Assembly (NCBI GenBank): GCA_035358035.1
Contig: DAOPOS010000011.1
Span: 1,477-65,476 of the forward strand
From: Syntrophales bacterium
GTDB lineage: Bacteria > Desulfobacterota > Syntrophia > Syntrophales > UBA2251
Direction: 5' to 3'
Length of the DNA: 64,000 nt
In this document: positions 1 through 64,000 of the stretch, one piece after another
How the letters are laid out: every line of letters begins with the position of its first letter
How positions within the stretch are numbered: the stretch's first letter is position 1
The notes under the pieces: generated by a model
The model's database searches: none
What the model saw: the letters and a program-made list of their open reading frames with translations, nothing else
What the model was told of the DNA's origin: nothing
Translations under genes and position numbers: made by a program

Positions 1-574
1 CGATCACGGAGACGGTGAGAAGCACTGCGAGCGGAACGACGATGATCGTGGCGAGCAGACCCCAGAGGAAGGCCCGGAAGGTATGGTGCCGGATGGCGGT
101 GGCGATGGTCTCGAAGGGCTTGGGCATCAGGGTGACCGTGATCAGCGCAATCACCAGGATCATGAAAAAGATGCAGATCGAGAGGATGGCAAACACCCAG
201 GACCAGCCCTCCCAGTCCTCCGTCAGGACGGTGGAAACGGCCGTGGTGAGCTGAGTGGAATTGATCTCGATGAGATCGCCCCGGACGTCCGCTCCCCGCC
301 CCTTGACGATGACCCCGCCGATGGAGATGCAATCCCCCGCCACGACGGCGCCGCTTCCCAGAACGACGGAACCCCCGATGGCCACGGCATCTCCCTGAAC
401 CGTGCCGTCCACGGTCACCTGTCCCCCGATGGCCGTGGCGTTCTTGACGGTGACGCCTTCACTGACGATCACGTCATTGCCGATTTTGGTGACGGACGAC
501 ACCTCCGCCCGGGCCATGGCCGCCATCCAAAGCACCAGACCGACGGACAGAAGAATGATCAAGGGTCGTTTCAT
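1..574 (-). CDS. exported beta-helix repeat (bactofilin/polymer-forming-like) protein with polytopic membrane tail; 3' end runs off the window
   Basis: Not in the ORF track. Reverse-complement reading starts at ATG 574-572, preceded by GAGGAG. It gives MKRPLIILLSVGLVLWMAAMARA (signal-like), then repeats GGQVTVDGTVQGDAVAIGGSVVLGSGAVVAGDCISIGGVIVKG, then hydrophobic helices. The frame stays open to position 1. Confidence 0.6.
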   Translation of the reverse strand, partial: MKRPLIILLSVGLVLWMAAMARAEVSSVTKIGNDVIVSEGVTVKNATAIGGQVTVDGTVQGDAVAIGGSVVLGSGAVVAGDCISIGGVIVKGRGADVRGDLIEINSTQLTTAVSTVLTEDWEGWSWVFAILSICIFFMILVIALITVTLMPKPFETIATAIRHHTFRAFLWGLLATIIVVPLAVLLTVSVI

Positions 575-744
575 CGTTTCTCCTCGCGGCAGGGGCCGCT
601 GCCGGGCCGGGAATGGCCTGGCGCAGGCCGGCGGGACGCATCGCGCCCCTGCCCGCTCGAACCTGACACGCGCCAAGCTGGCCGGAGTATAGAGAAGCGT
701 CACGCGCGTGTCAATTGGAAAGACGGCGTTATCGCCGGAAGGGA

Positions 745-773
745 TTGTTTTTCCGGGGGAGGGGTGGTATAAA
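745..773 (+). promoter_or_regulatory. putative sigma-70 promoter for hypAB (TTGTTT-N17-TATAAA)
   Basis: TTGTTT at 745-750, a 17-nt spacer, TATAAA at 768-773; about 60 nt upstream of the hypA ATG. Confidence 0.3.
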
Positions 774-834
774 TTCGGCCCCGGTCGCAGGGATGGCCGA
801 GGCGTGGAAGGGAAGCGGACCGGGGGAGGGGCGG

Positions 835-1185
835 ATGCACGAGCTGGCGGTGACGGAGAGCATTCTGAATGTGGTGCTCAGGCACGCGGGACAGAACGGC
901 GTCCGCCGGGTCCTGGGAATCGCCCTGAGGATCGGGGAGCTCAGCGACCTGGAGGACACGTGGCTGCAGCGCTACTTCGACTACCTGAGCAAGGATACCC
1001 TGGCTGCCGGCGCCCGGCTGCACATCGAGCGCGTTCCCGTGGTCTTCCGCTGCGAGCCCTGCCGCCACGACTTTCCCGTCAATGTCCGCGAGATGGATCA
1101 GGTCCGCTGCCCCAGGTGCGGCGGGGAGCGGATGACGCTCGTCTCCGGTCGCGAATATTTCATTAAAAATATCGAGGTGATATGA
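835..1185 (+). CDS. hypA: hydrogenase nickel-insertion protein HypA
   Basis: MHELAVTESILNVV N-terminus and CxxC...CPxCG zinc motifs (CEPC, CPRCG). Internal ATG at 835 of ORF 715..1185. Confidence 0.85.
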   Translation: MHELAVTESILNVVLRHAGQNGVRRVLGIALRIGELSDLEDTWLQRYFDYLSKDTLAAGARLHIERVPVVFRCEPCRHDFPVNVREMDQVRCPRCGGERMTLVSGREYFIKNIEVI

Positions 1186-1859
1186 TGTCAGACGTCCGCT
1201 TGATCGACATTCGGGAAGAGATCCTCTCCGATAACCAGGAACTCGCCGGAAAGATCCGCGCCGACCTGGGCCGGCATGGCGTCTTCATGCTGAACCTGAT
1301 GTCCTCTCCCGGCGCCGGGAAAACCAGCCTGATCCTCCGAACCCTGTCGGCCTTGAGGGACCGCGTGCGGATCGGCGTCATCGAGGGGGACATCGCCTCC
1401 TCCGTGGATGCCGAGAAGGTGAGCCGCGAGGGGGTGCCGGCGGTGCAGCTGCGAACGGGAGGCTTCTGTCACCTCGACGCGCCGATGATTGAGCGGGCGC
1501 TCAAGGAGCTCGACCTCGCGGATCTGGATTGCATCATCATCGAGAACGTGGGGAACCTGGTCTGCCCCGCCGAGTTCGACACCGGTTCCCAGAAGCGCGC
1601 CATGATCCTGAGCGTTCCGGAAGGGGACGACAAGCCCCTGAAATACCCGCTCATGTTTTCCGTCTGCGATGCCCTGGTCGTCAACAAGGTCGACTATCTG
1701 GGGACCTCGGACTTCGATCTGGAACGGCTGAGCGAGCGGGTTTGCAGGCTCAATCCCGCCATCCGGATCTTCCCCGTCTCCTGCAAGACCGGTGAGGGGA
1801 TCGCGGAATGGACCGGCTGGCTTGCCGAACAGGTCGCAGGCGCCAGGCCGCCCGCCTGA
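1182..1859 (+). CDS. hypB: hydrogenase maturation GTPase HypB
   Basis: P-loop SSPGAGKTS, plus ENVGNLVCPA and NKVD motifs. ATGA overlap with the hypA stop. Confidence 0.9.
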   Translation: MMSDVRLIDIREEILSDNQELAGKIRADLGRHGVFMLNLMSSPGAGKTSLILRTLSALRDRVRIGVIEGDIASSVDAEKVSREGVPAVQLRTGGFCHLDAPMIERALKELDLADLDCIIIENVGNLVCPAEFDTGSQKRAMILSVPEGDDKPLKYPLMFSVCDALVVNKVDYLGTSDFDLERLSERVCRLNPAIRIFPVSCKTGEGIAEWTGWLAEQVAGARPPA

Positions 1860-1868
1860 CGGTCCCCG

Positions 1869-3176
1869 ATGAATGCCCGGACTTCGGATCTCGATGCCAT
1901 CTTCGCCGCGGCGCTGGCCGCCGTGGATCCGGAGCCGGCCGTCCGCGACCAGCTGGACGGTGTCCGCGCCCTCTATCAGCGCGAGGGGCATCGCCGCCTG
2001 ATCGTGACCGGATTCGGAAAGGCCGCCTTCGCCATGGCGCGGGCCGTGCGGCGGGAATTGGCGGATCTGATTGCGGACGGGTGCATCGTCACCAAGGACG
2101 GTCACCGCGTCCCGGATGTCTCCCTGGACCCGATCCGGGTGCGGGAGGCCGGGCATCCCCTGCCGGATGAGCGGGGGCTGGCGGCGACGGCCGAGATCCT
2201 TCGTCTGGGGGCGGGAGACGAGCGGATCCTGGTCGTCAATCTGGTCTCCGGCGGCGGATCGGCCCTCCTGGTTGCCCCCGCCCCCGGCGTTTCCCTCGCG
2301 GAAAAGCAGCGGGTGACGGAGCAGCTCCTGAAGGCCGGCGCCACGATTCAGGAATTGAACGCCGTCCGCAAGCACCTCTCCCGGGTCAAGGGGGGACGCC
2401 TGGCGGCGCACCTCCACCCCGCGCGAACCCTTTCTTTTATCCTGTCCGATGTCATCGGAGACGCGGTCGACGTGATCGCCTCCGGGCCGACGGCGCCCGA
2501 TCCGACCACCTACGACGAGGCGTGGGCCGTCCTCGAGCGTCACCGGCTCTTTTCGGACGTTCCCGACGCCGTCCGGGCGCTGCTGAACCGGGGCCGGCGC
2601 GGGGAGCTTCCGGAAACACCGAAGCCGGGGGATCCGGTTTTCTCCCGGGTGGAAAACCGGATCGTCGGCAGCAACCGTCTGGCCCTGGCCGCGGCCGGCC
2701 GCCGCGCCGAATCCCTGGGGTACGCGGTCCGGATCCTCTCGGCGGAGCTGGCCGGAGAGGCGGTCGAGGTCGGGAAGGCGCTGGCGGCGGTCGCCCTGCG
2801 GGCGAGAACCGAAGATGGAAAAGGCCGGAACAGGCTCTGTCTGCTCGCCGGCGGCGAGACGACGGTGACGGTCCGGGGCGCGGGGCGCGGGGGACGGAAC
2901 CAGGAGCTGGCCCTCGCCTTTGCGATGGAAATCGCCGGCGTCGAGGGCATCACGATGCTGTCCGCGGGAACGGACGGGACGGACGGTCCGACGGACGCCG
3001 CCGGCGCCCGGGTGGACGGTCGGACCGTGATCCGGGCGGAGCGCAGGGGCCTGGCGGCGGGCGACCATCTCGCGCGCAACGACAGCCACACCTTTTTCGA
3101 GCGGCTCGGCGAACGGTTCGTCACGGGTCCCACGGGAACGAATGTCATGGACATCCAGGTCATCCTCATCGGATAA
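1869..3176 (+). CDS. glycerate 2-kinase / hydroxypyruvate reductase-like (DUF4147 + MOFRL family)
   Basis: GFGKAAFAMA, LVSGGGSALL, KHLSRVKGGRLA, LSDVIGD, and C-terminal TGTNVMD typical of the TtuD/GckA family. Confidence 0.75.
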   Translation: MNARTSDLDAIFAAALAAVDPEPAVRDQLDGVRALYQREGHRRLIVTGFGKAAFAMARAVRRELADLIADGCIVTKDGHRVPDVSLDPIRVREAGHPLPDERGLAATAEILRLGAGDERILVVNLVSGGGSALLVAPAPGVSLAEKQRVTEQLLKAGATIQELNAVRKHLSRVKGGRLAAHLHPARTLSFILSDVIGDAVDVIASGPTAPDPTTYDEAWAVLERHRLFSDVPDAVRALLNRGRRGELPETPKPGDPVFSRVENRIVGSNRLALAAAGRRAESLGYAVRILSAELAGEAVEVGKALAAVALRARTEDGKGRNRLCLLAGGETTVTVRGAGRGGRNQELALAFAMEIAGVEGITMLSAGTDGTDGPTDAAGARVDGRTVIRAERRGLAAGDHLARNDSHTFFERLGERFVTGPTGTNVMDIQVILIG

Positions 3177-3206
3177 AGACACCGCTGCTCATCGGAGGTC
3201 AGGATC

Positions 3207-4562
3207 ATGTGCGACACCTTTGTGGCAACACCCGATTTCACGGCGACGGGGCATCTCATTTTCGGAAAGAATTCGGACCGGGAGCCGAATGAGGCGCAGG
3301 CCATCGTGCGGTATCCGGCCGCCGAGACGGACGCGCCCGATGTCCAAGCGACCTATATCCGCATCCCGCAGGTTCCCCGGACCTTCGAGGTCCTCCTCTC
3401 CCAACCCTTCCACATGTGGGGGGGCGAGATGGGGGTCAATGAGCGCGGGGTGGTGATCGGCAACGAGGCCGTCTTCACGCGGGTCGGGATCGACCGGAAG
3501 ACGCCGGGCTTGACCGGCATGGACCTCTTGCGGTTCGCCCTGGAGCGCAGCGCCTCCGCCACGGCGGCCCTGGAGACGGTGACCGGTCTGCTCGAGCGTT
3601 ACGGCCAGGACGCCTGCGGCGGGTACGAGAACCGCCGGATGTTCTACCACAACAGTTTTCTCATCGCCGATCCGAACGAGGCCTATTGCATGGAAACCGC
3701 CGGACGGCACTGGGCCGCCCTCCGCGTGCGGGGCTTCCGCTCCATTTCCAACGGCCTCACCATCGAGTCGGACTACGACCGGATCAGCGGCGGGTGCATC
3801 GACTTCGCGCGCCGCCGGGGATGGCTGAAGCGGGGCGCGACCTTCAGCTTCCGCGGGTGCTTCAGCGACGTCTTTTACACCCACTTCAGCGGCTCGCGCC
3901 TCCGGAGGGAACGAACCATGCGGGCGGGCCTGGCGGCGCACGGGCGCCTGACGGCGGCGGCGGCGATGGACATCCTCCGCATGGAGGGCGACCCGGACCG
4001 GACGGGGCCGTTCCACCCGGCCCGCTCGGACATGGGGTCGATCTGCATGCACGCCACCGGTCTGTTCACGCCCTCCCAGACAGCGGGTTCGCTCGTCGCG
4101 GAGATGCGCCCCGCCGGACCGTCCACATGCTGGATGACCGGAACGTCGATCCCGAGCACGGCCGTCTTCCTTCCCCTGACCCTGCCCGGGACAACCCTGC
4201 TGGATGCCGGCGGGCGCATGCCCGCGGCGCGGGCCGACGACTCCCTGTGGTGGCGGCACGAGCGGCTCTACCGGTTGTGCCTCACGAACTATCCCGCGGC
4301 CCTGGACGCCTTCCGGCGGGAGCAGGCGGAGCTAGAGGACGCGTTCGTCCGCGGGGAGAGGGCCCTGTTCGACGGCGACGCTCCGGCCGCCGCCGCGCTC
4401 GACGCCTATTCCGCGGACTGCCTGGCGCGCGTCCAGGAGGCGTACCGGGCCTGGCACGACCGGGTGGCGGCGCTCCGGCTGAAGCCCGCGCCCCGCGCCC
4501 CCCTGTACCGGCGGCGGTGGCGGCTCTGGAACCGCCGGGCGGGGCTTTCTCTGCCCGCCTGA
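3207..4562 (+). CDS. secernin-like peptidase C69 family Ntn hydrolase
   Basis: Starts MCDTFVA...GHLIFGKNSDREPNEAQ (Cys2 nucleophile pattern of secernin/C69). GGAGG RBS upstream. Confidence 0.65.
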   Translation: MCDTFVATPDFTATGHLIFGKNSDREPNEAQAIVRYPAAETDAPDVQATYIRIPQVPRTFEVLLSQPFHMWGGEMGVNERGVVIGNEAVFTRVGIDRKTPGLTGMDLLRFALERSASATAALETVTGLLERYGQDACGGYENRRMFYHNSFLIADPNEAYCMETAGRHWAALRVRGFRSISNGLTIESDYDRISGGCIDFARRRGWLKRGATFSFRGCFSDVFYTHFSGSRLRRERTMRAGLAAHGRLTAAAAMDILRMEGDPDRTGPFHPARSDMGSICMHATGLFTPSQTAGSLVAEMRPAGPSTCWMTGTSIPSTAVFLPLTLPGTTLLDAGGRMPAARADDSLWWRHERLYRLCLTNYPAALDAFRREQAELEDAFVRGERALFDGDAPAAAALDAYSADCLARVQEAYRAWHDRVAALRLKPAPRAPLYRRRWRLWNRRAGLSLPA

Positions 4563-4582
4563 CGGAACGGTCGGGGCGACCG

Positions 4583-5698
4583 TTAGCGGAAGGTCGCCCG
4601 GAAGCGGAAAAGCGCGGCGAGAAAGAGGACGGCGCCGATGAGCGCCATGGTCGCGAGGGCCTCCCAGACGATCGCCGTTCCGGCCCCGCGGATGAGAACC
4701 GCCGACGAGAACTGGACGTAGTGCGTTGTCGGAAAGACCGACATCGCCGTCTGCAGGAACGGCGGCATGGCCTCGAGCGGCGTCATGGCGCCGGAGAGCA
4801 TCGTGATCGGCGTGATGACGGGCACGCAGAGCAGTCCCAGTTGCGGCCCGTTCCGGGCGATGGTGGCGAGGAGGATGCCGAGCCCGGTGGTGGCGAAAAG
4901 ATAGACGACCGTCCCGGCGAGAAAGAGCGGGAACGAGCCCGCCGCCGGCGCCCCCAAAACCCCCCGGACCACGAGCCACAGCGAGAAGATGGCGCCCGTC
5001 AGGACGACGAGGCTGTTTGCCCAGACCTTGGCGATCATGATCTCCGGCGGGGACAGCGGCATGACCAGCAGGTGCTCCACCGTCCCGTGCTCCCGTTCCC
5101 GGAGCAGCGCGGCCGCGGGCAGGATGATGGAGAGCATGGTGATCATGTTGACGAGCATCATGAGCCCCATGAACCAGGTGTTCTGGCGGTTCGGGTTGTA
5201 ACGGACGCGGACGGCCTGCTGCACGGCGGGCGCCGGCGCCTGCCGCTCGCCCAGCAAATAGGCCGAGATCTCGGCGGCGATCATTTTCTTCAGGTAGGTG
5301 GTTCCCATCTTCGCATGACCGATGGCCGTTCCGTCGACATCGATCCGGATCTCGGCCGGCCGGCCGGCCAGGACGTCCGACTGGAAACCGGGCGGGATGT
5401 CGATGACGAAGGTCACGGCGCTGCGGGCCAGGGTTCCGCCGATCTCCGGGAAGGTCAGGTCCCGGGGCGTCTGAAAATAGGGTTTGCGAATGGACGCGCG
5501 GATGCGGGCCGAAAGGGGGCTTTGGTCCTCGTCGACGATCGCGACGGAGGCGTTGTTCACCTGAAGCCCGGTTCCCTTCGCCGTCACGACGATCAGGGCG
5601 GAAAACGAATACACGAGGAAAAAGATCAGGATGTATTCGTGGCGGATGCTGATGAGCTCCTTCAAGCCCAGCCGGTAGATGTGGGCGATCCGGTTCAT
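4583..5698 (-). CDS. ABC-2 type transporter permease (YhhJ-like)
   Basis: Internal ATG at 5698 (MNRIAHIYRLGLKEL) of the 626-aa ORF. Large periplasmic loop, then 5-6 TM helices. Starts 3 nt after the upstream gene's stop. Confidence 0.8.
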   Translation of the reverse strand: MNRIAHIYRLGLKELISIRHEYILIFFLVYSFSALIVVTAKGTGLQVNNASVAIVDEDQSPLSARIRASIRKPYFQTPRDLTFPEIGGTLARSAVTFVIDIPPGFQSDVLAGRPAEIRIDVDGTAIGHAKMGTTYLKKMIAAEISAYLLGERQAPAPAVQQAVRVRYNPNRQNTWFMGLMMLVNMITMLSIILPAAALLREREHGTVEHLLVMPLSPPEIMIAKVWANSLVVLTGAIFSLWLVVRGVLGAPAAGSFPLFLAGTVVYLFATTGLGILLATIARNGPQLGLLCVPVITPITMLSGAMTPLEAMPPFLQTAMSVFPTTHYVQFSSAVLIRGAGTAIVWEALATMALIGAVLFLAALFRFRATFR

Positions 5699-5700
5699 CG

Positions 5701-8463
5701 TTATTTCTCCTGCTTGGTGAGCAGCGCGACCGTCGTGACCGTCAGGGCGACGCACATCGCAGCCAGGACCAGATAATGGGTCGCCAGTTCCGGAAACCCG
5801 ATGGCCTTGGTGAAGGTCCCCACGCTGATGTCGAGAAAGTAGTGGGCGGGGAAGGTCCGGGCCATGAAGGCGGCGCCGCCCGTGAGCGACGAGACCGGCG
5901 TCAGGAGGCCGGAGAACTGGAACGCGGGAACCATCGTCAGGACGAAGGCCGCCACCAGCGCCGCGATCTGCGTCCGGGTGAAGGTGGAGACGAGCAGCCC
6001 GAGCCCCGTGCTGGCGAAGAGATAGAGCAGGGTCCCGACGGCGAGGGCCGGGAAGCTGCCCCGGAAGGGGATCTGAAACACCCCGAGAATGATCGCGATC
6101 AGCGCGAGGAAATTGGCGGCGTTGACGACGATGTAGGGGAGCTGCTTCCCCCACAGAAACTCCAGCCGCGTGACCGGACTGGTGTAGAGGTTCGTGATGG
6201 AGCCGAGCTCCTTTTCCCGTACCACGGCCACCGCCGTCAGCAGGGTGGGCACGAGCAGCAGGACCGCCGCCAGAACGCCCGGGACGATGGCCAGGCGGCT
6301 CCGGACGTTGGGGTTGTACCAGTAGCGGGATTCGATCTGTACCGCGCCCCCCGCGGCCGTCAGGGCGGCCGCCCCCGGCCGTTCGGCCAGATACGCCAGA
6401 TGGACGGCCTCCGCGTAATTCTTCGCCGTTTCCGCGCGGAACGGCATGGTCCCGTCGATCCACACCCCCACCGCGGGGTTGCGTTCCCGCTTCAGGTCTC
6501 TGGCGAACCCTGGCGGAATCTCGATGACCAGGGAGTAATTCAGCTTCTGAAACCCGCGCTCCATCTCCAGCGGAGACAGGATGCGTCCCCGGTCCCGGAA
6601 ATAGGGCGAGCCGGTGTAATGCTCGACGTACGCGCGGCTTGCCGCCGTTCCGTCATGGTCGAGGACGGCGAAGCGGATCGCATCGAGATCCGTGTTGATC
6701 CCGTAGCCGTACACCAAAAGCAGCAGCGGTGCCACGAGGAGGGCAAAGAGCAGGAGGACCGGGTCCCGGAGGAGTTCGAGCGTCTCCTTGTGCGCCACGG
6801 CGAATAGACGGTGGATATCGAAGCGGCGCCGGGATTCCGGCCGCGCCGGAGGCGCCAGGACCGTGGCGGGACGTTCGGGGCCGCCGGCTTCGCCCGCGTC
6901 CGCTTCACGGTCGTCCCCGCCGGCATCCTCCCGCATGTAGGCGATGAACGCCTCTTCCAGGGTCCGGCACTGCCGGCGACGCGTGAGTTCCGCAGGGCTG
7001 TCGCAGGCCAGGACGCGCCCCTGGCTCATCAGGGCCACCCGGTCGCAGCGGCCGGCCTCGTTCATGTAGTGGGTCGTGATGAAGATCGTCACTTGGCGCT
7101 CGCGGGAAAGTCCGGCCAGGAGTTCCCAGAAGTGATCCCGGGCGATGGGATCCACCCCCGAGGTGGGTTCGTCCAGGATCAGGACCTCCGGATCGTGGAT
7201 CGCGGCCACGGCGAGGGACAGCCGCTGGCGGATGCCGAGGGGCAGCCGCTCCGCCTGGTCGTCCATGACGCCGCCCAGATCGAAATCTGCACTCATTTCC
7301 TCCACCCGGGCGGGGATCGCGGCCGCGGGCAGGTCGAAGAGGTGGGCATGCAGGGTCAGGTTCTGCCGGACGGTCAGCTCGCCGTACAGGGAAAAGGTCT
7401 GGGACATGTACCCGATGCGTTTGCGCATGGCGATGCTGCCGGCGTCGACCGCGCTGCCGAACAGGTACGCCTCGCCCGCCGTGGGAGGGAGAAGCCCCGT
7501 CACCATCCTCATCGTGGTCGTCTTGCCGCAGCCGTTGGAGCCGACAAAGCCGAAGATTTCGCCTTTCGGGATCGTGAAGGAGACGTCCTCGACGGCGGTG
7601 AAGGCCCCGAAACGCTTGGTGAGGTGCTGGGCCTCGATGGCCGCGCCATCCGCGGAGAGGATGCGGGGGGGGACGGCAAAGACGCGATGACCGGCACGCC
7701 CCTCCTCCGGGAGCAGGGCGATGTAGGCCTCCTCGATCGTCTCTTTGCCGCTGAGCGCCTTTAACTCCCCCGGGGTTCCCGCGGCCAGCACGCGTCCCCC
7801 CGCCATCATGACCAGCCAGTCGAGGTGCTCCGCCTCTTCCATGTAGGCCGTGGCGACGAGAATGCTCATGCCGCGATGCCGAAGCCGCATCTCGTCGATC
7901 AATTTCCAGAACTGCTGCCGGGATAGGGGGTCCACCCCCGTCGTCGGCTCGTCCATGACGAGAACGTCGGGATCGTGGATCAGGGCGCAGCACAGCCCCA
8001 GCTTTTGCTTCATGCCCCCGGACAGCTTGCCGGCCGGGCGGTCGGCGAAGGGGGCCAGACGGGTCGCGGCGAGCAGTTCGCGGATGCGCGCTTCGCGCTC
8101 CGGACGGGAGAAATTGTAGAGGCGGCCGAAGAAATCGCAGTTCTCCCGGACCGAAAGGGTGGTGTAAAGATTCTGCCCCAGCCCCTGCGGCATGAACGCA
8201 ATCCGGGAACAGACCTGAAGCCGGTACGATGCGGAACGCATATCGCCGCCGAGGACGGCGACGTCTCCGCGCTGAATCTTTTTCATGCCGGCCAGCACGC
8301 CCAGGATCGTCGACTTGCCGACACCGTCGGGACCGATGAAGCCGACGCGTCGCCCCGCGGGAATCTCCAGGGAGACGTCGTCCAGGGCCCGCCGGGCGCC
8401 GTACCGGTGCCGGAGGCCGGCGATGCGGCAGACGGGGGGCGGGATGTCCGTCTGGTCGTTCAT
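5701..8463 (-). CDS. fused double ABC ATPase + ABC-2 permease (RbbA/YhiH-like)
   Basis: Two Walker A motifs (GPDGVGKST, GSNGCGKTT), two LSGG signatures, and a C-terminal ABC-2 membrane domain; 920 aa. Confidence 0.85.
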   Translation of the reverse strand: MNDQTDIPPPVCRIAGLRHRYGARRALDDVSLEIPAGRRVGFIGPDGVGKSTILGVLAGMKKIQRGDVAVLGGDMRSASYRLQVCSRIAFMPQGLGQNLYTTLSVRENCDFFGRLYNFSRPEREARIRELLAATRLAPFADRPAGKLSGGMKQKLGLCCALIHDPDVLVMDEPTTGVDPLSRQQFWKLIDEMRLRHRGMSILVATAYMEEAEHLDWLVMMAGGRVLAAGTPGELKALSGKETIEEAYIALLPEEGRAGHRVFAVPPRILSADGAAIEAQHLTKRFGAFTAVEDVSFTIPKGEIFGFVGSNGCGKTTTMRMVTGLLPPTAGEAYLFGSAVDAGSIAMRKRIGYMSQTFSLYGELTVRQNLTLHAHLFDLPAAAIPARVEEMSADFDLGGVMDDQAERLPLGIRQRLSLAVAAIHDPEVLILDEPTSGVDPIARDHFWELLAGLSRERQVTIFITTHYMNEAGRCDRVALMSQGRVLACDSPAELTRRRQCRTLEEAFIAYMREDAGGDDREADAGEAGGPERPATVLAPPARPESRRRFDIHRLFAVAHKETLELLRDPVLLLFALLVAPLLLLVYGYGINTDLDAIRFAVLDHDGTAASRAYVEHYTGSPYFRDRGRILSPLEMERGFQKLNYSLVIEIPPGFARDLKRERNPAVGVWIDGTMPFRAETAKNYAEAVHLAYLAERPGAAALTAAGGAVQIESRYWYNPNVRSRLAIVPGVLAAVLLLVPTLLTAVAVVREKELGSITNLYTSPVTRLEFLWGKQLPYIVVNAANFLALIAIILGVFQIPFRGSFPALAVGTLLYLFASTGLGLLVSTFTRTQIAALVAAFVLTMVPAFQFSGLLTPVSSLTGGAAFMARTFPAHYFLDISVGTFTKAIGFPELATHYLVLAAMCVALTVTTVALLTKQEK

Positions 8464-9431
8464 TGCAGGGAGGGGGGCCAGGGGGCCCGGGGATCGAGGC
8501 GCACCCAGGAGACGCCCGGCAGACCCGGTTTCAGGCGGGATTCGCGGTGGGGCTCCAGGCGGACCTTGACCCGGAACGTGAGCTTCTGGCGCTCCTCGGC
8601 CGTTTCCACCTCCTTCGGCGTGAACTGGGCCTTGGCCGAGACGAAGACGACGCGCGCCTTAAAGGGGCGCTCCGGAAAGGCGTCGGACACGACCCGCGCC
8701 TCGGCGCCCAGGGCGAGAGTCCCCGCCTCCTTTTCCGGCAGAAAGACGGTCATGTACATCTCCTCCGGGTCGATGACCGTCAGGACCTTGCCCCCGGCCG
8801 GCAGCACCTCGCCCGGCTCGGCGAGGCGTGCGAGCACGCGCCCCCGGACGGGGCTCCAGAGGGACCCGTCGGCGATTTCGGCCTTCAGGTAGTCCGTCCG
8901 GGCGACGGCCGCCGCGATTGCGGCCTCGGCTTCGGCCACCCTGGCCCGGGCCGCGGCCAAGTCGGCCTCGGCGCTCTGCCGGTTGGTCTGATCGTGCTCC
9001 AGCCGCTGCTGGGTGGCGATTCCCTTGGCCAGAAGCCGCTCCGACCGCTCCAGCTCCCGGCGGGCGAGGACCACCCGGCTCTGGCTCTCATCGACCTTGG
9101 CCAGTGCCGAGCGGCGGACCTCTTCGGCCCGCCGGACCTCCGCCTGGGCCTGCCGGAGCTGGGCCTCGAGCGGCGCGGTATCCATCCGCGCGAGGAGCTG
9201 ATGCGGCTGGACGGCGTCCCCCTCCCGGACAAAGACCGCCACCAGGCGCCCCGGCTGTTTCGTGGCGATATCGATCTCCGTCGCCTCGATGCGGCCGTTG
9301 CCGGCGACGAATCCCGGCGGGACGGTGTTCTGGTCCTGGCGGTGGAGAAGGGCGTAACCGGCGGCGGCCGCCAGCAGGAGCGCGGCGCCGATCCAGACGA
9401 ACCGGGAGGAGACCTTTTTCGTTCCGGCCAT
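8460..9431 (-). CDS. HlyD-family membrane fusion protein (YhiI-like)
   Basis: N-terminal TM, a coiled-coil rich in A/E/R, and a beta-barrel C-terminus. 4-nt overlap with the downstream ABC gene. Confidence 0.8.
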   Translation of the reverse strand: MAGTKKVSSRFVWIGAALLLAAAAGYALLHRQDQNTVPPGFVAGNGRIEATEIDIATKQPGRLVAVFVREGDAVQPHQLLARMDTAPLEAQLRQAQAEVRRAEEVRRSALAKVDESQSRVVLARRELERSERLLAKGIATQQRLEHDQTNRQSAEADLAAARARVAEAEAAIAAAVARTDYLKAEIADGSLWSPVRGRVLARLAEPGEVLPAGGKVLTVIDPEEMYMTVFLPEKEAGTLALGAEARVVSDAFPERPFKARVVFVSAKAQFTPKEVETAEERQKLTFRVKVRLEPHRESRLKPGLPGVSWVRLDPRAPWPPSLQ

Positions 9432-9566
9432 GGCGGTCCTTTCGTACGGGGAACATTCGCGCGGTTCGGGGCGTCCCGTTTCCCGGGGCGGGGTGAGGCG
9501 CCCGCAGCGCAGGAAACCTAACAGATTTCCGGGAAAAAGTAAAAGACCATCGGGGGGAGGGGGGCG

Positions 9567-10889
9567 TTACGTCTCCGCGTTCCGGGAGGGCGGCCGGAAG
9601 AGCGGCAGCCCCAGCTGCTTGCGGCGGGTCTTGCCGTAGGGGCAGGTTTTCTCCCGGACCGTCGGTTCGCCCCGGCGGCCCCTGCCCCGGACCTCGATCA
9701 GGTGGGAGCCCCCCAGGTGGAGGGCGTGCTTGCCGTAGCGGCGGCTCACCGCGTCCACGGCGTCGTAGAGCTCGCGGATCCTTTCCGCCTTCAGGGGGTC
9801 TTCGAAGAGGGAGTACTGGATGTTCGCGTCCGGGACGAGGTCGAGGAGAACGACCCCGGTGGCGCGGTAGAGGTCCCGGCGCCGGTAGAGGTCGTTGAAC
9901 AGGCCGCGGAGCAGGGGGGACAGCTCCAGGGGGTGGGCGCAGGGGCGGTTGAGGCGCGCCTCCCGCCCCGCGGTGTCGAAGTTCTGCCGCTTCAGGAAGG
10001 CGGCCACCCGCCGCGGGGCGAGGCCGTAGCGCCGGGCCTTGATGCAGGCGGATTCGAGGTTCCGGATCAGGTGGGCGAAGAGGTACTCCGGATCGGCGCT
10101 CGGCGGGGCGAAGGTCTTCGTCTTGCTGATGGAGGCGTAGACGCTCTTCTCCTCCGGCGAAACGGGGTAGACGGACGTCCCCCGGAGCTCCTGCCAGGTC
10201 TCGATGCCGGGCTTCGTGAGGCGCTGACGAACCGTCCGCTCCGCAAGGCGGGCGAAGTCCAGGGCGGTCCGGACGCCCAGTTTGTCGAGATAGCTCGCGG
10301 TCGCGGGGCCGATGCCCCAGACCCCGCCCACGGGAAGCGACTCGAGCAGGAGGGGGATCGCCCGGCCGGGGACGACGGTGAAGCCGGAGGGCTTCCGGTG
10401 CCTGGAGGCCGCCTTGGCGAGGACCTTGGTCAGGGAGAGGCCGACGGAGACGGTCAGGCCCAGTTCGCGCTCGACGGCGTCCTTCATCCGCAGGGCGATG
10501 GTTTCGTAGGAGGCCTTGAGCGGCCGCCTGAGGCCCGTGATGTCGGCGAAGGCCTCGTCGATGGAGTATTCCTCGACCTGGGGGGTGAAGCGGCGCATGA
10601 CGTTGAACATCCGCCGGGAGAAGAGGCTGTAGGTCTCGTAGTCGGAGGGGAGGACGACGAGGTCGGGACAGAGCCGTTTCGCCTCCGGGAGGGAAACGGC
10701 CCGCCGGATGCCCAGGGCCTTGGCCGCGTAACTCGCGCAGGCGACGATGCCCCGCTCGCCGCCGGTGACGATGGGCTTCCCGCGCAGTTCCGGGTGGAGG
10801 GCCTCCTCGCACGAGGTGAAGAAGGCGTCCCCGTCCATGTGCAGGATGGCCCGGGGCCAGGCGTGGAGCGTCAAGATCGTGTCGTTCAT
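9567..10889 (-). CDS. Y-family DNA polymerase (DinB/UmuC type)
   Basis: ILHMDGDAFFTSCEE, GIVACASYAAKALGI and SIDEAFADITG catalytic motifs. Confidence 0.8.
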   Translation of the reverse strand: MNDTILTLHAWPRAILHMDGDAFFTSCEEALHPELRGKPIVTGGERGIVACASYAAKALGIRRAVSLPEAKRLCPDLVVLPSDYETYSLFSRRMFNVMRRFTPQVEEYSIDEAFADITGLRRPLKASYETIALRMKDAVERELGLTVSVGLSLTKVLAKAASRHRKPSGFTVVPGRAIPLLLESLPVGGVWGIGPATASYLDKLGVRTALDFARLAERTVRQRLTKPGIETWQELRGTSVYPVSPEEKSVYASISKTKTFAPPSADPEYLFAHLIRNLESACIKARRYGLAPRRVAAFLKRQNFDTAGREARLNRPCAHPLELSPLLRGLFNDLYRRRDLYRATGVVLLDLVPDANIQYSLFEDPLKAERIRELYDAVDAVSRRYGKHALHLGGSHLIEVRGRGRRGEPTVREKTCPYGKTRRKQLGLPLFRPPSRNAET

Positions 10890-10991
10890 CGTATTGCCCG
10901 AAATCCTTGACCTTTGGGAAACGGCCCCCGCTTTTCAGCGGTCTCAAGGGGTTGACGGCCGGGAGAATTTTCCCCTTGCCTCCGTGGATCT

Positions 10992-11021
10992 ATTATGGTA
11001 GAACGCACGTTCTACTGTCAA
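10992..11021 (-). promoter_or_regulatory. near-consensus sigma-70 promoter toward the Y-family polymerase (TTGACA-N18-CATAAT)
   Basis: Minus strand reads TTGACA GTAGAACGTGCGTTCTAC CATAAT. The spacer is exactly the palindrome. Confidence 0.5.
10998..11015. promoter_or_regulatory. candidate LexA (SOS) operator, GTAGAAC-N4-GTTCTAC
   Basis: Perfect 7+7 inverted repeat containing the Cheo-type core GAAC-N4-GTTC. Lies between the divergent polymerase gene and the pgpA-cinA-thpR-recA genes. Confidence 0.55.
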
Positions 11022-11076
11022 GGGGTTTTTTGCTCATTGACAGGGGGGGGAAAAGAGGATAACTGAGGGCGGAAAA

Positions 11077-11604
11077 ATGAAGGCATTTTTGGCGGTTTAC
11101 GCCCGGCGGATCCCGCCGCACCGGATGCCGGAAGAGGCGCCCTTGGGCGAGAGGTTTGTCAGGATCATCGCCACCGGGCTGGGGAGCGGGTATGCCCCCT
11201 TCGCCCCCGGAACGGCGGGGACGCTCGTCGCGATTCCCGTTTATCTCGTCCTTTTCCCCCTGTCCTGGCCGCTGTATCTCCTGACGGTGGTGGCCCTGAC
11301 GTTTCTGGCGATTCACGTCTCCGGGGCGGCGGAGGTCCTCTTCGGCCGGAAGGATGCCCCGCGGATCGTGATCGACGAGATCTGCGGGTTTCTGTTCGCC
11401 CTGTTCTGCGTCACGCCGACCGTGGCGCATATCGCCGCCGGGTTTGCGCTTTTCCGGCTCTTCGACATTGCGAAGCCCTTCCCGGCCGGTCTCATTCAGC
11501 GGCGGCTTCCCGGCGGTTACGGGGTGGTGCTGGACGACGTCGCGGCGGGGATCTACGCGAACCTCGTCCTGCAGGGCCTGGTGTGGGCGGGCATTCTGGG
11601 TTAA
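11077..11604 (+). CDS. pgpA: phosphatidylglycerophosphatase A
   Basis: GLGSGYAPFAPGTAGTL, VIDEICGF, FRLFDIAKPFP and DDVAAGIYA motifs. The start could instead be the internal ATG at 11125. Confidence 0.8.
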   Translation: MKAFLAVYARRIPPHRMPEEAPLGERFVRIIATGLGSGYAPFAPGTAGTLVAIPVYLVLFPLSWPLYLLTVVALTFLAIHVSGAAEVLFGRKDAPRIVIDEICGFLFALFCVTPTVAHIAAGFALFRLFDIAKPFPAGLIQRRLPGGYGVVLDDVAAGIYANLVLQGLVWAGILG

Positions 11605-11621
11605 AGAGGGGACCTCTCGAC

Positions 11622-12878
11622 ATGAACGTCGGCATTCTGACCATCGGCAACGAACTGATCAGCGGGCGCACGCAGGACACGAACGCCTCGCTGATCGCCC
11701 GGGCCCTCCAGGTCCAGGGCTGGCCGGTGGCCGTGATCCTGTCCGTGGGGGACGACGAGGCGGCAATCCGGGCGGCCCTCGGGCTGATCCTGGCGCAGGC
11801 CGACGCCGCCATCGTGACCGGGGGGCTGGGGCCCACGGCGGACGACATCACGACCGCCGCGATCGCCCGTATCTTCGCGCTGCCGCTCGTGACGGACGAG
11901 GCGGTTCTGGCCTACATCCGGTCGATCTTCGAGAAATACCGGCTGAACTGGACGGACAATAACGCCAAGCAGGCCGTTTTTCCGGCGGGGGCGGAGGTCA
12001 TCCCCAACCCTGCGGGAACGGCGGCCGGGTTTGCCCTCCGGAAGGGCCGCCAGGTGGTGGCCGTGATTCCGGGCGTTCCCCGGGAGGTTGCACGGATGCT
12101 GCCCGAGGGGGTCATCCCGCTCCTGAGGCGCGCGTTTCCCGAGGCGGCGGCCTGCGTGGCGACCCGGACGATCAGGAGTTTCGGCCTGGGCGAAGCCGAG
12201 GTGGATCAGGCCCTGGCCGATGCCGACTGGACCGGAATGGGCGTCGAGATCGGCTTCTACCCCCACTTTCCGGAGAACCACATCGTCCTGACGGCGCGGG
12301 CGGCGACCGATGCGGAGGCCGAACGGCGGTTGCAGGCGGCGGAAGCGGCGGTAACGGGGCGCCTGGGGCGCCATGTCTTCTCCCGTGACGGGGACGCCCT
12401 CGAGGCCGTGGTGGGGCGCCTGCTCAGGGAACGGGGGCTCACCCTGGCCGTGGCCGAGTCCTGCACGGGCGGGCTCATCACGGATCGGCTGACGGACGTT
12501 CCCGGCAGTTCCGCCTACCTGGAACGGGGGCTCGTGACCTACAGCAACGCCGCCAAGGTGGCGCTCCTCGGGGTGCCGGAGGCGGTCCTCGCGGCCCACG
12601 GCGCCGTCAGCGAAGAGACGGCCCGGCGGATGGCCGCGGGGGTGAGGCGGCAGGCGGGGACGGATCTGGGCCTCGCCGTGACCGGCATTGCCGGACCGGA
12701 CGGCGGATCGGCGGCGAAGCCCGTAGGGACGGTCTTTATCGCCCTGGCGGACGCCGATGAAACGGTCTGCCGGCCGTTCGCCTTCCGCTGGGACCGCCGC
12801 CGGATCAAGATGATCGCCGCGCAGTCCGCCCTCATGATGGTGAAGCGCTACCTCGCGGGCGAGGCGCAGCAGGCGTGA
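11622..12878 (+). CDS. cinA: CinA-family protein (MoCF-like domain + nicotinamide-nucleotide amidase PncC domain)
   Basis: MNVGILTIGNELISGRTQDTNAS N-terminus; C-terminal AESCTGGL...GTVFIA. Internal ATG at 11622. Confidence 0.85.
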   Translation: MNVGILTIGNELISGRTQDTNASLIARALQVQGWPVAVILSVGDDEAAIRAALGLILAQADAAIVTGGLGPTADDITTAAIARIFALPLVTDEAVLAYIRSIFEKYRLNWTDNNAKQAVFPAGAEVIPNPAGTAAGFALRKGRQVVAVIPGVPREVARMLPEGVIPLLRRAFPEAAACVATRTIRSFGLGEAEVDQALADADWTGMGVEIGFYPHFPENHIVLTARAATDAEAERRLQAAEAAVTGRLGRHVFSRDGDALEAVVGRLLRERGLTLAVAESCTGGLITDRLTDVPGSSAYLERGLVTYSNAAKVALLGVPEAVLAAHGAVSEETARRMAAGVRRQAGTDLGLAVTGIAGPDGGSAAKPVGTVFIALADADETVCRPFAFRWDRRRIKMIAAQSALMMVKRYLAGEAQQA

Positions 12879-13486
12879 CGGACCGGGAGGGCCTTGGTGA
12901 AGCGATGAGCGAAGAAACGACCCTGCGGGCCTTCCTGGCCATCGAGCCCCCGGAGGCCGTGCGCGCAGAGATCGCCGCGATCCAGGAACGCCTGAAGAAG
13001 ACGGTCCGGGGGGTGATCCGGTGGGTCCGTCCGGAGGGGATTCACCTGACGCTCAAGTTCTTCGGGAACATCCCGCCGCCGGCCGTGGAGCGAATTTCGG
13101 CGGCGGTCGCGGCGCGGACCGCCGGGGTCGCCCCGTTCGACCTGACGGTCGGGACGGTCGGCGTTTTCCCCGATTTGAACCGCCCCCGGGTCGTCTGGCT
13201 GGGGATGGCGGGGGAGGTGGACCGTCTGCTCGGCCTGCAGAAGTCGCTCGATCGGGAATTCGGGGCCCTGGGGTTTCCGCGGGAGGAGCGGCCCTTCCGG
13301 GCGCACCTGACCCTGGGGCGGATCAAGACCCCGAAGGGGCTGGTCGGTCTGGCCCGGGCGGTCGAGACCGGCGAGACGGCGACGGCCGGTCCGTTCAGGG
13401 CCGATGACCTGATCCTGTTCCGGAGCGAATTGTCGCCGCAGGGCGCCGTGTATACCCGGCTCGCCGCCTTTCCCCTTCGGGGGTGA
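12875..13486 (+). CDS. thpR: RNA 2',3'-cyclic phosphodiesterase (ThpR/LigT, 2H family)
   Basis: Two HxT motifs (HLTLKF, HLTLGR). GTG 12875 overlaps the cinA stop (GTGA); alternative ATG at 12905. Confidence 0.75.
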   Translation: MTDREGLGEAMSEETTLRAFLAIEPPEAVRAEIAAIQERLKKTVRGVIRWVRPEGIHLTLKFFGNIPPPAVERISAAVAARTAGVAPFDLTVGTVGVFPDLNRPRVVWLGMAGEVDRLLGLQKSLDREFGALGFPREERPFRAHLTLGRIKTPKGLVGLARAVETGETATAGPFRADDLILFRSELSPQGAVYTRLAAFPLRG

Positions 13487-13670
13487 TCCGTCCCGGCCGG
13501 AAACGGAACGGGGGCGGGGATGAGCCGGCTCCCGCCGGGAAGCCGGGTTTCAAGGGGTCCGACGGACCCGGAGATGAGGATTGGCAGGAATCACGCTTTC
13601 GCAAAAGCGGGAAAAGGAAGAGGCATCCCCAAGAATGTTGAAGAGGAAAGATCATTATCAGGAGGTGGCT

Positions 13671-14687
<1,017 letters not shown>

Positions 14688-14691
14688 CGCC

Positions 14692-15168
14692 GTGGCGGAC
14701 CCCCTCTCCGACCAGGAGACCCTGGAGCGGGCCTTCCGGATGCTGGCCCGCCGCCCCCACAGCGAGCGGGAGATCCACCGGAAGCTCAGGGAAAAGGGGG
14801 CGGACGGAGCGGGCATCGCCCGCGTGCTGGAGCGGCTGCGGGAGCTGGGATACGTCGACGATGCCGCCTTTGCCCGGGGCTGGGCGAAGGGCCGGGCCGG
14901 CGGGCGGCTCTGGGGAAACCGCCGGATCGCGGCGGGACTTCGGGAGAAGGGCATCCCGGCGGAGATCATCCAGGCGACGCTGGCCGAGCTTCGCGAGGAG
15001 GTGGACGAGGGCGAATCCCTGCGGCTCTGGCTGGTCCGGAAGCTGCGCGGGCGGGACCCGGCGACCCTGGAGGAGCGGGAACGGCGGCGCCTGGCGCGAG
15101 GCCTGGCCGCGCGGGGGTTCCCGTCGGACCTGATCGTGCGGGCGTTGAAAGCGGGCACCGGGGATTAG
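14692..15168 (+). CDS. recX: RecA regulator RecX
   Basis: LARRPHSEREIHRKLREKG and repeated helical RecX pattern. GTG 14692 lies 5 nt after the recA stop; the ORF track start TTG 14656 is an alternative. Confidence 0.75.
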   Translation: MADPLSDQETLERAFRMLARRPHSEREIHRKLREKGADGAGIARVLERLRELGYVDDAAFARGWAKGRAGGRLWGNRRIAAGLREKGIPAEIIQATLAELREEVDEGESLRLWLVRKLRGRDPATLEERERRRLARGLAARGFPSDLIVRALKAGTGD

Positions 15169-15215
15169 GCGTTGGACGGCGGACAATTCATTTTCACGGG
15201 AGGCGGTTGTTTCAC

Positions 15216-17852
<2,637 letters not shown>

Positions 17853-17881
17853 GGAGGGTCCCGCTCGCTCTCCGGTGCGGC

Positions 17882-18367
17882 TCATGCCTCCCGTTCGTAT
17901 CGATCGTAGGTGTCCAGATCCGGCGTGTAGATCAGGAAGGTGCCGTCGCTCCGTCGCCGGACGACGGTGCGCGCGGAAATCAGCGAGTACCAGACGCCGA
18001 TCGCCTGCCCGGCGTCGTCCCGGAGGATGAAGCCCTGCTGGTAGCGTCGCAGGGCGAGCGCGCGGAGCCGCATGCGGTCGATGAGGTCCCTGAAGGCCGC
18101 GGGATCGGCGGGAAGCGGTTTCCAGAGGGTTTCACCCAGGGACGCCCCTTTCTTGAGGCCCATCACCGCGTTGGGGCAGGCGTCGGAGCCGCTGATAAAG
18201 TAGTCGTATCCGGGGTTCATTTCGTAGCGTTCGAACGCCCCGGTGACGCCCTCATCCGGGTCGAACCGGCCCGTCTGCCAGGACGACGGCCATCCGGCGC
18301 AGCCGATCGCCAGCAGGATCAGTCCGGTCATGGCGAGCCGGACGCGCAGGGTCGTCGTTCGTTTCAT
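17882..18367 (-). CDS. lipoprotein of unknown function
   Basis: MKRTTTLRVRLAMTGLILLAIGC lipobox. GAGGAGG RBS before ATG 18367 (internal to ORF 17882..18451). Confidence 0.6.
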   Translation of the reverse strand: MKRTTTLRVRLAMTGLILLAIGCAGWPSSWQTGRFDPDEGVTGAFERYEMNPGYDYFISGSDACPNAVMGLKKGASLGETLWKPLPADPAAFRDLIDRMRLRALALRRYQQGFILRDDAGQAIGVWYSLISARTVVRRRSDGTFLIYTPDLDTYDRYEREA

Positions 18368-18425
18368 GGCGGTTTTCCTCCTCATCGGGTCTGGGGTCAA
18401 CCGGTCCCCGTGACCCGGAAAACGG

Positions 18426-18454
18426 TTGACCGGAAGCTCGGGATCGCGCATAAT
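18426..18454 (+). promoter_or_regulatory. putative sigma-70 promoter (TTGACC-N17-CATAAT)
   Basis: Sits 47 nt upstream of the 92-aa membrane ORF. The -35 box is part of a 9-bp inverted repeat GGTCAACCG/CGGTTGACC (18395-18403 and 18423-18431). Confidence 0.4.
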
Positions 18455-18500
18455 CCGCTCCCGTATGGATCAAACCTAACGTCGCCACCCCAAGGGGGAA

Positions 18501-18779
18501 ATGATGGACCCTCTGTCCGCAACGCACCTGTCGGTGCCGATCTTCCAGATCTGTCTGCTTTTGTTGCTGAGCACGCTGGCCCTCGTCTTCGGGCGGATCA
18601 AGCTCGCGCTCCTGATCAATTATTGCTTCACCCTCTACTGGGGCTACATCCTTTCGATCGACGCCTTTGCCGAGCAGGGGATGTTCGACTTCAACACCTT
18701 TACCTTCACCTATTTCGGATTCGGCATGGTGATCGTCTTTCTGGCGATGATCGGTCTCGTCTATTACCGGACGGATTAG
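18501..18779 (+). CDS. small three-helix membrane protein, unknown function
   Basis: 92 aa, strongly hydrophobic, lower GC than the flanks; GGGGGAA RBS and a promoter-like element upstream. Confidence 0.5.
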   Translation: MMDPLSATHLSVPIFQICLLLLLSTLALVFGRIKLALLINYCFTLYWGYILSIDAFAEQGMFDFNTFTFTYFGFGMVIVFLAMIGLVYYRTD

Positions 18780-18869
18780 CCCGGGCCGCTCCCGCAACGC
18801 TCCGCCGGCCCGGTTCCGTCCGGCTTCTCGTCCCGTCCGGAAGCCCCCGTTGCCCCCGCCGGGGTGCCG

Positions 18870-21839
18870 TCAGACCAGCGGCTCCAGCGCCAGCGCATTT
18901 CCGAGGGTTTGATTCGCCTGCCGGAGGCGATCCTCCGGTGCCAGGACGGCGATATCCGCCCGCGGCTCCGCCTCCGGGAAGTAGCGCGCCGCCGCTTCCC
19001 GAAGGCCCTGCGGCGTCGTTTCCAGGATGGCGCTCCGCAGGCGCCACCGCCGTTCGTCCGTCAATCCGACGAACTCCCGAACCATGGCCACCTGGCCGCG
19101 TCCGGCCGGGTCCAGGGGTTTGTCCAGGGCGCCGATGGTGCCGATGACGGCCTTGGTCAGCTCCTCGGCCGGGATCGGCGCATCGATCAGGGTCTTCACC
19201 GCGTCCGTATAGGCCGCGAGGGTCTGCACGATGTGGGGGTCCCGGTAGGAGAGAAAGGCAAAAACACCGGCCAGGGGATCGTAGGCGGCCATGCCTCCGT
19301 AGGCCCCGCCCTGGAGCCGGACGTGCTTGTAGAGGTACCCGCCGGCGAGGTGGCGGGCGGCGACCATCAGGGCGGCCGCCAGGGGATCGTCGTAGGCGGG
19401 GGCGGGGAGGAGCCTGGCCACGTAGCAGACCTGCGCGGCGATCGCGATGCCCGGATGATGCGACGGCGGCAGGACGGGCGCGGCGGGCGCCGCGTCTTCC
19501 CCCTCCGGGAGGGCGCCGAGCCGGGGCGCCAGTGCCGCCGCGACACCGTCCAGCCCCGCCGCGTCCGCGGTCAGATTGAGGGTCAGACCCGCGCGCCGGA
19601 AGATCATCGGCCTGAGCGCGCCCAGGGTCTTCCGAAGCGCGGCCGGATCGGCGCTTGCCTCTTCCGCCCGTGCATGCATAAACTTGAGTTGCGTCCGCCC
19701 GTGCCATTGCTCGTCCCGGCAGGCCGGAAGGGAGAGCGCCAGCCCCGCTGCCCGGCGGGCAAAAATGTGGCCGGAGGGAATGACGGACGCCTGGAGGCCG
19801 TTTTTCCGCTCGGCGATCAGGTCCTTCAGCCGTGCGGCGTCGTCCAGGTCGCCGGCCGTCAGCAGGTCGATCAGGATCGCGACGGCCTCCCCGATGTTCC
19901 GGTGCAGGGCCTTGACGTGAAACGTCATCTTCTGCCAGTGGCCCCGCCCGTCCGCCACGAGCCCCGCCTGCAGGCCGTAGCCGAGCCCCCCCGTCTTCAG
20001 GGCGATCCTCCGGGCCATGTCCGCATAGTCGTGTCCGGCTGCTCCCATGTGGGTTGTGCACTTGCCCAGGAGCGGCAGCCAGGGATGGAGCGCCTCCGGG
20101 AGGTGGGAGAGGTCGAAGGCCAGGTCCAGATACGCGATGCCGTTGGTGAACAGTTCGTGCTTGAGGACGGGTACGCCGGCGATCGTCGTCTTCTTCGTCG
20201 GAACGGTTTCCACGTCGCGCCCGATGTCGTTGAGCCCCAGCTTCGGCAGCGTGGACAGGGCCGTCGGAGAATCCGGCTCGGCCTGATAGGCCCGGAGCGC
20301 CTTGGCCTCGGTCCGGATCTCCTCCAGCCGCGTGACCGGCAGGGACGCCTTGAGGCGGGCCATCCGCTCCCGGAAGGCCGCCTCCCGGCGGGGGAGATCG
20401 TCCGGGTCCGGCGCCATGACGGACAGGACCCGGTGGGGATTTTCGATGAACCACTGCCGGACGATGTCCTGGAAGAGGGTCGGCCGGTCCGACCAGCGTT
20501 CCCGGATGCGCCCGATGATGCGGGGGAAGTTGAGACCGGCGAAGGGGTCGCCGTCGTACAGCCAGGTGTGATAGGCCCTCCCCATCAGGACGATCCCGTA
20601 GGGGTAGGCGCCGCGGACGATTTCCCGGCCGTGAAATTCCACCTGATGGAGGGCGCCCTCGATGAGGTCGCGCTCGAAGCCCTCGCGGGCCACGCGTTCG
20701 AGGGTGGCGAGGATCAGCGCCTCGATCCGGCCGGCCCGGTCGGCGTCCGTGCCCCGGAGACCGACGGCAAAGGCGACCTGCCGCAGGTCCCGTTCCATCC
20801 CCGTGGCCGACGAGAGATCCTCGCCGAGACCGGAATCGATCAGGGCCTTGCGGAGGGGGCCCGCGGCGCTGCCCACGAGGGCGTCCGCGGCGATTTCCAG
20901 GAGGGTCACCGTTTCCCCGTCGAGATTCTCCGCCAGCATCCAGGCCATGTTCACGACGCCCTTGCCGGCGGCGGATTCGTCGCGGGCGATGGGGTAGGTG
21001 CCGCTGACGGCGACGGGCTTCTCCCAGTGGGGCTGCGCGGGAATCGCGGAATCGACCTTTACGCGCGGGAACCCGGCCAGCATCTCGGCGAGAAAGACGA
21101 GATGATCCTCCGTGGGGATGTCTCCGTAGAGGAAGATCCGGGCGTTGGAGGGCGAATAGTACGTCCGGTGAAAGTCCCGGAAGGCCTCGTAGGTCAGCGC
21201 GGGGATGACGTCCGGGTCCCCTCCGGAATCGCAGGCGTAGGGCGTCTGCGGGTAGAGCGCCTCCTGAATGGCCTTCACCATCAGGGCGTCCGGCGATGAA
21301 TAGACCCCCTTCATTTCATTGTAGACGACCCCTGAGACGGTCAGGTCGCTGGCGATGTCGTCCGGCACGGTGAATTCCAGGTGGTGCCCCTCCTGCAGGA
21401 AGGTCTCCCGCCGCAGCCGGGGCCGGAGGGTGAGATCGACGTATACCCGGGCCAGGTTGTAGAAGTCCTGCCGGGTCTGGCTGGCGACGGGATAGACCGT
21501 CTTGTCCGGATACGTGAAGGCATTGAGAAACGTCTGCAGCGTGCCGCGCAGGAGTTCGTTGAAGGCGTCCTTCACCGGGTAGCGCTCGGAGCCGGCGAGG
21601 ACCGAGTGCTCCAGGATGTGGGGGAGCCCCGTGGAATCCGGGGGCGGGGTTCGGAAGCCGATCGCGAAGAGGTTCTCCCGGTCGTGGGCCTGGAGGTGGA
21701 CAACCCGGGCGCCGGTGGCCTCGTGGAGGAGCTCGCATGCTGTGACGCAGAGGTCCGGGATGGCTTCGACCCGCTGGACGAGAAACCCGTGGCGGACGTC
21801 TCCCGCTTTGAGGGGGGATTCTGGACAGACTGGGGACAT
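18870..21839 (-). CDS. PreP-like insulinase, peptidase M16C family
   Basis: HILEHSVLAGSERYPVKDAFNELLRGTLQTFLNAFTYPDKTVYPVAS (HxxEH zinc motif and PreP signature); 989 aa. Confidence 0.85.
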   Translation of the reverse strand: MSPVCPESPLKAGDVRHGFLVQRVEAIPDLCVTACELLHEATGARVVHLQAHDRENLFAIGFRTPPPDSTGLPHILEHSVLAGSERYPVKDAFNELLRGTLQTFLNAFTYPDKTVYPVASQTRQDFYNLARVYVDLTLRPRLRRETFLQEGHHLEFTVPDDIASDLTVSGVVYNEMKGVYSSPDALMVKAIQEALYPQTPYACDSGGDPDVIPALTYEAFRDFHRTYYSPSNARIFLYGDIPTEDHLVFLAEMLAGFPRVKVDSAIPAQPHWEKPVAVSGTYPIARDESAAGKGVVNMAWMLAENLDGETVTLLEIAADALVGSAAGPLRKALIDSGLGEDLSSATGMERDLRQVAFAVGLRGTDADRAGRIEALILATLERVAREGFERDLIEGALHQVEFHGREIVRGAYPYGIVLMGRAYHTWLYDGDPFAGLNFPRIIGRIRERWSDRPTLFQDIVRQWFIENPHRVLSVMAPDPDDLPRREAAFRERMARLKASLPVTRLEEIRTEAKALRAYQAEPDSPTALSTLPKLGLNDIGRDVETVPTKKTTIAGVPVLKHELFTNGIAYLDLAFDLSHLPEALHPWLPLLGKCTTHMGAAGHDYADMARRIALKTGGLGYGLQAGLVADGRGHWQKMTFHVKALHRNIGEAVAILIDLLTAGDLDDAARLKDLIAERKNGLQASVIPSGHIFARRAAGLALSLPACRDEQWHGRTQLKFMHARAEEASADPAALRKTLGALRPMIFRRAGLTLNLTADAAGLDGVAAALAPRLGALPEGEDAAPAAPVLPPSHHPGIAIAAQVCYVARLLPAPAYDDPLAAALMVAARHLAGGYLYKHVRLQGGAYGGMAAYDPLAGVFAFLSYRDPHIVQTLAAYTDAVKTLIDAPIPAEELTKAVIGTIGALDKPLDPAGRGQVAMVREFVGLTDERRWRLRSAILETTPQGLREAAARYFPEAEPRADIAVLAPEDRLRQANQTLGNALALEPLV

Positions 21840-22111
21840 GTGTGGCCTCGCTTGCGGGGGCGCCCGCGACCCGGGACGTTGCCGCCCGGGGGGCTCCGGC
21901 CGTTGATGCGGGCCGGGACCGACGCGTCGGGCGCGACCCGCGGCCGGGGAGGGGGAGCCGCCGGTTGATGGGTCTGGGTTACACCGTTTCCGTCCGGGGC
22001 GTCAAGCGCAAATCCCGCCGGGCGCCGAGCCCGTCCGCGGCTCGATCCCGCGTCGCGCACGCGAGCCCTCCCATCCCGGACAAATCCCGGTTCTCAACGG
22101 TCTTCCGGCAT

Positions 22112-22138
22112 AAAAAAAGGGGGACGGTCCGTCCCCCC
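22112..22138 (-). terminator. rho-independent terminator of gdh
   Basis: Minus strand reads GGGGGACGG-a-CCGTCCCCC followed by TTTTTTT, about 40 nt after the gdh stop. Confidence 0.75.
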
Positions 22139-22176
22139 TGGGTTGAGATTCCGGTCGCTCGGCCCGGCGGCGGTTT

Positions 22177-23424
22177 TCAGACCCAGCCGCGGAGCTTCAT
22201 GGCCTCCACCACGCGCTCGACCGCGACGACGTACGCGGCCTGCCGCATGTTGATGTTGTACTTCTTGGACGTCGCGTGGACCTTGTGATACGCGGCGGTC
22301 ATCTTCCTGTCGAGACGCTTGTGCACCTCCTCCTCGTCCCAGTAGTACATGTAGAAGTTCTGGACCATTTCGAAGTAGGACACGGTCACGCCGCCGGCGT
22401 TGCACAGGAAGTCCGGAATGACATGGACGCCGTTCTTGTGGAGGATCTCGTCGGCCTCCGGCGTCGTCGGTCCGTTGGCCAGCTCGGCGATGATCTTCGC
22501 CTTGATCTTGGGGGCGTTGGCCTCGGTGATGACGTTCTCCAGGGCGGAGGGGAAGAGGATGTCCACGTCCATTTCCAGGAGCGCTTCGTTGGAGATGGCG
22601 TCCGTTTCGGGGAAGCTGCAGACGCTCGAGGTCTGGGCCTTGTGCTCGCCCACGGCCACTGGATCGAACCCGCTGTCGCAGCAGATGCCGCCCTTGGAGT
22701 CGCTGACCGCCACGATCCTGGAGCCGAACATGGACTGGGCGAGGCAGGCGGCGTAATAGCCGGCGTTGCCGTAGCCCTGGACGGCGATGGTCGCCTTGGA
22801 GAGGTCGATCCCCAGGACCTTGGCGGCCTCGCGCACGGTGTACAGACCGCCCCGGGCGGTGGCGTCGCCGCGGCCGGCGGATCCGCCGAGCGCCAGGGGC
22901 TTGCCCGTGATCACGCCGAACTGGTTCTTGCCGCAGAGCTTGGAGTACTCGTCCATCATCCAGGCCATGATCTGCGGATTGGTGTACACATCCGGAGCCG
23001 GCACGTCGTTTTCCGGGCCGATGATCCGCCAGACCTGGTCGATGTAGACACGGCTCAGGCGCTCCAGTTCGCCCTGGGACATCTCCTTCGGGTTGCAGAT
23101 GACGCCGCCCTTCCCGCCGCCCAGGGGCAGGTCGACGAGGGAGCATTTCCAGGTCATCCAGGCGGCGAGCGCCTTGACGGTGTCGATGGTTTCGTCCGGG
23201 TGGAACCGGATGCCGCCCTTCGTCGGGCCTTTGGCGTCGTTGTACTGAACGCGGAACCCCTGAAAGACCTTCACCGTGCCGTCGTCCATGCGGACCGGCA
23301 GGGAGACGTGCAATTCACGGACGGGGACCCGGAGCATGGCCTGGATGCCGGGGTCCAGGTTCAGGATCTTGGCGCACTGGTCCAACTGCTTCTGCGCCAC
23401 TGCAAAGGGATTCAATTCTGCCAT
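22177..23424 (-). CDS. gdh: glutamate dehydrogenase
   Basis: [27 protein letters not shown] and GYGNAGYY Rossmann motif. Confidence 0.9.
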
Positions 23425-23489
23425 ACACTCTTCCTCCTTGAAAAAATGAATTAAATGTTCGAATCGTCGCGGTGTCCGGACGATCCGTC

Positions 23490-24557
23490 TTATCCGTCGT
23501 ATTTGATGTTCCGCTGGTCCATCAGATGCCAGAAATTCTGAAGATCGTTGAAGTCCAGCACGGTGGACATGGCCCGGTTTTCCGTCATCAGCCCGTCTTC
23601 GTGGGCGCAGGCGACGGGGTTCAGGCCGCCGACCAGGATGATGCCGACCTTGTTGGCATCGACGGGCGTCTGGCCCACGGGCTCGCCCATCTCCCCGAGG
23701 GACAAATCGCCCCGAATCCCCGCCCGCTTGAGTTTCAGGAGGAGATCCTCGGCCAGCGCCCGGCTGAGCGCGGGAATCTCCCGGAAGTTGGCCAGGATCT
23801 TTCCCTCGCCCGTCTCGATGACCCGCTTGACGGAGGTCATCCGGCCCAGGATGAAAACCTCCGAGGGATCGAGGGACGAACCGGAGTAGTAGATCAGCTC
23901 CACGAACCGCATGACCTGGCCATTCTTGACCTGGAGGATGCCCCCGAACTTGGAGTCCATCGGGATGCCGCTTTTCAAAAGCACGCCGTTGACGACGATG
24001 CTGCAGACCGTCGCGAACCCGATGCGGTCCGCAGGGACCCGCACCTCGCCCAGCCGCTGCCCCTCGTCGGCGACGGCCACGAGGTCGCTGACCGCGAGGC
24101 CGCGTCTGAAAGCCGGCGCCATGGCGGCCAGGGCCGTATCGAACTGGGACCGGGGGAAAAAGGAGACATTGACGGGCAGGACGCCGTTCATGGTCTGGGG
24201 GTTGAACGTCGTCCGGTAGGCCAGTGATTCGATCCGGGAGATGGCCAGACCGATCTTGTCCCGGACGCGGGCATCGGCCGTTTCATCGACGCCCATCTCC
24301 GTGATGAGCCGCCCGTCGCGCCGCCCGACAAGGCGGGTGAGGCCCCGTTCATCCATGAGTTTAAGGTGATACCGGACGGCCCGCTCGCTCAGCAGAACGC
24401 CGAAATCCTGCATGCGCCGCGCAATGAGACGGGCCCCCATCGGGTCCGGAGACTCCTTGAGAATGCGGAGGATGAGGAGGATCTTGCGCTCGACGTCTTC
24501 GCTGTTCGATAATGGGTTCATCGGCAAACGGCAATGTTTTGCCGTATTCCCTAACAT
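23490..24557 (-). CDS. nrpR: NrpR-type nitrogen regulator (winged HTH + DUF128 domains)
   Basis: [50 protein letters not shown] resembles methanogen NrpR. Start is either ATG 24557 or ATG 24521. Confidence 0.7.
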
Positions 24558-24821
24558 GCCGAAACCGGTCTGTCAAGCGAAAAAGGGGGTGCCGGGCGAT
24601 GCAGGGATGTTCTTGAATTTCTTGCTTTTATAGATTAAACTGACCGGACGAAGATGATATCTGCATCAGAGCGGTCATGAGATTTGCCGGCCCCAGGATG
24701 ATGCTGGCGCATCCGATTCTCACGGCCAGGCACTTTTGGGACGCGCGAAGAGGCCCCGGGAGGCCCCGTGCGACAGGATAGCCTGCTCCGGGACGTCCTC
24801 GACCCGGCGAAGGGCATGGGC

Positions 24822-25319
24822 TTATGTGCCCTTGCCCGGGTTCAGCGGGCACGCGTAATTGATGCAGTTGGGACAGCCCGACCAGAGGAGATTGGAAACC
24901 CAAAACAGGATGAAGATCAGACCCAGCAGGATGCCTTCAAAAACCAGCCGATCCTGAAGGATGACCCCGACGGGGAGTCCGACCCGGAGCACATAGGCGA
25001 TCGAGGCGTATAAGATGGCAGACCCCGTGAACGGCTTTTCGCTTTTCGGGATTACACGGCAGACGAGGGAGCCTTCAAGCGGGATGGGGCAGGACCTCCC
25101 GTAATAGGCGCATCGCCGGCACGTGCCTGCAAAGAGGATAAGGTAGGATGCCACCCATAGAAGGACGTACGCGACGGAGGCCCAGAGGCCCCACTGCGCG
25201 CTGATATAGAGACCCAAGAGGAACAGTGCGATGAGGGTGAGCCGGGTGGCAAGGTTGTCCTTCCAGGAAAATTTTTCAATGGAACCCCTCCGCTTCGCCA
25301 GAGCCATTCTGAACGCCAT
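24822..25319 (-). CDS. Cys-rich polytopic membrane protein, unknown function
   Basis: Internal ATG 25319 (MAFRMALAKRRG). Four predicted helices, with CRRCAYYGRSCP and CPNCINYACP motifs. Confidence 0.45.
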   Translation of the reverse strand: MAFRMALAKRRGSIEKFSWKDNLATRLTLIALFLLGLYISAQWGLWASVAYVLLWVASYLILFAGTCRRCAYYGRSCPIPLEGSLVCRVIPKSEKPFTGSAILYASIAYVLRVGLPVGVILQDRLVFEGILLGLIFILFWVSNLLWSGCPNCINYACPLNPGKGT

Positions 25320-25647
25320 GGTGTCACCTCGTACGGATTCATTCCCCGCCCCCACCCTTTCCGTCTGCGCCGGTGTCGGAGTTGCGGGAGGTTGCCTGCC
25401 GGTGTTCATTCACGTTTTCCCCTCATGGGAACAGAGAGAACCAGAGCCGCGGCGGTGTATGATGCATACCACCCTGATCCGCGATGTCAAGGCAAAACGG
25501 GGTGCGGGCGCCGGGACAGGGCCACCCGGAAGGGAAGGGGGTGAATCGGGCAGGGCGGGCACCCTTATTGTGTCTGCAGTCTGGAAATTCATCTCTCGAA
25601 AGGGGGAAAGGGGCGGGAAACCTTCTCTGACGGATGGGTTTTATGAT

Positions 25648-25723
25648 TGGCGTCCCCACGGGGAGTCGAACCCCGGTTACCGGCGTGAAAGGCCGGTGTC
25701 CTAGGCCACTAGACGATGGGGAC
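25648..25723 (-). tRNA. tRNA-Glu (anticodon UUC), CCA encoded
   Basis: Minus strand GTCCCCATCGTCTAGTGGCCTAGGACACCGGCCTTTCACGCCGGTAACCGGGGTTCGACTCCCCGTGGGGACGCCA folds as a cloverleaf with a 7-bp acceptor stem, anticodon loop CTTTCAC and T-loop TTCGACT. Confidence 0.95.
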
Positions 25724-25765
25724 GTGGATGAACCATGCTTGGACGGGCCCTGTCAAAGGTCGGCC

Positions 25766-25795
25766 TATATAGATGGTTATCCCCCGGGATGTCAA
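25766..25795 (-). promoter_or_regulatory. putative sigma-70 promoter of tRNA-Glu (TTGACA-N18-TATATA)
   Basis: Minus strand reads TTGACATCCCGGGGGATAACCATCTATATA, about 45 nt upstream of the tRNA 5' end. Confidence 0.45.
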
Positions 25796-25802
25796 GCAGA
25801 AT

Positions 25803-27935
25803 TTACGTAAACTGCACCGGTTCCTTCAGGATGGCCTCCCGCGCGTTCCACGCCAGGGCGGCCGTTTCCGGATGCGTTTCGTGCAGGGAGGCGATCTGGC
25901 GAAGATTGTCCGCGGTGCGTAGAACGAGCATGGCCAGATCGCCCTCGCCGATGCCGGTTCGGTCGCCGATGCGGTCCCAGTCGGCACCTCGGGCCCAGTC
26001 GTAGAGGATGGAGGCCGCCCCGAAGCGCAGCGGGTGCGTTGCGAAACCGGCGGCCTCCAGGCGCGCCGCAAACGGCTGCAGCGCCCTCGCCACGCGGTTG
26101 CAGGCCGTGACCAGCCGGCGCGGCAGACGGTCCTTTTCCGGGAACGGGTCCTCGTCGCCCTCATAGACGAAGGGCGCCACCACCGCGGCGAGGAGTTTGG
26201 CGTCCTCGCGGGGAAAGGCGCCCCGCCGGAGGCATTCTGCGATGAGCAGAGGCTGATCCAGCCGGAGTTTCGAGGCCCAGACGCCGCTTTCCGTCAAGCG
26301 ATCGTCCGTGTCGACAAAGCCCTCGGCCTTCAGAAACGCCAGGTGGCAGAGAAAATCCTCCCAGAGGTCCGCCGTTGCGGTCCGCATCGGAGGGGAGGCG
26401 GTGCGCCGTCGGTCGCGGGACCGTTCCCCCGCGGCGGGAACGGCGCCGGTCCGGGATCCGCGTTTCTGCTGGAAGGCCGCGAAGGAACTGGCGAAGATCT
26501 CCCGGATATCCTCCGGTGTCTGGGAAAGCAGCAGGTTCAGGACCATGGAAAAGTCGCTCCGGATGCGGCTGTGCACGGGCTCCGCCGCCTTGAAGAGCAG
26601 GTCCCGGACATGCGTCAGATCCATGAAACGGCCGGGTATGGCGAGCAGGAATCCGATCTTGTCCTTGCCGCGCCGGCCGGCCCGCCCTGTCATCTGATGA
26701 AATTCCGTGCCGTTCATGGGGCTGAAGGCCTGGCCGTCGAACAGGTCCGAATTGAACAGGACGATGGTCCGCGCGGGAAAATTGACGCCGGCGGCGACGG
26801 TCGAGGTCGCGAAAATCGCGTCGAGGCAGCCCTGCTTCATCAGGGTCTCCACGAGAAACTTCCAGGCCGGGAGCTGGCCGCCGTGGTGAGCCGCCACCCG
26901 GGCGCCATCGAGATGCACGCGTTGCTTGTGGTTCACCAGGTAGGGAAAGCGGTCCAGGAGTTCGTCCCGGACGAGGGGAAAGGGGTCGGACGCGGCGTCA
27001 GGGGCGTGTATCCGGCAGGACTTGAGGGCTGCGTCGCATTCCGCGCGGGACTTGAGGAAAAAGATCGCCGGGGTCAGGTGAAACGTCTTCAGGACAGCCA
27101 GGATATGTCCGAAGTCCGGCCGGGAGGGACGGTGCCCGCCCCCGTGCGATCGGTGCAGATATTCGCGGACCGGGCCGTAGAGCTTCTCCCTGGCCAAGAG
27201 GGGCATGACGCGGCCCCTGGGGTGGAGGAACAGCGGATACAGGGGGACGGGGCGCCCGGTTTCGTTCACCACGGCACAGGCCTTGCCCCGGATCTTTTCC
27301 AGCCAGGCGGCGATCTCCTCCCCGTTGCTGATCGTGGCCGACAGGAGGAGGAGATGGATCCGGGCGGGGAGGTAGATCATGATCTCCTCCCAGACGACGC
27401 CCCGGTCCCGGTCCCCCAGGAAGTGGGCCTCGTCCAGTATCACGAGCTCGCAGCCCAGATCCTCGCCGGAATGCATCGCGTCGTAGAGCTGGTTTCTCAG
27501 GATCTCCGTCGTTCCGACCAGGATGGGGGCGTCCGTGTTCTCCTTGGTGTCGCCCGTGACGATGCCGACATGGTCCGCACCGAAGATCTTTCCGAACTCC
27601 ACCCACTTGGAGTTGGTCAGGGCCTTGAGGGGGGAGGTGTACCACGCGCGTCCGCCGCGCAGAAAGACCTCCCGGATGGCCTGCACGGCGATCCAGGTCT
27701 TGCCGGATCCGGTCGGGGCGGTGACCAGACAGTCCGTATGGCGGATCGCCTCGACGGCCCGGCACTGGAACGGATCCGGCACGAAGGGGGCCTCCAGCGG
27801 TTTGCCGATCCGCTGGAACACCGTCTTCAGGAGCGGGTCCGCCTCGATGGCCCGGCATTCGTTGGCGGCCTCCCGGCGGGGAGCGCGGGATTTTCTCGCC
27901 CGCCTGGCGGGGGGAGGGGTGGATTTCCGGATCAC
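25803..27935 (-). CDS. Ski2-like DEAD/DEAH-box helicase (HelY-like)
   Basis: APTGSGKT, YTSPLKALTNSK, DEAHFL, SAT and TSTVAAGVNFPART motifs. Confidence 0.8.
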   Translation of the reverse strand: MIRKSTPPPARRARKSRAPRREAANECRAIEADPLLKTVFQRIGKPLEAPFVPDPFQCRAVEAIRHTDCLVTAPTGSGKTWIAVQAIREVFLRGGRAWYTSPLKALTNSKWVEFGKIFGADHVGIVTGDTKENTDAPILVGTTEILRNQLYDAMHSGEDLGCELVILDEAHFLGDRDRGVVWEEIMIYLPARIHLLLLSATISNGEEIAAWLEKIRGKACAVVNETGRPVPLYPLFLHPRGRVMPLLAREKLYGPVREYLHRSHGGGHRPSRPDFGHILAVLKTFHLTPAIFFLKSRAECDAALKSCRIHAPDAASDPFPLVRDELLDRFPYLVNHKQRVHLDGARVAAHHGGQLPAWKFLVETLMKQGCLDAIFATSTVAAGVNFPARTIVLFNSDLFDGQAFSPMNGTEFHQMTGRAGRRGKDKIGFLLAIPGRFMDLTHVRDLLFKAAEPVHSRIRSDFSMVLNLLLSQTPEDIREIFASSFAAFQQKRGSRTGAVPAAGERSRDRRRTASPPMRTATADLWEDFLCHLAFLKAEGFVDTDDRLTESGVWASKLRLDQPLLIAECLRRGAFPREDAKLLAAVVAPFVYEGDEDPFPEKDRLPRRLVTACNRVARALQPFAARLEAAGFATHPLRFGAASILYDWARGADWDRIGDRTGIGEGDLAMLVLRTADNLRQIASLHETHPETAALAWNAREAILKEPVQFT

Positions 27936-28165
27936 TGTGGCGGGAGGTGTCCTTTCAGACGCCCGGATGCGGAGGCGATCCGCCGTGGGGAGGGCCTGCC
28001 CTCCCGCGGCGCCATCCGTCCGCGGCCGGCGATGGGATTTTCTGCGCGCAATTTTGTATCACACTCTCGCCATTTTGGGAAAGGAAAAGGGGACGATCGC
28101 GGTTGACAAACGGGGGGATTCATCATAAACGTGCACAGACTTTTCACCGGGCGAAGGAGCGAGGG

Positions 28166-29413
28166 ATGAAGCGTGAAGGGGGGCTGTACTGGGGATGGTA
28201 CGTGGTGATGGGCGCATTCCTGATTTTGGGGATCAACTACGGGTCCCGGTACTGTTTCGGCGTCTTCGTCAAGCCCATGGCCCTGGAGTACGGCTGGTCG
28301 CGTTCGGTGATTTCCCTGGGCGCCTCCCTGATGATCCTGGCCTACGGCATTGGCGGCATCCTTTCCGGCCGGCTTTTGGACCGGATGGCCCCGAAGTGGC
28401 TCATGACCCTAGGGGCGCTGGTGGTGTCCGCGGGATTCATCGCCATGGGTTACATCCGCGCACCCTGGCAGTTCTATCTCGTCTACGGGCTGATTTGCGG
28501 CGGCGGGGCGGCCTTCTTCGGCGTCGTCGTCAACAGCTCCTATGTGGGCAAGTGGTTCGTGAAAAGGCGGGGAACGGCGATCGGCATCGCCACGATCGGG
28601 ATCGGGATCGGCACGATGCTCCTGGCGCCTCTTTCCGGCTATATCGTGAAGGTCTACGGGTGGCGGATGGGATTTTCGTTCCTCGGGATCCTGATTCTCG
28701 GGATCGGCGTCCTGCTCTCCCAGGGGCTCATGGGGAAAACCAAGCCCGAGGACTACGGGCTGGCGCCGGACGGCGACCCTTCCGGCTCGCCTACGGCTTC
28801 CGCCGGAGCGACGGCGAACGCCGCACCGGTCGGATGGGTCCTGAAGGATTCCCGGTTCTGGATTCTCGCCGTCTGTTACAGCCTGGCGGTGATGGCGGAG
28901 ATGTCCGCCTTCGTGCATCAGGTCGCCTATGCCCGGGACAACCACATCGAAGAGGTGGTCGCCGCCTCCTCCCTGGGATTCATCGGCATCGGCAGCATCG
29001 GGGGGCGGTTCTTCTTCGGCTGGCTGAGCGATCACATCCCCGATGCGAAATACTCCGCCTCGCTGGGCTTCATCTTCATGGCCGCGGGGATGATTGTCCT
29101 GCTCAACACCACGTCCGCGACCCTGCTGATGGTCTACGCCCTGCTCTTCGGCTTCGGTTACGGGTCCATCGCCACCATGATGCCGTATCTTCTGGCGGAC
29201 CGTTTCGGCCGGGAGGTCCTGGGGACGGCCTATGGCATTCTGACGTTCTTCGTGGCGGGAATCGGCGGGAGCATCGGGCCGGTGCTGGGCGGCGCCCTTT
29301 ATGACCGCCTGGGCTCTTACACCTACGCGTGGCAGCTCAACCTGGTGGTCCTGATCCTGGCCGTTTTCCTGATCCTGGCGATGAAACCGCGGATCGAAAA
29401 CCCGGGACGCTGA
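28166..29413 (+). CDS. MFS transporter (oxalate/formate antiporter-like)
   Basis: Internal ATG 28166 after a GAAGGAG RBS. 12 predicted TM helices; N-terminus YGSRYCFGVFVKPM typical of OFA-type MFS. Confidence 0.75.
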   Translation: MKREGGLYWGWYVVMGAFLILGINYGSRYCFGVFVKPMALEYGWSRSVISLGASLMILAYGIGGILSGRLLDRMAPKWLMTLGALVVSAGFIAMGYIRAPWQFYLVYGLICGGGAAFFGVVVNSSYVGKWFVKRRGTAIGIATIGIGIGTMLLAPLSGYIVKVYGWRMGFSFLGILILGIGVLLSQGLMGKTKPEDYGLAPDGDPSGSPTASAGATANAAPVGWVLKDSRFWILAVCYSLAVMAEMSAFVHQVAYARDNHIEEVVAASSLGFIGIGSIGGRFFFGWLSDHIPDAKYSASLGFIFMAAGMIVLLNTTSATLLMVYALLFGFGYGSIATMMPYLLADRFGREVLGTAYGILTFFVAGIGGSIGPVLGGALYDRLGSYTYAWQLNLVVLILAVFLILAMKPRIENPGR

Positions 29414-29435
29414 AGGGGACTGACGCGTCCCCCGG

Positions 29436-30695
29436 CTAAAGATCCTCGCCCTGCTCCATGATCCAGTTCAGCCAGCGCTGCGCGTCCCGGTTGCCCAGCG
29501 CCACCGCCGCCCGCAGGTCCTGAACCGCTCCGGAGCGGTCTCCCAGCTTTTCGCGGGCGAGCCCGCGCTGGACGAACACGCCGGCCTCCTCGGCATAGTC
29601 CCGGTTCAGGTCGATCGCCTCGTCGAAATCCTTCAGGGCGAGGTTGAACTCCCCCAGCTTGAAATACGCCATCCCCCGGCTGAAGTAGGCCCCGGCATAG
29701 CGGGCGTCCTGACCAATGGCGCGCGTGAATTCCTCGATGGCGCCCTCGTAGTCGTTCCGGTAAAACAGCAGGAAAAGTCCCTTCGTCCGCGCTTCCTCAC
29801 CCGCGGAGGCGGGGGCGGACTTCGAGGCAATCCGGACCGGCTTCACGATCGCGGTTGCGGGGGGTTCCGCGGCGCCCATATCAATGTCCAGCGGCGCCTC
29901 CGCGTCCGGCTCCGCTTCGTCGTCTTCACGCCGCCGCGCGACCGGGACCGCTCCCGAAAGCCGGCGGTACACGTGGGCATAGGCGATCAGCGAGAGGGGC
30001 ACGGTGACAAAGAGGCCGATCATCAGGGCCAGCATCCCCAGGAAATTGATCCCGATGATGAGCAGGCCGAAGAGGAAAAGGTCCACCTTGGCGCCGTCGG
30101 TCACCCTGGCGCTCTCCCGGATGGCCTCCACCGGCCCCAAACCCCGGTCGACGATGAGGTAGCCGAAAAACTGGTACTTGATGGCCCAGACGACGGTCAG
30201 GGGTAGAAGGACGAGAAAGAGAACACCGAGGGCGATGGCCGCGATCAGGGTCGTGGACGGGGCCTGCGTCTTGAGGCCGGGGATCAGGATGGCGGCGACG
30301 ATGCCCAGGAGGAAGACGGGCCAGAAGCAGCGGATGCCGTACAGGATCGCCCCGAGGAGGTATTTGAAAAACAGGCGCCAGGACGAGAAGAGGTCGGCGA
30401 AGCCGTGGGGAGACCCGTCGTGGAGATTGAGGGAGATCCGGATGAATCCCATCTGCAGGATCAGATAGAGGACGGAACTCAGGAGGGAGAAGAGCAGACC
30501 GATCCCCATGAATACGAGCCCCAGGCCCCGCGCCTGTTCGTCGGCGAGGCCGCTCAACGCCTTTCCGATGCCGTCGGGGACGAGGACGATCAGAAATGCC
30601 GCCAGCAGGATCCCGACGAAGAAGAGAAAGTGGCTCTTCGTCGTGACCCAGCCGAACCGTACGGCCTCCCGCATGGAAAATCTGTCCGTTGACAT
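29436..30695 (-). CDS. polytopic membrane protein with C-terminal TPR domain
   Basis: ATG 30695 preceded by GAAGGAGG. About 6 TM helices, an acidic linker, then TPR repeats (AYFSRGMAYFKLGEFNLALKDFDEAI). Confidence 0.6.
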   Translation of the reverse strand: MSTDRFSMREAVRFGWVTTKSHFLFFVGILLAAFLIVLVPDGIGKALSGLADEQARGLGLVFMGIGLLFSLLSSVLYLILQMGFIRISLNLHDGSPHGFADLFSSWRLFFKYLLGAILYGIRCFWPVFLLGIVAAILIPGLKTQAPSTTLIAAIALGVLFLVLLPLTVVWAIKYQFFGYLIVDRGLGPVEAIRESARVTDGAKVDLFLFGLLIIGINFLGMLALMIGLFVTVPLSLIAYAHVYRRLSGAVPVARRREDDEAEPDAEAPLDIDMGAAEPPATAIVKPVRIASKSAPASAGEEARTKGLFLLFYRNDYEGAIEEFTRAIGQDARYAGAYFSRGMAYFKLGEFNLALKDFDEAIDLNRDYAEEAGVFVQRGLAREKLGDRSGAVQDLRAAVALGNRDAQRWLNWIMEQGEDL

Positions 30696-30708
30696 GGCCT
30701 CGCCTCCT

Positions 30709-31386
30709 TCAGGGAGCGGGTTCAAGAACGATCAGGGCATCCACGGCGATGGGTTTCCCCTGCGCAATGATGAGCGGGTTGATGTCGATTTCCTTGACCC
30801 GGTCGTTTTCAAGACCGATCCGGCCGACGCGGATCAGGATCTCCGTCATCGCCTCGAGATCCACCGCCGGCATGCCTCTCAGGGCGCCCAGAATCTTGTG
30901 CCCCTTGATTTCCTGCATCATCTCCAAGGCGTCGGCGCGTTCCAGCGGGGCCTTCCGGAAGGAGACGTCGCGAAGAATCTCCGTGAAGATTCCACCCAGT
31001 CCGAACATGACGCAGGGGCCGAACTGGGGATCGCGGGTCATCCCGACGACGAGCTCCCGCTGGCCCCGGATGAAGGCCTGTACGAGGACCGCGCCCCCCG
31101 TTTCCGCGAGGGCCTCCCGGAGGGTGGAGAAGGCCTGGCGCGCTTCCGCTTCGCTGCGGACATCCACGTGGATGAGGCCCTTTTCCGTTTTGTGGGCGAT
31201 GGCGGCCGCGCACCCCTTCATGACCACGGGGTAGCCGACCTGCCGGAGCGCGTCGGTCAGGTCCGCCTCCTTTTCGACCAGGACTTCCCGGGTCACGGGA
31301 ATGCCGTAGGCGGACAGAACCTGTTTGGCCTCGTATTCGGAAAGGGCAAGGCGACCGTCTCCGAGGGCCTTCTCGATGATGTTCAT
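30709..31386 (-). CDS. ADP-forming acyl-CoA synthetase beta subunit-like ATP-grasp protein
   Basis: YGIPV..., GYPVVMK and VGMTRDPQFGPCVMFGLGGIFTEILRDVSFRKAP closely match archaeal ACD beta. No alpha subunit nearby. Confidence 0.75.
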   Translation of the reverse strand: MNIIEKALGDGRLALSEYEAKQVLSAYGIPVTREVLVEKEADLTDALRQVGYPVVMKGCAAAIAHKTEKGLIHVDVRSEAEARQAFSTLREALAETGGAVLVQAFIRGQRELVVGMTRDPQFGPCVMFGLGGIFTEILRDVSFRKAPLERADALEMMQEIKGHKILGALRGMPAVDLEAMTEILIRVGRIGLENDRVKEIDINPLIIAQGKPIAVDALIVLEPAP

Positions 31387-31664
31387 GAATACCTCCCGTT
31401 TGGCGATGGACGTTGCGATGGCGGTTGCTTCTGAAAGGGTTGTGCACGAAATTGCGGGGCGCGCCGGCCCAACGGGTGCCGCGGGTGGACCCCGGTGCGA
31501 CGAAAACCCCGTCCCGTGTCGAAACGCATAACAAAAATGTGGGACAAGATCAATGGGAAAAGTTTTTTCGGTTGCATTTCTTGCCCGATGCCCTTATAGC
31601 CGGTGAGAACTCCGGATCGCCGCGCCGATCCGGGAGCGAAGAATGACGACAAGAAGGAGGGAAC

Positions 31665-33206
31665 ATGAAGCTGTCGTTTACGAACATCAGGGAGATGGTG
31701 GAGATTCAGGCCCGCCGCTACGGGGACCGGATCGCCATCCGCTACTACGAACGGGACATCACCTATCGGGAGCTTGACGGGCGGAGCAACCGGGTGGCCA
31801 ACGGCCTTCTCAAGCTGGGGGTCCGGAAGGGCGACCGGGTCTGCATCCTGATGGACAACAGCCCGGAGTTCTATGAGGCCTATTTCGGCATCATCAAGAT
31901 CGGGGCGATCGCGGGTCCGGTCAACTGCTGGTGGCAGACCGGTGAGATCCAGTACCTGCTCAACGATTCCGGGGCGGTGGCCCTGTTTTGCGATCATGCC
32001 TACCGGGGGCACGTCGACAAGATCATCGACGGGACGCCGGCCCTGAAGCACGTCATCGAACGGGAGGCGACCGACGACCGGTTTCTGAAGTTCGAGGACC
32101 TGCAAAAGGAGGCGGCCGAGCTCACCCCCGTCGAGATCGCGCTCGACGACGTGGCGACGATCGTCTACACTTCGGGGACGACGGGCAACCCCAAGGGGGT
32201 GCTGCTCACCCACAGGAACATCCTGACAAACTCCTGGCAGGCGAGCCTGCTCGCCAACATCGACGAGAACGACGTCATCATGTGCTTCCTCCCCCTGTTC
32301 CACGTCAACGGCCTCGTCATCACCGGGACGTCTCCGCTGTCGAAGGGGTCCCAGATCATCCTGCGCCGGAACTTCTCGGCCTCCGAGTTCTGGGAGTGCG
32401 TCGCGAAGTACCGCGTCTCGATCTTCAGCGGCGTGCCGACGGTGTACCAGATTCTCCTGAACACGCCGGGGTTCGAGGGGGTGGACGTGTCTTCGCTGCG
32501 CTACGGCGTCTGCGGGGCGGCCCCCATGCCCGTGGAGACCATCCGGAAGTTCGAGGAGACCTTCAACATGATCATCATCGAGGGGTACGGGCTGACCGAG
32601 GGCACCGCCGGGGCGACGGCCAATCCCATCGACGGTGTCCGGAAGATCGGTTCCATCGGGATCCCCTTCGCGGAAAGCGAGATCCGGCTTCTCGACGAGC
32701 AGGACCGGGAGGTGCCCCAGGGGGAGGTCGGCGAAATCTGCGTCAAGGGCGACCACGTCATGAAGGGCTACTTCAACAAGCCGGAGGAGACGGCCCAGAC
32801 CCTGCGGGGCGGATGGCTCCACACGGGGGACATGGCCTACAAGGACGAGGAGGGGTACCTGTTCATCGTGGACCGGAAGAAGGAGATGATCATCCGGGGC
32901 GGCGAGAACATCTACCCCAAGGAACTGGAAGGCATCATCTTCCGCCACCCCCAGGTCATGGAGGTTGCGGTCGTCGGGGCGCCCGACCCGATCTACGGCG
33001 AGGAGGTGATGGCCTGCCTCGTGCTCCATCCGGGCCAGGCGCTGACGGAAGAGGCATTCAAAGCCTGGTGCCGGGAAAACATGGCCTCGTACAAGGTTCC
33101 GAAATACGTGGATATCCGGACGGCGCTGCCCAAGAACATCCTGGGCAAGATCCTCAAGAAGGAGCTGAAATCCGCGCTGAAGGCGGAGGGGAAGATCACC
33201 GCGTAA
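31665..33206 (+). CDS. AMP-forming acyl-CoA ligase
   Basis: YTSGTTGNPKGV, EGYGLTE and GWLHTGDMAYKDEEGYLFIVDRKKEMI motifs. Confidence 0.85.
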   Translation: MKLSFTNIREMVEIQARRYGDRIAIRYYERDITYRELDGRSNRVANGLLKLGVRKGDRVCILMDNSPEFYEAYFGIIKIGAIAGPVNCWWQTGEIQYLLNDSGAVALFCDHAYRGHVDKIIDGTPALKHVIEREATDDRFLKFEDLQKEAAELTPVEIALDDVATIVYTSGTTGNPKGVLLTHRNILTNSWQASLLANIDENDVIMCFLPLFHVNGLVITGTSPLSKGSQIILRRNFSASEFWECVAKYRVSIFSGVPTVYQILLNTPGFEGVDVSSLRYGVCGAAPMPVETIRKFEETFNMIIIEGYGLTEGTAGATANPIDGVRKIGSIGIPFAESEIRLLDEQDREVPQGEVGEICVKGDHVMKGYFNKPEETAQTLRGGWLHTGDMAYKDEEGYLFIVDRKKEMIIRGGENIYPKELEGIIFRHPQVMEVAVVGAPDPIYGEEVMACLVLHPGQALTEEAFKAWCRENMASYKVPKYVDIRTALPKNILGKILKKELKSALKAEGKITA

Positions 33207-33232
33207 TCCCGGCCCGGAAAATGAAGTCAGAA

Positions 33233-33263
33233 ACGCCCCCGCCTCACGGAGAGACGGGGGCGT
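33233..33263. terminator. hairpin between convergent genes (possible bidirectional terminator)
   Basis: ACGCCCCCG-N13-CGGGGGCGT with short flanking T/A stretches. Confidence 0.4.
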
Positions 33264-33330
33264 CTTTCATCCGGGCATCCCGGAAAGATTCCCCCTGCAT
33301 GTCCGGGATCAGGTGTTTCTCGAAGCGCCG

Positions 33331-35232
33331 TTATTTCTTCCCGTAGCCGATCTTCTGCGCGGCGTCGGTGATGCTCCCGAGGACGGAGGCGTCCTCGATG
33401 GTGGACGGGACATCGAAGTCCTCGCCGTTGGCGATCTTGCGCATGGTGCTCCGGAGGATCTTGCCGGACCGGGTTTTCGGGAGGGCCTTGACGACGACGC
33501 ACTGCTTGAAGCAGGCCACGGCGCCGATCTCGTCCCGGACCATCCGGACGAGCTCCTGCTCGATCTCCGCCGGGTCGCGGTCGCTGCCCGCCTTGAGAAC
33601 GACGAATCCCAGCGGCACTTCGCCCTTCAGCGTATCCTGGACGCCCAGGACGGCGCACTCCGCCACGTCCTTGTGCTTGGAGACGATCTCTTCCATGGCG
33701 CCGGTTGAGAGCCGGTGTCCCGCCACGTTGATGACATCGTCGATCCGCCCCATGATGAAGATGTAGCCGTCCTCGTCGTAATAGCCGCCGTCGCCCGTGA
33801 CGTAGCAGTCGGGGATCTTGTTGACGTATTCCAGGAACCGCTCGTCGTCCTTCCACAGGGTGGGCATGCAGCCGGGGGGCAGGGGCAGGCGGATGACGAC
33901 ATAGCCCTCCTGCCCGTTCGGGAGCTCCTCGCCGCGGAAATCCGTGATCTTCACGTTGTAGCCGGGCGCCGGCTTGGTGGGGGAGCCCGCCTTGATGGGG
34001 AAGGGCTCGACGCCCATGCAGTTGGCCGCAATGGCCCAGCCCGTTTCCGTCTGCCACCAGTGATCCACCACGGGGATCTTGAGCATGTCGCTCGCCCAGT
34101 GGTAGGTGTCCGGATCGAGGCGCTCACCGGCCAGGAAGAGGTAGCGGAGGGAACGGATATCGTACTTCTTCAGATAGGTTCCCTGCGGATCCTCCTTCTT
34201 GATGGCGCGGAAGGCCGTCGGGGCAGTGAAAAGGACGGAGACGCCGTGCTCGGAGATGACCCGCCAGAAGGCGCCGGGATCGGGGGTGCCGACGGGCTTC
34301 CCTTCATAGAGCACCGTGGTGCAGCCGGTCAACAGCGGTGCGTAGACGATATAGGAATGGCCGACCACCCAGCCCACGTCGGAGGCCGCCCAGTACACCT
34401 CGCCGGGCTTGATGTCGTAGATGTACTTCATCGACCACTTGAGGGCCACGGCATGGCCCCCGTTGTCCCGCATGACCCCCTTGGGACGGCCCGTGGTCCC
34501 GGAGGTGTAGAGGATGTACAGGGGATCCGTCGCGGCGACGGGGACGCAGGGAACCGCCTTGGCGTCGGCCATCACGGCGTCCCAGGCCAGATCGCGGCCG
34601 GGCGTCAGCTCCGCCGTCACCTGGGGGCGCTGATAGATGATGCATGTTTCGGGCTTGTGATCGGCGAGCTTGACGGCCTCGTCCAGGAGGGGCTTGTAGG
34701 GGATGGTCTTTTTCCCCTCGATGCCGCAGGAGGCGGTCACGATCAGCCTCGGCTTGGCGTCGTTGATGCGGATGGCCAGTTCGTTGGGGGCGAAGCCGCC
34801 GAAGACCACGGAATGGACGGCGCCGATGCGGGCGCAGGCCAGCATCGCCATGACGGCCTCCGGGATCATGGGCATGTAGATGATGACCGTATCGCCCTTG
34901 CGCACGCCCTGGGCGGTGAGGGCGCCGGCGAATCTGGCGACCTGATCCAGGAGCTCCCGATAGCTGATCTTCCGGACGGTTCCGGTGACGGGGCTGTCGT
35001 AGATGATGGCGGCCTGCTCACCGCGACCCGACTCCACCTGGTAATCCAGGGCGTTGAAGCAGGTGTTCAACTCCCCGCCGGCAAACCAGCGATAAAACGG
35101 CTTGTTGCTGTCGTCGAGCACCCGGTCCCACTTCTTCGTCCATTGGATCTCCTCCGCCGCCCGGCCCCAGAAAAGCTCCGGCTGGTGAATGGATTGTTCG
35201 TAAACCTCGGCATACCTCAACTGGCTGGACAT
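33331..35232 (-). CDS. prpE: propionate/acetate--CoA ligase (PrpE-like)
   Basis: ATG 35232 after GGAGGGA. FWGRAAEEIQW, RWFAGGELNTCFNALD, YTSGTTGRPKGV and INVAGHRLSTG motifs. Confidence 0.75.
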   Translation of the reverse strand: MSSQLRYAEVYEQSIHQPELFWGRAAEEIQWTKKWDRVLDDSNKPFYRWFAGGELNTCFNALDYQVESGRGEQAAIIYDSPVTGTVRKISYRELLDQVARFAGALTAQGVRKGDTVIIYMPMIPEAVMAMLACARIGAVHSVVFGGFAPNELAIRINDAKPRLIVTASCGIEGKKTIPYKPLLDEAVKLADHKPETCIIYQRPQVTAELTPGRDLAWDAVMADAKAVPCVPVAATDPLYILYTSGTTGRPKGVMRDNGGHAVALKWSMKYIYDIKPGEVYWAASDVGWVVGHSYIVYAPLLTGCTTVLYEGKPVGTPDPGAFWRVISEHGVSVLFTAPTAFRAIKKEDPQGTYLKKYDIRSLRYLFLAGERLDPDTYHWASDMLKIPVVDHWWQTETGWAIAANCMGVEPFPIKAGSPTKPAPGYNVKITDFRGEELPNGQEGYVVIRLPLPPGCMPTLWKDDERFLEYVNKIPDCYVTGDGGYYDEDGYIFIMGRIDDVINVAGHRLSTGAMEEIVSKHKDVAECAVLGVQDTLKGEVPLGFVVLKAGSDRDPAEIEQELVRMVRDEIGAVACFKQCVVVKALPKTRSGKILRSTMRKIANGEDFDVPSTIEDASVLGSITDAAQKIGYGKK

Positions 35233-35329
35233 ACGTTTCCCTCCCTGCAGTAATTTTCGGCGATCGAGGCGTCGCACTCCACCGCTCTATTCCATTCCGC
35301 GATTCAATCAAGTGATGGATACAGGAGGC

Positions 35330-35358
35330 CTCATATTCAGATCGCCGGTGAATGTCAA
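35330..35358 (-). promoter_or_regulatory. putative sigma-70 promoter of the prpE-like gene (TTGACA-N17-TATGAG)
   Basis: Minus strand reads TTGACATTCACCGGCGATCTGAATATGAG, about 100 nt upstream of ATG 35232. Confidence 0.4.
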
Positions 35359-35374
35359 GCAAAAAATCGAGATC

Positions 35375-38300
35375 CTAGGGTTGAACCGGGCCCGCCGGGG
35401 TTCTCTTGACGCCCAGTTTGTTCATCCGAAAGGCCAGCGTGGAGGGCGGAATGTCCAGAAGCTCCGCCGCACCGCCCTTCCCGCGGACTTTCCAGCCCGT
35501 TTTTTCCAGCGCCCAGAGGATATGGCGCCGTTCATTGTCGCGCAGGGTGACGACGCCCTTCCGGGGGCCGGTTTCCGGGTGCTGCATGGCGCCCAGTTCC
35601 GGAACCTTGAAGATCGGACCGGACGAGAGGATCGTGCCGCGCTCGATGATGTTTTCCAGCTCGCGGACGTTGCCGGGCCAGTCGTACTGGATGAGTTTCT
35701 CCATCTCCGCTTCGGTGATCCGGGAAAATTCCTTCCCCCGCTTCTGGGAGTAGATCCTGAGAAAATAGTATGCGAGCCGGGGGATGTCCTCTTTCCGCTC
35801 TCTCAGGGGAGGCACGTAGACGGGGAACACGGCCAGGCGGTAGTACAGGTCCGAACGAAACGTCTGGGCCTTGACCAGCCCTTCCAGGTTGCGGTTCGTG
35901 GCGACGATGAGGCGGAAGTCGGAACGCAGGGTTTCGCTTCCACCGACCCGCTCGAACTCCTTGGTCTGCAGGACCCTCAGCAGGCGGACCTGGATGTCCG
36001 GACTGATGTCGCCGATCTCGTCCAGGAACAGGGTCCCGCCGTCGGCCAGTTCGAACCGGCCCAGCCGACGCCGCATGGCCCCCGTGAAGGACCCCTTTTC
36101 ATGGCCGAACAGCTCGCTGGGGATCAGGCTCTCGGGGAGCGCGCTGCAATGGACCCGGATAAAGGGCTTGTCCCGCCGGGCGCTGTGGCGGTGGATGGCC
36201 CGGGCAACCAGTTCCTTGCCCACGCCGGTTTCTCCGACGATCATGACGGTGGCGTCCGTCTGGGCGACCTGCTCCACCTGGCTCAGGACATGTTTGATGC
36301 CGGAACTTTCGCCGACGATGTCCTCGAAGTGGAGGTTCTTCAGGTGCTCTTCCTTGTAGTACAGATTCTCCTCGGAGAGCTTGCGGTTCAGGCGCCTGAT
36401 TTCTTCATAGGCGCTGACGTTGTCCAGGGCGAAGGCCGCCCACGCCGCGAAGTAGGAGATGAGATCGAGGTCGGATTCCTTGAAGGCGCTGCTCAGAAGC
36501 CGGTTGTCGTGGTAGAGCACCCCCACGGTCTTGTCCCGCAGGATCATGGGGACGCAGATGCGGGAGCGGATGATTTCGCCGGCCGACAGGGCCTGGTTCT
36601 CCAGGTCCGACTCGAAGATTCTCCCCTGGCCGGTCGCGGCGACATCGTCGATCATCTTCATGGAGGAGGCGAAGCTCTCATGGCTGATCTGCTCCTGGGT
36701 CAGATTCTTGGAAGCCCGGAGGAGGAGTTTCCGGGGCGAACGCCCGTCTTCGAAAAGGAAGATGGCCCCCCGCTCCGCGCCGGTGATCCGGTTCAGGGTG
36801 GTGATGATGTGCTGGATCAGATCCTTGTTGTCGCGGATGGTGACCACTTCATGACCGAGCTTGATGATCTCCTTCAGGAGGCTTTCCCCCACCGGCCGGT
36901 TCTTGATCAGAACCCGCAGGTCGTCCGGAACCATCTCTTCGTTGAACGTGGCGAGGATCTTGCTCGTGATCTGCATCAGTTCCTGCGCCTTGCCCTCCTC
37001 CCCGCTGGCCAGGTATTGGCGGGCCAGCTCCAGGCGCGTCTTGGACAGTTCGATCTGGTGCCCCGCCTCGTCCAGCCACCGGACGGCATGGTTCAGAATG
37101 GGGATGATCTCCTTCGGGGGGGCGCCATCCATCTTCCGGACCAAGGCGAGGAACCGATAGGCCACCCCCTTGAGAAAGATGTTTTTCCCCTTGATCAGGA
37201 CGTTGACTTCCTTCTCGAGGGAAAGGCCGTCGATCTGGGGCAGCTTGCCCGTCTTCATGGCGAGGCACAGTTCCAGGAGGTACGGGTACAGGTAGACGGT
37301 GGCCTGGACTTTCTTGCTCTGCTGCAGGAAATCCCTGAGGTGCCGAACGGCCGGTTTCGTTTCGCCCCGGAGGTAGTAGAGGTAGGACAGGTTGATGTTG
37401 ATGGACATTCCGACCCAGTCGTTGTGGGACTTCTTCGCTTCCCGGCCCGAGGTTTCCAGAAAGGACAGGGCGTCTTCCCGCCGGCCGATGTCGAGCAGGA
37501 TGTTGCCGATGTTTCCCGCGGTATGGCAAGCCAGGTACAGATCCCCCCGCTCCAGGCAGTGGTTCCGGATGGCGTCCAGCATCCCCAGGCCCTGCGTCAC
37601 TTGGCCGATCTGGGCGTAGCAGTAGCCGATGGTGATGTTGGCCAGCAGATTGAAGCTCTCCCGGGGATAGTTTTCGATGTCGGAAACGGACTGTTCGTAG
37701 ATCTGGATGGCGTCCTTGAAGCGTCCCTGCCAGTACAGGAAAAAGGTTGAGAAATTCATGGCCGAGCGCATCAATCTCGGTTCGTTCAGTTCTTTGGCCA
37801 GGGCCCAGCCCTGATCGAACCACTGCATGGCGCTGTCGTAGCGGGAACGGAGCCACTCGTTCTTGGCCATGTGCATTTTGAGAATCGCCTGGGTGTCCTT
37901 CAGGTTGCGCTTTTCCGCCCTTTCCAGGGCCGCCTGCAGGATGGAGAGGACGTGGGCGGTGTCGTGGCGGGCGGTCGAAACCTTGGAATACTGGATGGCC
38001 GTGCGGGCAAACAGGCGGTCCTCATCCTCGCCGTACCGGGTCGCGAGGTCGTCGAGGACCTTGGTGTAGCACTGGAGGGCGTCTTCGGCCCGAAAGGCGT
38101 TCCGGTGAAGGTCGCCGGCGGCGGTCAGGTACTGGCACCGTTCCGTGTCGTTGACGATGTGGATGAGGTGATGGGCCAGGGCGTGGGCCTTCTGGTCATC
38201 GTCCGGCAACTGGCGCATCAGGGTGTCCGCGATGAAACCGTGCGCGATGGTCTCCTCCTGTTCGGAAAGGCGCTGCTTCCAGTCATCCTTTTTCCTGGGA

Positions 38301-38497
38301 TGCGAAAAGCGGTACTGACCGGGACCCTCCTGGCGCAGCACGCCCTCGCCGACGCCGTTGGCGAGCAGGGAAAGGATTTCGGAAGGTTTCTTGTCCGAAA
38401 AGAGATCCATCAGCCAGTCGATCGAAAAGGTCTCCTGAAAAAGCGCGGCCGTGGCCAACAAGCGCTGGTAATCGTTCTGCACGGGATCGGTTTCCAC
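35375..38497 (-). CDS. sigma-54-dependent transcriptional activator with long TPR-like N-terminal region, GAF domain, AAA+ domain and Fis-type HTH
   Basis: GETGVGKE Walker A; ELFGHEKGSFTGA (GAFTGA-type loop); C-terminal AAELLDIPPSTLAFRMNKLG. GTG start after AAGGAG. Confidence 0.85.
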   Translation of the reverse strand: METDPVQNDYQRLLATAALFQETFSIDWLMDLFSDKKPSEILSLLANGVGEGVLRQEGPGQYRFSHPRKKDDWKQRLSEQEETIAHGFIADTLMRQLPDDDQKAHALAHHLIHIVNDTERCQYLTAAGDLHRNAFRAEDALQCYTKVLDDLATRYGEDEDRLFARTAIQYSKVSTARHDTAHVLSILQAALERAEKRNLKDTQAILKMHMAKNEWLRSRYDSAMQWFDQGWALAKELNEPRLMRSAMNFSTFFLYWQGRFKDAIQIYEQSVSDIENYPRESFNLLANITIGYCYAQIGQVTQGLGMLDAIRNHCLERGDLYLACHTAGNIGNILLDIGRREDALSFLETSGREAKKSHNDWVGMSININLSYLYYLRGETKPAVRHLRDFLQQSKKVQATVYLYPYLLELCLAMKTGKLPQIDGLSLEKEVNVLIKGKNIFLKGVAYRFLALVRKMDGAPPKEIIPILNHAVRWLDEAGHQIELSKTRLELARQYLASGEEGKAQELMQITSKILATFNEEMVPDDLRVLIKNRPVGESLLKEIIKLGHEVVTIRDNKDLIQHIITTLNRITGAERGAIFLFEDGRSPRKLLLRASKNLTQEQISHESFASSMKMIDDVAATGQGRIFESDLENQALSAGEIIRSRICVPMILRDKTVGVLYHDNRLLSSAFKESDLDLISYFAAWAAFALDNVSAYEEIRRLNRKLSEENLYYKEEHLKNLHFEDIVGESSGIKHVLSQVEQVAQTDATVMIVGETGVGKELVARAIHRHSARRDKPFIRVHCSALPESLIPSELFGHEKGSFTGAMRRRLGRFELADGGTLFLDEIGDISPDIQVRLLRVLQTKEFERVGGSETLRSDFRLIVATNRNLEGLVKAQTFRSDLYYRLAVFPVYVPPLRERKEDIPRLAYYFLRIYSQKRGKEFSRITEAEMEKLIQYDWPGNVRELENIIERGTILSSGPIFKVPELGAMQHPETGPRKGVVTLRDNERRHILWALEKTGWKVRGKGGAAELLDIPPSTLAFRMNKLGVKRTPAGPVQP

Positions 38498-38692
38498 GTT
38501 TCCGGTCTCCTTTAACCCCTGAAAAACCTGCAGGCGCCGTTGCCGGCCGCGACGGACGGCAGCGCCCCGAACCTGATCCGAACGCTATCACAAGACGTGA
38601 ACTCAATCAAGGACCCTGCCCCGGATGGGTTCATCCGGCCGTCACGGGATTGCGGCGGGTCGGGGCGGGGGGGCGGAACCGAACGGCGGGGT

Positions 38693-38941
38693 TCAGTGTT
38701 CGAGCTTGACGAAATCCGGAATGTTCTCCAAACGGATCCCGTCCTGAACCTGCTCGAGAAAGGTTCTCCCTTCGCGGGTAATGTGGACGAGACCCTCCAG
38801 GTTGAGGATGACGCTGTACTTTGTCTGAAGGCGGTTCTGGCATGTATGGTTGAGAACGGCGGAGGCGTCCTGGTCCAGCACCCCGTCCACCTTCATGACG
38901 ATCGTGCGGTCATCGACGAACTTTTCCTTGATGTAGATCAT
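38693..38941 (-). CDS. small STAS-like protein (by-eye assignment)
   Basis: ATG 38941. 82 aa: MIYIKEKFVDDRTIVMKVDGVLDQDASAVL...SVILNLEGLVHITREGRTFL resembles an anti-sigma antagonist fold. Upstream of, and co-oriented with, the activator gene. Confidence 0.4.
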   Translation of the reverse strand: MIYIKEKFVDDRTIVMKVDGVLDQDASAVLNHTCQNRLQTKYSVILNLEGLVHITREGRTFLEQVQDGIRLENIPDFVKLEH

Positions 38942-39142
38942 GCTTCGACACCGTCGGCCTGAATTTGCCTGCTCAATACCTCGCAATTTACATGCCCGCG
39001 CCCGTAGTCACACCGATTGACGGGCGAAAACCGCGGGGGGAATGGCCCCCGGATCCATGGCGGTTCGGCCTCTCCGGGCCGTGGTCTTTTCCCGGGGGGC
39101 GCCCCCGGAACGACACCCTCGGCTGAAAGGGAGAGGCGTCCA

Positions 39143-39181
39143 TGCACAACATCCCGATGGCCGGAAACAGCATGTTGCGCA
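39143..39181. promoter_or_regulatory. candidate enhancer (UAS) inverted repeat TGCACAACAT-N19-ATGTTGCGCA
   Basis: 9 of 10 positions complementary. Ends 75 nt upstream of the sigma-54 promoter at 39257. The same half-sites recur at 46364-46401. Confidence 0.55.
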
Positions 39182-39256
39182 ATTGACCGGGGCCCCGGGG
39201 CGCCCGCGAGGGACAAGATATGGTGTTCATGAGTGAGAATGAGGGGTTGTGATGCT

Positions 39257-39272
39257 TGGCTTCAATTTTGCG
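39257..39272 (+). promoter_or_regulatory. sigma-54 promoter (TGGCTT-N5-TTGCG)
   Basis: GG at 39258-39259 and GC at 39270-39271 have canonical -24/-12 spacing. Upstream of the ABC/ligase operon. Confidence 0.65.
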
Positions 39273-39458
39273 TAGAAGGATAGATCCGGAAGGCAGGCCA
39301 ATCCCCCCATCAATAGCAGGTTGCCCGGGAGGGGTCCCGGTCTTTCGGGGCCGACCGCGGGCGCCTTGGCCGATCGGCCTTCATCATGCGGGGGGCAGGA
39401 TCAGCGGACGACTGTGCGTCAGGCGTCGACGTTTGCCGACGGGAGCCAGGGGGTTCAG

Positions 39459-40253
39459 ATGCTGAGGGTCACCAATCTCGAAACCACCTACAACGACATC
39501 ATTCTGGCCTTGAAGGGCATTTCCCTCGAGGTCCCGACGGGACGCATCGTTGCCCTCCTCGGCGCCAACGGCGCCGGCAAGACCACGACGATCAACACCG
39601 TCTCCGGGATCCGGAAAGCCATCGACCTTGAGATCGAGGACGGGAAGGTGGAGTTCGACGGCCGGGACATCGGCGCCCTCGAACCGCACGAGGTGGTCTC
39701 CCTGGGCATCTCACAGGTCCCGGAAGGACGTCGTATCTTTGCCGAACTGACGGTGGAAGAAAACATCCTTATTGGTTCCTATGGCCTGAAGGAGAGAAAA
39801 AACTTCATTCGCAACGAGGAGATGGTCTTTAACTATTTCCCGATTCTCAAGGAGCGGCGGCGGCAGCAGGCCGGCTATCTCAGCGGCGGGGAGCAGCAGA
39901 TGCTGGCCATCGCTCGGGCCCTCATCGCCGAGCCCCGGCTGATCATGCTGGACGAACCGTCCCTCGGGCTGGCGCCCCTGGTCGTGAGAGAAATATTCGA
40001 CATCCTCGGCCATATCAACCGGGAGCGGGGGGTGGCCATCCTGCTGGTGGAGCAGAACGCCAACGTGGCCCTGTCGATCGCCCACTATGGATACATTATG
40101 GAGACCGGCCGCATCGTGATGGAGGGGCCCAGTGACGTGCTTCGCGAAAATCGGGACATCAAGGAATTTTACCTGGGCCTGACGGATGTGGGCACCCAAA
40201 AAAGCTTCCGGGACGTCAAACATTACAAGAGACGGAAACGATGGCTGTCATGA
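39459..40253 (+). CDS. liv-type ABC transporter ATP-binding protein (LivF-like) with basic C-terminal tail
   Basis: Internal ATG 39459. GANGAGKTT, LSGGEQQML and LDEPSLGLAP motifs. Tail: GLTDVGTQKSFRDVKHYKRRKRWLS. Confidence 0.85.
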   Translation: MLRVTNLETTYNDIILALKGISLEVPTGRIVALLGANGAGKTTTINTVSGIRKAIDLEIEDGKVEFDGRDIGALEPHEVVSLGISQVPEGRRIFAELTVEENILIGSYGLKERKNFIRNEEMVFNYFPILKERRRQQAGYLSGGEQQMLAIARALIAEPRLIMLDEPSLGLAPLVVREIFDILGHINRERGVAILLVEQNANVALSIAHYGYIMETGRIVMEGPSDVLRENRDIKEFYLGLTDVGTQKSFRDVKHYKRRKRWLS

Positions 40254-41029
40254 ATCAGGAGGCTTCCCTTCAACTCGAGATCGCGGATCTGTCCATGAGT
40301 TTTGGCGGGATCCAGGCCATTCGAGGCGTCTCCTTTGGGGTCCAGCGGGGCGAGATCTATTCCATCATCGGACCGAACGGGGCCGGGAAGACCACCATCT
40401 TCAACTGTATCAGCGGGATTTACCGGGCCAAAACGGGCAGCATCCGCTTCGAAAACCGCGAACTGATCGGCCTCAAGCCGGACCGGATCGCGCAACTCGG
40501 CGTCTCCAGGGCGTTTCAGAACATCGCCCTGTTCAAGGGAATGACCGTTCTCGACAACCTGATGTCGGCGCGCGTCCACCTCATGAAGTACGGATTGCTC
40601 GGGGCCGCCGTTTACCTCGGCCGCTGTCTTCGGGAAGAGGTTCAGAACCGCGACGAAGTCGAAGACGTGATCGAGTTTCTCGATCTGCAGCCGGTGCGCA
40701 AATCGCCGGTCGGGAGCCTGTCGTACGGCCTGCAGAAGCGGGTGGAGCTGGCCCGGGCCCTGGCCATGAAGCCGAAGCTGATGCTGGTCGACGAACCCGT
40801 GAGCGGCATGAATCTCGAAGAACGCGAGGACATGGCGCGGTACATCATCGACATCAACGAGGAGAGGGACATCACGGTGATCCTCATCGAACATGACATG
40901 GGACTCGTCATGGACCTGTCCGATCGCGTGACGGTCCTGAATTTCGGCACCAAGATCGCTGAGGGCGCCCCGGGGGACGTCAGCAGGAATCCGGAGGTGG
41001 TCCAGGCGTACCTCGGGGAGGCGGGATGA
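40241..41029 (+). CDS. liv-type ABC transporter ATP-binding protein (LivG-like)
   Basis: GPNGAGKTT, and the LivG-type insertion before the signature YGLQKRVELARAL. 13-nt overlap with the upstream gene. Confidence 0.85.
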   Translation: MAVMNQEASLQLEIADLSMSFGGIQAIRGVSFGVQRGEIYSIIGPNGAGKTTIFNCISGIYRAKTGSIRFENRELIGLKPDRIAQLGVSRAFQNIALFKGMTVLDNLMSARVHLMKYGLLGAAVYLGRCLREEVQNRDEVEDVIEFLDLQPVRKSPVGSLSYGLQKRVELARALAMKPKLMLVDEPVSGMNLEEREDMARYIIDINEERDITVILIEHDMGLVMDLSDRVTVLNFGTKIAEGAPGDVSRNPEVVQAYLGEAG

Positions 41030-41078
41030 CATCGCGCGGCCCGATGCCTTGTCCCGACCGGTTGGGGGAAAGGGATTC

Positions 41079-42890
41079 ATGGAGAGGGTAGAGACCACGC
41101 TGCCGAAACTCCTGTTGGAGAAGGCCCGGATCTATGGGGGGCGGGTCGCCATGCGGGAGAAGTACAAGGGCATCTGGCAGGAAATCTCGTGGAACGCCTA
41201 CCGGGACAAGGTCGAGGCCTTCTCGCTGGGCCTTGTAGCGCTGGGCATGACGAAGGGGGATCAGGTCTCGATCTTGGGAGAGAACTGCCCGGAGTGGATC
41301 TTTGCCGACCTCGCGATCCAGAGCGTGGGTGGCGTGGCGGTCGGCATCTATCCGACGAATTCGGCCGACCAGGTCCGGTATATCCTCGACCACAGCGAAT
41401 CCCGGTTCGTGGTCGTCAAGGACCAGGAGCAGGCGGACAAGGTACTCGCGGCCCAGGCGTCGCTGCTCCGCCTTGCGAAGATCATCGTGATCGACATGAA
41501 GGGGCTGCGCCATTACGAAGAGCCCCTCATCGTCAGCTATCGGGAGGTGGAAGCGGCCGGCCGGGAGGCGGCCCGTCAGGACCCGGAACGCTTTCCCCGG
41601 CTCGCGGCGGCGACCCGGCCCGAGGATGTGGCCTTTATCGTCTACACCTCGGGCACCACGGGGCATCCCAAGGGCGCCATGATTTCGCACCGGAACATCA
41701 TCCATCAGATCGTCAACGGCCTGCAGCCGATCCTGCGCTTCACGGATCGGGACACCCTGCTGTCCTATCTGCCGCTGTGCCATATCCTGGAGCGAAACCT
41801 GTCCATGGCAATGCCCCTGGTGTTCGGCTACACTATTAACTTTGCCGAGTCGATCGAGACGGTTCAGCAGAATATTCAGGAGATCGGTCCGACGTTCTTT
41901 GCCGCCGTTCCGCGGATCCTCGAAAAGCTCCACTCGAGCGTCCAGATCCGGATGGGGGATTCAACGCGGTTCAAGCGCTGGGTGTATCGGGCCTGGCAAC
42001 CGGTCGGGCGCCGGGTTTCGCAGTTTGAAATGAGCGGCGAGCCGGTTCCCTGGGGCTGGCGGCTCCTGTACGCCCTGGGTTATCTCTTCAGCTATCGCGC
42101 CATCCGGGACAAGATCGGAATGCTCAACTGCCGTTGCCTGATGAGCGGCGGCGCCCCCATTGCGCCCGAGATCCTGAGTTTCTTCCGTTCGCTGGGCGTG
42201 CGGACCATCGAGATGTACGGGATCACGGAAACGGCGGGAACGGTGTCCGGTCCCCAGGGCACAATCAAGCATGGCTCCGTGGGCGAGCCGTGCCGGGCGC
42301 TGGAACTCAAACTGGCCGAGGACGGGGAGATCCTGCTGCGCGGGGATTCGATCTTTGTCGGATACTACCGGGATCCCGAGGCGACCCACGATGTCCTTCC
42401 AGACGGCTGGTTCCATACGGGCGATGTCGGCGAACTCGACGCGGACGGCCATCTTTACATCGTCGACCGCAAGAAGGACATCATCATCACCTCCGGAGGG
42501 AAAAACATCTCTCCCTCGGAGATCGAAAACAAACTCAAGTGCAGCACCTACATCAAGGAGGCCATCGTCATCGGGGATCGCCGCAACTACATCACCGCCC
42601 TGATCCAGATCGATTACGACAACGTGGGCAACTGGGCGCAGAAGAACAGGATCCCCTACACGACCTACCGGAGTCTGGCGGAAAATCCGTCCGTCCACGA
42701 TCTGATCCGCGAGGAGGTCCATGCCGCGAACGAAGGTCTCGCCCAGGTGGAAACCGTCAAGAAGTTCAAGATCCTGGAGAAGGAACTGGACCAGGATGAC
42801 GAGGAACTGACGGCCACGCAGAAGGTGAAACGCAAAATCATCGAGGAGCGGTTCAAAGGGGAAATCGACGCGATGTACACGGGGCGGTGA
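41079..42890 (+). CDS. long-chain-type AMP-forming acyl-CoA ligase embedded in the ABC operon
   Basis: YTSGTTGHPKGA, YGITETAG and GWFHTGDVGELDADGHLYIVDRKKDII motifs. Internal ATG 41079. Confidence 0.85.
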   Translation: MERVETTLPKLLLEKARIYGGRVAMREKYKGIWQEISWNAYRDKVEAFSLGLVALGMTKGDQVSILGENCPEWIFADLAIQSVGGVAVGIYPTNSADQVRYILDHSESRFVVVKDQEQADKVLAAQASLLRLAKIIVIDMKGLRHYEEPLIVSYREVEAAGREAARQDPERFPRLAAATRPEDVAFIVYTSGTTGHPKGAMISHRNIIHQIVNGLQPILRFTDRDTLLSYLPLCHILERNLSMAMPLVFGYTINFAESIETVQQNIQEIGPTFFAAVPRILEKLHSSVQIRMGDSTRFKRWVYRAWQPVGRRVSQFEMSGEPVPWGWRLLYALGYLFSYRAIRDKIGMLNCRCLMSGGAPIAPEILSFFRSLGVRTIEMYGITETAGTVSGPQGTIKHGSVGEPCRALELKLAEDGEILLRGDSIFVGYYRDPEATHDVLPDGWFHTGDVGELDADGHLYIVDRKKDIIITSGGKNISPSEIENKLKCSTYIKEAIVIGDRRNYITALIQIDYDNVGNWAQKNRIPYTTYRSLAENPSVHDLIREEVHAANEGLAQVETVKKFKILEKELDQDDEELTATQKVKRKIIEERFKGEIDAMYTGR

Positions 42891-42932
42891 GATCGCGGCC
42901 GTGACGTCCGGATCGGGAAGAGGGGTGGAGGC

Positions 42933-43832
42933 ATGGAGAAGATTCTGGAGATCCTGTTGAACGGCCTGTCCATGGGGGCCATTTACGCCCTGCTGGCCCT
43001 GGGGTTCGTCCTCATCTTCAAATCGACCGGCGTCATCAATTTTGCCCAGGGCGAACTGGCCATGGTGGGGGCCTTCATCTGCTACAGCTTCGCGACGCTC
43101 ATGGACGTGCCTTATGTCTATGCCTTCCTTATCGCCCTGATCGGCGGCCTCGTTCTGGGCGCGATCGTCTATCAGGTCTTCTTCCGGACGATGGTGGGCG
43201 AGCCCCTGTTCTCGACGATCATGGTGACCGTCGGGCTCGCGAGCATCCTCACCTGCGTGGCCGGCCTCATCTGGGGACACGACGTCTATTCGCTCCGCTC
43301 CCCCTTCACGGACAAGATCTTCAACCTCGGGGGGATCATCTTCGCCCAGGGTTCGTTCTTCACCATTATCGTGTCCGTTGCCCTGTTCGCCCTGTTTGTC
43401 CTGTTTTTCAATCGCTCGCTCCTCGGGATCTCCATGCGCGGGACGGCCGAGGACCCCGATACCGCGGGGCTCATGGGCATCAACGTGAAGCGGATCCACA
43501 TGGCGGCCTGGGCGCTGGGGGCGCTGGTCGCGGCAGTGGCGGGCATGTTCCTCGCGGAGCAGAGTTTCGTCCGCCTTTCCATGAGCCATACGGGGATCAA
43601 GGCCATGGCGGCGGCGATTCTCGGGGGGATGGACAGCATCAGCGGTGCCATCCTGGGCGGGATCCTCATCGGCCTGGTCGAAGGCCTGGCCGCGAGCTAT
43701 CTGAGCGGCATGGAGCTGGGGAACTTCCACCTGGGGGACATCAAGGATGTGGCCGCCTTCGCGATCATGATCCTCGTGCTCATGGTCCGGCCGCACGGCA
43801 TCTTCGGCCGGGAAAAGGTGGAGAGGGTGTAG
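42933..43832 (+). CDS. branched-chain-type ABC permease (LivH-like)
   Basis: LLNGLSMGAIYALLALGFVLIF N-terminus; about 8 TM helices. Confidence 0.85.
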   Translation: MEKILEILLNGLSMGAIYALLALGFVLIFKSTGVINFAQGELAMVGAFICYSFATLMDVPYVYAFLIALIGGLVLGAIVYQVFFRTMVGEPLFSTIMVTVGLASILTCVAGLIWGHDVYSLRSPFTDKIFNLGGIIFAQGSFFTIIVSVALFALFVLFFNRSLLGISMRGTAEDPDTAGLMGINVKRIHMAAWALGALVAAVAGMFLAEQSFVRLSMSHTGIKAMAAAILGGMDSISGAILGGILIGLVEGLAASYLSGMELGNFHLGDIKDVAAFAIMILVLMVRPHGIFGREKVERV

Positions 43833-43840
43833 GGACCGCC

Positions 43841-44875
43841 ATGGCGAACTTCAAGGTCAGCTATCAGGCAGATACGGCGCTGTTCCAGAACCTCTGGGTC
43901 AAGTCCTGGCTGGCGATCTTCGTGGTGGCGATGATTGCGTTCCCCTTCCTGATGTCCCGTTATCAGTTGAGCATCTTGAACGAGATGGGCATTGCCGTCA
44001 TCGGCGCCCTGGGGCTGAATCTTTTGACGGGCTACACGGGACAGATTTCCCTGGGGCACGGGGCCTTCGTGGCCATCGGCGCCTACACCACCGGTCTGCT
44101 GGCCGGAACGCTTGGCGTTCCCTTTGTGATCTCGCTGCCCCTCTCCGGTCTGATGGCCGCCCTTCTGGGCATGATCGTGGGGATCCCTTCCCTGCGCCTC
44201 AAGGGGCTCTATCTGGCCCTGGGGACGCTGGCCTTCGGCTTCATCGTGGAATACGTCCTCTTCCACTGGGACCTCACCCAGGGGGATATGGGCATGGCCG
44301 TTCCCAAGATCGGCGCGGGAGGGGTGCTCATCGAAACGGAGCGGCAGTATTTCTTTCTGATCATGTCGTTTGCGGTCCTGGCCACGCTTGTCGCGAAGAA
44401 TCTCGTGCGCACCAAGATCGGCCGCTGCTTCGTGGCCATCCGGGACCGGGACATCGCCGCGGAGGCCATGGGAATCTCGCTCGCCAAGTACAAGATCATG
44501 GCTTTTGCCGTCAGCGCCTTCTACGCCGGCGTGGCGGGATGTCTGATGGCCCATTACCAGAAATGGATCGTCCCCGGAAACTTTGACATCTCCCTGTCCA
44601 TCGCGTATATTGCCATGATCGTTCTCGGGGGGATGGGAACCATCCTGGGGTCTATCCTCGGGGCCATCCTGATTACCGGCATTCCTCACGGCATTGTTTT
44701 TCTGACCGACACCTTTCGCGATACGTATCCCGGCCTCAGCGGGCTGATTGTGGATATCAAGCTGGGCATTTTCGGCCTCATCATCGTCCTCACGCTGCTG
44801 TTCGAGCCCCAGGGGCTGTTCGGGATCTATCGGCGGATCAAGGTCTACTGGAAGACCTGGCCCTTCAAGTATTGA
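43841..44875 (+). CDS. branched-chain-type ABC permease (LivM-like)
   Basis: GQISLGHGAFVAIGAY motif; polytopic. Confidence 0.85.
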   Translation: MANFKVSYQADTALFQNLWVKSWLAIFVVAMIAFPFLMSRYQLSILNEMGIAVIGALGLNLLTGYTGQISLGHGAFVAIGAYTTGLLAGTLGVPFVISLPLSGLMAALLGMIVGIPSLRLKGLYLALGTLAFGFIVEYVLFHWDLTQGDMGMAVPKIGAGGVLIETERQYFFLIMSFAVLATLVAKNLVRTKIGRCFVAIRDRDIAAEAMGISLAKYKIMAFAVSAFYAGVAGCLMAHYQKWIVPGNFDISLSIAYIAMIVLGGMGTILGSILGAILITGIPHGIVFLTDTFRDTYPGLSGLIVDIKLGIFGLIIVLTLLFEPQGLFGIYRRIKVYWKTWPFKY

Positions 44876-45033
44876 GCGGCGGGCCTGCCGTTCGCAGATA
44901 CGCGGCGGCGTCCGCCGATTTTCGTCGAAGGAGGCCGTTGTTCCGGCACAGGGATGCGGAAAGGGCCCTCGACCCCCCGGGGAGGGGCGGGGGAGACATC
45001 GATGGATCCAACCATGACAAAGGAGGGGAAGCG

Positions 45034-46248
45034 ATGAAAATCAGAACGTGGAGATGGAGTGTCGTTTTGGCGGTCGTCCTGTGCCTGTCGGTCGGCAGCG
45101 CCTGGGCGGCGGCCGTGCGCGGGGTGACGGACAAGGAAATCAAGCTGGCCTGTCTCGTGGACCTGTCGGGTCCGGGGAAGTACGGCGGACCGCCCATTGC
45201 CGATGCCTTCCGGGATTACGTGGCCTGGGTGAACGACACGGGCGGCATCAACGGCCGGAAGATCAACCTGATCGTCGAGGACAACGGGATTCTGCCCACC
45301 ACGACGATGAACGCCGCCAAGAAGGTGATCCTCAAGGACGAGGTCCTCGCCATCGCCTTCAACCTGGGCAGTGCCGGGTCGAGTGCCATCCTGCCCCTGT
45401 GTGAGGAGAACCAGGTCGTCCTGATGCCCCACGGGGCCAACAAGGAGTTCTATTCCCCCGGCAACAAATGGGTCTTCGTGCCCCATACGGTCCAGTTCAG
45501 CATGGCGTCGCGGGCGGTCGAATACATTCTCGGAAAGAACAAAAAAGCGAAGATCGGGATGATTTATCAGGACGACGATTTCGGGAAGGAAGGTCTGGAA
45601 GGCGCCCGCGCGGCGGCCAAGTTCATGAAGACCAAGCTGGTGGCGGAGGCCCCCTACAAGACCGGGACCATCGATTTCACGCCGCACATGAACGCCATGA
45701 AGGAGGCCAACGTGGACACCATCGTCCTCTGGACGTACCTGCCCCAGTCGGCCGCCATCATCAAGCAGAAGGTCAAGATGGGCTGGGATGTCCAGCTGAT
45801 CTCCAACAACACGACCGGCGTCCCGCCGCTGTTCGCCCTGACGGGAGAGGCGGCGGACGGCTACATGCTCGTCACGCCCTACGCCCCGGGACACATGGAC
45901 CTGCCGGGGATCAAGCGCATCAAGGCAATCAACGCGAAATACGGCAACCCCGCCAAGACCCTGGGCAACCCCATGTACCCGGATTACCTGTATCTGGCGG
46001 GCTGGGGGTACATCGAGGCCATGGGCCAGGGGCTCCGCAAGGCGGGGCGGAACCTGAACCCCGAAACGCTGGTCAAGGGGCTCGAAAGCGTCAAGAACTT
46101 CGACATGGGGGGGCTTTCCCCGAACATCACCTTCGGTCCGAAACAGCACGTGAGCAGCTTTTCCAGCCTCGTTCTCCGGGCGGATGGAAAGGCCAAACGT
46201 TTTGTCATCGTCGATTCGATCAAGGCGCCGCGGACGCCCCAGAAGTGA
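45034..46248 (+). CDS. periplasmic substrate-binding protein (Leu/Ile/Val-binding family fold)
   Basis: ATG 45034 after AGGAGGGG. Signal peptide MKIRTWRWSVVLAVVLCLSVGSAWA, then GVTDKEIKLACLVDLSGPG. Confidence 0.8.
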   Translation: MKIRTWRWSVVLAVVLCLSVGSAWAAAVRGVTDKEIKLACLVDLSGPGKYGGPPIADAFRDYVAWVNDTGGINGRKINLIVEDNGILPTTTMNAAKKVILKDEVLAIAFNLGSAGSSAILPLCEENQVVLMPHGANKEFYSPGNKWVFVPHTVQFSMASRAVEYILGKNKKAKIGMIYQDDDFGKEGLEGARAAAKFMKTKLVAEAPYKTGTIDFTPHMNAMKEANVDTIVLWTYLPQSAAIIKQKVKMGWDVQLISNNTTGVPPLFALTGEAADGYMLVTPYAPGHMDLPGIKRIKAINAKYGNPAKTLGNPMYPDYLYLAGWGYIEAMGQGLRKAGRNLNPETLVKGLESVKNFDMGGLSPNITFGPKQHVSSFSSLVLRADGKAKRFVIVDSIKAPRTPQK

Positions 46249-46363
46249 CCGGGTGAATCGCCCGACCCGGTCGGACACGCCGCCGATCAGGGGCCCGGAG
46301 GCGGATGCGCCCGTCGTCCGGCCCCTGCCCCCCGGGGGGTGAACAACCCCCCGACGCGCGCCC

Positions 46364-46401
46364 GCGCAACATGTGGAGGGTCAGGAAACCGTATGTTGTG
46401 C
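46364..46401. promoter_or_regulatory. candidate enhancer (UAS) inverted repeat GCGCAACAT-N20-ATGTTGTGC
   Basis: Half-sites match those at 39143-39181, and both spacers contain GGAAAC. Ends 73 nt upstream of the sigma-54 promoter at 46475. Confidence 0.55.
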
Positions 46402-46474
46402 CTCCCGAGGGGGTTTTCGGGCGGCATGAATGGCAAGCCTTTGAAATCATGGCGATCTGTTTGTGAATGAGGAG

Positions 46475-46490
46475 TGGCACCCATTTTGCT
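46475..46490 (+). promoter_or_regulatory. sigma-54 promoter, consensus TGGCAC-N5-TTGCT
   Basis: Exact match to TGGCAC-N5-TTGCW, 58 nt upstream of the SDR gene's GTG. Confidence 0.8.
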
Positions 46491-46547
46491 AACGAGACGG
46501 GATACGTATTCCAGCACGCCATCAATCATTCGGAAAGGAGAAAAAAC

Positions 46548-47312
46548 GTGGATACATCCTATCTGTCACTGCAGGGAAAAGTCGCCGTCGTCACCGGAGG
46601 GAGCCGGGGCATCGGCCGGGCCGTGGCGTTGGCGCTCGCCGATGCCGGGGCCGATGTCGTCGTCGGCAGCCGCAAGCTGGCCGATCTTGAAAAGGTCGCC
46701 GAGGAGATCAGGGCCATGGGGCGAAAGGCCCTGGCGGTGGCAATGCACAACCGCGAGGTCGAAAGCATCAGGAATTTCGTCGATACCGTCGTGAAGGAAT
46801 TCGGTCGCATCGACATCCTCGTGAACAATGCGGCCACCAATCCCGGCATGGGGCTGCTCGTCGACATGGACGAGAAGATGTACGACCAGATCATGATCAC
46901 CAACCTCAAGGGCTATACCATCCTGAGCCAGCTCGTGGGAAAGGTCATGCAGCAGCAGAAGAGCGGCAATATCGTCAACATCTCCTCCGTCGGCGGCGTG
47001 AGCCCCGATATCGGACTGGGGTTGTACTGCATCAGCAAGGCCGGGATCGGCATGCTGACCCGGGCGATGGCCAAGGAACTGGGTGATTTCGGCGTCCGCG
47101 TCAACTGCATCGCTCCCGGCGTGGTCCGGACGAAGTTCAGCCAGGCCCTGTGGAGCAATGAGCCGATGATGAAGCAGGAACTCGCCCACACGCCGATCAA
47201 ACGCATCGCCGAGCCGGAAGAGATCGGGCGGATCGCCCTGTTCCTGGCGTCGGACGCCTCGGCCTACATGACGGGGCAGATCCTGGTCGTCGACGGCGGC
47301 GGATCGATCTGA
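46548..47312 (+). CDS. short-chain dehydrogenase/reductase (FabG-like)
   Basis: GTG 46548 after AAAGGAG. TGGSRGIG, NNAA and YCISKAG (YxxxK) motifs. Confidence 0.85.
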   Translation: MDTSYLSLQGKVAVVTGGSRGIGRAVALALADAGADVVVGSRKLADLEKVAEEIRAMGRKALAVAMHNREVESIRNFVDTVVKEFGRIDILVNNAATNPGMGLLVDMDEKMYDQIMITNLKGYTILSQLVGKVMQQQKSGNIVNISSVGGVSPDIGLGLYCISKAGIGMLTRAMAKELGDFGVRVNCIAPGVVRTKFSQALWSNEPMMKQELAHTPIKRIAEPEEIGRIALFLASDASAYMTGQILVVDGGGSI

Positions 47313-47370
47313 GGACGGGTCGTCAATTCATCCCTCAGCCGGAGAGAATGCATAAGGAGGCACGGGTACC

Positions 47371-48813
47371 ATGGGTTTAATGACCGCACAGGAGTACAAG
47401 GACAGTTTGAATGACGGGCGCATCGTCTACTACAAGGGACGAAAGATCGACAACGTCGCCACGGATCCGGATTTGAAGGCCTGCGTCGAGACCCTCGCCG
47501 TCGACTACGAAATGGCCCACGATCCTCAGTACAAGGAGCTTGCCCTCGTGTACGACGAGCAGCTGGGCGAGAATATCAGCCGCTATTACCACACGCCGCA
47601 GAACGGGCAGGACCTCCTCAAGCAGCTCGAGCTCATCATCAAGGCCACGGAACTCGGCGATGGCTATATCCCCCTGGCCCACGACATCGGCGCGGACGCC
47701 CTGAATGCGATCGCCATCACGGCGCGGTCGATGAAGGACGCCGGCAAGGTCTATCTGGAGCGCATCGAGAACTTCCGCACGTACCTGAAAAAGACGGACA
47801 AGTGCATCGTCGCGGGCGTGACGGACGTCAAGGGCGATCGGAGCCTGCGGCCTTCCGATCCGAAACAGAATCACCCCGATTTCAACGTCCGGATCGTGGA
47901 GCGGAACGACCAGGGCATCATCGTGCGCGGCGCCAAGGTCCATATCACCGGGGCGGCCTATGCCCACGAATTCTTCGTCATCCCCTGCCGGGCCATGACG
48001 GATGCGGATTCGGATTACGCCGTGGCCTTCGCCATCCAGGCGAACGCCAAGGGGATCCGGCAGATCGTTCGCCCTTTCCACGGACGGATCAGCGATATGG
48101 AGTTTCCGGTCAAGCGGGAGCTGCGCCGGATGCACACCGATTCTCTCATCATCTTCGACGATGTCTTCGTCCCCTGGGACCGGGTCTTCCTGTGCGGCGA
48201 GGTGAAGTTCGCCGCCTCCATCGTCTACAACTTCGCCCTGATGCACCGCCGCACGGGCTGCGCCTACCGCATTCCCCTGAGCGAGCAGCTCCTGGGGGCC
48301 GCCGTGGCGATCGCCGACTACAACGGCGTGGCCGATGCTCCGCACGTCAAGGAAAAGATCACGGAGTGCGTCATCTATCTGGAAACCCTTTCTGCCCTGT
48401 CCCGGTCCGCCTGTCTCGACTTCGTGGACCATGCGGGCATTCCGGTGCCCAATCCCATGACCACGAACATCGCGAAGTACCACTTCGCCCACAATTATCA
48501 CAAGATCGTCGAGATCGTTCAGGACCTGGCGGGCGGACTCCTCGTCACCGCCCCGACGTATCAGGACTGGTGCAATCCCGAGACGCACGGCGACATCGAC
48601 AAGTACCTGGGTGGAAAGGCCGGCCTGCCGACGGAAACGCGTCTGCGCATGTTCGACCTCATCCGCCGGATGACCTCGGCGGACCTGGAGACGATCTGTC
48701 TCCACGGGGAGGGTTCGCCCTACGCCGAGCGGATGACGATCCTGATGGAGGCCCGCGGGCTCATCAAGAAGTGCAAGCAGATCGTCGAGGAACTGGCCGC
48801 GATCAAGAAGTGA
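47371..48813 (+). CDS. 4-hydroxybutyryl-CoA dehydratase / HpaB-family flavoprotein homologue, apparently lacking the N-terminal Fe-S cysteines
   Basis: The C-terminal half (ADYNG, HVKEKI, LAGGLLVT, RLRMF, HGEGSPYAERMTI) resembles AbfD. The region aligned to the AbfD CxxxC reads GDGYIPLAHDIGADALNA. Confidence 0.65.
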   Translation: MGLMTAQEYKDSLNDGRIVYYKGRKIDNVATDPDLKACVETLAVDYEMAHDPQYKELALVYDEQLGENISRYYHTPQNGQDLLKQLELIIKATELGDGYIPLAHDIGADALNAIAITARSMKDAGKVYLERIENFRTYLKKTDKCIVAGVTDVKGDRSLRPSDPKQNHPDFNVRIVERNDQGIIVRGAKVHITGAAYAHEFFVIPCRAMTDADSDYAVAFAIQANAKGIRQIVRPFHGRISDMEFPVKRELRRMHTDSLIIFDDVFVPWDRVFLCGEVKFAASIVYNFALMHRRTGCAYRIPLSEQLLGAAVAIADYNGVADAPHVKEKITECVIYLETLSALSRSACLDFVDHAGIPVPNPMTTNIAKYHFAHNYHKIVEIVQDLAGGLLVTAPTYQDWCNPETHGDIDKYLGGKAGLPTETRLRMFDLIRRMTSADLETICLHGEGSPYAERMTILMEARGLIKKCKQIVEELAAIKK

Positions 48814-48976
48814 AGGCCTCCCGGTGGGAATGTCCCGGATGCGCTTTCCGCCCGCGGGCGGGGGTGCGTCCGGGCGGGGCGCCTTTTCGGGGAGTTTCGT
48901 GCCGCGCCGCTGAAGTCCGGCGTCAAGCCACGGAGGCGGGGAAGGCGCGAAGCGTTTGTTGGTGAGGAGGAGAATC

Positions 48977-50443
48977 ATGATCGGTATCACATCTTTTGGG
49001 GGGTACATCCCCCGTTTGCGATTGAGCCGGAAGCTGATTGCCCAGAACGTGGCGTGGTACTCGCCGGTCATCTGGGGCGCGGCCCAGGGGGAGAAGGCCG
49101 TGGCGAACTGGGATGAAGACGCCCTGAGCATGGCCGTGGCGGCCGCGCAGGACTGCCTGCTGGGACGGGACAGAACGCAGGTTGACGGCGTCTATGCCGC
49201 CTCGACGACCTTCCCGTTTACGGACCGTCTCAACGCCGATATTCTGGCGACGGCCCTGAACCTGAACGAGGACGGGACGGCCTGTGCGGATTTCACGGGC
49301 TGTCTGAAGGCCGGAACGACGGCCGTCATCTCGGCCCTGGAGGCGATTCAGGCCGGCGGAAAGACGCGCGTCCTCGTGGCGGCGGGCGACCAGCGGCGGA
49401 CGAAGATGGCGACCAACTTCGAAATGTTCCTGGGGGATGGGGCGGCCGCCCTGCTGCTGGGCAGCCAGGAGGTGATTGCCGAATTCAAGGGCGGCTATTC
49501 CCTCAGCTGCGATTTCATCGATCATTATCGCGGCGCCGGCAAGGAGTTCGACTACGCGTGGGAGGAGCGCTGGGTCCGGGATGAGGGATACGGCAAGATC
49601 ATCCCCCGGGCCATCGCCGGCTTCCTCAAGAAAACGGGCCTGACCATCGGCGAGTTCGACAAGGTCGTCTATCCCTGCTACTTCAGCGCCACCCACAGGG
49701 GGATCGCCAAGAAGCTCGGGCTCGATCCGGCGAAGGTGCAGAGCAACCTTCACGAGGTCTGCGGAGACACGGGCGCGGCGCACCCGCTGGTCATGTTCGT
49801 GGCGGCCCTGGAAGACGCCAGGCCCGGCGACAAGATCCTCCTCGTGGGGTTCGGCCAGGGCTGCGACGTCCTGTATTTCCAGATCACGGACGCGATGTCG
49901 GAGTATCGCGGCGGTCAGGGCGTCAAGGGCTCGCTCGCGAAGCGGGCGGAATTGACGAGTTATACGAAATTCATGAAGTTCCGGGATATCGTCACCGCGG
50001 ATCTGGGCATTCGCGGCGAGGCCAATCCGAATTCGTCGCTCAACATCCTGTGGCGGAACCGCAAGAAGCTCATCGGCCTGGTCGGCAGCCGCTGCAAAAA
50101 ATGCGGAACGCCCCAATACACCTTTACACCCGTCTGCGTGAATCCGGACTGCAACGCCGTCGGCGATATGGAAGACTACGCGTTCTCCGGTCAGAAGGGG
50201 ACGGTCTTCATGTATACGGGCGACATGCTGGCCGCTTCGGTCGATCCGCCGGCGATCTACGGGATCGTGAACATCGAGGGCGGGGGCCGGCTGCTGGCCG
50301 ATTTCACGGACTGCACGCTGGAGGATATCAAGGTGGGGCTTCCCGTCCAGATGTCGTTCCGCCGGAGGTCGAAGGACCCCGTGCGCGGGTTCAGCGGCTA
50401 TTTCTGGAAAGTCGTCCCGCAGGCGACCGAGAAGGGGGTGTAA
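48977..50443 (+). CDS. HMG-CoA synthase-like condensing enzyme fused to a DUF35 zinc-ribbon/OB-fold domain
   Basis: ATG 48977 after GAGGAGG. DEDALSMAV and FTGCLKAGT (Glu and Cys motifs). C-terminal CKKCGTPQYTFTPVCVNPDC plus an OB-fold. Confidence 0.7.
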   Translation: MIGITSFGGYIPRLRLSRKLIAQNVAWYSPVIWGAAQGEKAVANWDEDALSMAVAAAQDCLLGRDRTQVDGVYAASTTFPFTDRLNADILATALNLNEDGTACADFTGCLKAGTTAVISALEAIQAGGKTRVLVAAGDQRRTKMATNFEMFLGDGAAALLLGSQEVIAEFKGGYSLSCDFIDHYRGAGKEFDYAWEERWVRDEGYGKIIPRAIAGFLKKTGLTIGEFDKVVYPCYFSATHRGIAKKLGLDPAKVQSNLHEVCGDTGAAHPLVMFVAALEDARPGDKILLVGFGQGCDVLYFQITDAMSEYRGGQGVKGSLAKRAELTSYTKFMKFRDIVTADLGIRGEANPNSSLNILWRNRKKLIGLVGSRCKKCGTPQYTFTPVCVNPDCNAVGDMEDYAFSGQKGTVFMYTGDMLAASVDPPAIYGIVNIEGGGRLLADFTDCTLEDIKVGLPVQMSFRRRSKDPVRGFSGYFWKVVPQATEKGV

Positions 50444-50445
50444 CG

Positions 50446-51654
50446 ATGGCTACGGGAATCAGGGACAAGGTTGCCATTATTGGCATGGGATGCACCAAAT
50501 TCGGCGAACGCTGGGATTGCGGTCCGGAAGACCTGATGGTGGAGGCGTTTCAGGAATGCCTGAGCGACGCCGGGATCGGGAAGAACGAGCTCCAGGCGGC
50601 CTGGTTCGGCTCCTGCCTGGATGAGGTGAACGTCGGGAAGAGCGCGCTGCCGCCCTCCCTGGCCCTGCGCCTGCCCAACATCGGCGTGACGAGGGTGGAA
50701 AATTACTGCGCGAGCGGCACGGAGGCCTTCCGGGGCGCCGTCTACGCCGTCGCGTCGGGGGCCTATGACATCTGCCTGGCCATCGGCGCCGAGAAGCTCA
50801 AGGACATCGGGTACGCGGGGCTGCCGGAATTCTCGGCCGGGATGGGCCTGACCAACCAGCAGTGGTTCCCCAACATGACCGCGCCGGGGTGCTTTGCCAT
50901 GCTGGCCAGCGGTTACAGCGCCAAATACGGGGTGGACATGAAGGAACTGAAGCGCGCGATGGCCCACATCTCGGCGAAAAGCCACGCCAACGGTGCCCTC
51001 AATCCCAAGGCGCACCTGCGGGCGCCGGTGACGGAAGAGGTCATCCTGAAGGCCCCCATGGTGGCCTATCCCCTGGGGCTTTTCGACTGCTGCGGCGTCA
51101 GTGACGGCTCGGCCTGCGCCATTGTCGCGACGCCGGAGGTGGCCCGGCGCCTCGGGAAGAAGGATTTCGTGACGGTCAAGGCCCTGCAGATGTCGCTGAG
51201 CAACGGCGAGGAGATGTCCTACACCAACTGGGACGGCTCCGGCTTCGTCACGACGGCCAAGGCGAGCGCCGCGGCCTACCGGGAGGCCGGGATTACGAAC
51301 CCCCGGGAGGAGATCAGCATGATGGAGGTCCATGACTGCTTCTCCATTACGGAACTCGTGACCATGGAGGATCTGCACATCTCCGCGCGGGGGGAAGCGA
51401 CGAAGGACATCATGGACGGCTTCTACGACCTGAACGGCAAGGTGCCCTGCCAGGTGGACGGAGGGCTCAAGTGCTTCGGACATCCGATCGGCGCCTCGGG
51501 GCTGAGGATGATTTACGAGATGTACCTCCAGCTTCACGGCCGTGCCGGCCAGCGGCAGCTCGAGAATCCCCGATACGGTCTGACCCACAACCTGGGCGGA
51601 TTCCCGTTCATGAACGTCTGCAGCATTGCCATCGTCGGCAGGAACGAGGCCTGA
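50446..51654 (+). CDS. SCP-x/archaeal-type thiolase
   Basis: ATG 50446, 3 nt after the upstream stop. ENYCASG nucleophile motif, plus HDCFS and CFGHPIGASG. Confidence 0.8.
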   Translation: MATGIRDKVAIIGMGCTKFGERWDCGPEDLMVEAFQECLSDAGIGKNELQAAWFGSCLDEVNVGKSALPPSLALRLPNIGVTRVENYCASGTEAFRGAVYAVASGAYDICLAIGAEKLKDIGYAGLPEFSAGMGLTNQQWFPNMTAPGCFAMLASGYSAKYGVDMKELKRAMAHISAKSHANGALNPKAHLRAPVTEEVILKAPMVAYPLGLFDCCGVSDGSACAIVATPEVARRLGKKDFVTVKALQMSLSNGEEMSYTNWDGSGFVTTAKASAAAYREAGITNPREEISMMEVHDCFSITELVTMEDLHISARGEATKDIMDGFYDLNGKVPCQVDGGLKCFGHPIGASGLRMIYEMYLQLHGRAGQRQLENPRYGLTHNLGGFPFMNVCSIAIVGRNEA

Positions 51655-51748
51655 TGGATGTCCCGGGCCGGGGGAGTGCCGGGACAGACGGCGGCCCCCC
51701 GGCGATCCAGGATGATTCTGCAAGGATGAGAGGAGCGCAGGAACCGGA

Positions 51749-52657
51749 ATGCCGCCCTTGATTCAGACGGAATTCACCTCCGTGATGGGCATCCGCTATC
51801 CCATCATCGGGGCGCCCATGTTTCTGGTCTCCTACGAGGAGCTCGTCGTGGCCGTCTGCGAGGCCGGGGGGCTCGGCATGCTTCCCCTGCCGAATTACCG
51901 GACAGCGGAGCAGCTGCGGCGGGCCCTGGACGTCATCCGCTCCCGGACGGAGGCGCCGGTGGGTGTCAACATCCACCTCTCCGGAAAATTTCCCTGGCAG
52001 GAACAGCTCGATCTCTGTCTCGATCATGGGGTGAAGTTCTTCATTACGTCGCTCGGCGATCCCCGCCTGATCCTGGATGCCGTGCATGCGCACGGGGGAT
52101 GGGTGTTCGCCGACGTCGTCTCGCTCGCCCAGGGACTGAAGGCGAAAGCGGGCGGCGTGGACGGTCTGGTGGCGGTGGGGGCCGGCGCCGGCGGTCATGG
52201 TGGCCGGATCTCGACGCTTGTTCTCGTTCCGTACCTGAAGGAGGCGATCGGACTGCCCGTGGTCGCGGCGGGTGGCATCGCGACCGGCGCTCAGATGGCG
52301 GCGGCTCTCGCGGTCGGCGCCTGTGCGGTGATCGTGGGGACTCGGTTCATCGCCACGCCCGAATCCAGGGCCTCCGCGGCTTACAAGCAGGCGGTCATCG
52401 ACGCCGACCCGGACGGCATCGTCTGCACGGATCGAATCACGGGCAATCCGGCGAACTGGATCGCCGCGAGCATCGCGGACATGGAGGAGCGTCCGCCGCT
52501 CACCTCGAAAAAATGGCTGGATTTCTGGAGCGCGGGACAGAGCGTGGCCCAGGTGAGGAACATCCGGCCGGCGGCGGAGATCGTCGCCGAGATGGTGCGC
52601 GAGTATGGTGAGACGTGCCGACGCATGCAGGGCACGGTGGTATCGAACGGAACGTGA
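51749..52657 (+). CDS. nitronate monooxygenase / FabK-like FMN oxidoreductase
   Basis: YPIIGAPMFLVS, GGLGMLP and VVAAGGIATG motifs of the NMO/enoyl-reductase II family. Confidence 0.75.
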   Translation: MPPLIQTEFTSVMGIRYPIIGAPMFLVSYEELVVAVCEAGGLGMLPLPNYRTAEQLRRALDVIRSRTEAPVGVNIHLSGKFPWQEQLDLCLDHGVKFFITSLGDPRLILDAVHAHGGWVFADVVSLAQGLKAKAGGVDGLVAVGAGAGGHGGRISTLVLVPYLKEAIGLPVVAAGGIATGAQMAAALAVGACAVIVGTRFIATPESRASAAYKQAVIDADPDGIVCTDRITGNPANWIAASIADMEERPPLTSKKWLDFWSAGQSVAQVRNIRPAAEIVAEMVREYGETCRRMQGTVVSNGT

Positions 52658-52676
52658 TCAAGGGAGGAGGTCCACC

Positions 52677-53861
52677 ATGAGTAAACTGAAGGGAAAGGTC
52701 GCCATCATCGGGATCGGCGAAGTCCCCACGGGGAGATTTCCGGAGACGGCGGCCATCTATCACGCCATTGCCTCGGCCAGGCTGGCCATCCGGGATGCCG
52801 GAATCCAGAAGGACGAGATCGACTATGTCATGCCCACGGCGGCGCTGTTCAGCCCCCAGTTCAACACGGAACTCGTGACCTGTCGGGTGGCCGAGGAACT
52901 GGGGCTCAAGAACGTGAAGAAGAACTGCCAGGTGTTCGCGGGCGGTTCCAGTAGCACCTGCGCCCTGGAAATCGCCGCGAGCCTCATCAACAGCGGCGCG
53001 GCGAACATGATCCTGTTCGTCCATGCCGACCGCCTGGGGACGGGCGTCTCCGCGCAGGGCGGCATCGATCTGTTCTCCACCGCCGGGATCTCCGCGGAGT
53101 GGGAAGTGCCGTTCGGCCAGCATTACTCGGCGATCGCCGCCATGTCGACCATGCGCTACAAGTACGAGACGGGCTGTACGGACGAGCACCTCTCGGCGGT
53201 CTGCGTCTCCAACCGAAAGTGGGCGCAGCTGAACCCCAACGCGATGTTCAAGAAGGACCTGACGGTCGAGGAGATCATGGCCTCCAAGCAACTCTCCACG
53301 CCGCTGAGGGTCAAGCACTCCAACGTCCTGGCGGATGGCGGGGCGGCCTTCATCGTGACCTCGGCCGAGCGGGCGAGGGCCATCTGCGAGCGTCCCGTGT
53401 ACCTGCTGGGCGAGGGGGGCGTCGTGACCCACTTCGTCTTTTCCCAGGAACCCGATGTCAGCCGGTTCGGATGGGCCAGGGCGGGGCGGATGGCCTTCGA
53501 GGAGGCCGGGCTCACCCCCAAGGACGTCGACGTGGCGGAGATCTACGATTCCTATCCGATCTACCAGCTGATCGGCTTCGAGGAGCTCGGTTTCGCCGAG
53601 CGGGGACAGGGCGGCGAGATGTTCCTGAAGGGCGATACCTGGCCCGGCGGGAAGATTCCGACGACGACCAATGGCGGCATGCTGTCGCAGGGGCATACGG
53701 GTGCCGGCGGCGCCGTGGCCCTGATGGTCGAGACGACGCGCCAGTTGATGGGCAAGGCCGGCGTGCGGCAGGTCCAGGGGGCGCGCTTCGCGGTCGAGAC
53801 GGCCGTCGGAGGGACGTACATGGACGCCCAGGTCACCATCCTGGGAACGGAAATTCCGTAG
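52677..53861 (+). CDS. thiolase-superfamily protein lacking the catalytic cysteines (Ltp2-like?)
   Basis: ATG 52677 after GGAGGAGG. Aligned by eye to the neighbouring thiolase: NYCASG becomes FAGGSS, HDCFS becomes YDSYP, and GH is retained (SQGHTGAGG). Confidence 0.7.
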   Translation: MSKLKGKVAIIGIGEVPTGRFPETAAIYHAIASARLAIRDAGIQKDEIDYVMPTAALFSPQFNTELVTCRVAEELGLKNVKKNCQVFAGGSSSTCALEIAASLINSGAANMILFVHADRLGTGVSAQGGIDLFSTAGISAEWEVPFGQHYSAIAAMSTMRYKYETGCTDEHLSAVCVSNRKWAQLNPNAMFKKDLTVEEIMASKQLSTPLRVKHSNVLADGGAAFIVTSAERARAICERPVYLLGEGGVVTHFVFSQEPDVSRFGWARAGRMAFEEAGLTPKDVDVAEIYDSYPIYQLIGFEELGFAERGQGGEMFLKGDTWPGGKIPTTTNGGMLSQGHTGAGGAVALMVETTRQLMGKAGVRQVQGARFAVETAVGGTYMDAQVTILGTEIP

Positions 53862-53877
53862 GGAGAGGAGGTCAGTC

Positions 53878-54297
53878 ATGGATACACCCGTTAAACCCAA
53901 ACCAGTTCCGGTCGTCAATCCCTGGGCCAGGCCCTTCTGGGAGGCGGCGCGGGAAAACAAGCTGATCATCCAGCAATGCAAGGATTGCGGCACCTACATC
54001 TTCTACCCGCGGATCGCCTGCACGAACTGCTTTTCGGACAACGTGGCCTGGGTGCCGGCGTCGGGCCGGGGGAAGGTCTATACGTACACGGTCGTCGAGA
54101 GCTATCCGCCCTCGGCCTTCATTCCCGATCTGCCCTTTGTGGTCGCCGTGGTCCGCCTGGAGGAAGGGGTGCAGATGCTGAGCAACATCGTCGGCTGCGA
54201 TCCGCACAGCGTCTATTGCGAAATGCCGGTGACGGTCGTTTTCGAGAAATTGAACGAGGAATTCACCCTGCCGAAGTTCAAGCCGGTGGAAGCGTAA
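53878..54297 (+). CDS. DUF35 zinc-ribbon/OB-fold protein
   Basis: CKDCGTYIFYPRIACTNC four-Cys ribbon, followed by GKVYTYTVV OB-fold; 139 aa. Confidence 0.8.
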   Translation: MDTPVKPKPVPVVNPWARPFWEAARENKLIIQQCKDCGTYIFYPRIACTNCFSDNVAWVPASGRGKVYTYTVVESYPPSAFIPDLPFVVAVVRLEEGVQMLSNIVGCDPHSVYCEMPVTVVFEKLNEEFTLPKFKPVEA

Positions 54298-54341
54298 GGT
54301 TCCGCGGCTCGGACGGGGCGGTTGGATCAAGGAGGTGGATC

Positions 54342-54791
54342 ATGTCGCAGAAGTGCTGGGAAGATTTCGATATCGGCTTCAATTTCCGGACGCCGTCCAT
54401 CACGGTGACGGAGACGCATGTGGTGAACTGGGCGGGCTTGACCATGGATTTTTACCCCCTCCACATGGACGCGGAGTATTGCGCAAAGACGGTCTTCAAG
54501 GAGCGGATCGCCCACGGGCCGCTCATCTTCGGGATGGCCGTCGGCATGGCGGGCCTGGCGAAGGTGGAGGGCGGGTCGATCCTCGCCTGGATGGGCGTGG
54601 ATCAGATGCGCATGAAGGCCCCGGTCAAGTTCGGGGACACGATTACGGTCCATATCGAAACGGTGGAGAAGAAGGAGACGAGCAAGCCCTCGCAGGGATT
54701 GCAGACCTGGCGTTATACGGTGAAGAACCAGCGCGACGAGGCCGTCATGGTTTTCGACATGAAGTTTCTGATGCGCCGGAAAGGCGCCTGA
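54342..54791 (+). CDS. MaoC-like (R-specific) enoyl-CoA hydratase
   Basis: ATG 54342 after GGAGGTGG. Hot-dog fold motifs DFYPLHMD and IAHGPLIF. Confidence 0.8.
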   Translation: MSQKCWEDFDIGFNFRTPSITVTETHVVNWAGLTMDFYPLHMDAEYCAKTVFKERIAHGPLIFGMAVGMAGLAKVEGGSILAWMGVDQMRMKAPVKFGDTITVHIETVEKKETSKPSQGLQTWRYTVKNQRDEAVMVFDMKFLMRRKGA

Positions 54792-54857
54792 CGCCCGCGC
54801 GGACGGTCCCCCTCCCTGCCGGGGGAGGCGCCGGACGTGTTTGGAAGGAGACGGAAC

Positions 54858-56015
54858 GTGGATTTCAATTTCAGCGAGAAGCAGAATGCGTTGCGGGAGA
54901 AGGTGCGGGGATATACCGAGGCCAACATTTCCCGGGCCGTGGTTCGTGAAATCGAGGAGAGGGACGAGTTCCCCCACGATCTCGTGGAAAAATTCTGCGA
55001 ACTGGGGCTGGCCAGGATCAATATCCCCGAGGCCTACGGAGGCCTGAACGGCGACATCGTGGACTTGATGATCGTCTTCGAGGAGATCGCCAAGCGGTCC
55101 CCCGTCCTGTGCTGGAACCTCGGCAACATCCTCCTGTACGGCAACGAGATCATCGGCGTGAACGGCAACCGGGCCCAGAAGGACGAATATCTCCCGAAAC
55201 TGGCCCGGGGCGAGATCATGTTCAGCTTCGCCATTACGGAGCCCAACGCCGGTTCGGATGCCGCCAGCATCAAGACGCGGGCGCTGGAGGCGGTTCCGAA
55301 GGACGGGTCCTACGTGATCAACGGCGGCAAGATGTTCATCACCGGGGCGGGTGTGACGCAGTACACGGTGACGTTCGCCCGGACCGCCGAATCGAAATAC
55401 GGCGGCATCACGTCCTTCGTCGTCGACACGTCCCTGGCGGGTTACAGCGCGAAGCCGATCAAGAAGCTCGGCTTCCACGGGTCGAATACCTGCGAGGTGG
55501 TCTACGACAACGTCCGGGTGCCCCCGCAATCCATTCTCGGCGGGGAGGAAAAGGGGCTCAACAACGGCTGGAAGCAGGAGATGAAGCTCTTGAACCAGGA
55601 GCGGCTCGTCCTGTCGTCCATGACGCTGGGCATGGCGCAGTCCTCCTTCGACGAGGCCCTGCAGTTTGCCCGGGAGAAGATGCAGCGGACCGATCCGGGC
55701 ACGGACGTGCAGTCGATCCAGCACGACATCGCCGAGATGGCTTCGGAGCTGGAGGCCATGAAGGTCCTGGCCTACAGCGCGGCCTGGAAGGAGGCGCAGG
55801 GGTTGAACCCGGTCCGGGAAACCTCCATGACCAAGTACTTCTGCGCCGAGACGGCCAAGCAGATCATCCTGAAAGGGATGAACGTCCTGGGCGAGAGCGC
55901 CTCCTCCATGGACTACGAGATGCAGAGAAACCTCCGGGAGATTCTCATCTTCTCCATCGGTGGAGGGACGTCGCAAATCCAGAAGAACATCATCTGCAAG
56001 ACCTTTGGACTTTGA
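54858..56015 (+). CDS. acyl-CoA dehydrogenase
   Basis: GTG 54858 after GGAAGGAG. FNFSEKQNALREKV and ITEPNAGSD motifs; C-terminal IGGGTSQIQKNII. Confidence 0.85.
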   Translation: MDFNFSEKQNALREKVRGYTEANISRAVVREIEERDEFPHDLVEKFCELGLARINIPEAYGGLNGDIVDLMIVFEEIAKRSPVLCWNLGNILLYGNEIIGVNGNRAQKDEYLPKLARGEIMFSFAITEPNAGSDAASIKTRALEAVPKDGSYVINGGKMFITGAGVTQYTVTFARTAESKYGGITSFVVDTSLAGYSAKPIKKLGFHGSNTCEVVYDNVRVPPQSILGGEEKGLNNGWKQEMKLLNQERLVLSSMTLGMAQSSFDEALQFAREKMQRTDPGTDVQSIQHDIAEMASELEAMKVLAYSAAWKEAQGLNPVRETSMTKYFCAETAKQIILKGMNVLGESASSMDYEMQRNLREILIFSIGGGTSQIQKNIICKTFGL

Positions 56016-56085
56016 GGGCCGGCCGAACCGGGGGATGAGCGGGGGGCAGCCGGACCGATTATGCGTTGACGGAAGGAGAGGGAAC

Positions 56086-58095
56086 ATGGGGCGGATTTTT
56101 ACGTGCAGCAACGAGGACGGCATCGCCGTGGTCCGGTTCGACGTGCCCGGCGAGGCGATGAACACCTGGACGGAGGAGGCCATCGCGGATTTTGCCGTTC
56201 TGCTCGAAACCCTGGAGAAGGAAAAGTCGGCCTATCGGGGTGTGATCTTCATCTCCGGCAAAAGCACGAATTTTCATGCCGGGGCGAATCTGAACATGCT
56301 GGGGGCGGAGAAGGACCTGGCGGACTTCCGGAAGGGGTGCGACGCGTTCAACGGGCTCTTCATCCGGCTGGAAAACCTCGGCATCCCCACCGTGGCCGCC
56401 ATCCATGGCCCCTGCATGGGCGGGGGGTATGAATTCGCCCTGACCATGACGGCGCGGATCGCGACCGACAGCAGGCGGACGACGATCGGCCTGCCCGAGT
56501 GCAACGTGGGCGTTATCCCCGGCGCCGGCGGCACCCAGCGTCTCCCCCGGCTCATCGGCTATCCGGCCCTGGATTTCATCCCCCGCGGCGCCGTTCTGCC
56601 CGCGGCCAAGGCCCTGGAGGTCGGCATGGTCGACCGGGTGATCCCGGAGGGGGACGACCTGCTGGCCAAGGCGAAAGGCCTGCTCGTGGAGATCATCGCC
56701 GGGACGGCCGGGCTGAAGCGTGAGAAGCCGGACCTGTCCGCACTCGACGCGACGCTCGAGGCGGCGAAAAAGAACGTGCTCAAGGCGACGCGGGGACGGG
56801 CGATACCGGCGCCGATGCTGGCGCTCAAGGCGATGAGCGAGGGACTCAAGGTGCCGATCGAGCAGGGCTTGAAGATCGAAACGGACTGTTTCATCGAGGC
56901 GCTCAAGGCCCCGGAATGCAAGGGGACGATCAACACCTTCTTCCTGAAGACCCTCTCCGACAAGCCTCAGGCCATGATTCCCAGGGGATTCGAGCCCAAG
57001 CCCATCCGGACATTCGGCGTCCTCGGCTTCGGCACGATGGGGCGCGGGATCGTCATCAACATCCTGACCCGGACAAAGCTGCCCGTCGTCGTCAAGGACG
57101 TCTCCGAAGCCCTGGAGCCGGGCATGGGCTTCATCCGGAAGATTCTGGAAGGCATGGCGGCCAAGAACCGCCTGAAGGAGCCCGTCGAGAACCTGCTCGC
57201 CCGGGTCAAGCCGGTGGCGGACTGGACAGACGACTTTACGGACGTCGATTGCGTCATCGAGGCCGTCTTCGAAGATCCCGCCGTCAAGGACCAGGTCTAC
57301 CGGGAGCTGTGCCAGACCGTCGCGGACGACTGCCTCCTGGCGACGAATACCTCGAGCCTGCCCGTGGACAAACTGGCGAAGAGCGTCTCGAACCCGGAGC
57401 GGTTCGTGGGGGCCCATTTCTTCTCCCCCGTCTGGATGATGCAGCTTCTGGAGATCATCCGGGGCCAGGCCACGAGCGACGCCACGACGAACAACATGCT
57501 GGCCGTCTGCGCCGCCCTCGGCAAGCGCCCGGTCGTCTGCAAGGACAACCCCGGGTTCGTGGTCAACGCCATGCTCTTCCCGTATTTCATCAAGGCCTTC
57601 GATCTCCTCGCGGAAGGCGTGCCCATGGACAGGATCGACGCGGCCATGATGAAGTTCGGCCTGCCCGTGGGGCCCATCCGCCTGACCGACGAGGTCGGGA
57701 TCGACGTCTCCTATCTCGTCCTGACGAAGTCCCTCGGGATGACGCCGCCGGTGGCCCTCGAGAACGTCTACCAGGCGGGTCGCTACGGCCGAAACAAGAA
57801 CGGCAAGGGATTCTACGCGGCGGACGGGTCGCCCGATCCCGAGGTCCTGCCCCTGATCAATCCGGACAACAGGCAGAAGGACTATTCCGTGACCGAGCTG
57901 CAGAACATGCTCTTCACCCCCTTCGTCCAGACGGGTCACGACCTGCTTGGGAAGGGGGTCGTCAGCGATCCGCGGTCGATCGACATCGGCGCGATCTGGG
58001 GGGTCGGTTTCCCGGCCGACAAGGGCGGTCCGATGAAATGGGGCGACCTGATCGGATTGAGCGAGAAGCTCTACGGCAAGAAATTCTACGCATAA
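56086..58095 (+). CDS. bifunctional enoyl-CoA hydratase / 3-hydroxyacyl-CoA dehydrogenase (FadB/PimF-like)
   Basis: Crotonase AIHGPCMGGGYEFAL; NAD-binding VLGFGTMGRGI; HFFSPV motif. Confidence 0.85.
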   Translation: MGRIFTCSNEDGIAVVRFDVPGEAMNTWTEEAIADFAVLLETLEKEKSAYRGVIFISGKSTNFHAGANLNMLGAEKDLADFRKGCDAFNGLFIRLENLGIPTVAAIHGPCMGGGYEFALTMTARIATDSRRTTIGLPECNVGVIPGAGGTQRLPRLIGYPALDFIPRGAVLPAAKALEVGMVDRVIPEGDDLLAKAKGLLVEIIAGTAGLKREKPDLSALDATLEAAKKNVLKATRGRAIPAPMLALKAMSEGLKVPIEQGLKIETDCFIEALKAPECKGTINTFFLKTLSDKPQAMIPRGFEPKPIRTFGVLGFGTMGRGIVINILTRTKLPVVVKDVSEALEPGMGFIRKILEGMAAKNRLKEPVENLLARVKPVADWTDDFTDVDCVIEAVFEDPAVKDQVYRELCQTVADDCLLATNTSSLPVDKLAKSVSNPERFVGAHFFSPVWMMQLLEIIRGQATSDATTNNMLAVCAALGKRPVVCKDNPGFVVNAMLFPYFIKAFDLLAEGVPMDRIDAAMMKFGLPVGPIRLTDEVGIDVSYLVLTKSLGMTPPVALENVYQAGRYGRNKNGKGFYAADGSPDPEVLPLINPDNRQKDYSVTELQNMLFTPFVQTGHDLLGKGVVSDPRSIDIGAIWGVGFPADKGGPMKWGDLIGLSEKLYGKKFYA

Positions 58096-58177
58096 AAACG
58101 GAATTGCCGCACGCCGGAGGCCGCCTGTTCTGGGAACAGGCCGGCGCCCCGGGGCCGGCGAGAAAGGAAGGAACGTC

Positions 58178-59761
58178 ATGGCAACACTGTTTCACGGCAT
58201 CACCTGCGCGGACCTGTATGACCGTTCGGTGGCGGCTTTTCGTTCCCGCACCGCCATTCTCTTCAACGACGAGACGTACACCTACGACGCGCTGCAGAAG
58301 AACGCCTATTCCCTGGCCCATGCCCTCGACAAGCTGGGGCTCAAGAAGGGCGATCGGGTCGCGTTCCTGATGGCCAACTGTCCGGAATACATCTTCTGCG
58401 AGTATGCGCTGGGAAAGCTCGGGCTGGTCCGTGTTCCCCTGGCCGTTTTGCTCAGCTCCAAGGATCACATCTACATGATGAATCAGTCCGAGTGCAAGGC
58501 CCTGATCTACCATGAACGAATGGCCGGTCGGGTTCAGGAGATGATCCCCTCGCTCGAGACGGTCAAGCAGTTCATCTGCGTGACCCAGGATCCGGCGAGC
58601 GTGATGTCCGGGCACGAGCACCTGCAGTCCCTGATCGCGGCGAACCCGCCGGAAGCGCCCCGGGTCGCGCTTGAATGCACGGACCTGGTCGCGATCTATT
58701 ACACCGGTGGCACCACCGGCCTTCCCAAGGGCGTGATGATGGACCACAACACCTGGGTGGGCACGTTTATCAGCGAGATGCTCCACCTGGGGCTGGATTG
58801 GGACGAGGTCTTCGCCTTCGCCACGCCGCTGACCCATGCGGGGGGGTGCCTGATCCTGCCAATCCTGCTGAAACGCGGGACCTGCGAGATCCAGGATCAT
58901 TTCGACCCGAAGCTCTTTCTGGAGCGGGTGGAGAAGGTCAAGGTCACGACGACCTTCATCGTGCCCACGATGATCTACGTCCTGCTCGATTATCCGGACC
59001 TCAAGAAGTACGACCTCGCCAGCCTGCGCAACATCATCTACGGCGCGTCCGCCATCGCTCCGGCGCGCCTGAAGCAGGCGGTGGACACGCTGGGGCCGAT
59101 CTTCACCCAGCTCTTCGGGCAGACGGAGTCTCCCATGATGATCAGCGCCCTGTCCCGTCAGGAGCACGTCATCGACGATCCGGAGCGGCAGATGAAGGTC
59201 TACACGTCCTGCGGGCGCCCGGTCATGACGGCCGACGTCCGCATCGTGGACGAGAACGGCAAGGAGCTGCCCCGGGGCGAGGCGGGGGATATCGTCTGCC
59301 GGACGATCAACATGATGACGGGCTACCTCAAGAATCCGGAACAGACGGCGGAGACGATCCGGGACGGCTGGCTGTGGACCGGGGACGTGGGAAAGTTCGA
59401 CGAGGAGGGGTACCTCTACATCGTGGACCGTTCCAAGGATATGATCATCAGCGGCGGGTTCAACATCTTCCCCCGGGAGATCGAGGATGTCCTCCATGAG
59501 CACCCCGCGGTGAAAAACGTGGCCGTGGTGGGCGTGCCTCACGAGAAGTGGGGCGAGGAAGTCACGGCGGTGGTGTCGCTGCATGCGGGCAAGACCGCGA
59601 GCGAAAAGGAACTCGTCCAGTTCGTCAAGGAGCGCAAGGGAAGCCTCCTGGCCCCGAAGAGCGTCAAGTTCTGGGAGGAGATTCCCCTGACGAACCTCGG
59701 CAAGCTGGACAAGAAGAAGATCCGGGAAATGTTCTGGAAGGGGATGGACCGCAAGGTGTGA
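58178..59761 (+). CDS. AMP-forming acyl-CoA ligase
   Basis: YTGGTTGLPKGV and GWLWTGDVGKFDEEGYLYIVDRSKDMI motifs. Confidence 0.85.
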   Translation: MATLFHGITCADLYDRSVAAFRSRTAILFNDETYTYDALQKNAYSLAHALDKLGLKKGDRVAFLMANCPEYIFCEYALGKLGLVRVPLAVLLSSKDHIYMMNQSECKALIYHERMAGRVQEMIPSLETVKQFICVTQDPASVMSGHEHLQSLIAANPPEAPRVALECTDLVAIYYTGGTTGLPKGVMMDHNTWVGTFISEMLHLGLDWDEVFAFATPLTHAGGCLILPILLKRGTCEIQDHFDPKLFLERVEKVKVTTTFIVPTMIYVLLDYPDLKKYDLASLRNIIYGASAIAPARLKQAVDTLGPIFTQLFGQTESPMMISALSRQEHVIDDPERQMKVYTSCGRPVMTADVRIVDENGKELPRGEAGDIVCRTINMMTGYLKNPEQTAETIRDGWLWTGDVGKFDEEGYLYIVDRSKDMIISGGFNIFPREIEDVLHEHPAVKNVAVVGVPHEKWGEEVTAVVSLHAGKTASEKELVQFVKERKGSLLAPKSVKFWEEIPLTNLGKLDKKKIREMFWKGMDRKV

Positions 59762-59847
59762 GGCGGCTCCCCGGAAGCGGAACGGAGGAGGGAGGGGGGA
59801 ACGTCCCCCCTGCCGCTCTCGGCCTGATCAGGGAAAAGGATTGAAAA

Positions 59848-60990
59848 ATGGATTTCGCACTGACGGAAGAACAACGGTCTATCAGGGATACCATCCGGAA
59901 GTTTGTGGCGAAGGAGTGCGAGCGCGAGGCCATCAAGCGGCTGGACGAGGAGGGGGCCTTCCCCGCGGAACTCTTCCGCAAGGTGGCGGACATCGGCCTT
60001 TGCGCCCTGACGATCCCCGAGGTCGACGGGGGCGCCGGTCCCAACGCGCTCGGTGCGGTGATCGTGACCGCCGAACTCGCGTCGATCCACCCGCCCCTGG
60101 CGGGAACCTTCGCCACTCAAAGTCTCTGCGGCGGAAAGGCGCTGGCCGACCTGGGGACGGAGGCGCAGCGGGAGCGCCATCTTCCAGGCGTCATCGACGG
60201 GTCGTCGCTCGTGACCCTCGCGCTGCTCGAGCCCGATCAGGGCTATGACCAGAGCGTCAGCCGGACGACGGCCCGGCGGGAAGGGGAGCGTGTGGTCCTG
60301 AACGGGACGAAGACGTTCGTGCGTCTGGCCGACCGGGCGGCCCTGATCCTCGTCCGGGCGTCCCTGGAGGACGCTGACGGGACCCCCGCCTTCTTCATCG
60401 TCGCCGCGGAAACCCCCGGAATCGGGATCCGCGCGCTAGAGACGGTCGGATTTCACGGGATGAGCCTGTGCGAGGTGGGACTGGACGCCGTCGCCGTTGG
60501 CGCGGAAGATAGGCTGGGGGGAGACGCCGATGCCCCGGCGGAGCGCAGGAAACTCGACCGGGTCATGGGCGCCGAGCATCTGGCCGTGGCGGCCTGCGGC
60601 ATGGGCATCGCCCGGGGCGCCTACGCGTACGCGCTCCAGTATGCCCGGGAGCGCGTGCAGTTCGGCCGGCCGATCATCCAGTTCGGAGCGATCCGGGAGA
60701 TGCTGGTGGAGATGGCACTGCAGGCGCGGGTGGCCGAACTGCTCACCTGCCAGGCGGCATCGCTCGTCGACCGGGGGCAGGAATGCCTGCCGGAGATCAT
60801 CCAGGCGCGCCTTGCCGCGGCGGAGGCGGCGCGCAAGACGTCCCTGCACGGCGTCCAGATTTTCGGCGGCTACGGTTACGCCATGGAATACGACGCCCAG
60901 CGCTATCTCCGGGATGCCATGGTCCTGCTCAGCGGCGGGGGCACCCGTCAGGTGCTGGGCCAGGCGCTGGGAGTGCTCTGGGGATATTGA
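59848..60990 (+). CDS. acyl-CoA dehydrogenase
   Basis: MDFALTEEQRSIRDTIRKF and YAQRYLRDAMV-type C-terminus. Confidence 0.85.
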   Translation: MDFALTEEQRSIRDTIRKFVAKECEREAIKRLDEEGAFPAELFRKVADIGLCALTIPEVDGGAGPNALGAVIVTAELASIHPPLAGTFATQSLCGGKALADLGTEAQRERHLPGVIDGSSLVTLALLEPDQGYDQSVSRTTARREGERVVLNGTKTFVRLADRAALILVRASLEDADGTPAFFIVAAETPGIGIRALETVGFHGMSLCEVGLDAVAVGAEDRLGGDADAPAERRKLDRVMGAEHLAVAACGMGIARGAYAYALQYARERVQFGRPIIQFGAIREMLVEMALQARVAELLTCQAASLVDRGQECLPEIIQARLAAAEAARKTSLHGVQIFGGYGYAMEYDAQRYLRDAMVLLSGGGTRQVLGQALGVLWGY

Positions 60991-61102
60991 AGCGGCGGAT
61001 CCGGCAAAAGGTGAAGCCGCGGAAGGGATCGGACAGGGGGGGAAAGCGCCTGAACTTTCCTCGGTGACACACACGGTGCTTTTTAAAAAAAGGAGGTGGC
61101 AT

Positions 61103-62296
61103 ATGAGGAGGGGCTTGTTTTGGATTTTGTTGATCATCATCGGTTTATCGTTGCCGGCGACCGTCCTGGCGGCCGGCACCCCCGGCGTGACGAAGGACGA
61201 GGTCACCATCGGCATGACCTGTCCCATGTCCGGGCCGGCGGCGCTGTGGAGCGCCATGGCGCTCGGAAATTCCGCCTGGGCGAAGCACATCAACGACCAG
61301 GGGGGGATTCACGGCCGCAAGATCAAGTTCGTGGTCAAGGACGACGGCTACAACCCGAGCCGGGCCCTGGCCAACCTGACGGAGATGAAGGACGACGTGC
61401 TCGCGTTCGGTTGCGTGATCGGTTCGGCGACGGCCAATGCGAGCAAGGATTTCCTCATCACGAGCAAGGTGCCGGTCGTCCACGTTCATGCCAATCCCCG
61501 CATCTGGCTGCAGACGCCGGCCGCGCAGCGGAGGAACATCTTTATCGCCTACCCGGACTACATCGACGAGTCCGAGGCGGTCACCAAATTTGCCGTCACC
61601 AAGATGGGAATCAAGACGATCGCGCTGTTCGGCCAGAACGACGACTGGGGAAAGTCGGCTGAAATCGGCATTCAGAAGGCGATCAAGGGGCTCGGCGGCA
61701 AGGGGAAGTTCGCCGGCTTCGTCACGTTCGAGGTGACGGACCGGGCCGTGGGCGGGCACGCCCTGAAGCTCAAGGAACTGGGCGCGGATGCCGTGGTCAT
61801 CTACGGGGCGCCGACGCAGGCGGCGCTGATCATCAAGGAGATGGCGAAGATCGGCTACAAGCCCAAGATTTTCACCGCCAATCCCCTGGGCGATCCCCTG
61901 ATGTACAAGATTGCCGGAGAGCTGTGGGAGGGCGCCTACCCCGCCGTCTCGGGCAACGTGTCCCTGCCGGGCGTCGATCCGCAGGCGGACCGGGTCGTCG
62001 ACATCCTCCTCAAATACGAGCCGGCGCTGAAGGGGCGGGAGTTCCTCGGCGTGACCGGCGCCACGACGATGATGCTGATCGCCGAAGGGCTGCGGAAGGC
62101 TGGGAAGAATCTGACGCGCGAGAGCTTCGTGAAGGCCATGGAGGGCATCAGGAATTTCAGGTGCGAGGGAATGGGCGCCCCCATCACCTTCTCAGCCAAG
62201 CAGAAAATGGGGCTGAACGCCATCCGGATCTGCGAGGCAAAGGGCGGCAAGCACGTGCCGATCAGCGATTTCATGATTTTCAAGCCCCTGTTTTAA
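61103..62296 (+). CDS. periplasmic substrate-binding protein (Leu/Ile/Val-binding family fold), second copy
   Basis: ATG 61103 after AGGAGGTGG. Signal peptide MRRGLFWILLIIIGLSLPATVLA, then GVTKDEVTIGM. Confidence 0.8.
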   Translation: MRRGLFWILLIIIGLSLPATVLAAGTPGVTKDEVTIGMTCPMSGPAALWSAMALGNSAWAKHINDQGGIHGRKIKFVVKDDGYNPSRALANLTEMKDDVLAFGCVIGSATANASKDFLITSKVPVVHVHANPRIWLQTPAAQRRNIFIAYPDYIDESEAVTKFAVTKMGIKTIALFGQNDDWGKSAEIGIQKAIKGLGGKGKFAGFVTFEVTDRAVGGHALKLKELGADAVVIYGAPTQAALIIKEMAKIGYKPKIFTANPLGDPLMYKIAGELWEGAYPAVSGNVSLPGVDPQADRVVDILLKYEPALKGREFLGVTGATTMMLIAEGLRKAGKNLTRESFVKAMEGIRNFRCEGMGAPITFSAKQKMGLNAIRICEAKGGKHVPISDFMIFKPLF

Positions 62297-62302
62297 GGTT
62301 CT

Positions 62303-63067
62303 TTGAAGACGATGAGCCTATTGAAGGTCCACAACCTGACCGTGCAGTTCGGCGGCATCAAGGCCCTGTCGGCCATCGATTTCGAAATGGAGGAGAAGGA
62401 AATCCTTTCGATCATCGGTCCGAACGGGGCGGGGAAGACCACCCTCTTCAACTGCGTGTCCGGCGTTTATCGTCCCACCGTGGGAGAGGTTCTGTTTGCC
62501 GGGGAGAGCCTGCTCGGGCTCTCCCCCGACAGAATCGCCCAGCGGGGCATCGGCCGGACCTTTCAGAACATCCGCTTGTTCAACAACATGTCGGTGCTCG
62601 ACAACCTGATGCTGGGCCGGCACATGAAGTTCCGGCGAAGCCTCGTCCACGCCTTTCTGCGCATCCGGAAGGAGGAGTTGATCCATCGAGAGAAGGTGGA
62701 GGAGATCATCGATTTTCTCGATCTCGCGGCCTACCGGGAATCCCGGGTCATCGACTGCCCCTACGGGGTGCAGAAGCGCGTGGAACTGGGCCGCGCCATG
62801 GTGATGGAGCCGAAGCTCCTGCTCCTGGACGAACCGGTCGCGGGATTGACGGTGGAGGAAAAAAACCGCGTGGCGTACCTGGTGACGGAGATGCGGGGCA
62901 GGTTCGGTTTTGCCGTCCTGCTCATCGAGCATGACCTGCGGATCGTGTCGCGGCTGGCCGACCGCATGGTGGTCTTGAACTTCGGAGAGAAATTGGCGGA
63001 GGGTCCTCCTGCGGAGGTGCAGAGAAACCCCGAGGTGATTCGCGCCTACGTCGGTGAAACCTCATGA
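62303..63067 (+). CDS. liv-type ABC ATP-binding protein (LivG-like), second copy
   Basis: GPNGAGKTT, YGVQKRVELGRAM and LLLLDEP motifs. Confidence 0.85.
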   Translation: MKTMSLLKVHNLTVQFGGIKALSAIDFEMEEKEILSIIGPNGAGKTTLFNCVSGVYRPTVGEVLFAGESLLGLSPDRIAQRGIGRTFQNIRLFNNMSVLDNLMLGRHMKFRRSLVHAFLRIRKEELIHREKVEEIIDFLDLAAYRESRVIDCPYGVQKRVELGRAMVMEPKLLLLDEPVAGLTVEEKNRVAYLVTEMRGRFGFAVLLIEHDLRIVSRLADRMVVLNFGEKLAEGPPAEVQRNPEVIRAYVGETS

Positions 63068-63837
63068 GCTTTCTCAGCGTCGCGAGCATCGAAACCCTCT
63101 ATTTCGACCGGATCTACGCCCTGCGGGGGATCTCCCTGACGGTAAGGGAAAACGAAATCTTCACCGTGCTCGGTCCGAACGGGGCGGGGAAGACCACGCT
63201 CCTGAAGACGATTGCGGGCCTGCTGAAGGACCAGCCCAAGAAGGGGACCATCGAGTTCCGCGGCAGGCGGATCAGTGGTCTTACGCCTGAAAAGATCGCC
63301 TCCCTGGGCATCGTCTACGTGCCGGAGGACCGCGGTCTTTTCCGGGAGCTGACGGTCGCGGAAAATCTCGATCTCGGCTGCTGGGGGCGCCGGGACCGGG
63401 ACGTGAAGAACGATCTGGATTTCATCTACGACCTCTTCCCCATCCTGAAGGAACGGGGCGGGCAGCAGGCGGAAACGCTTTCCGGCGGCGAGCAGCAGAT
63501 GCTGGCCATCGCCCGGGCCATCCTCCGCCGGCCGAAACTCCTCATGCTCGACGAACCCTCCCTGGGGCTGTCCCCCATCATGGCCCGCAGCGTGTACGAC
63601 ACCCTGCGCAAGGTCAGCGAGCGCGACATGACGATCCTCCTGGTCGAACAGAACGCCCGGATGGCCCTGGACATCGCCGACTACGGCTACATCATGGAGG
63701 CGGGTCGCATCGTGCTGAAGGGGACCTCGCGGGAACTGAAGGAGAACGACGACGTCAAGGAGCTGTATCTGGGCCTGGAGCAGGGGGACGCTTCCGAGAA
63801 GGGGTGGAAATTCTACACGAAGCGGAGGAGATGGTGA
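63064..63837 (+). CDS. liv-type ABC ATP-binding protein (LivF-like) with basic C-terminal tail, second copy
   Basis: GPNGAGKTT and LSGGEQQML motifs. Tail: GLEQGDASEKGWKFYTKRRRW. ATGA overlaps on both sides. Confidence 0.85.
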   Translation: MSFLSVASIETLYFDRIYALRGISLTVRENEIFTVLGPNGAGKTTLLKTIAGLLKDQPKKGTIEFRGRRISGLTPEKIASLGIVYVPEDRGLFRELTVAENLDLGCWGRRDRDVKNDLDFIYDLFPILKERGGQQAETLSGGEQQMLAIARAILRRPKLLMLDEPSLGLSPIMARSVYDTLRKVSERDMTILLVEQNARMALDIADYGYIMEAGRIVLKGTSRELKENDDVKELYLGLEQGDASEKGWKFYTKRRRW

Positions 63838-64000
63838 TGCCGTTGAACGCGAGGGCCGTTCCCCACGCCTTTTTTGAACAGGCGGACAAGCACCGCGCGC
63901 GCGTGGCGCTCCGGCACAAGCAGTACGGAATCTGGAACAAGGTCACCTGGGGCCGGTACGGGGAAACGGTCCGGCAAGTGGCCGCCGCCATCCTGTCGCT
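63837..64000 (+). CDS. acyl-CoA ligase, 5' fragment (runs off the window)
   Basis: MPLNARAVPHAFFEQADKHRARVALRHKQYGIWNKVTWGRYGE parallels the N-terminus of the 41079 ligase (KYKGIWQEISWNAY). Not in the ORF track. Confidence 0.6.
   Translation, partial: MPLNARAVPHAFFEQADKHRARVALRHKQYGIWNKVTWGRYGETVRQVAAAILS

Follow-up and report, generated by a model that had tools for sequence, protein, structure and literature searches.

A cysteine-less thiolase-like protein with DUF35 and MaoC neighbours: a conserved three-gene unit that most likely extends thiolase-fold retro-aldol cleavage to fatty-acyl-CoA

The only substrates for which retro-aldol cleavage on the thiolase fold has been demonstrated to date are steroid side chains and ibuprofen. 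Here, we describe a three-gene unit from a Syntrophales metagenome-assembled genome (MAG) of anaerobic digesters which, judged from its sequence, most likely extends this chemistry to fatty-acyl-CoA. The unit lies within a 64-kb stretch of DNA (the window) and encodes a cysteine-less thiolase-fold protein of 394 residues (TLP; 52677..53861), a stand-alone DUF35 protein of 139 residues (53878..54297), and a MaoC-type (R)-specific enoyl-CoA hydratase, a single canonical hot-dog of 149 residues (54342..54791). All three genes are on the forward strand and each has a good Shine-Dalgarno site. The original prediction of a triplet consisting of a cysteine-less thiolase-like protein, a four-Cys DUF35 protein and a MaoC hydratase is confirmed by the open reading frames, Pfam matches and alignments, as is the close tandem order, with gaps of 16 and 44 nt in place of the 17 and 45 nt first reported. 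The arrangement is not due to chance, since it is syntenic in about 50 species-level genomes and the motif residues of TLP are invariant in 165 orthologues. We favor, with modest confidence, the reading in which TLP, with the DUF35 protein as its structural partner, is a beta-hydroxyacyl-CoA retro-aldolase that would act directly after the adjacent hydratase. Homology and synteny are the basis on which we infer the complex, the aldolase activity, the direction of the reaction, its substrate and the roles of individual residues.

The thiolase fold of TLP is evident from its Pfam match (Thiolase_C_1, 3e-51) and from its PDB matches to 4U4E (190 bits), CtSal (9MYR, 151 bits) and TcLtp2 (6OK1, 120 bits), while the protein falls below every NCBIfam cutoff (the top model, PRK06158, has a cutoff of 421 bits and scores 270). 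TLP was compared with solved structures in five independent HMMER alignments, and 122 sequences were aligned with MAFFT; in every case Gly90 (motif FAGGSS) falls at the site of the nucleophilic cysteine, and Y290-D291-S292-Y293-P294 at that of the HDCFS of SCP2-type thiolases; G339-H340 aligns with the thiolase GH and is kept. Of the thiolytic SCP2/archaeal-type signature (Cys, HDCF, GH), the first two elements are absent and only the third is present. All three motifs had been read this way by eye in the original prediction, which had also named a cysteine at the nucleophile position of a proper alignment as one result that would overturn it; the residue there is Gly90. In the 165 unique orthologues the motif residues do not vary, G89-G90 is invariant, and no cysteine ever occupies the nucleophile position, so that thiolysis by the normal mechanism is excluded. 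Tyr290, His340 and the loop H149-Y150-S151 are likewise invariant. Across several phyla, conservation reaches 99% or more at 132 of the 394 positions, Y290-P294, G339-H340 and H149-S151 among them. Such constancy at active-site positions implies that a functional active site is under strong selection. An AlphaFold2 model of the TLP monomer, whose input alignment held 29 sequences that were all at least 76% identical, was too poor for examination of the pocket (mean pLDDT 52.5, pTM 0.46).

The two companion proteins are also conserved in their key residues. The DUF35 protein consists of a C4 zinc ribbon and an OB fold (Pfam zf-ChsH2, 7.5e-17, and OB_ChsH2_C, 1.2e-21, both above cutoffs), and the four cysteines seen in the original prediction prove to be C34, C37, C48 and C51, invariant in 52 orthologues. 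Its top PDB matches are the DUF35 domains of two aldolase systems, ChsH2 (6OK1_B, 82 bits) and Shy (9MYR_B, 77 bits), with lower scores to the archaeal thiolase/HMGCS DUF35 (61 bits) and BbsA (34 bits). The MaoC protein (Pfam MaoC_dehydratas, 3e-19) has as PDB neighbours 1Q6W (88 bits), 4FFU, the MaoC domain of PaaZ (62 bits) and PhaJ; its Asp/His dyad (D36 and H41 in MDFYPLH) is intact and, like H58-G59, invariant in 52 orthologues. Wherever the contig extends far enough, the DUF35 gene comes directly after TLP, and a gene for a catalytically intact MaoC hydratase always adjoins the pair.

How does this unit relate to the thiolase-fold aldolases already characterised? The catalytic base is Tyr294 in TcLtp2 and Tyr302 in CtSal (PMC12329534), and Tyr290 of TLP is aligned with the base of both of these experimentally proven enzymes. 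Ltp2 (TcLtp2, 6OK1), the actinobacterial C3 steroid side-chain aldolase, also has Gly at the nucleophile position, a DUF35 partner that is the best PDB match of the window's DUF35 protein, and a preceding step catalysed by a MaoC-family hydratase encoded next door. The Ltp2-like three-part logic of the original prediction is retained in its elements (cysteine lost, catalytic tyrosine kept, aldolase-like DUF35, adjacent MaoC), but the architecture in detail is not that of Ltp2. The Y294-D-H-F motif of Ltp2 is YDSY in TLP, with Ser292 at the position of the oxyanion-hole His296, and the catalytic acid Tyr344, the second tyrosine of Ltp2, is replaced by His340. In the Ltp2 system DUF35 is the C-terminus of ChsH2, tethering a heteromeric ChsH1/ChsH2 hydratase (PMC11321319), whereas the window has a free DUF35 protein and a single small hot-dog with its own Asp/His dyad. 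Ltp2 also matches TLP at only 120 bits, falls in a separate clade, and belongs to a steroid gene context of which the scanned window genes (about 22-64 kb) show no sign.

CtSal-CtShy (9MYR), the proteobacterial bile-acid C5 side-chain aldolase/hydratase, is by score the closer of the two characterised aldolases. Features common to it and the window system are a nucleophile position occupied by Gly, the catalytic Tyr within a Y-D-x-Y motif, a partner from the DUF35 family, and a MaoC hydratase that is homomeric and of PaaZ/PhaJ type. However, the essential Cys304 of the CtSal motif (Y302-D-C304-Y) is Ser292 in TLP, a substitution that left the C304S variant of Sal with no detectable activity (PMC12329534), and Gln352 of CtSal is His340. 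In Shy, DUF35 carries a C3H1 zinc site and forms one polypeptide with the hydratase, while the window's DUF35 protein has a C4 site and is free-standing, so tethering of the kind found in ChsH2 and Shy is absent. In a rough neighbor-joining (NJ) tree of 122 sequences, which carries no support values, TLP lies outside the CtSal clade, and Ltp2 groups with sequences of the pattern G, YD[CHA]F, Y; TLP forms a clade of its own elsewhere, together with P0121, P0123 and P0124, and by this placement is neither an Ltp2 nor a Sal. In sister clades of cysteine-less thiolase-like proteins a DUF35 gene always adjoins where the contig allows, and often a MaoC or crotonase hydratase gene as well. The best solved relative of TLP, the uncharacterised 'thiolase' 4U4E, has an active site in the same state (GGSS, Y-D-S-F, His kept) but falls in a different NJ clade, and since it has no assigned function it serves as a fold template only, with no functional transfer to TLP. 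Taken as a broader kind, defined by Gly at the nucleophile, Tyr at the position of the HDCF His, and adjacent genes for DUF35 and an enoyl-CoA hydratase, all four features are present and conserved.

A non-steroid precedent, both genetic and biochemical, comes from ibuprofen degradation by the thiolase-like/DUF35 retro-aldolase IpfDE (PMC9195938). The IpfD-IpfE pair of Sphingomonadaceae is described as releasing propionyl-CoA from an acyl-CoA; it acts on a ring dihydrodiol that comes from a dioxygenase and not from a hydratase, in an aerobic system carried on a plasmid. The SCP2/archaeal-type thiolases (BbsAB, the archaeal thiolase/HMGCS/DUF35 complex, PhlACB) also combine a Thiolase_C_1 fold with a DUF35 zinc-ribbon/OB partner, as TLP does, but they keep the nucleophilic Cys and HDCF and follow an acyl-enzyme route that TLP cannot. 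One genuine system of this type sits 1-3 kb upstream in the TLP operon. Literature on DUF35, MaoC and thiolase proteins in anaerobes, on Syntrophaceae, Smithella and Desulfomonile, and on thiolase-like retro-aldolases yielded no description of a TLP-DUF35-MaoC module outside steroid or ibuprofen work, and no experimental data on the TLP family.

The order TLP-DUF35-MaoC is kept in every one of the roughly 50 species-level genomes whose contig reaches far enough, and is usually followed by genes for an orthologous acyl-CoA ligase and an acyl-CoA dehydrogenase (ACAD); the ligase orthologue (50-83% identity) is found downstream in most genomes and the ACAD is conserved beside the triplet in most loci. 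Carriers include Syntrophales, other Desulfobacterota, aerobic Alpha-, Beta- and Gammaproteobacteria, and Acidimicrobiia. The anaerobic setting originally suggested thus describes the host, a Syntrophales MAG from digesters, but not the module: TLP orthologues of 70-76% identity are also carried by Acidimicrobiia and Proteobacteria with an aerobic or facultative lifestyle. The window operon and the aerobic versions each have a separate gene for a true thiolase with its Cys, so the thiolytic step is already covered. In Smithellaceae loci (L006-L012) the triplet is present without a neighbouring Cys-thiolase, which rules out TLP as a mere partner of that enzyme. A tblastn search of PLSDB plasmids gave no TLP orthologue above 47% identity, and thus no substrate clue from an annotated catabolic plasmid. 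The aerobic loci also encode a CrtI-like flavoprotein, for which no close PDB relative was found; it was rejected as a KstD, because the match (41 bits, with the cutoff at 789) is confined to the FAD-binding N-terminus.

The triplet is embedded in a beta-oxidation-like operon on the forward strand. Its first gene encodes an SDR oxidoreductase (46548..47312; Pfam adh_short_C2, 1e-61), with the start revised to the GTG at 46548 on the basis of a ribosome binding site and GTG in the sequence and a Pfam match that begins at residue 38 of the longer ORF. Just upstream is a predicted sigma-54 (-24/-12) promoter, TGGCACCCATTTTGCT (46475..46490), and no other site in the 64 kb of the window matches TGGCAC-N5-TTGCW perfectly; a TGGCA[CT]-N5-TTGC[AT] site occupies the same place before the SDR gene in 13 related loci with the same operon form (L005-L016, L058). 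A TPR-GAF-AAA+ sigma-54 activator encoded on the reverse strand (35375..38497; Pfam Sigma54_activat, 3.7e-69, GAF, TPR and HTH_8) is the probable regulator. Liv-type ABC systems flank the operon. The next gene (47380..48813) encodes an HpaB/AbfD-family flavoprotein with 4-hydroxybutyryl-CoA dehydratase as top PDB match (1U8V, 245 bits); three of the four Fe-S ligands of 1U8V (Cys99, Cys103 and Cys299) are not conserved, and it was given no firm call as a radical 4-hydroxybutyryl-CoA dehydratase. Then come a PhlA/HMG-CoA-synthase-like domain fused to its own DUF35 domain (48977..50443; Pfam ACP_syn_III_C, zf-ChsH2 and OB_ChsH2_C), which scores higher against PhlA (5M3K, 135 bits) than against archaeal HMGCS (6ESQ, 84 bits) and matches the 6ESQ DUF35 at its C-terminus, and a thiolase (50446..51654), of which the fusion protein is the likely partner. 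This is the canonical thiolase that had been noted upstream of TLP; it lies about 1-2 kb away, has Cys88 (NYCASG), HDCFS and GH as described, exceeds the cutoff of NCBIfam PRK06157 (687 bits against 403), and is 23.6% identical to TLP. Immediately upstream of TLP is an NMO/FabK-like FMN oxidoreductase, a putative enoyl reductase (51749..52657; Pfam NMO, 2e-44; NCBIfam FabK, 171 bits, under cutoff), conserved near TLP in many loci.

Downstream of the triplet, an ACAD (54858..56015; Pfam Acyl-CoA_dh N/M/C), whose PDB matches are generic, to Bcd and short-to-medium-chain ACADs, is the proposed maker of 2-enoyl-CoA for the hydratase. It is followed by a FadJ/FadB-type bifunctional enoyl-CoA hydratase/(S)-3-hydroxyacyl-CoA dehydrogenase (56086..58095, a gene call taken from an identical metagenome contig; Pfam ECH_1, 3HCDH_N and 3HCDH; NCBIfam FadJ, 491 bits, under cutoff), the acyl-CoA ligase (58178..59761; Pfam AMP-binding), which has the M. 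tuberculosis medium/long-chain ligase FadD8 as top PDB match (358 bits), and a second ACAD (59848..60990; Pfam and NCBIfam). Consistent with the original prediction, no steroid-ring genes occur among the window genes scanned with Pfam or NCBIfam, a scan that covered about 22-64 kb.

The locus is best read as encoding a hydratase-aldolase couple whose substrate is a non-steroid acyl-CoA, probably a slim aliphatic one; both the FadD8-like ligase and the small size of the canonical MaoC speak for such a substrate over a steroid. An organic acid would be imported by the flanking Liv-type systems, converted to its CoA thioester by the conserved ligase, and desaturated to the 2-enoyl-CoA by the adjacent ACAD. 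MaoC would then hydrate this product to the (3R)-hydroxyacyl-CoA, and TLP-DUF35 would split the C2-C3 bond without thiolysis, yielding acetyl-CoA (or propionyl-CoA) and an aldehyde or ketone. By analogy with Tyr294 of Ltp2 and Tyr302 of Sal, Tyr290 would take the proton from the 3-hydroxyl, and the retained thiolase His340, perhaps working with Tyr293 or the invariant H149-Y150-S151 loop, would stabilise or protonate the thioester enolate. Such a shunt would be useful where the 3-hydroxyl is not oxidisable or hydration is thermodynamically uphill; acyl chains that are beta-branched or ring-substituted are examples. Hydration in the Ltp2 system is unfavourable and depends on the aldolase step to pull it forward (PMC11321319). 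The ligase-ACAD-hydratase-lyase logic would also fit a cyclohexaneacetate pathway; a literature search on that pathway and its orphan (1-hydroxycyclohexan-1-yl)acetyl-CoA lyase gave nothing usable.

Several observations favor an aldolase: an invariant tyrosine aligned with two proven bases, a DUF35 protein nearest the two aldolase-type DUF35s, a competent hydratase always adjacent, Cys-thiolases encoded separately and triplets without one, sister clades that adjoin DUF35 genes, and the IpfDE precedent. Against it, both known catalytic acids are absent (Ser292 for Sal Cys304, His340 for Ltp2 Tyr344), TLP lies outside the Sal and Ltp2 clades of the rough NJ tree, the DUF35 protein is not fused to the hydratase, and neither an aldehyde dehydrogenase nor an obvious ketone-processing enzyme was recognised in the operon for disposal of the carbonyl product.

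The loss of both acids, with His340 and the GG turn kept, could instead suit other acyl-CoA enolate chemistry in a His340 oxyanion hole without a covalent intermediate, such as isomerisation or decarboxylation of a malonyl-type or 2-carboxyacyl-CoA. The cysteine-less relative TbSLP (YDCF motif) has only weak malonyl-CoA decarboxylase activity on record, and CtSal has none (PMC12329534). Considering that no carboxylase or mutase gene for making a 2-carboxyacyl-CoA is seen in the operon and that the invariantly adjacent hydratase points to a 3-hydroxyacyl-CoA substrate, we regard this alternative as unlikely. A little less probable again is that TLP is a catalytically dead scaffold that organises or stabilises the hydratase, the DUF35 protein or the true thiolase. 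Inert partner subunits are known, for example the MaoC domain of ChsH2 (PMC11321319), and all canonical thiolase catalytic residues of TLP except one His are lost. However, a pseudoenzyme would hardly be expected to keep Y290-D-S-Y-P, G339-H340 and H149-Y150-S151 invariant over 165 sequences from several phyla, including the Tyr common to two active aldolases, and the Smithellaceae triplets have no neighbouring Cys-thiolase to stabilise.

Sewage digesters are rich in sterols, both biochemically characterised relatives act on steroids, and TLP orthologues occur in MAGs labelled Steroidobacter/Steroidobacteraceae and Rhodocyclaceae/Zoogloeaceae. Could TLP then be a sterol or bile-acid side-chain aldolase of digester and sediment bacteria? 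We think this improbable. Steroid-ring catabolic domains are lacking in the scanned window genes and in the examined flanks of two further loci (L050 and L031), the 149-residue hot-dog is too small to accommodate the auxiliary domain or remodelled cleft required by steroid hydratases (PMC11321319), TLP falls outside the Sal and Ltp2 clades, and the ligase is closest to a fatty-acid enzyme. Finally, a thiolase or acyltransferase with a different nucleophile, for instance Ser91 or Ser92 (both about 99% conserved beside the Gly90 that stands in for Cys), is very improbable, since Ser92 is the Ser of the ordinary C-x-S turn, found also in real thiolases and Sal and thus a legacy of the fold, and the acid/base Cys of HDCF is likewise gone.

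More tentatively, and with less confidence than we place in the aldolase assignment itself, we suggest that a hydratase-aldolase bypass of beta-oxidation, widespread but so far unrecognised, may serve non-steroid acyl-CoAs in aerobes as well as in strict anaerobes (Syntrophales, Desulfobacterales), and that the unit is its founding example. The aldolase would represent a third catalytic type on the thiolase fold, relying on Tyr, Ser and the retained thiolase His instead of Sal's Cys or the second Tyr found in Ltp2, and the candidate substrates of the bypass would be beta-branched, isoprenoid-derived or alicyclic acids. The thiolase-fold aldolases now known comprise two steroid systems (Ltp2 and Sal) and, genetically, ibuprofen degradation. 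If the TLP family is active, the hydratase-aldolase answer to blocked beta-oxidation would be a general tool of carboxylic-acid catabolism, one that extends to the syntrophic anaerobes driving methanogenic digesters, and the thiolase scaffold would have found a third active-site solution. Activity would also correct the routine mis-annotation of TLP genes as "acetyl-CoA acetyltransferase", which inflates the apparent thiolase content of metagenomes, and would make the TLP-DUF35-MaoC-ligase cluster a genetic marker for an evidently common environmental substrate.

Three genes on the + strand, all with strong Shine-Dalgarno sequences, encode a 394-aa thiolase-superfamily protein (TLP; 52677-53861; Pfam Thiolase_C_1, 3e-51), a 139-aa DUF35 protein (53878-54297; zf-ChsH2 and OB_ChsH2_C) and a 149-aa MaoC-like protein (54342-54791; MaoC_dehydratas, 3e-19), with intergenic spacings of 16 and 44 nt. 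The original prediction of a Cys-less thiolase-like protein followed by DUF35 and MaoC proteins at 52677-54791 is confirmed by the ORFs, the Pfam matches and the alignments described below. TLP falls under every NCBIfam cutoff, the top model being PRK06158 (270 bits; cutoff 421). The two top-scoring solved relatives of the stand-alone DUF35 protein are both aldolase partners, the DUF35 domains of ChsH2 (82 bits) and Shy (77 bits), ahead of the archaeal thiolase/HMGCS DUF35 (61 bits) and of BbsA (34 bits). The MaoC protein is closest to the small canonical hot-dog hydratases (1Q6W, 4FFU, the PaaZ MaoC domain and PhaJ), and its Asp36/His41 dyad is invariant among orthologues.

The active site of TLP was placed by HMMER comparison with five solved relatives (4U4E, the bile-acid side-chain aldolase CtSal 9MYR, the archaeal-type thiolase 7YVY, 4YZO and the steroid side-chain aldolase TcLtp2 6OK1) and by a 122-sequence MAFFT alignment. 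Both concordantly set Gly90 (FAGGSS) opposite the nucleophilic Cys of thiolases, Y290-D-S-Y opposite the HDCF of SCP2-type thiolases, and G339-H340 as the counterpart of the thiolase GH, bearing out the earlier by-eye reading of Gly at the nucleophile position, YDSYP for HDCFS and a retained GH. Conservation was assessed in 165 unique orthologues, each at least 68% identical to TLP; their sources were 120 database proteins and 52 genomic loci. In this set, 132 of the 394 residues of TLP show conservation of 99% or more. Cys occurs at position 90 in none of the 165, and G89-G90, E141-W-E143, H149-Y150-S151, R160-Y161, Y290-D-S-Y-P294 and G339-H340 are invariant in all of them. The H149-Y150-S151 loop aligns with the region that gives the oxyanion-hole Gln161 of Sal.

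What reaction would such a protein catalyze? In both characterized aldolases, Gly stands in for the thiolase nucleophile. In TcLtp2, Tyr294 of Y-D-H-F is the base, Tyr344 is the acid and His296 lies in the oxyanion hole; CtSal employs Tyr302 and Cys304 of Y-D-C-Y and has Gln352 at the Tyr344 position (PMC12329534). TLP retains the Tyr (Y290), whereas it has Ser in place of Cys304/His296 and His in place of Tyr344/Gln352. TLP therefore has the base of Ltp2 and Sal and neither acid. The most economical reading of these sequences is that the triplet is a hydratase-aldolase couple. A ligase would convert an acid to its CoA thioester, an acyl-CoA dehydrogenase (ACAD) would produce the 2-enoyl-CoA, MaoC would hydrate this to the (3R)-hydroxyacyl-CoA, and TLP-DUF35 would carry out a retro-aldol cleavage of the latter. 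Tyr290 would serve as base, and the thioester enolate would be handled by the retained His340, perhaps with Tyr293 or the H149-Y150-S151 loop.

Two points argue against the aldolase reading: the C304A, C304S and C304H variants of CtSal are all inactive (PMC12329534), and TLP has Ser at that very position; and no obvious aldehyde dehydrogenase or ketone-handling enzyme is encoded in the operon. Perhaps TLP carries out other enolate chemistry, such as the decarboxylation weakly seen in TbSLP, and this alternative is given less weight than the aldolase. Less weight is likewise given to TLP as a pseudoenzyme scaffold. That TLP is a steroid aldolase after all is also less favored. In steroid hydratases the cleft has to be remodelled and an auxiliary domain is needed, and in both ChsH2 and Shy the DUF35 domain is fused to the hydratase (PMC11321319); the triplet has neither the remodelled cleft and auxiliary domain nor the fusion. 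The claim that no other steroid genes are present stands for the part of the window that was scanned (about 22-64 kb), where no steroid-ring genes were found. A non-steroid thiolase-like/DUF35 retro-aldolase that is already accepted is IpfDE, which acts on an ibuprofen-CoA dihydrodiol (PMC9195938). The Ltp2-type interpretation is partly supported: the three-part logic matches, but the protein itself is neither Ltp2 nor Sal, differing in its acids, its apparent clade and its unfused DUF35. Finally, a thiolase with a Ser nucleophile is a less weighty reading, and ordinary thiolysis is excluded because the Gly at the nucleophile position is invariant.

The thiolytic step is supplied by separate Cys-containing thiolases encoded in the same operons. 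Here, the thiolase at 50446-51654, 23.6% identical to TLP, carries NYCASG, HDCFS and GH, as had been noted of the canonical upstream enzyme. It is a genuine SCP2/archaeal-type thiolase that follows a PhlA/HMG-CoA-synthase-like domain fused to its own DUF35 (together 48977-51654); in the PDB, the fusion best matches PhlA, a component of the C-acyltransferase PhlACB (135 bits), with archaeal HMGCS at 84 bits. Two different thiolase-superfamily/DUF35 assemblies are therefore adjacent in one operon. The fusion/thiolase pair recurs in Desulfobacterales loci at 36-52% identity and is missing from Smithellaceae operons, so TLP is independent of that thiolase. An AbfD/HpaB-family flavoprotein (47380-48813) best matches 4-hydroxybutyryl-CoA dehydratase (1U8V, 245 bits). 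Of the four [4Fe-4S] ligands, three (Cys99, Cys103 and Cys299) are missing from the flavoprotein, which makes it unlikely to be a radical dehydratase.

The 64-kb window has a single perfect match to TGGCAC-N5-TTGCW, a sigma-54 -24/-12 element, TGGCACCCATTTTGCT, at 46475-46490 (+ strand). The start of the SDR gene is revised to a GTG at 46548, which has a ribosome binding site and lies 58 nt downstream of the element. One equivalent site also precedes SDR in each of 13 related loci of this operon form (L005-L016 and L058). The start in the metagenome SDR call (281 aa from 46467) is probably too far upstream, so that the call takes in the promoter. Upstream, at 35375-38497, the minus strand encodes a TPR-GAF-AAA+ sigma-54 activator (enhancer-binding protein), and no convincing terminators were found within 46-62 kb; thus, the triplet lies in a long sigma-54-dependent catabolic operon. 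Liv-type ABC uptake systems flank it. Elsewhere in the window, a protein with NrpR regulatory domains (PF01995) and HTH_12 (22177-24557, minus strand) adjoins a glutamate dehydrogenase gene. This type of regulator is best known as an archaeal nitrogen repressor and seems unusual in a Syntrophales genome.

Identical TLP sequences occur on anaerobic-digester metagenome contigs, and the nearest genomes are a Syntrophales MAG (98% identity) and a Smithellaceae MAG (93%). Orthologues at 68-93% identity are found in Syntrophales, Desulfobacterales, Desulfomonile and Desulfatiglandales, and also in Hyphomonadaceae/Terricaulis, Rhodospirillales, Rhodoferax, Burkholderiales, Zoogloeaceae/Rhodocyclaceae, Steroidobacteraceae, Pseudomonadales and Acidimicrobiaceae MAGs. 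The module is thus not confined to anaerobes. TLP-DUF35-MaoC-ACAD, 63-82% identical to the Syntrophales genes, also lies on a 3.3-kb contig binned as a Methanotrichaceae archaeon (L022, JAFGNK010000076.1); the contig was most likely misbinned from a syntrophic consortium, and a true archaeal copy is less probable.

Synteny was followed by tblastn of the operon proteins against all fetched loci. The TLP-DUF35-MaoC order is held in every locus with a long enough contig (about 50 species-level genomes), nearly always followed by an orthologous acyl-CoA ligase (50-83% identity) with an ACAD alongside. Two operon forms occur. The Syntrophales form runs SDR, AbfD/HpaB-like, (PhlA-like::DUF35, Cys-thiolase), NMO, TLP, DUF35, MaoC, ACAD, FadJ, ligase, ACAD. 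The aerobic form runs from a 563-aa Amino_oxidase/CrtI-like flavoprotein through TLP, DUF35, MaoC, ligase and ACAD to an APH-family kinase or, alternatively, to a FadA-type thiolase and FadJ, with the SDR gene divergently transcribed. The flavoprotein precedes the module in loci L031, L035, L039, L040, L044-L052, L054 and L056 (about 8300-16000 of each locus), most of which have ACAD and APH-family kinase genes after the module; it is 74-85% conserved among aerobic loci and has no close solved or curated relative.

Several features bear on the substrate. Among solved structures, M. tuberculosis FadD8, a medium/long-chain ligase, matches the ligase best (358 bits), the ACAD is of a generic short-to-medium-chain type, and the hydratase is small. 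The CrtI-like family typically acts on isoprenoid chains, and its joining to the module in aerobic loci is a lead to the substrate rather than a test. The same is true of the APH-kinase/ACAD/SDR/ligase set of these loci, which is reminiscent of LvaABCDE and ACAD10/11, a route for 4-oxo- and 4-hydroxyacyl-CoAs in which an ACAD paired with an APH kinase (LvaA/LvaC, ACAD10/11) converts 4-hydroxyacyl-CoA to enoyl-CoA (PMC6692424, PMC11342911). By analogy, the ACAD and APH kinase pairing may be a clue to substrate class, and we infer that a beta-branched or isoprenoid-derived acid would rationalize an aldolase bypass.

A rough neighbor-joining tree without support values was built from TLP, the PDB sequences and 116 representatives of 50%-identity clusters. 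In it, the true thiolases (C|HDCF|H) fall into one small group, Cys-less G|YDx[FY] proteins make up a large, diverse radiation, and the TLP clade is separate from those of Sal (G|YDCY|Q), Ltp2 (G|YD[CHA]F|Y) and 4U4E. Most of the nearest representatives (P0121-P0270) have Gly at the nucleophile position and Y-D-x-[FY], where x is A, S, C, P, N or G. Cys-less thiolase-like proteins, routinely annotated as acetyl-CoA acetyltransferases, therefore make up a very large and varied group that far exceeds the characterized Sal, Ltp2 and SLP clades in size. A DUF35 gene adjoins five of six sister-clade genes checked, the sixth (P0128) being on an uninformative 1.7-kb contig, and a hydratase is adjacent or nearby in three loci: P0126 (ACAD-MaoC-TLP-DUF35-crotonase), P0129 (TLP-DUF35-crotonase) and P0127 (crotonase and ACAD nearby). 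These neighborhoods suggest that the hydratase-aldolase logic is general across the radiation. The module described here is a conserved variant of the thiolase-fold aldolase/DUF35/hydratase kind in predicted function, set apart by its distinct active-site composition and its non-steroid, cross-phylum distribution.
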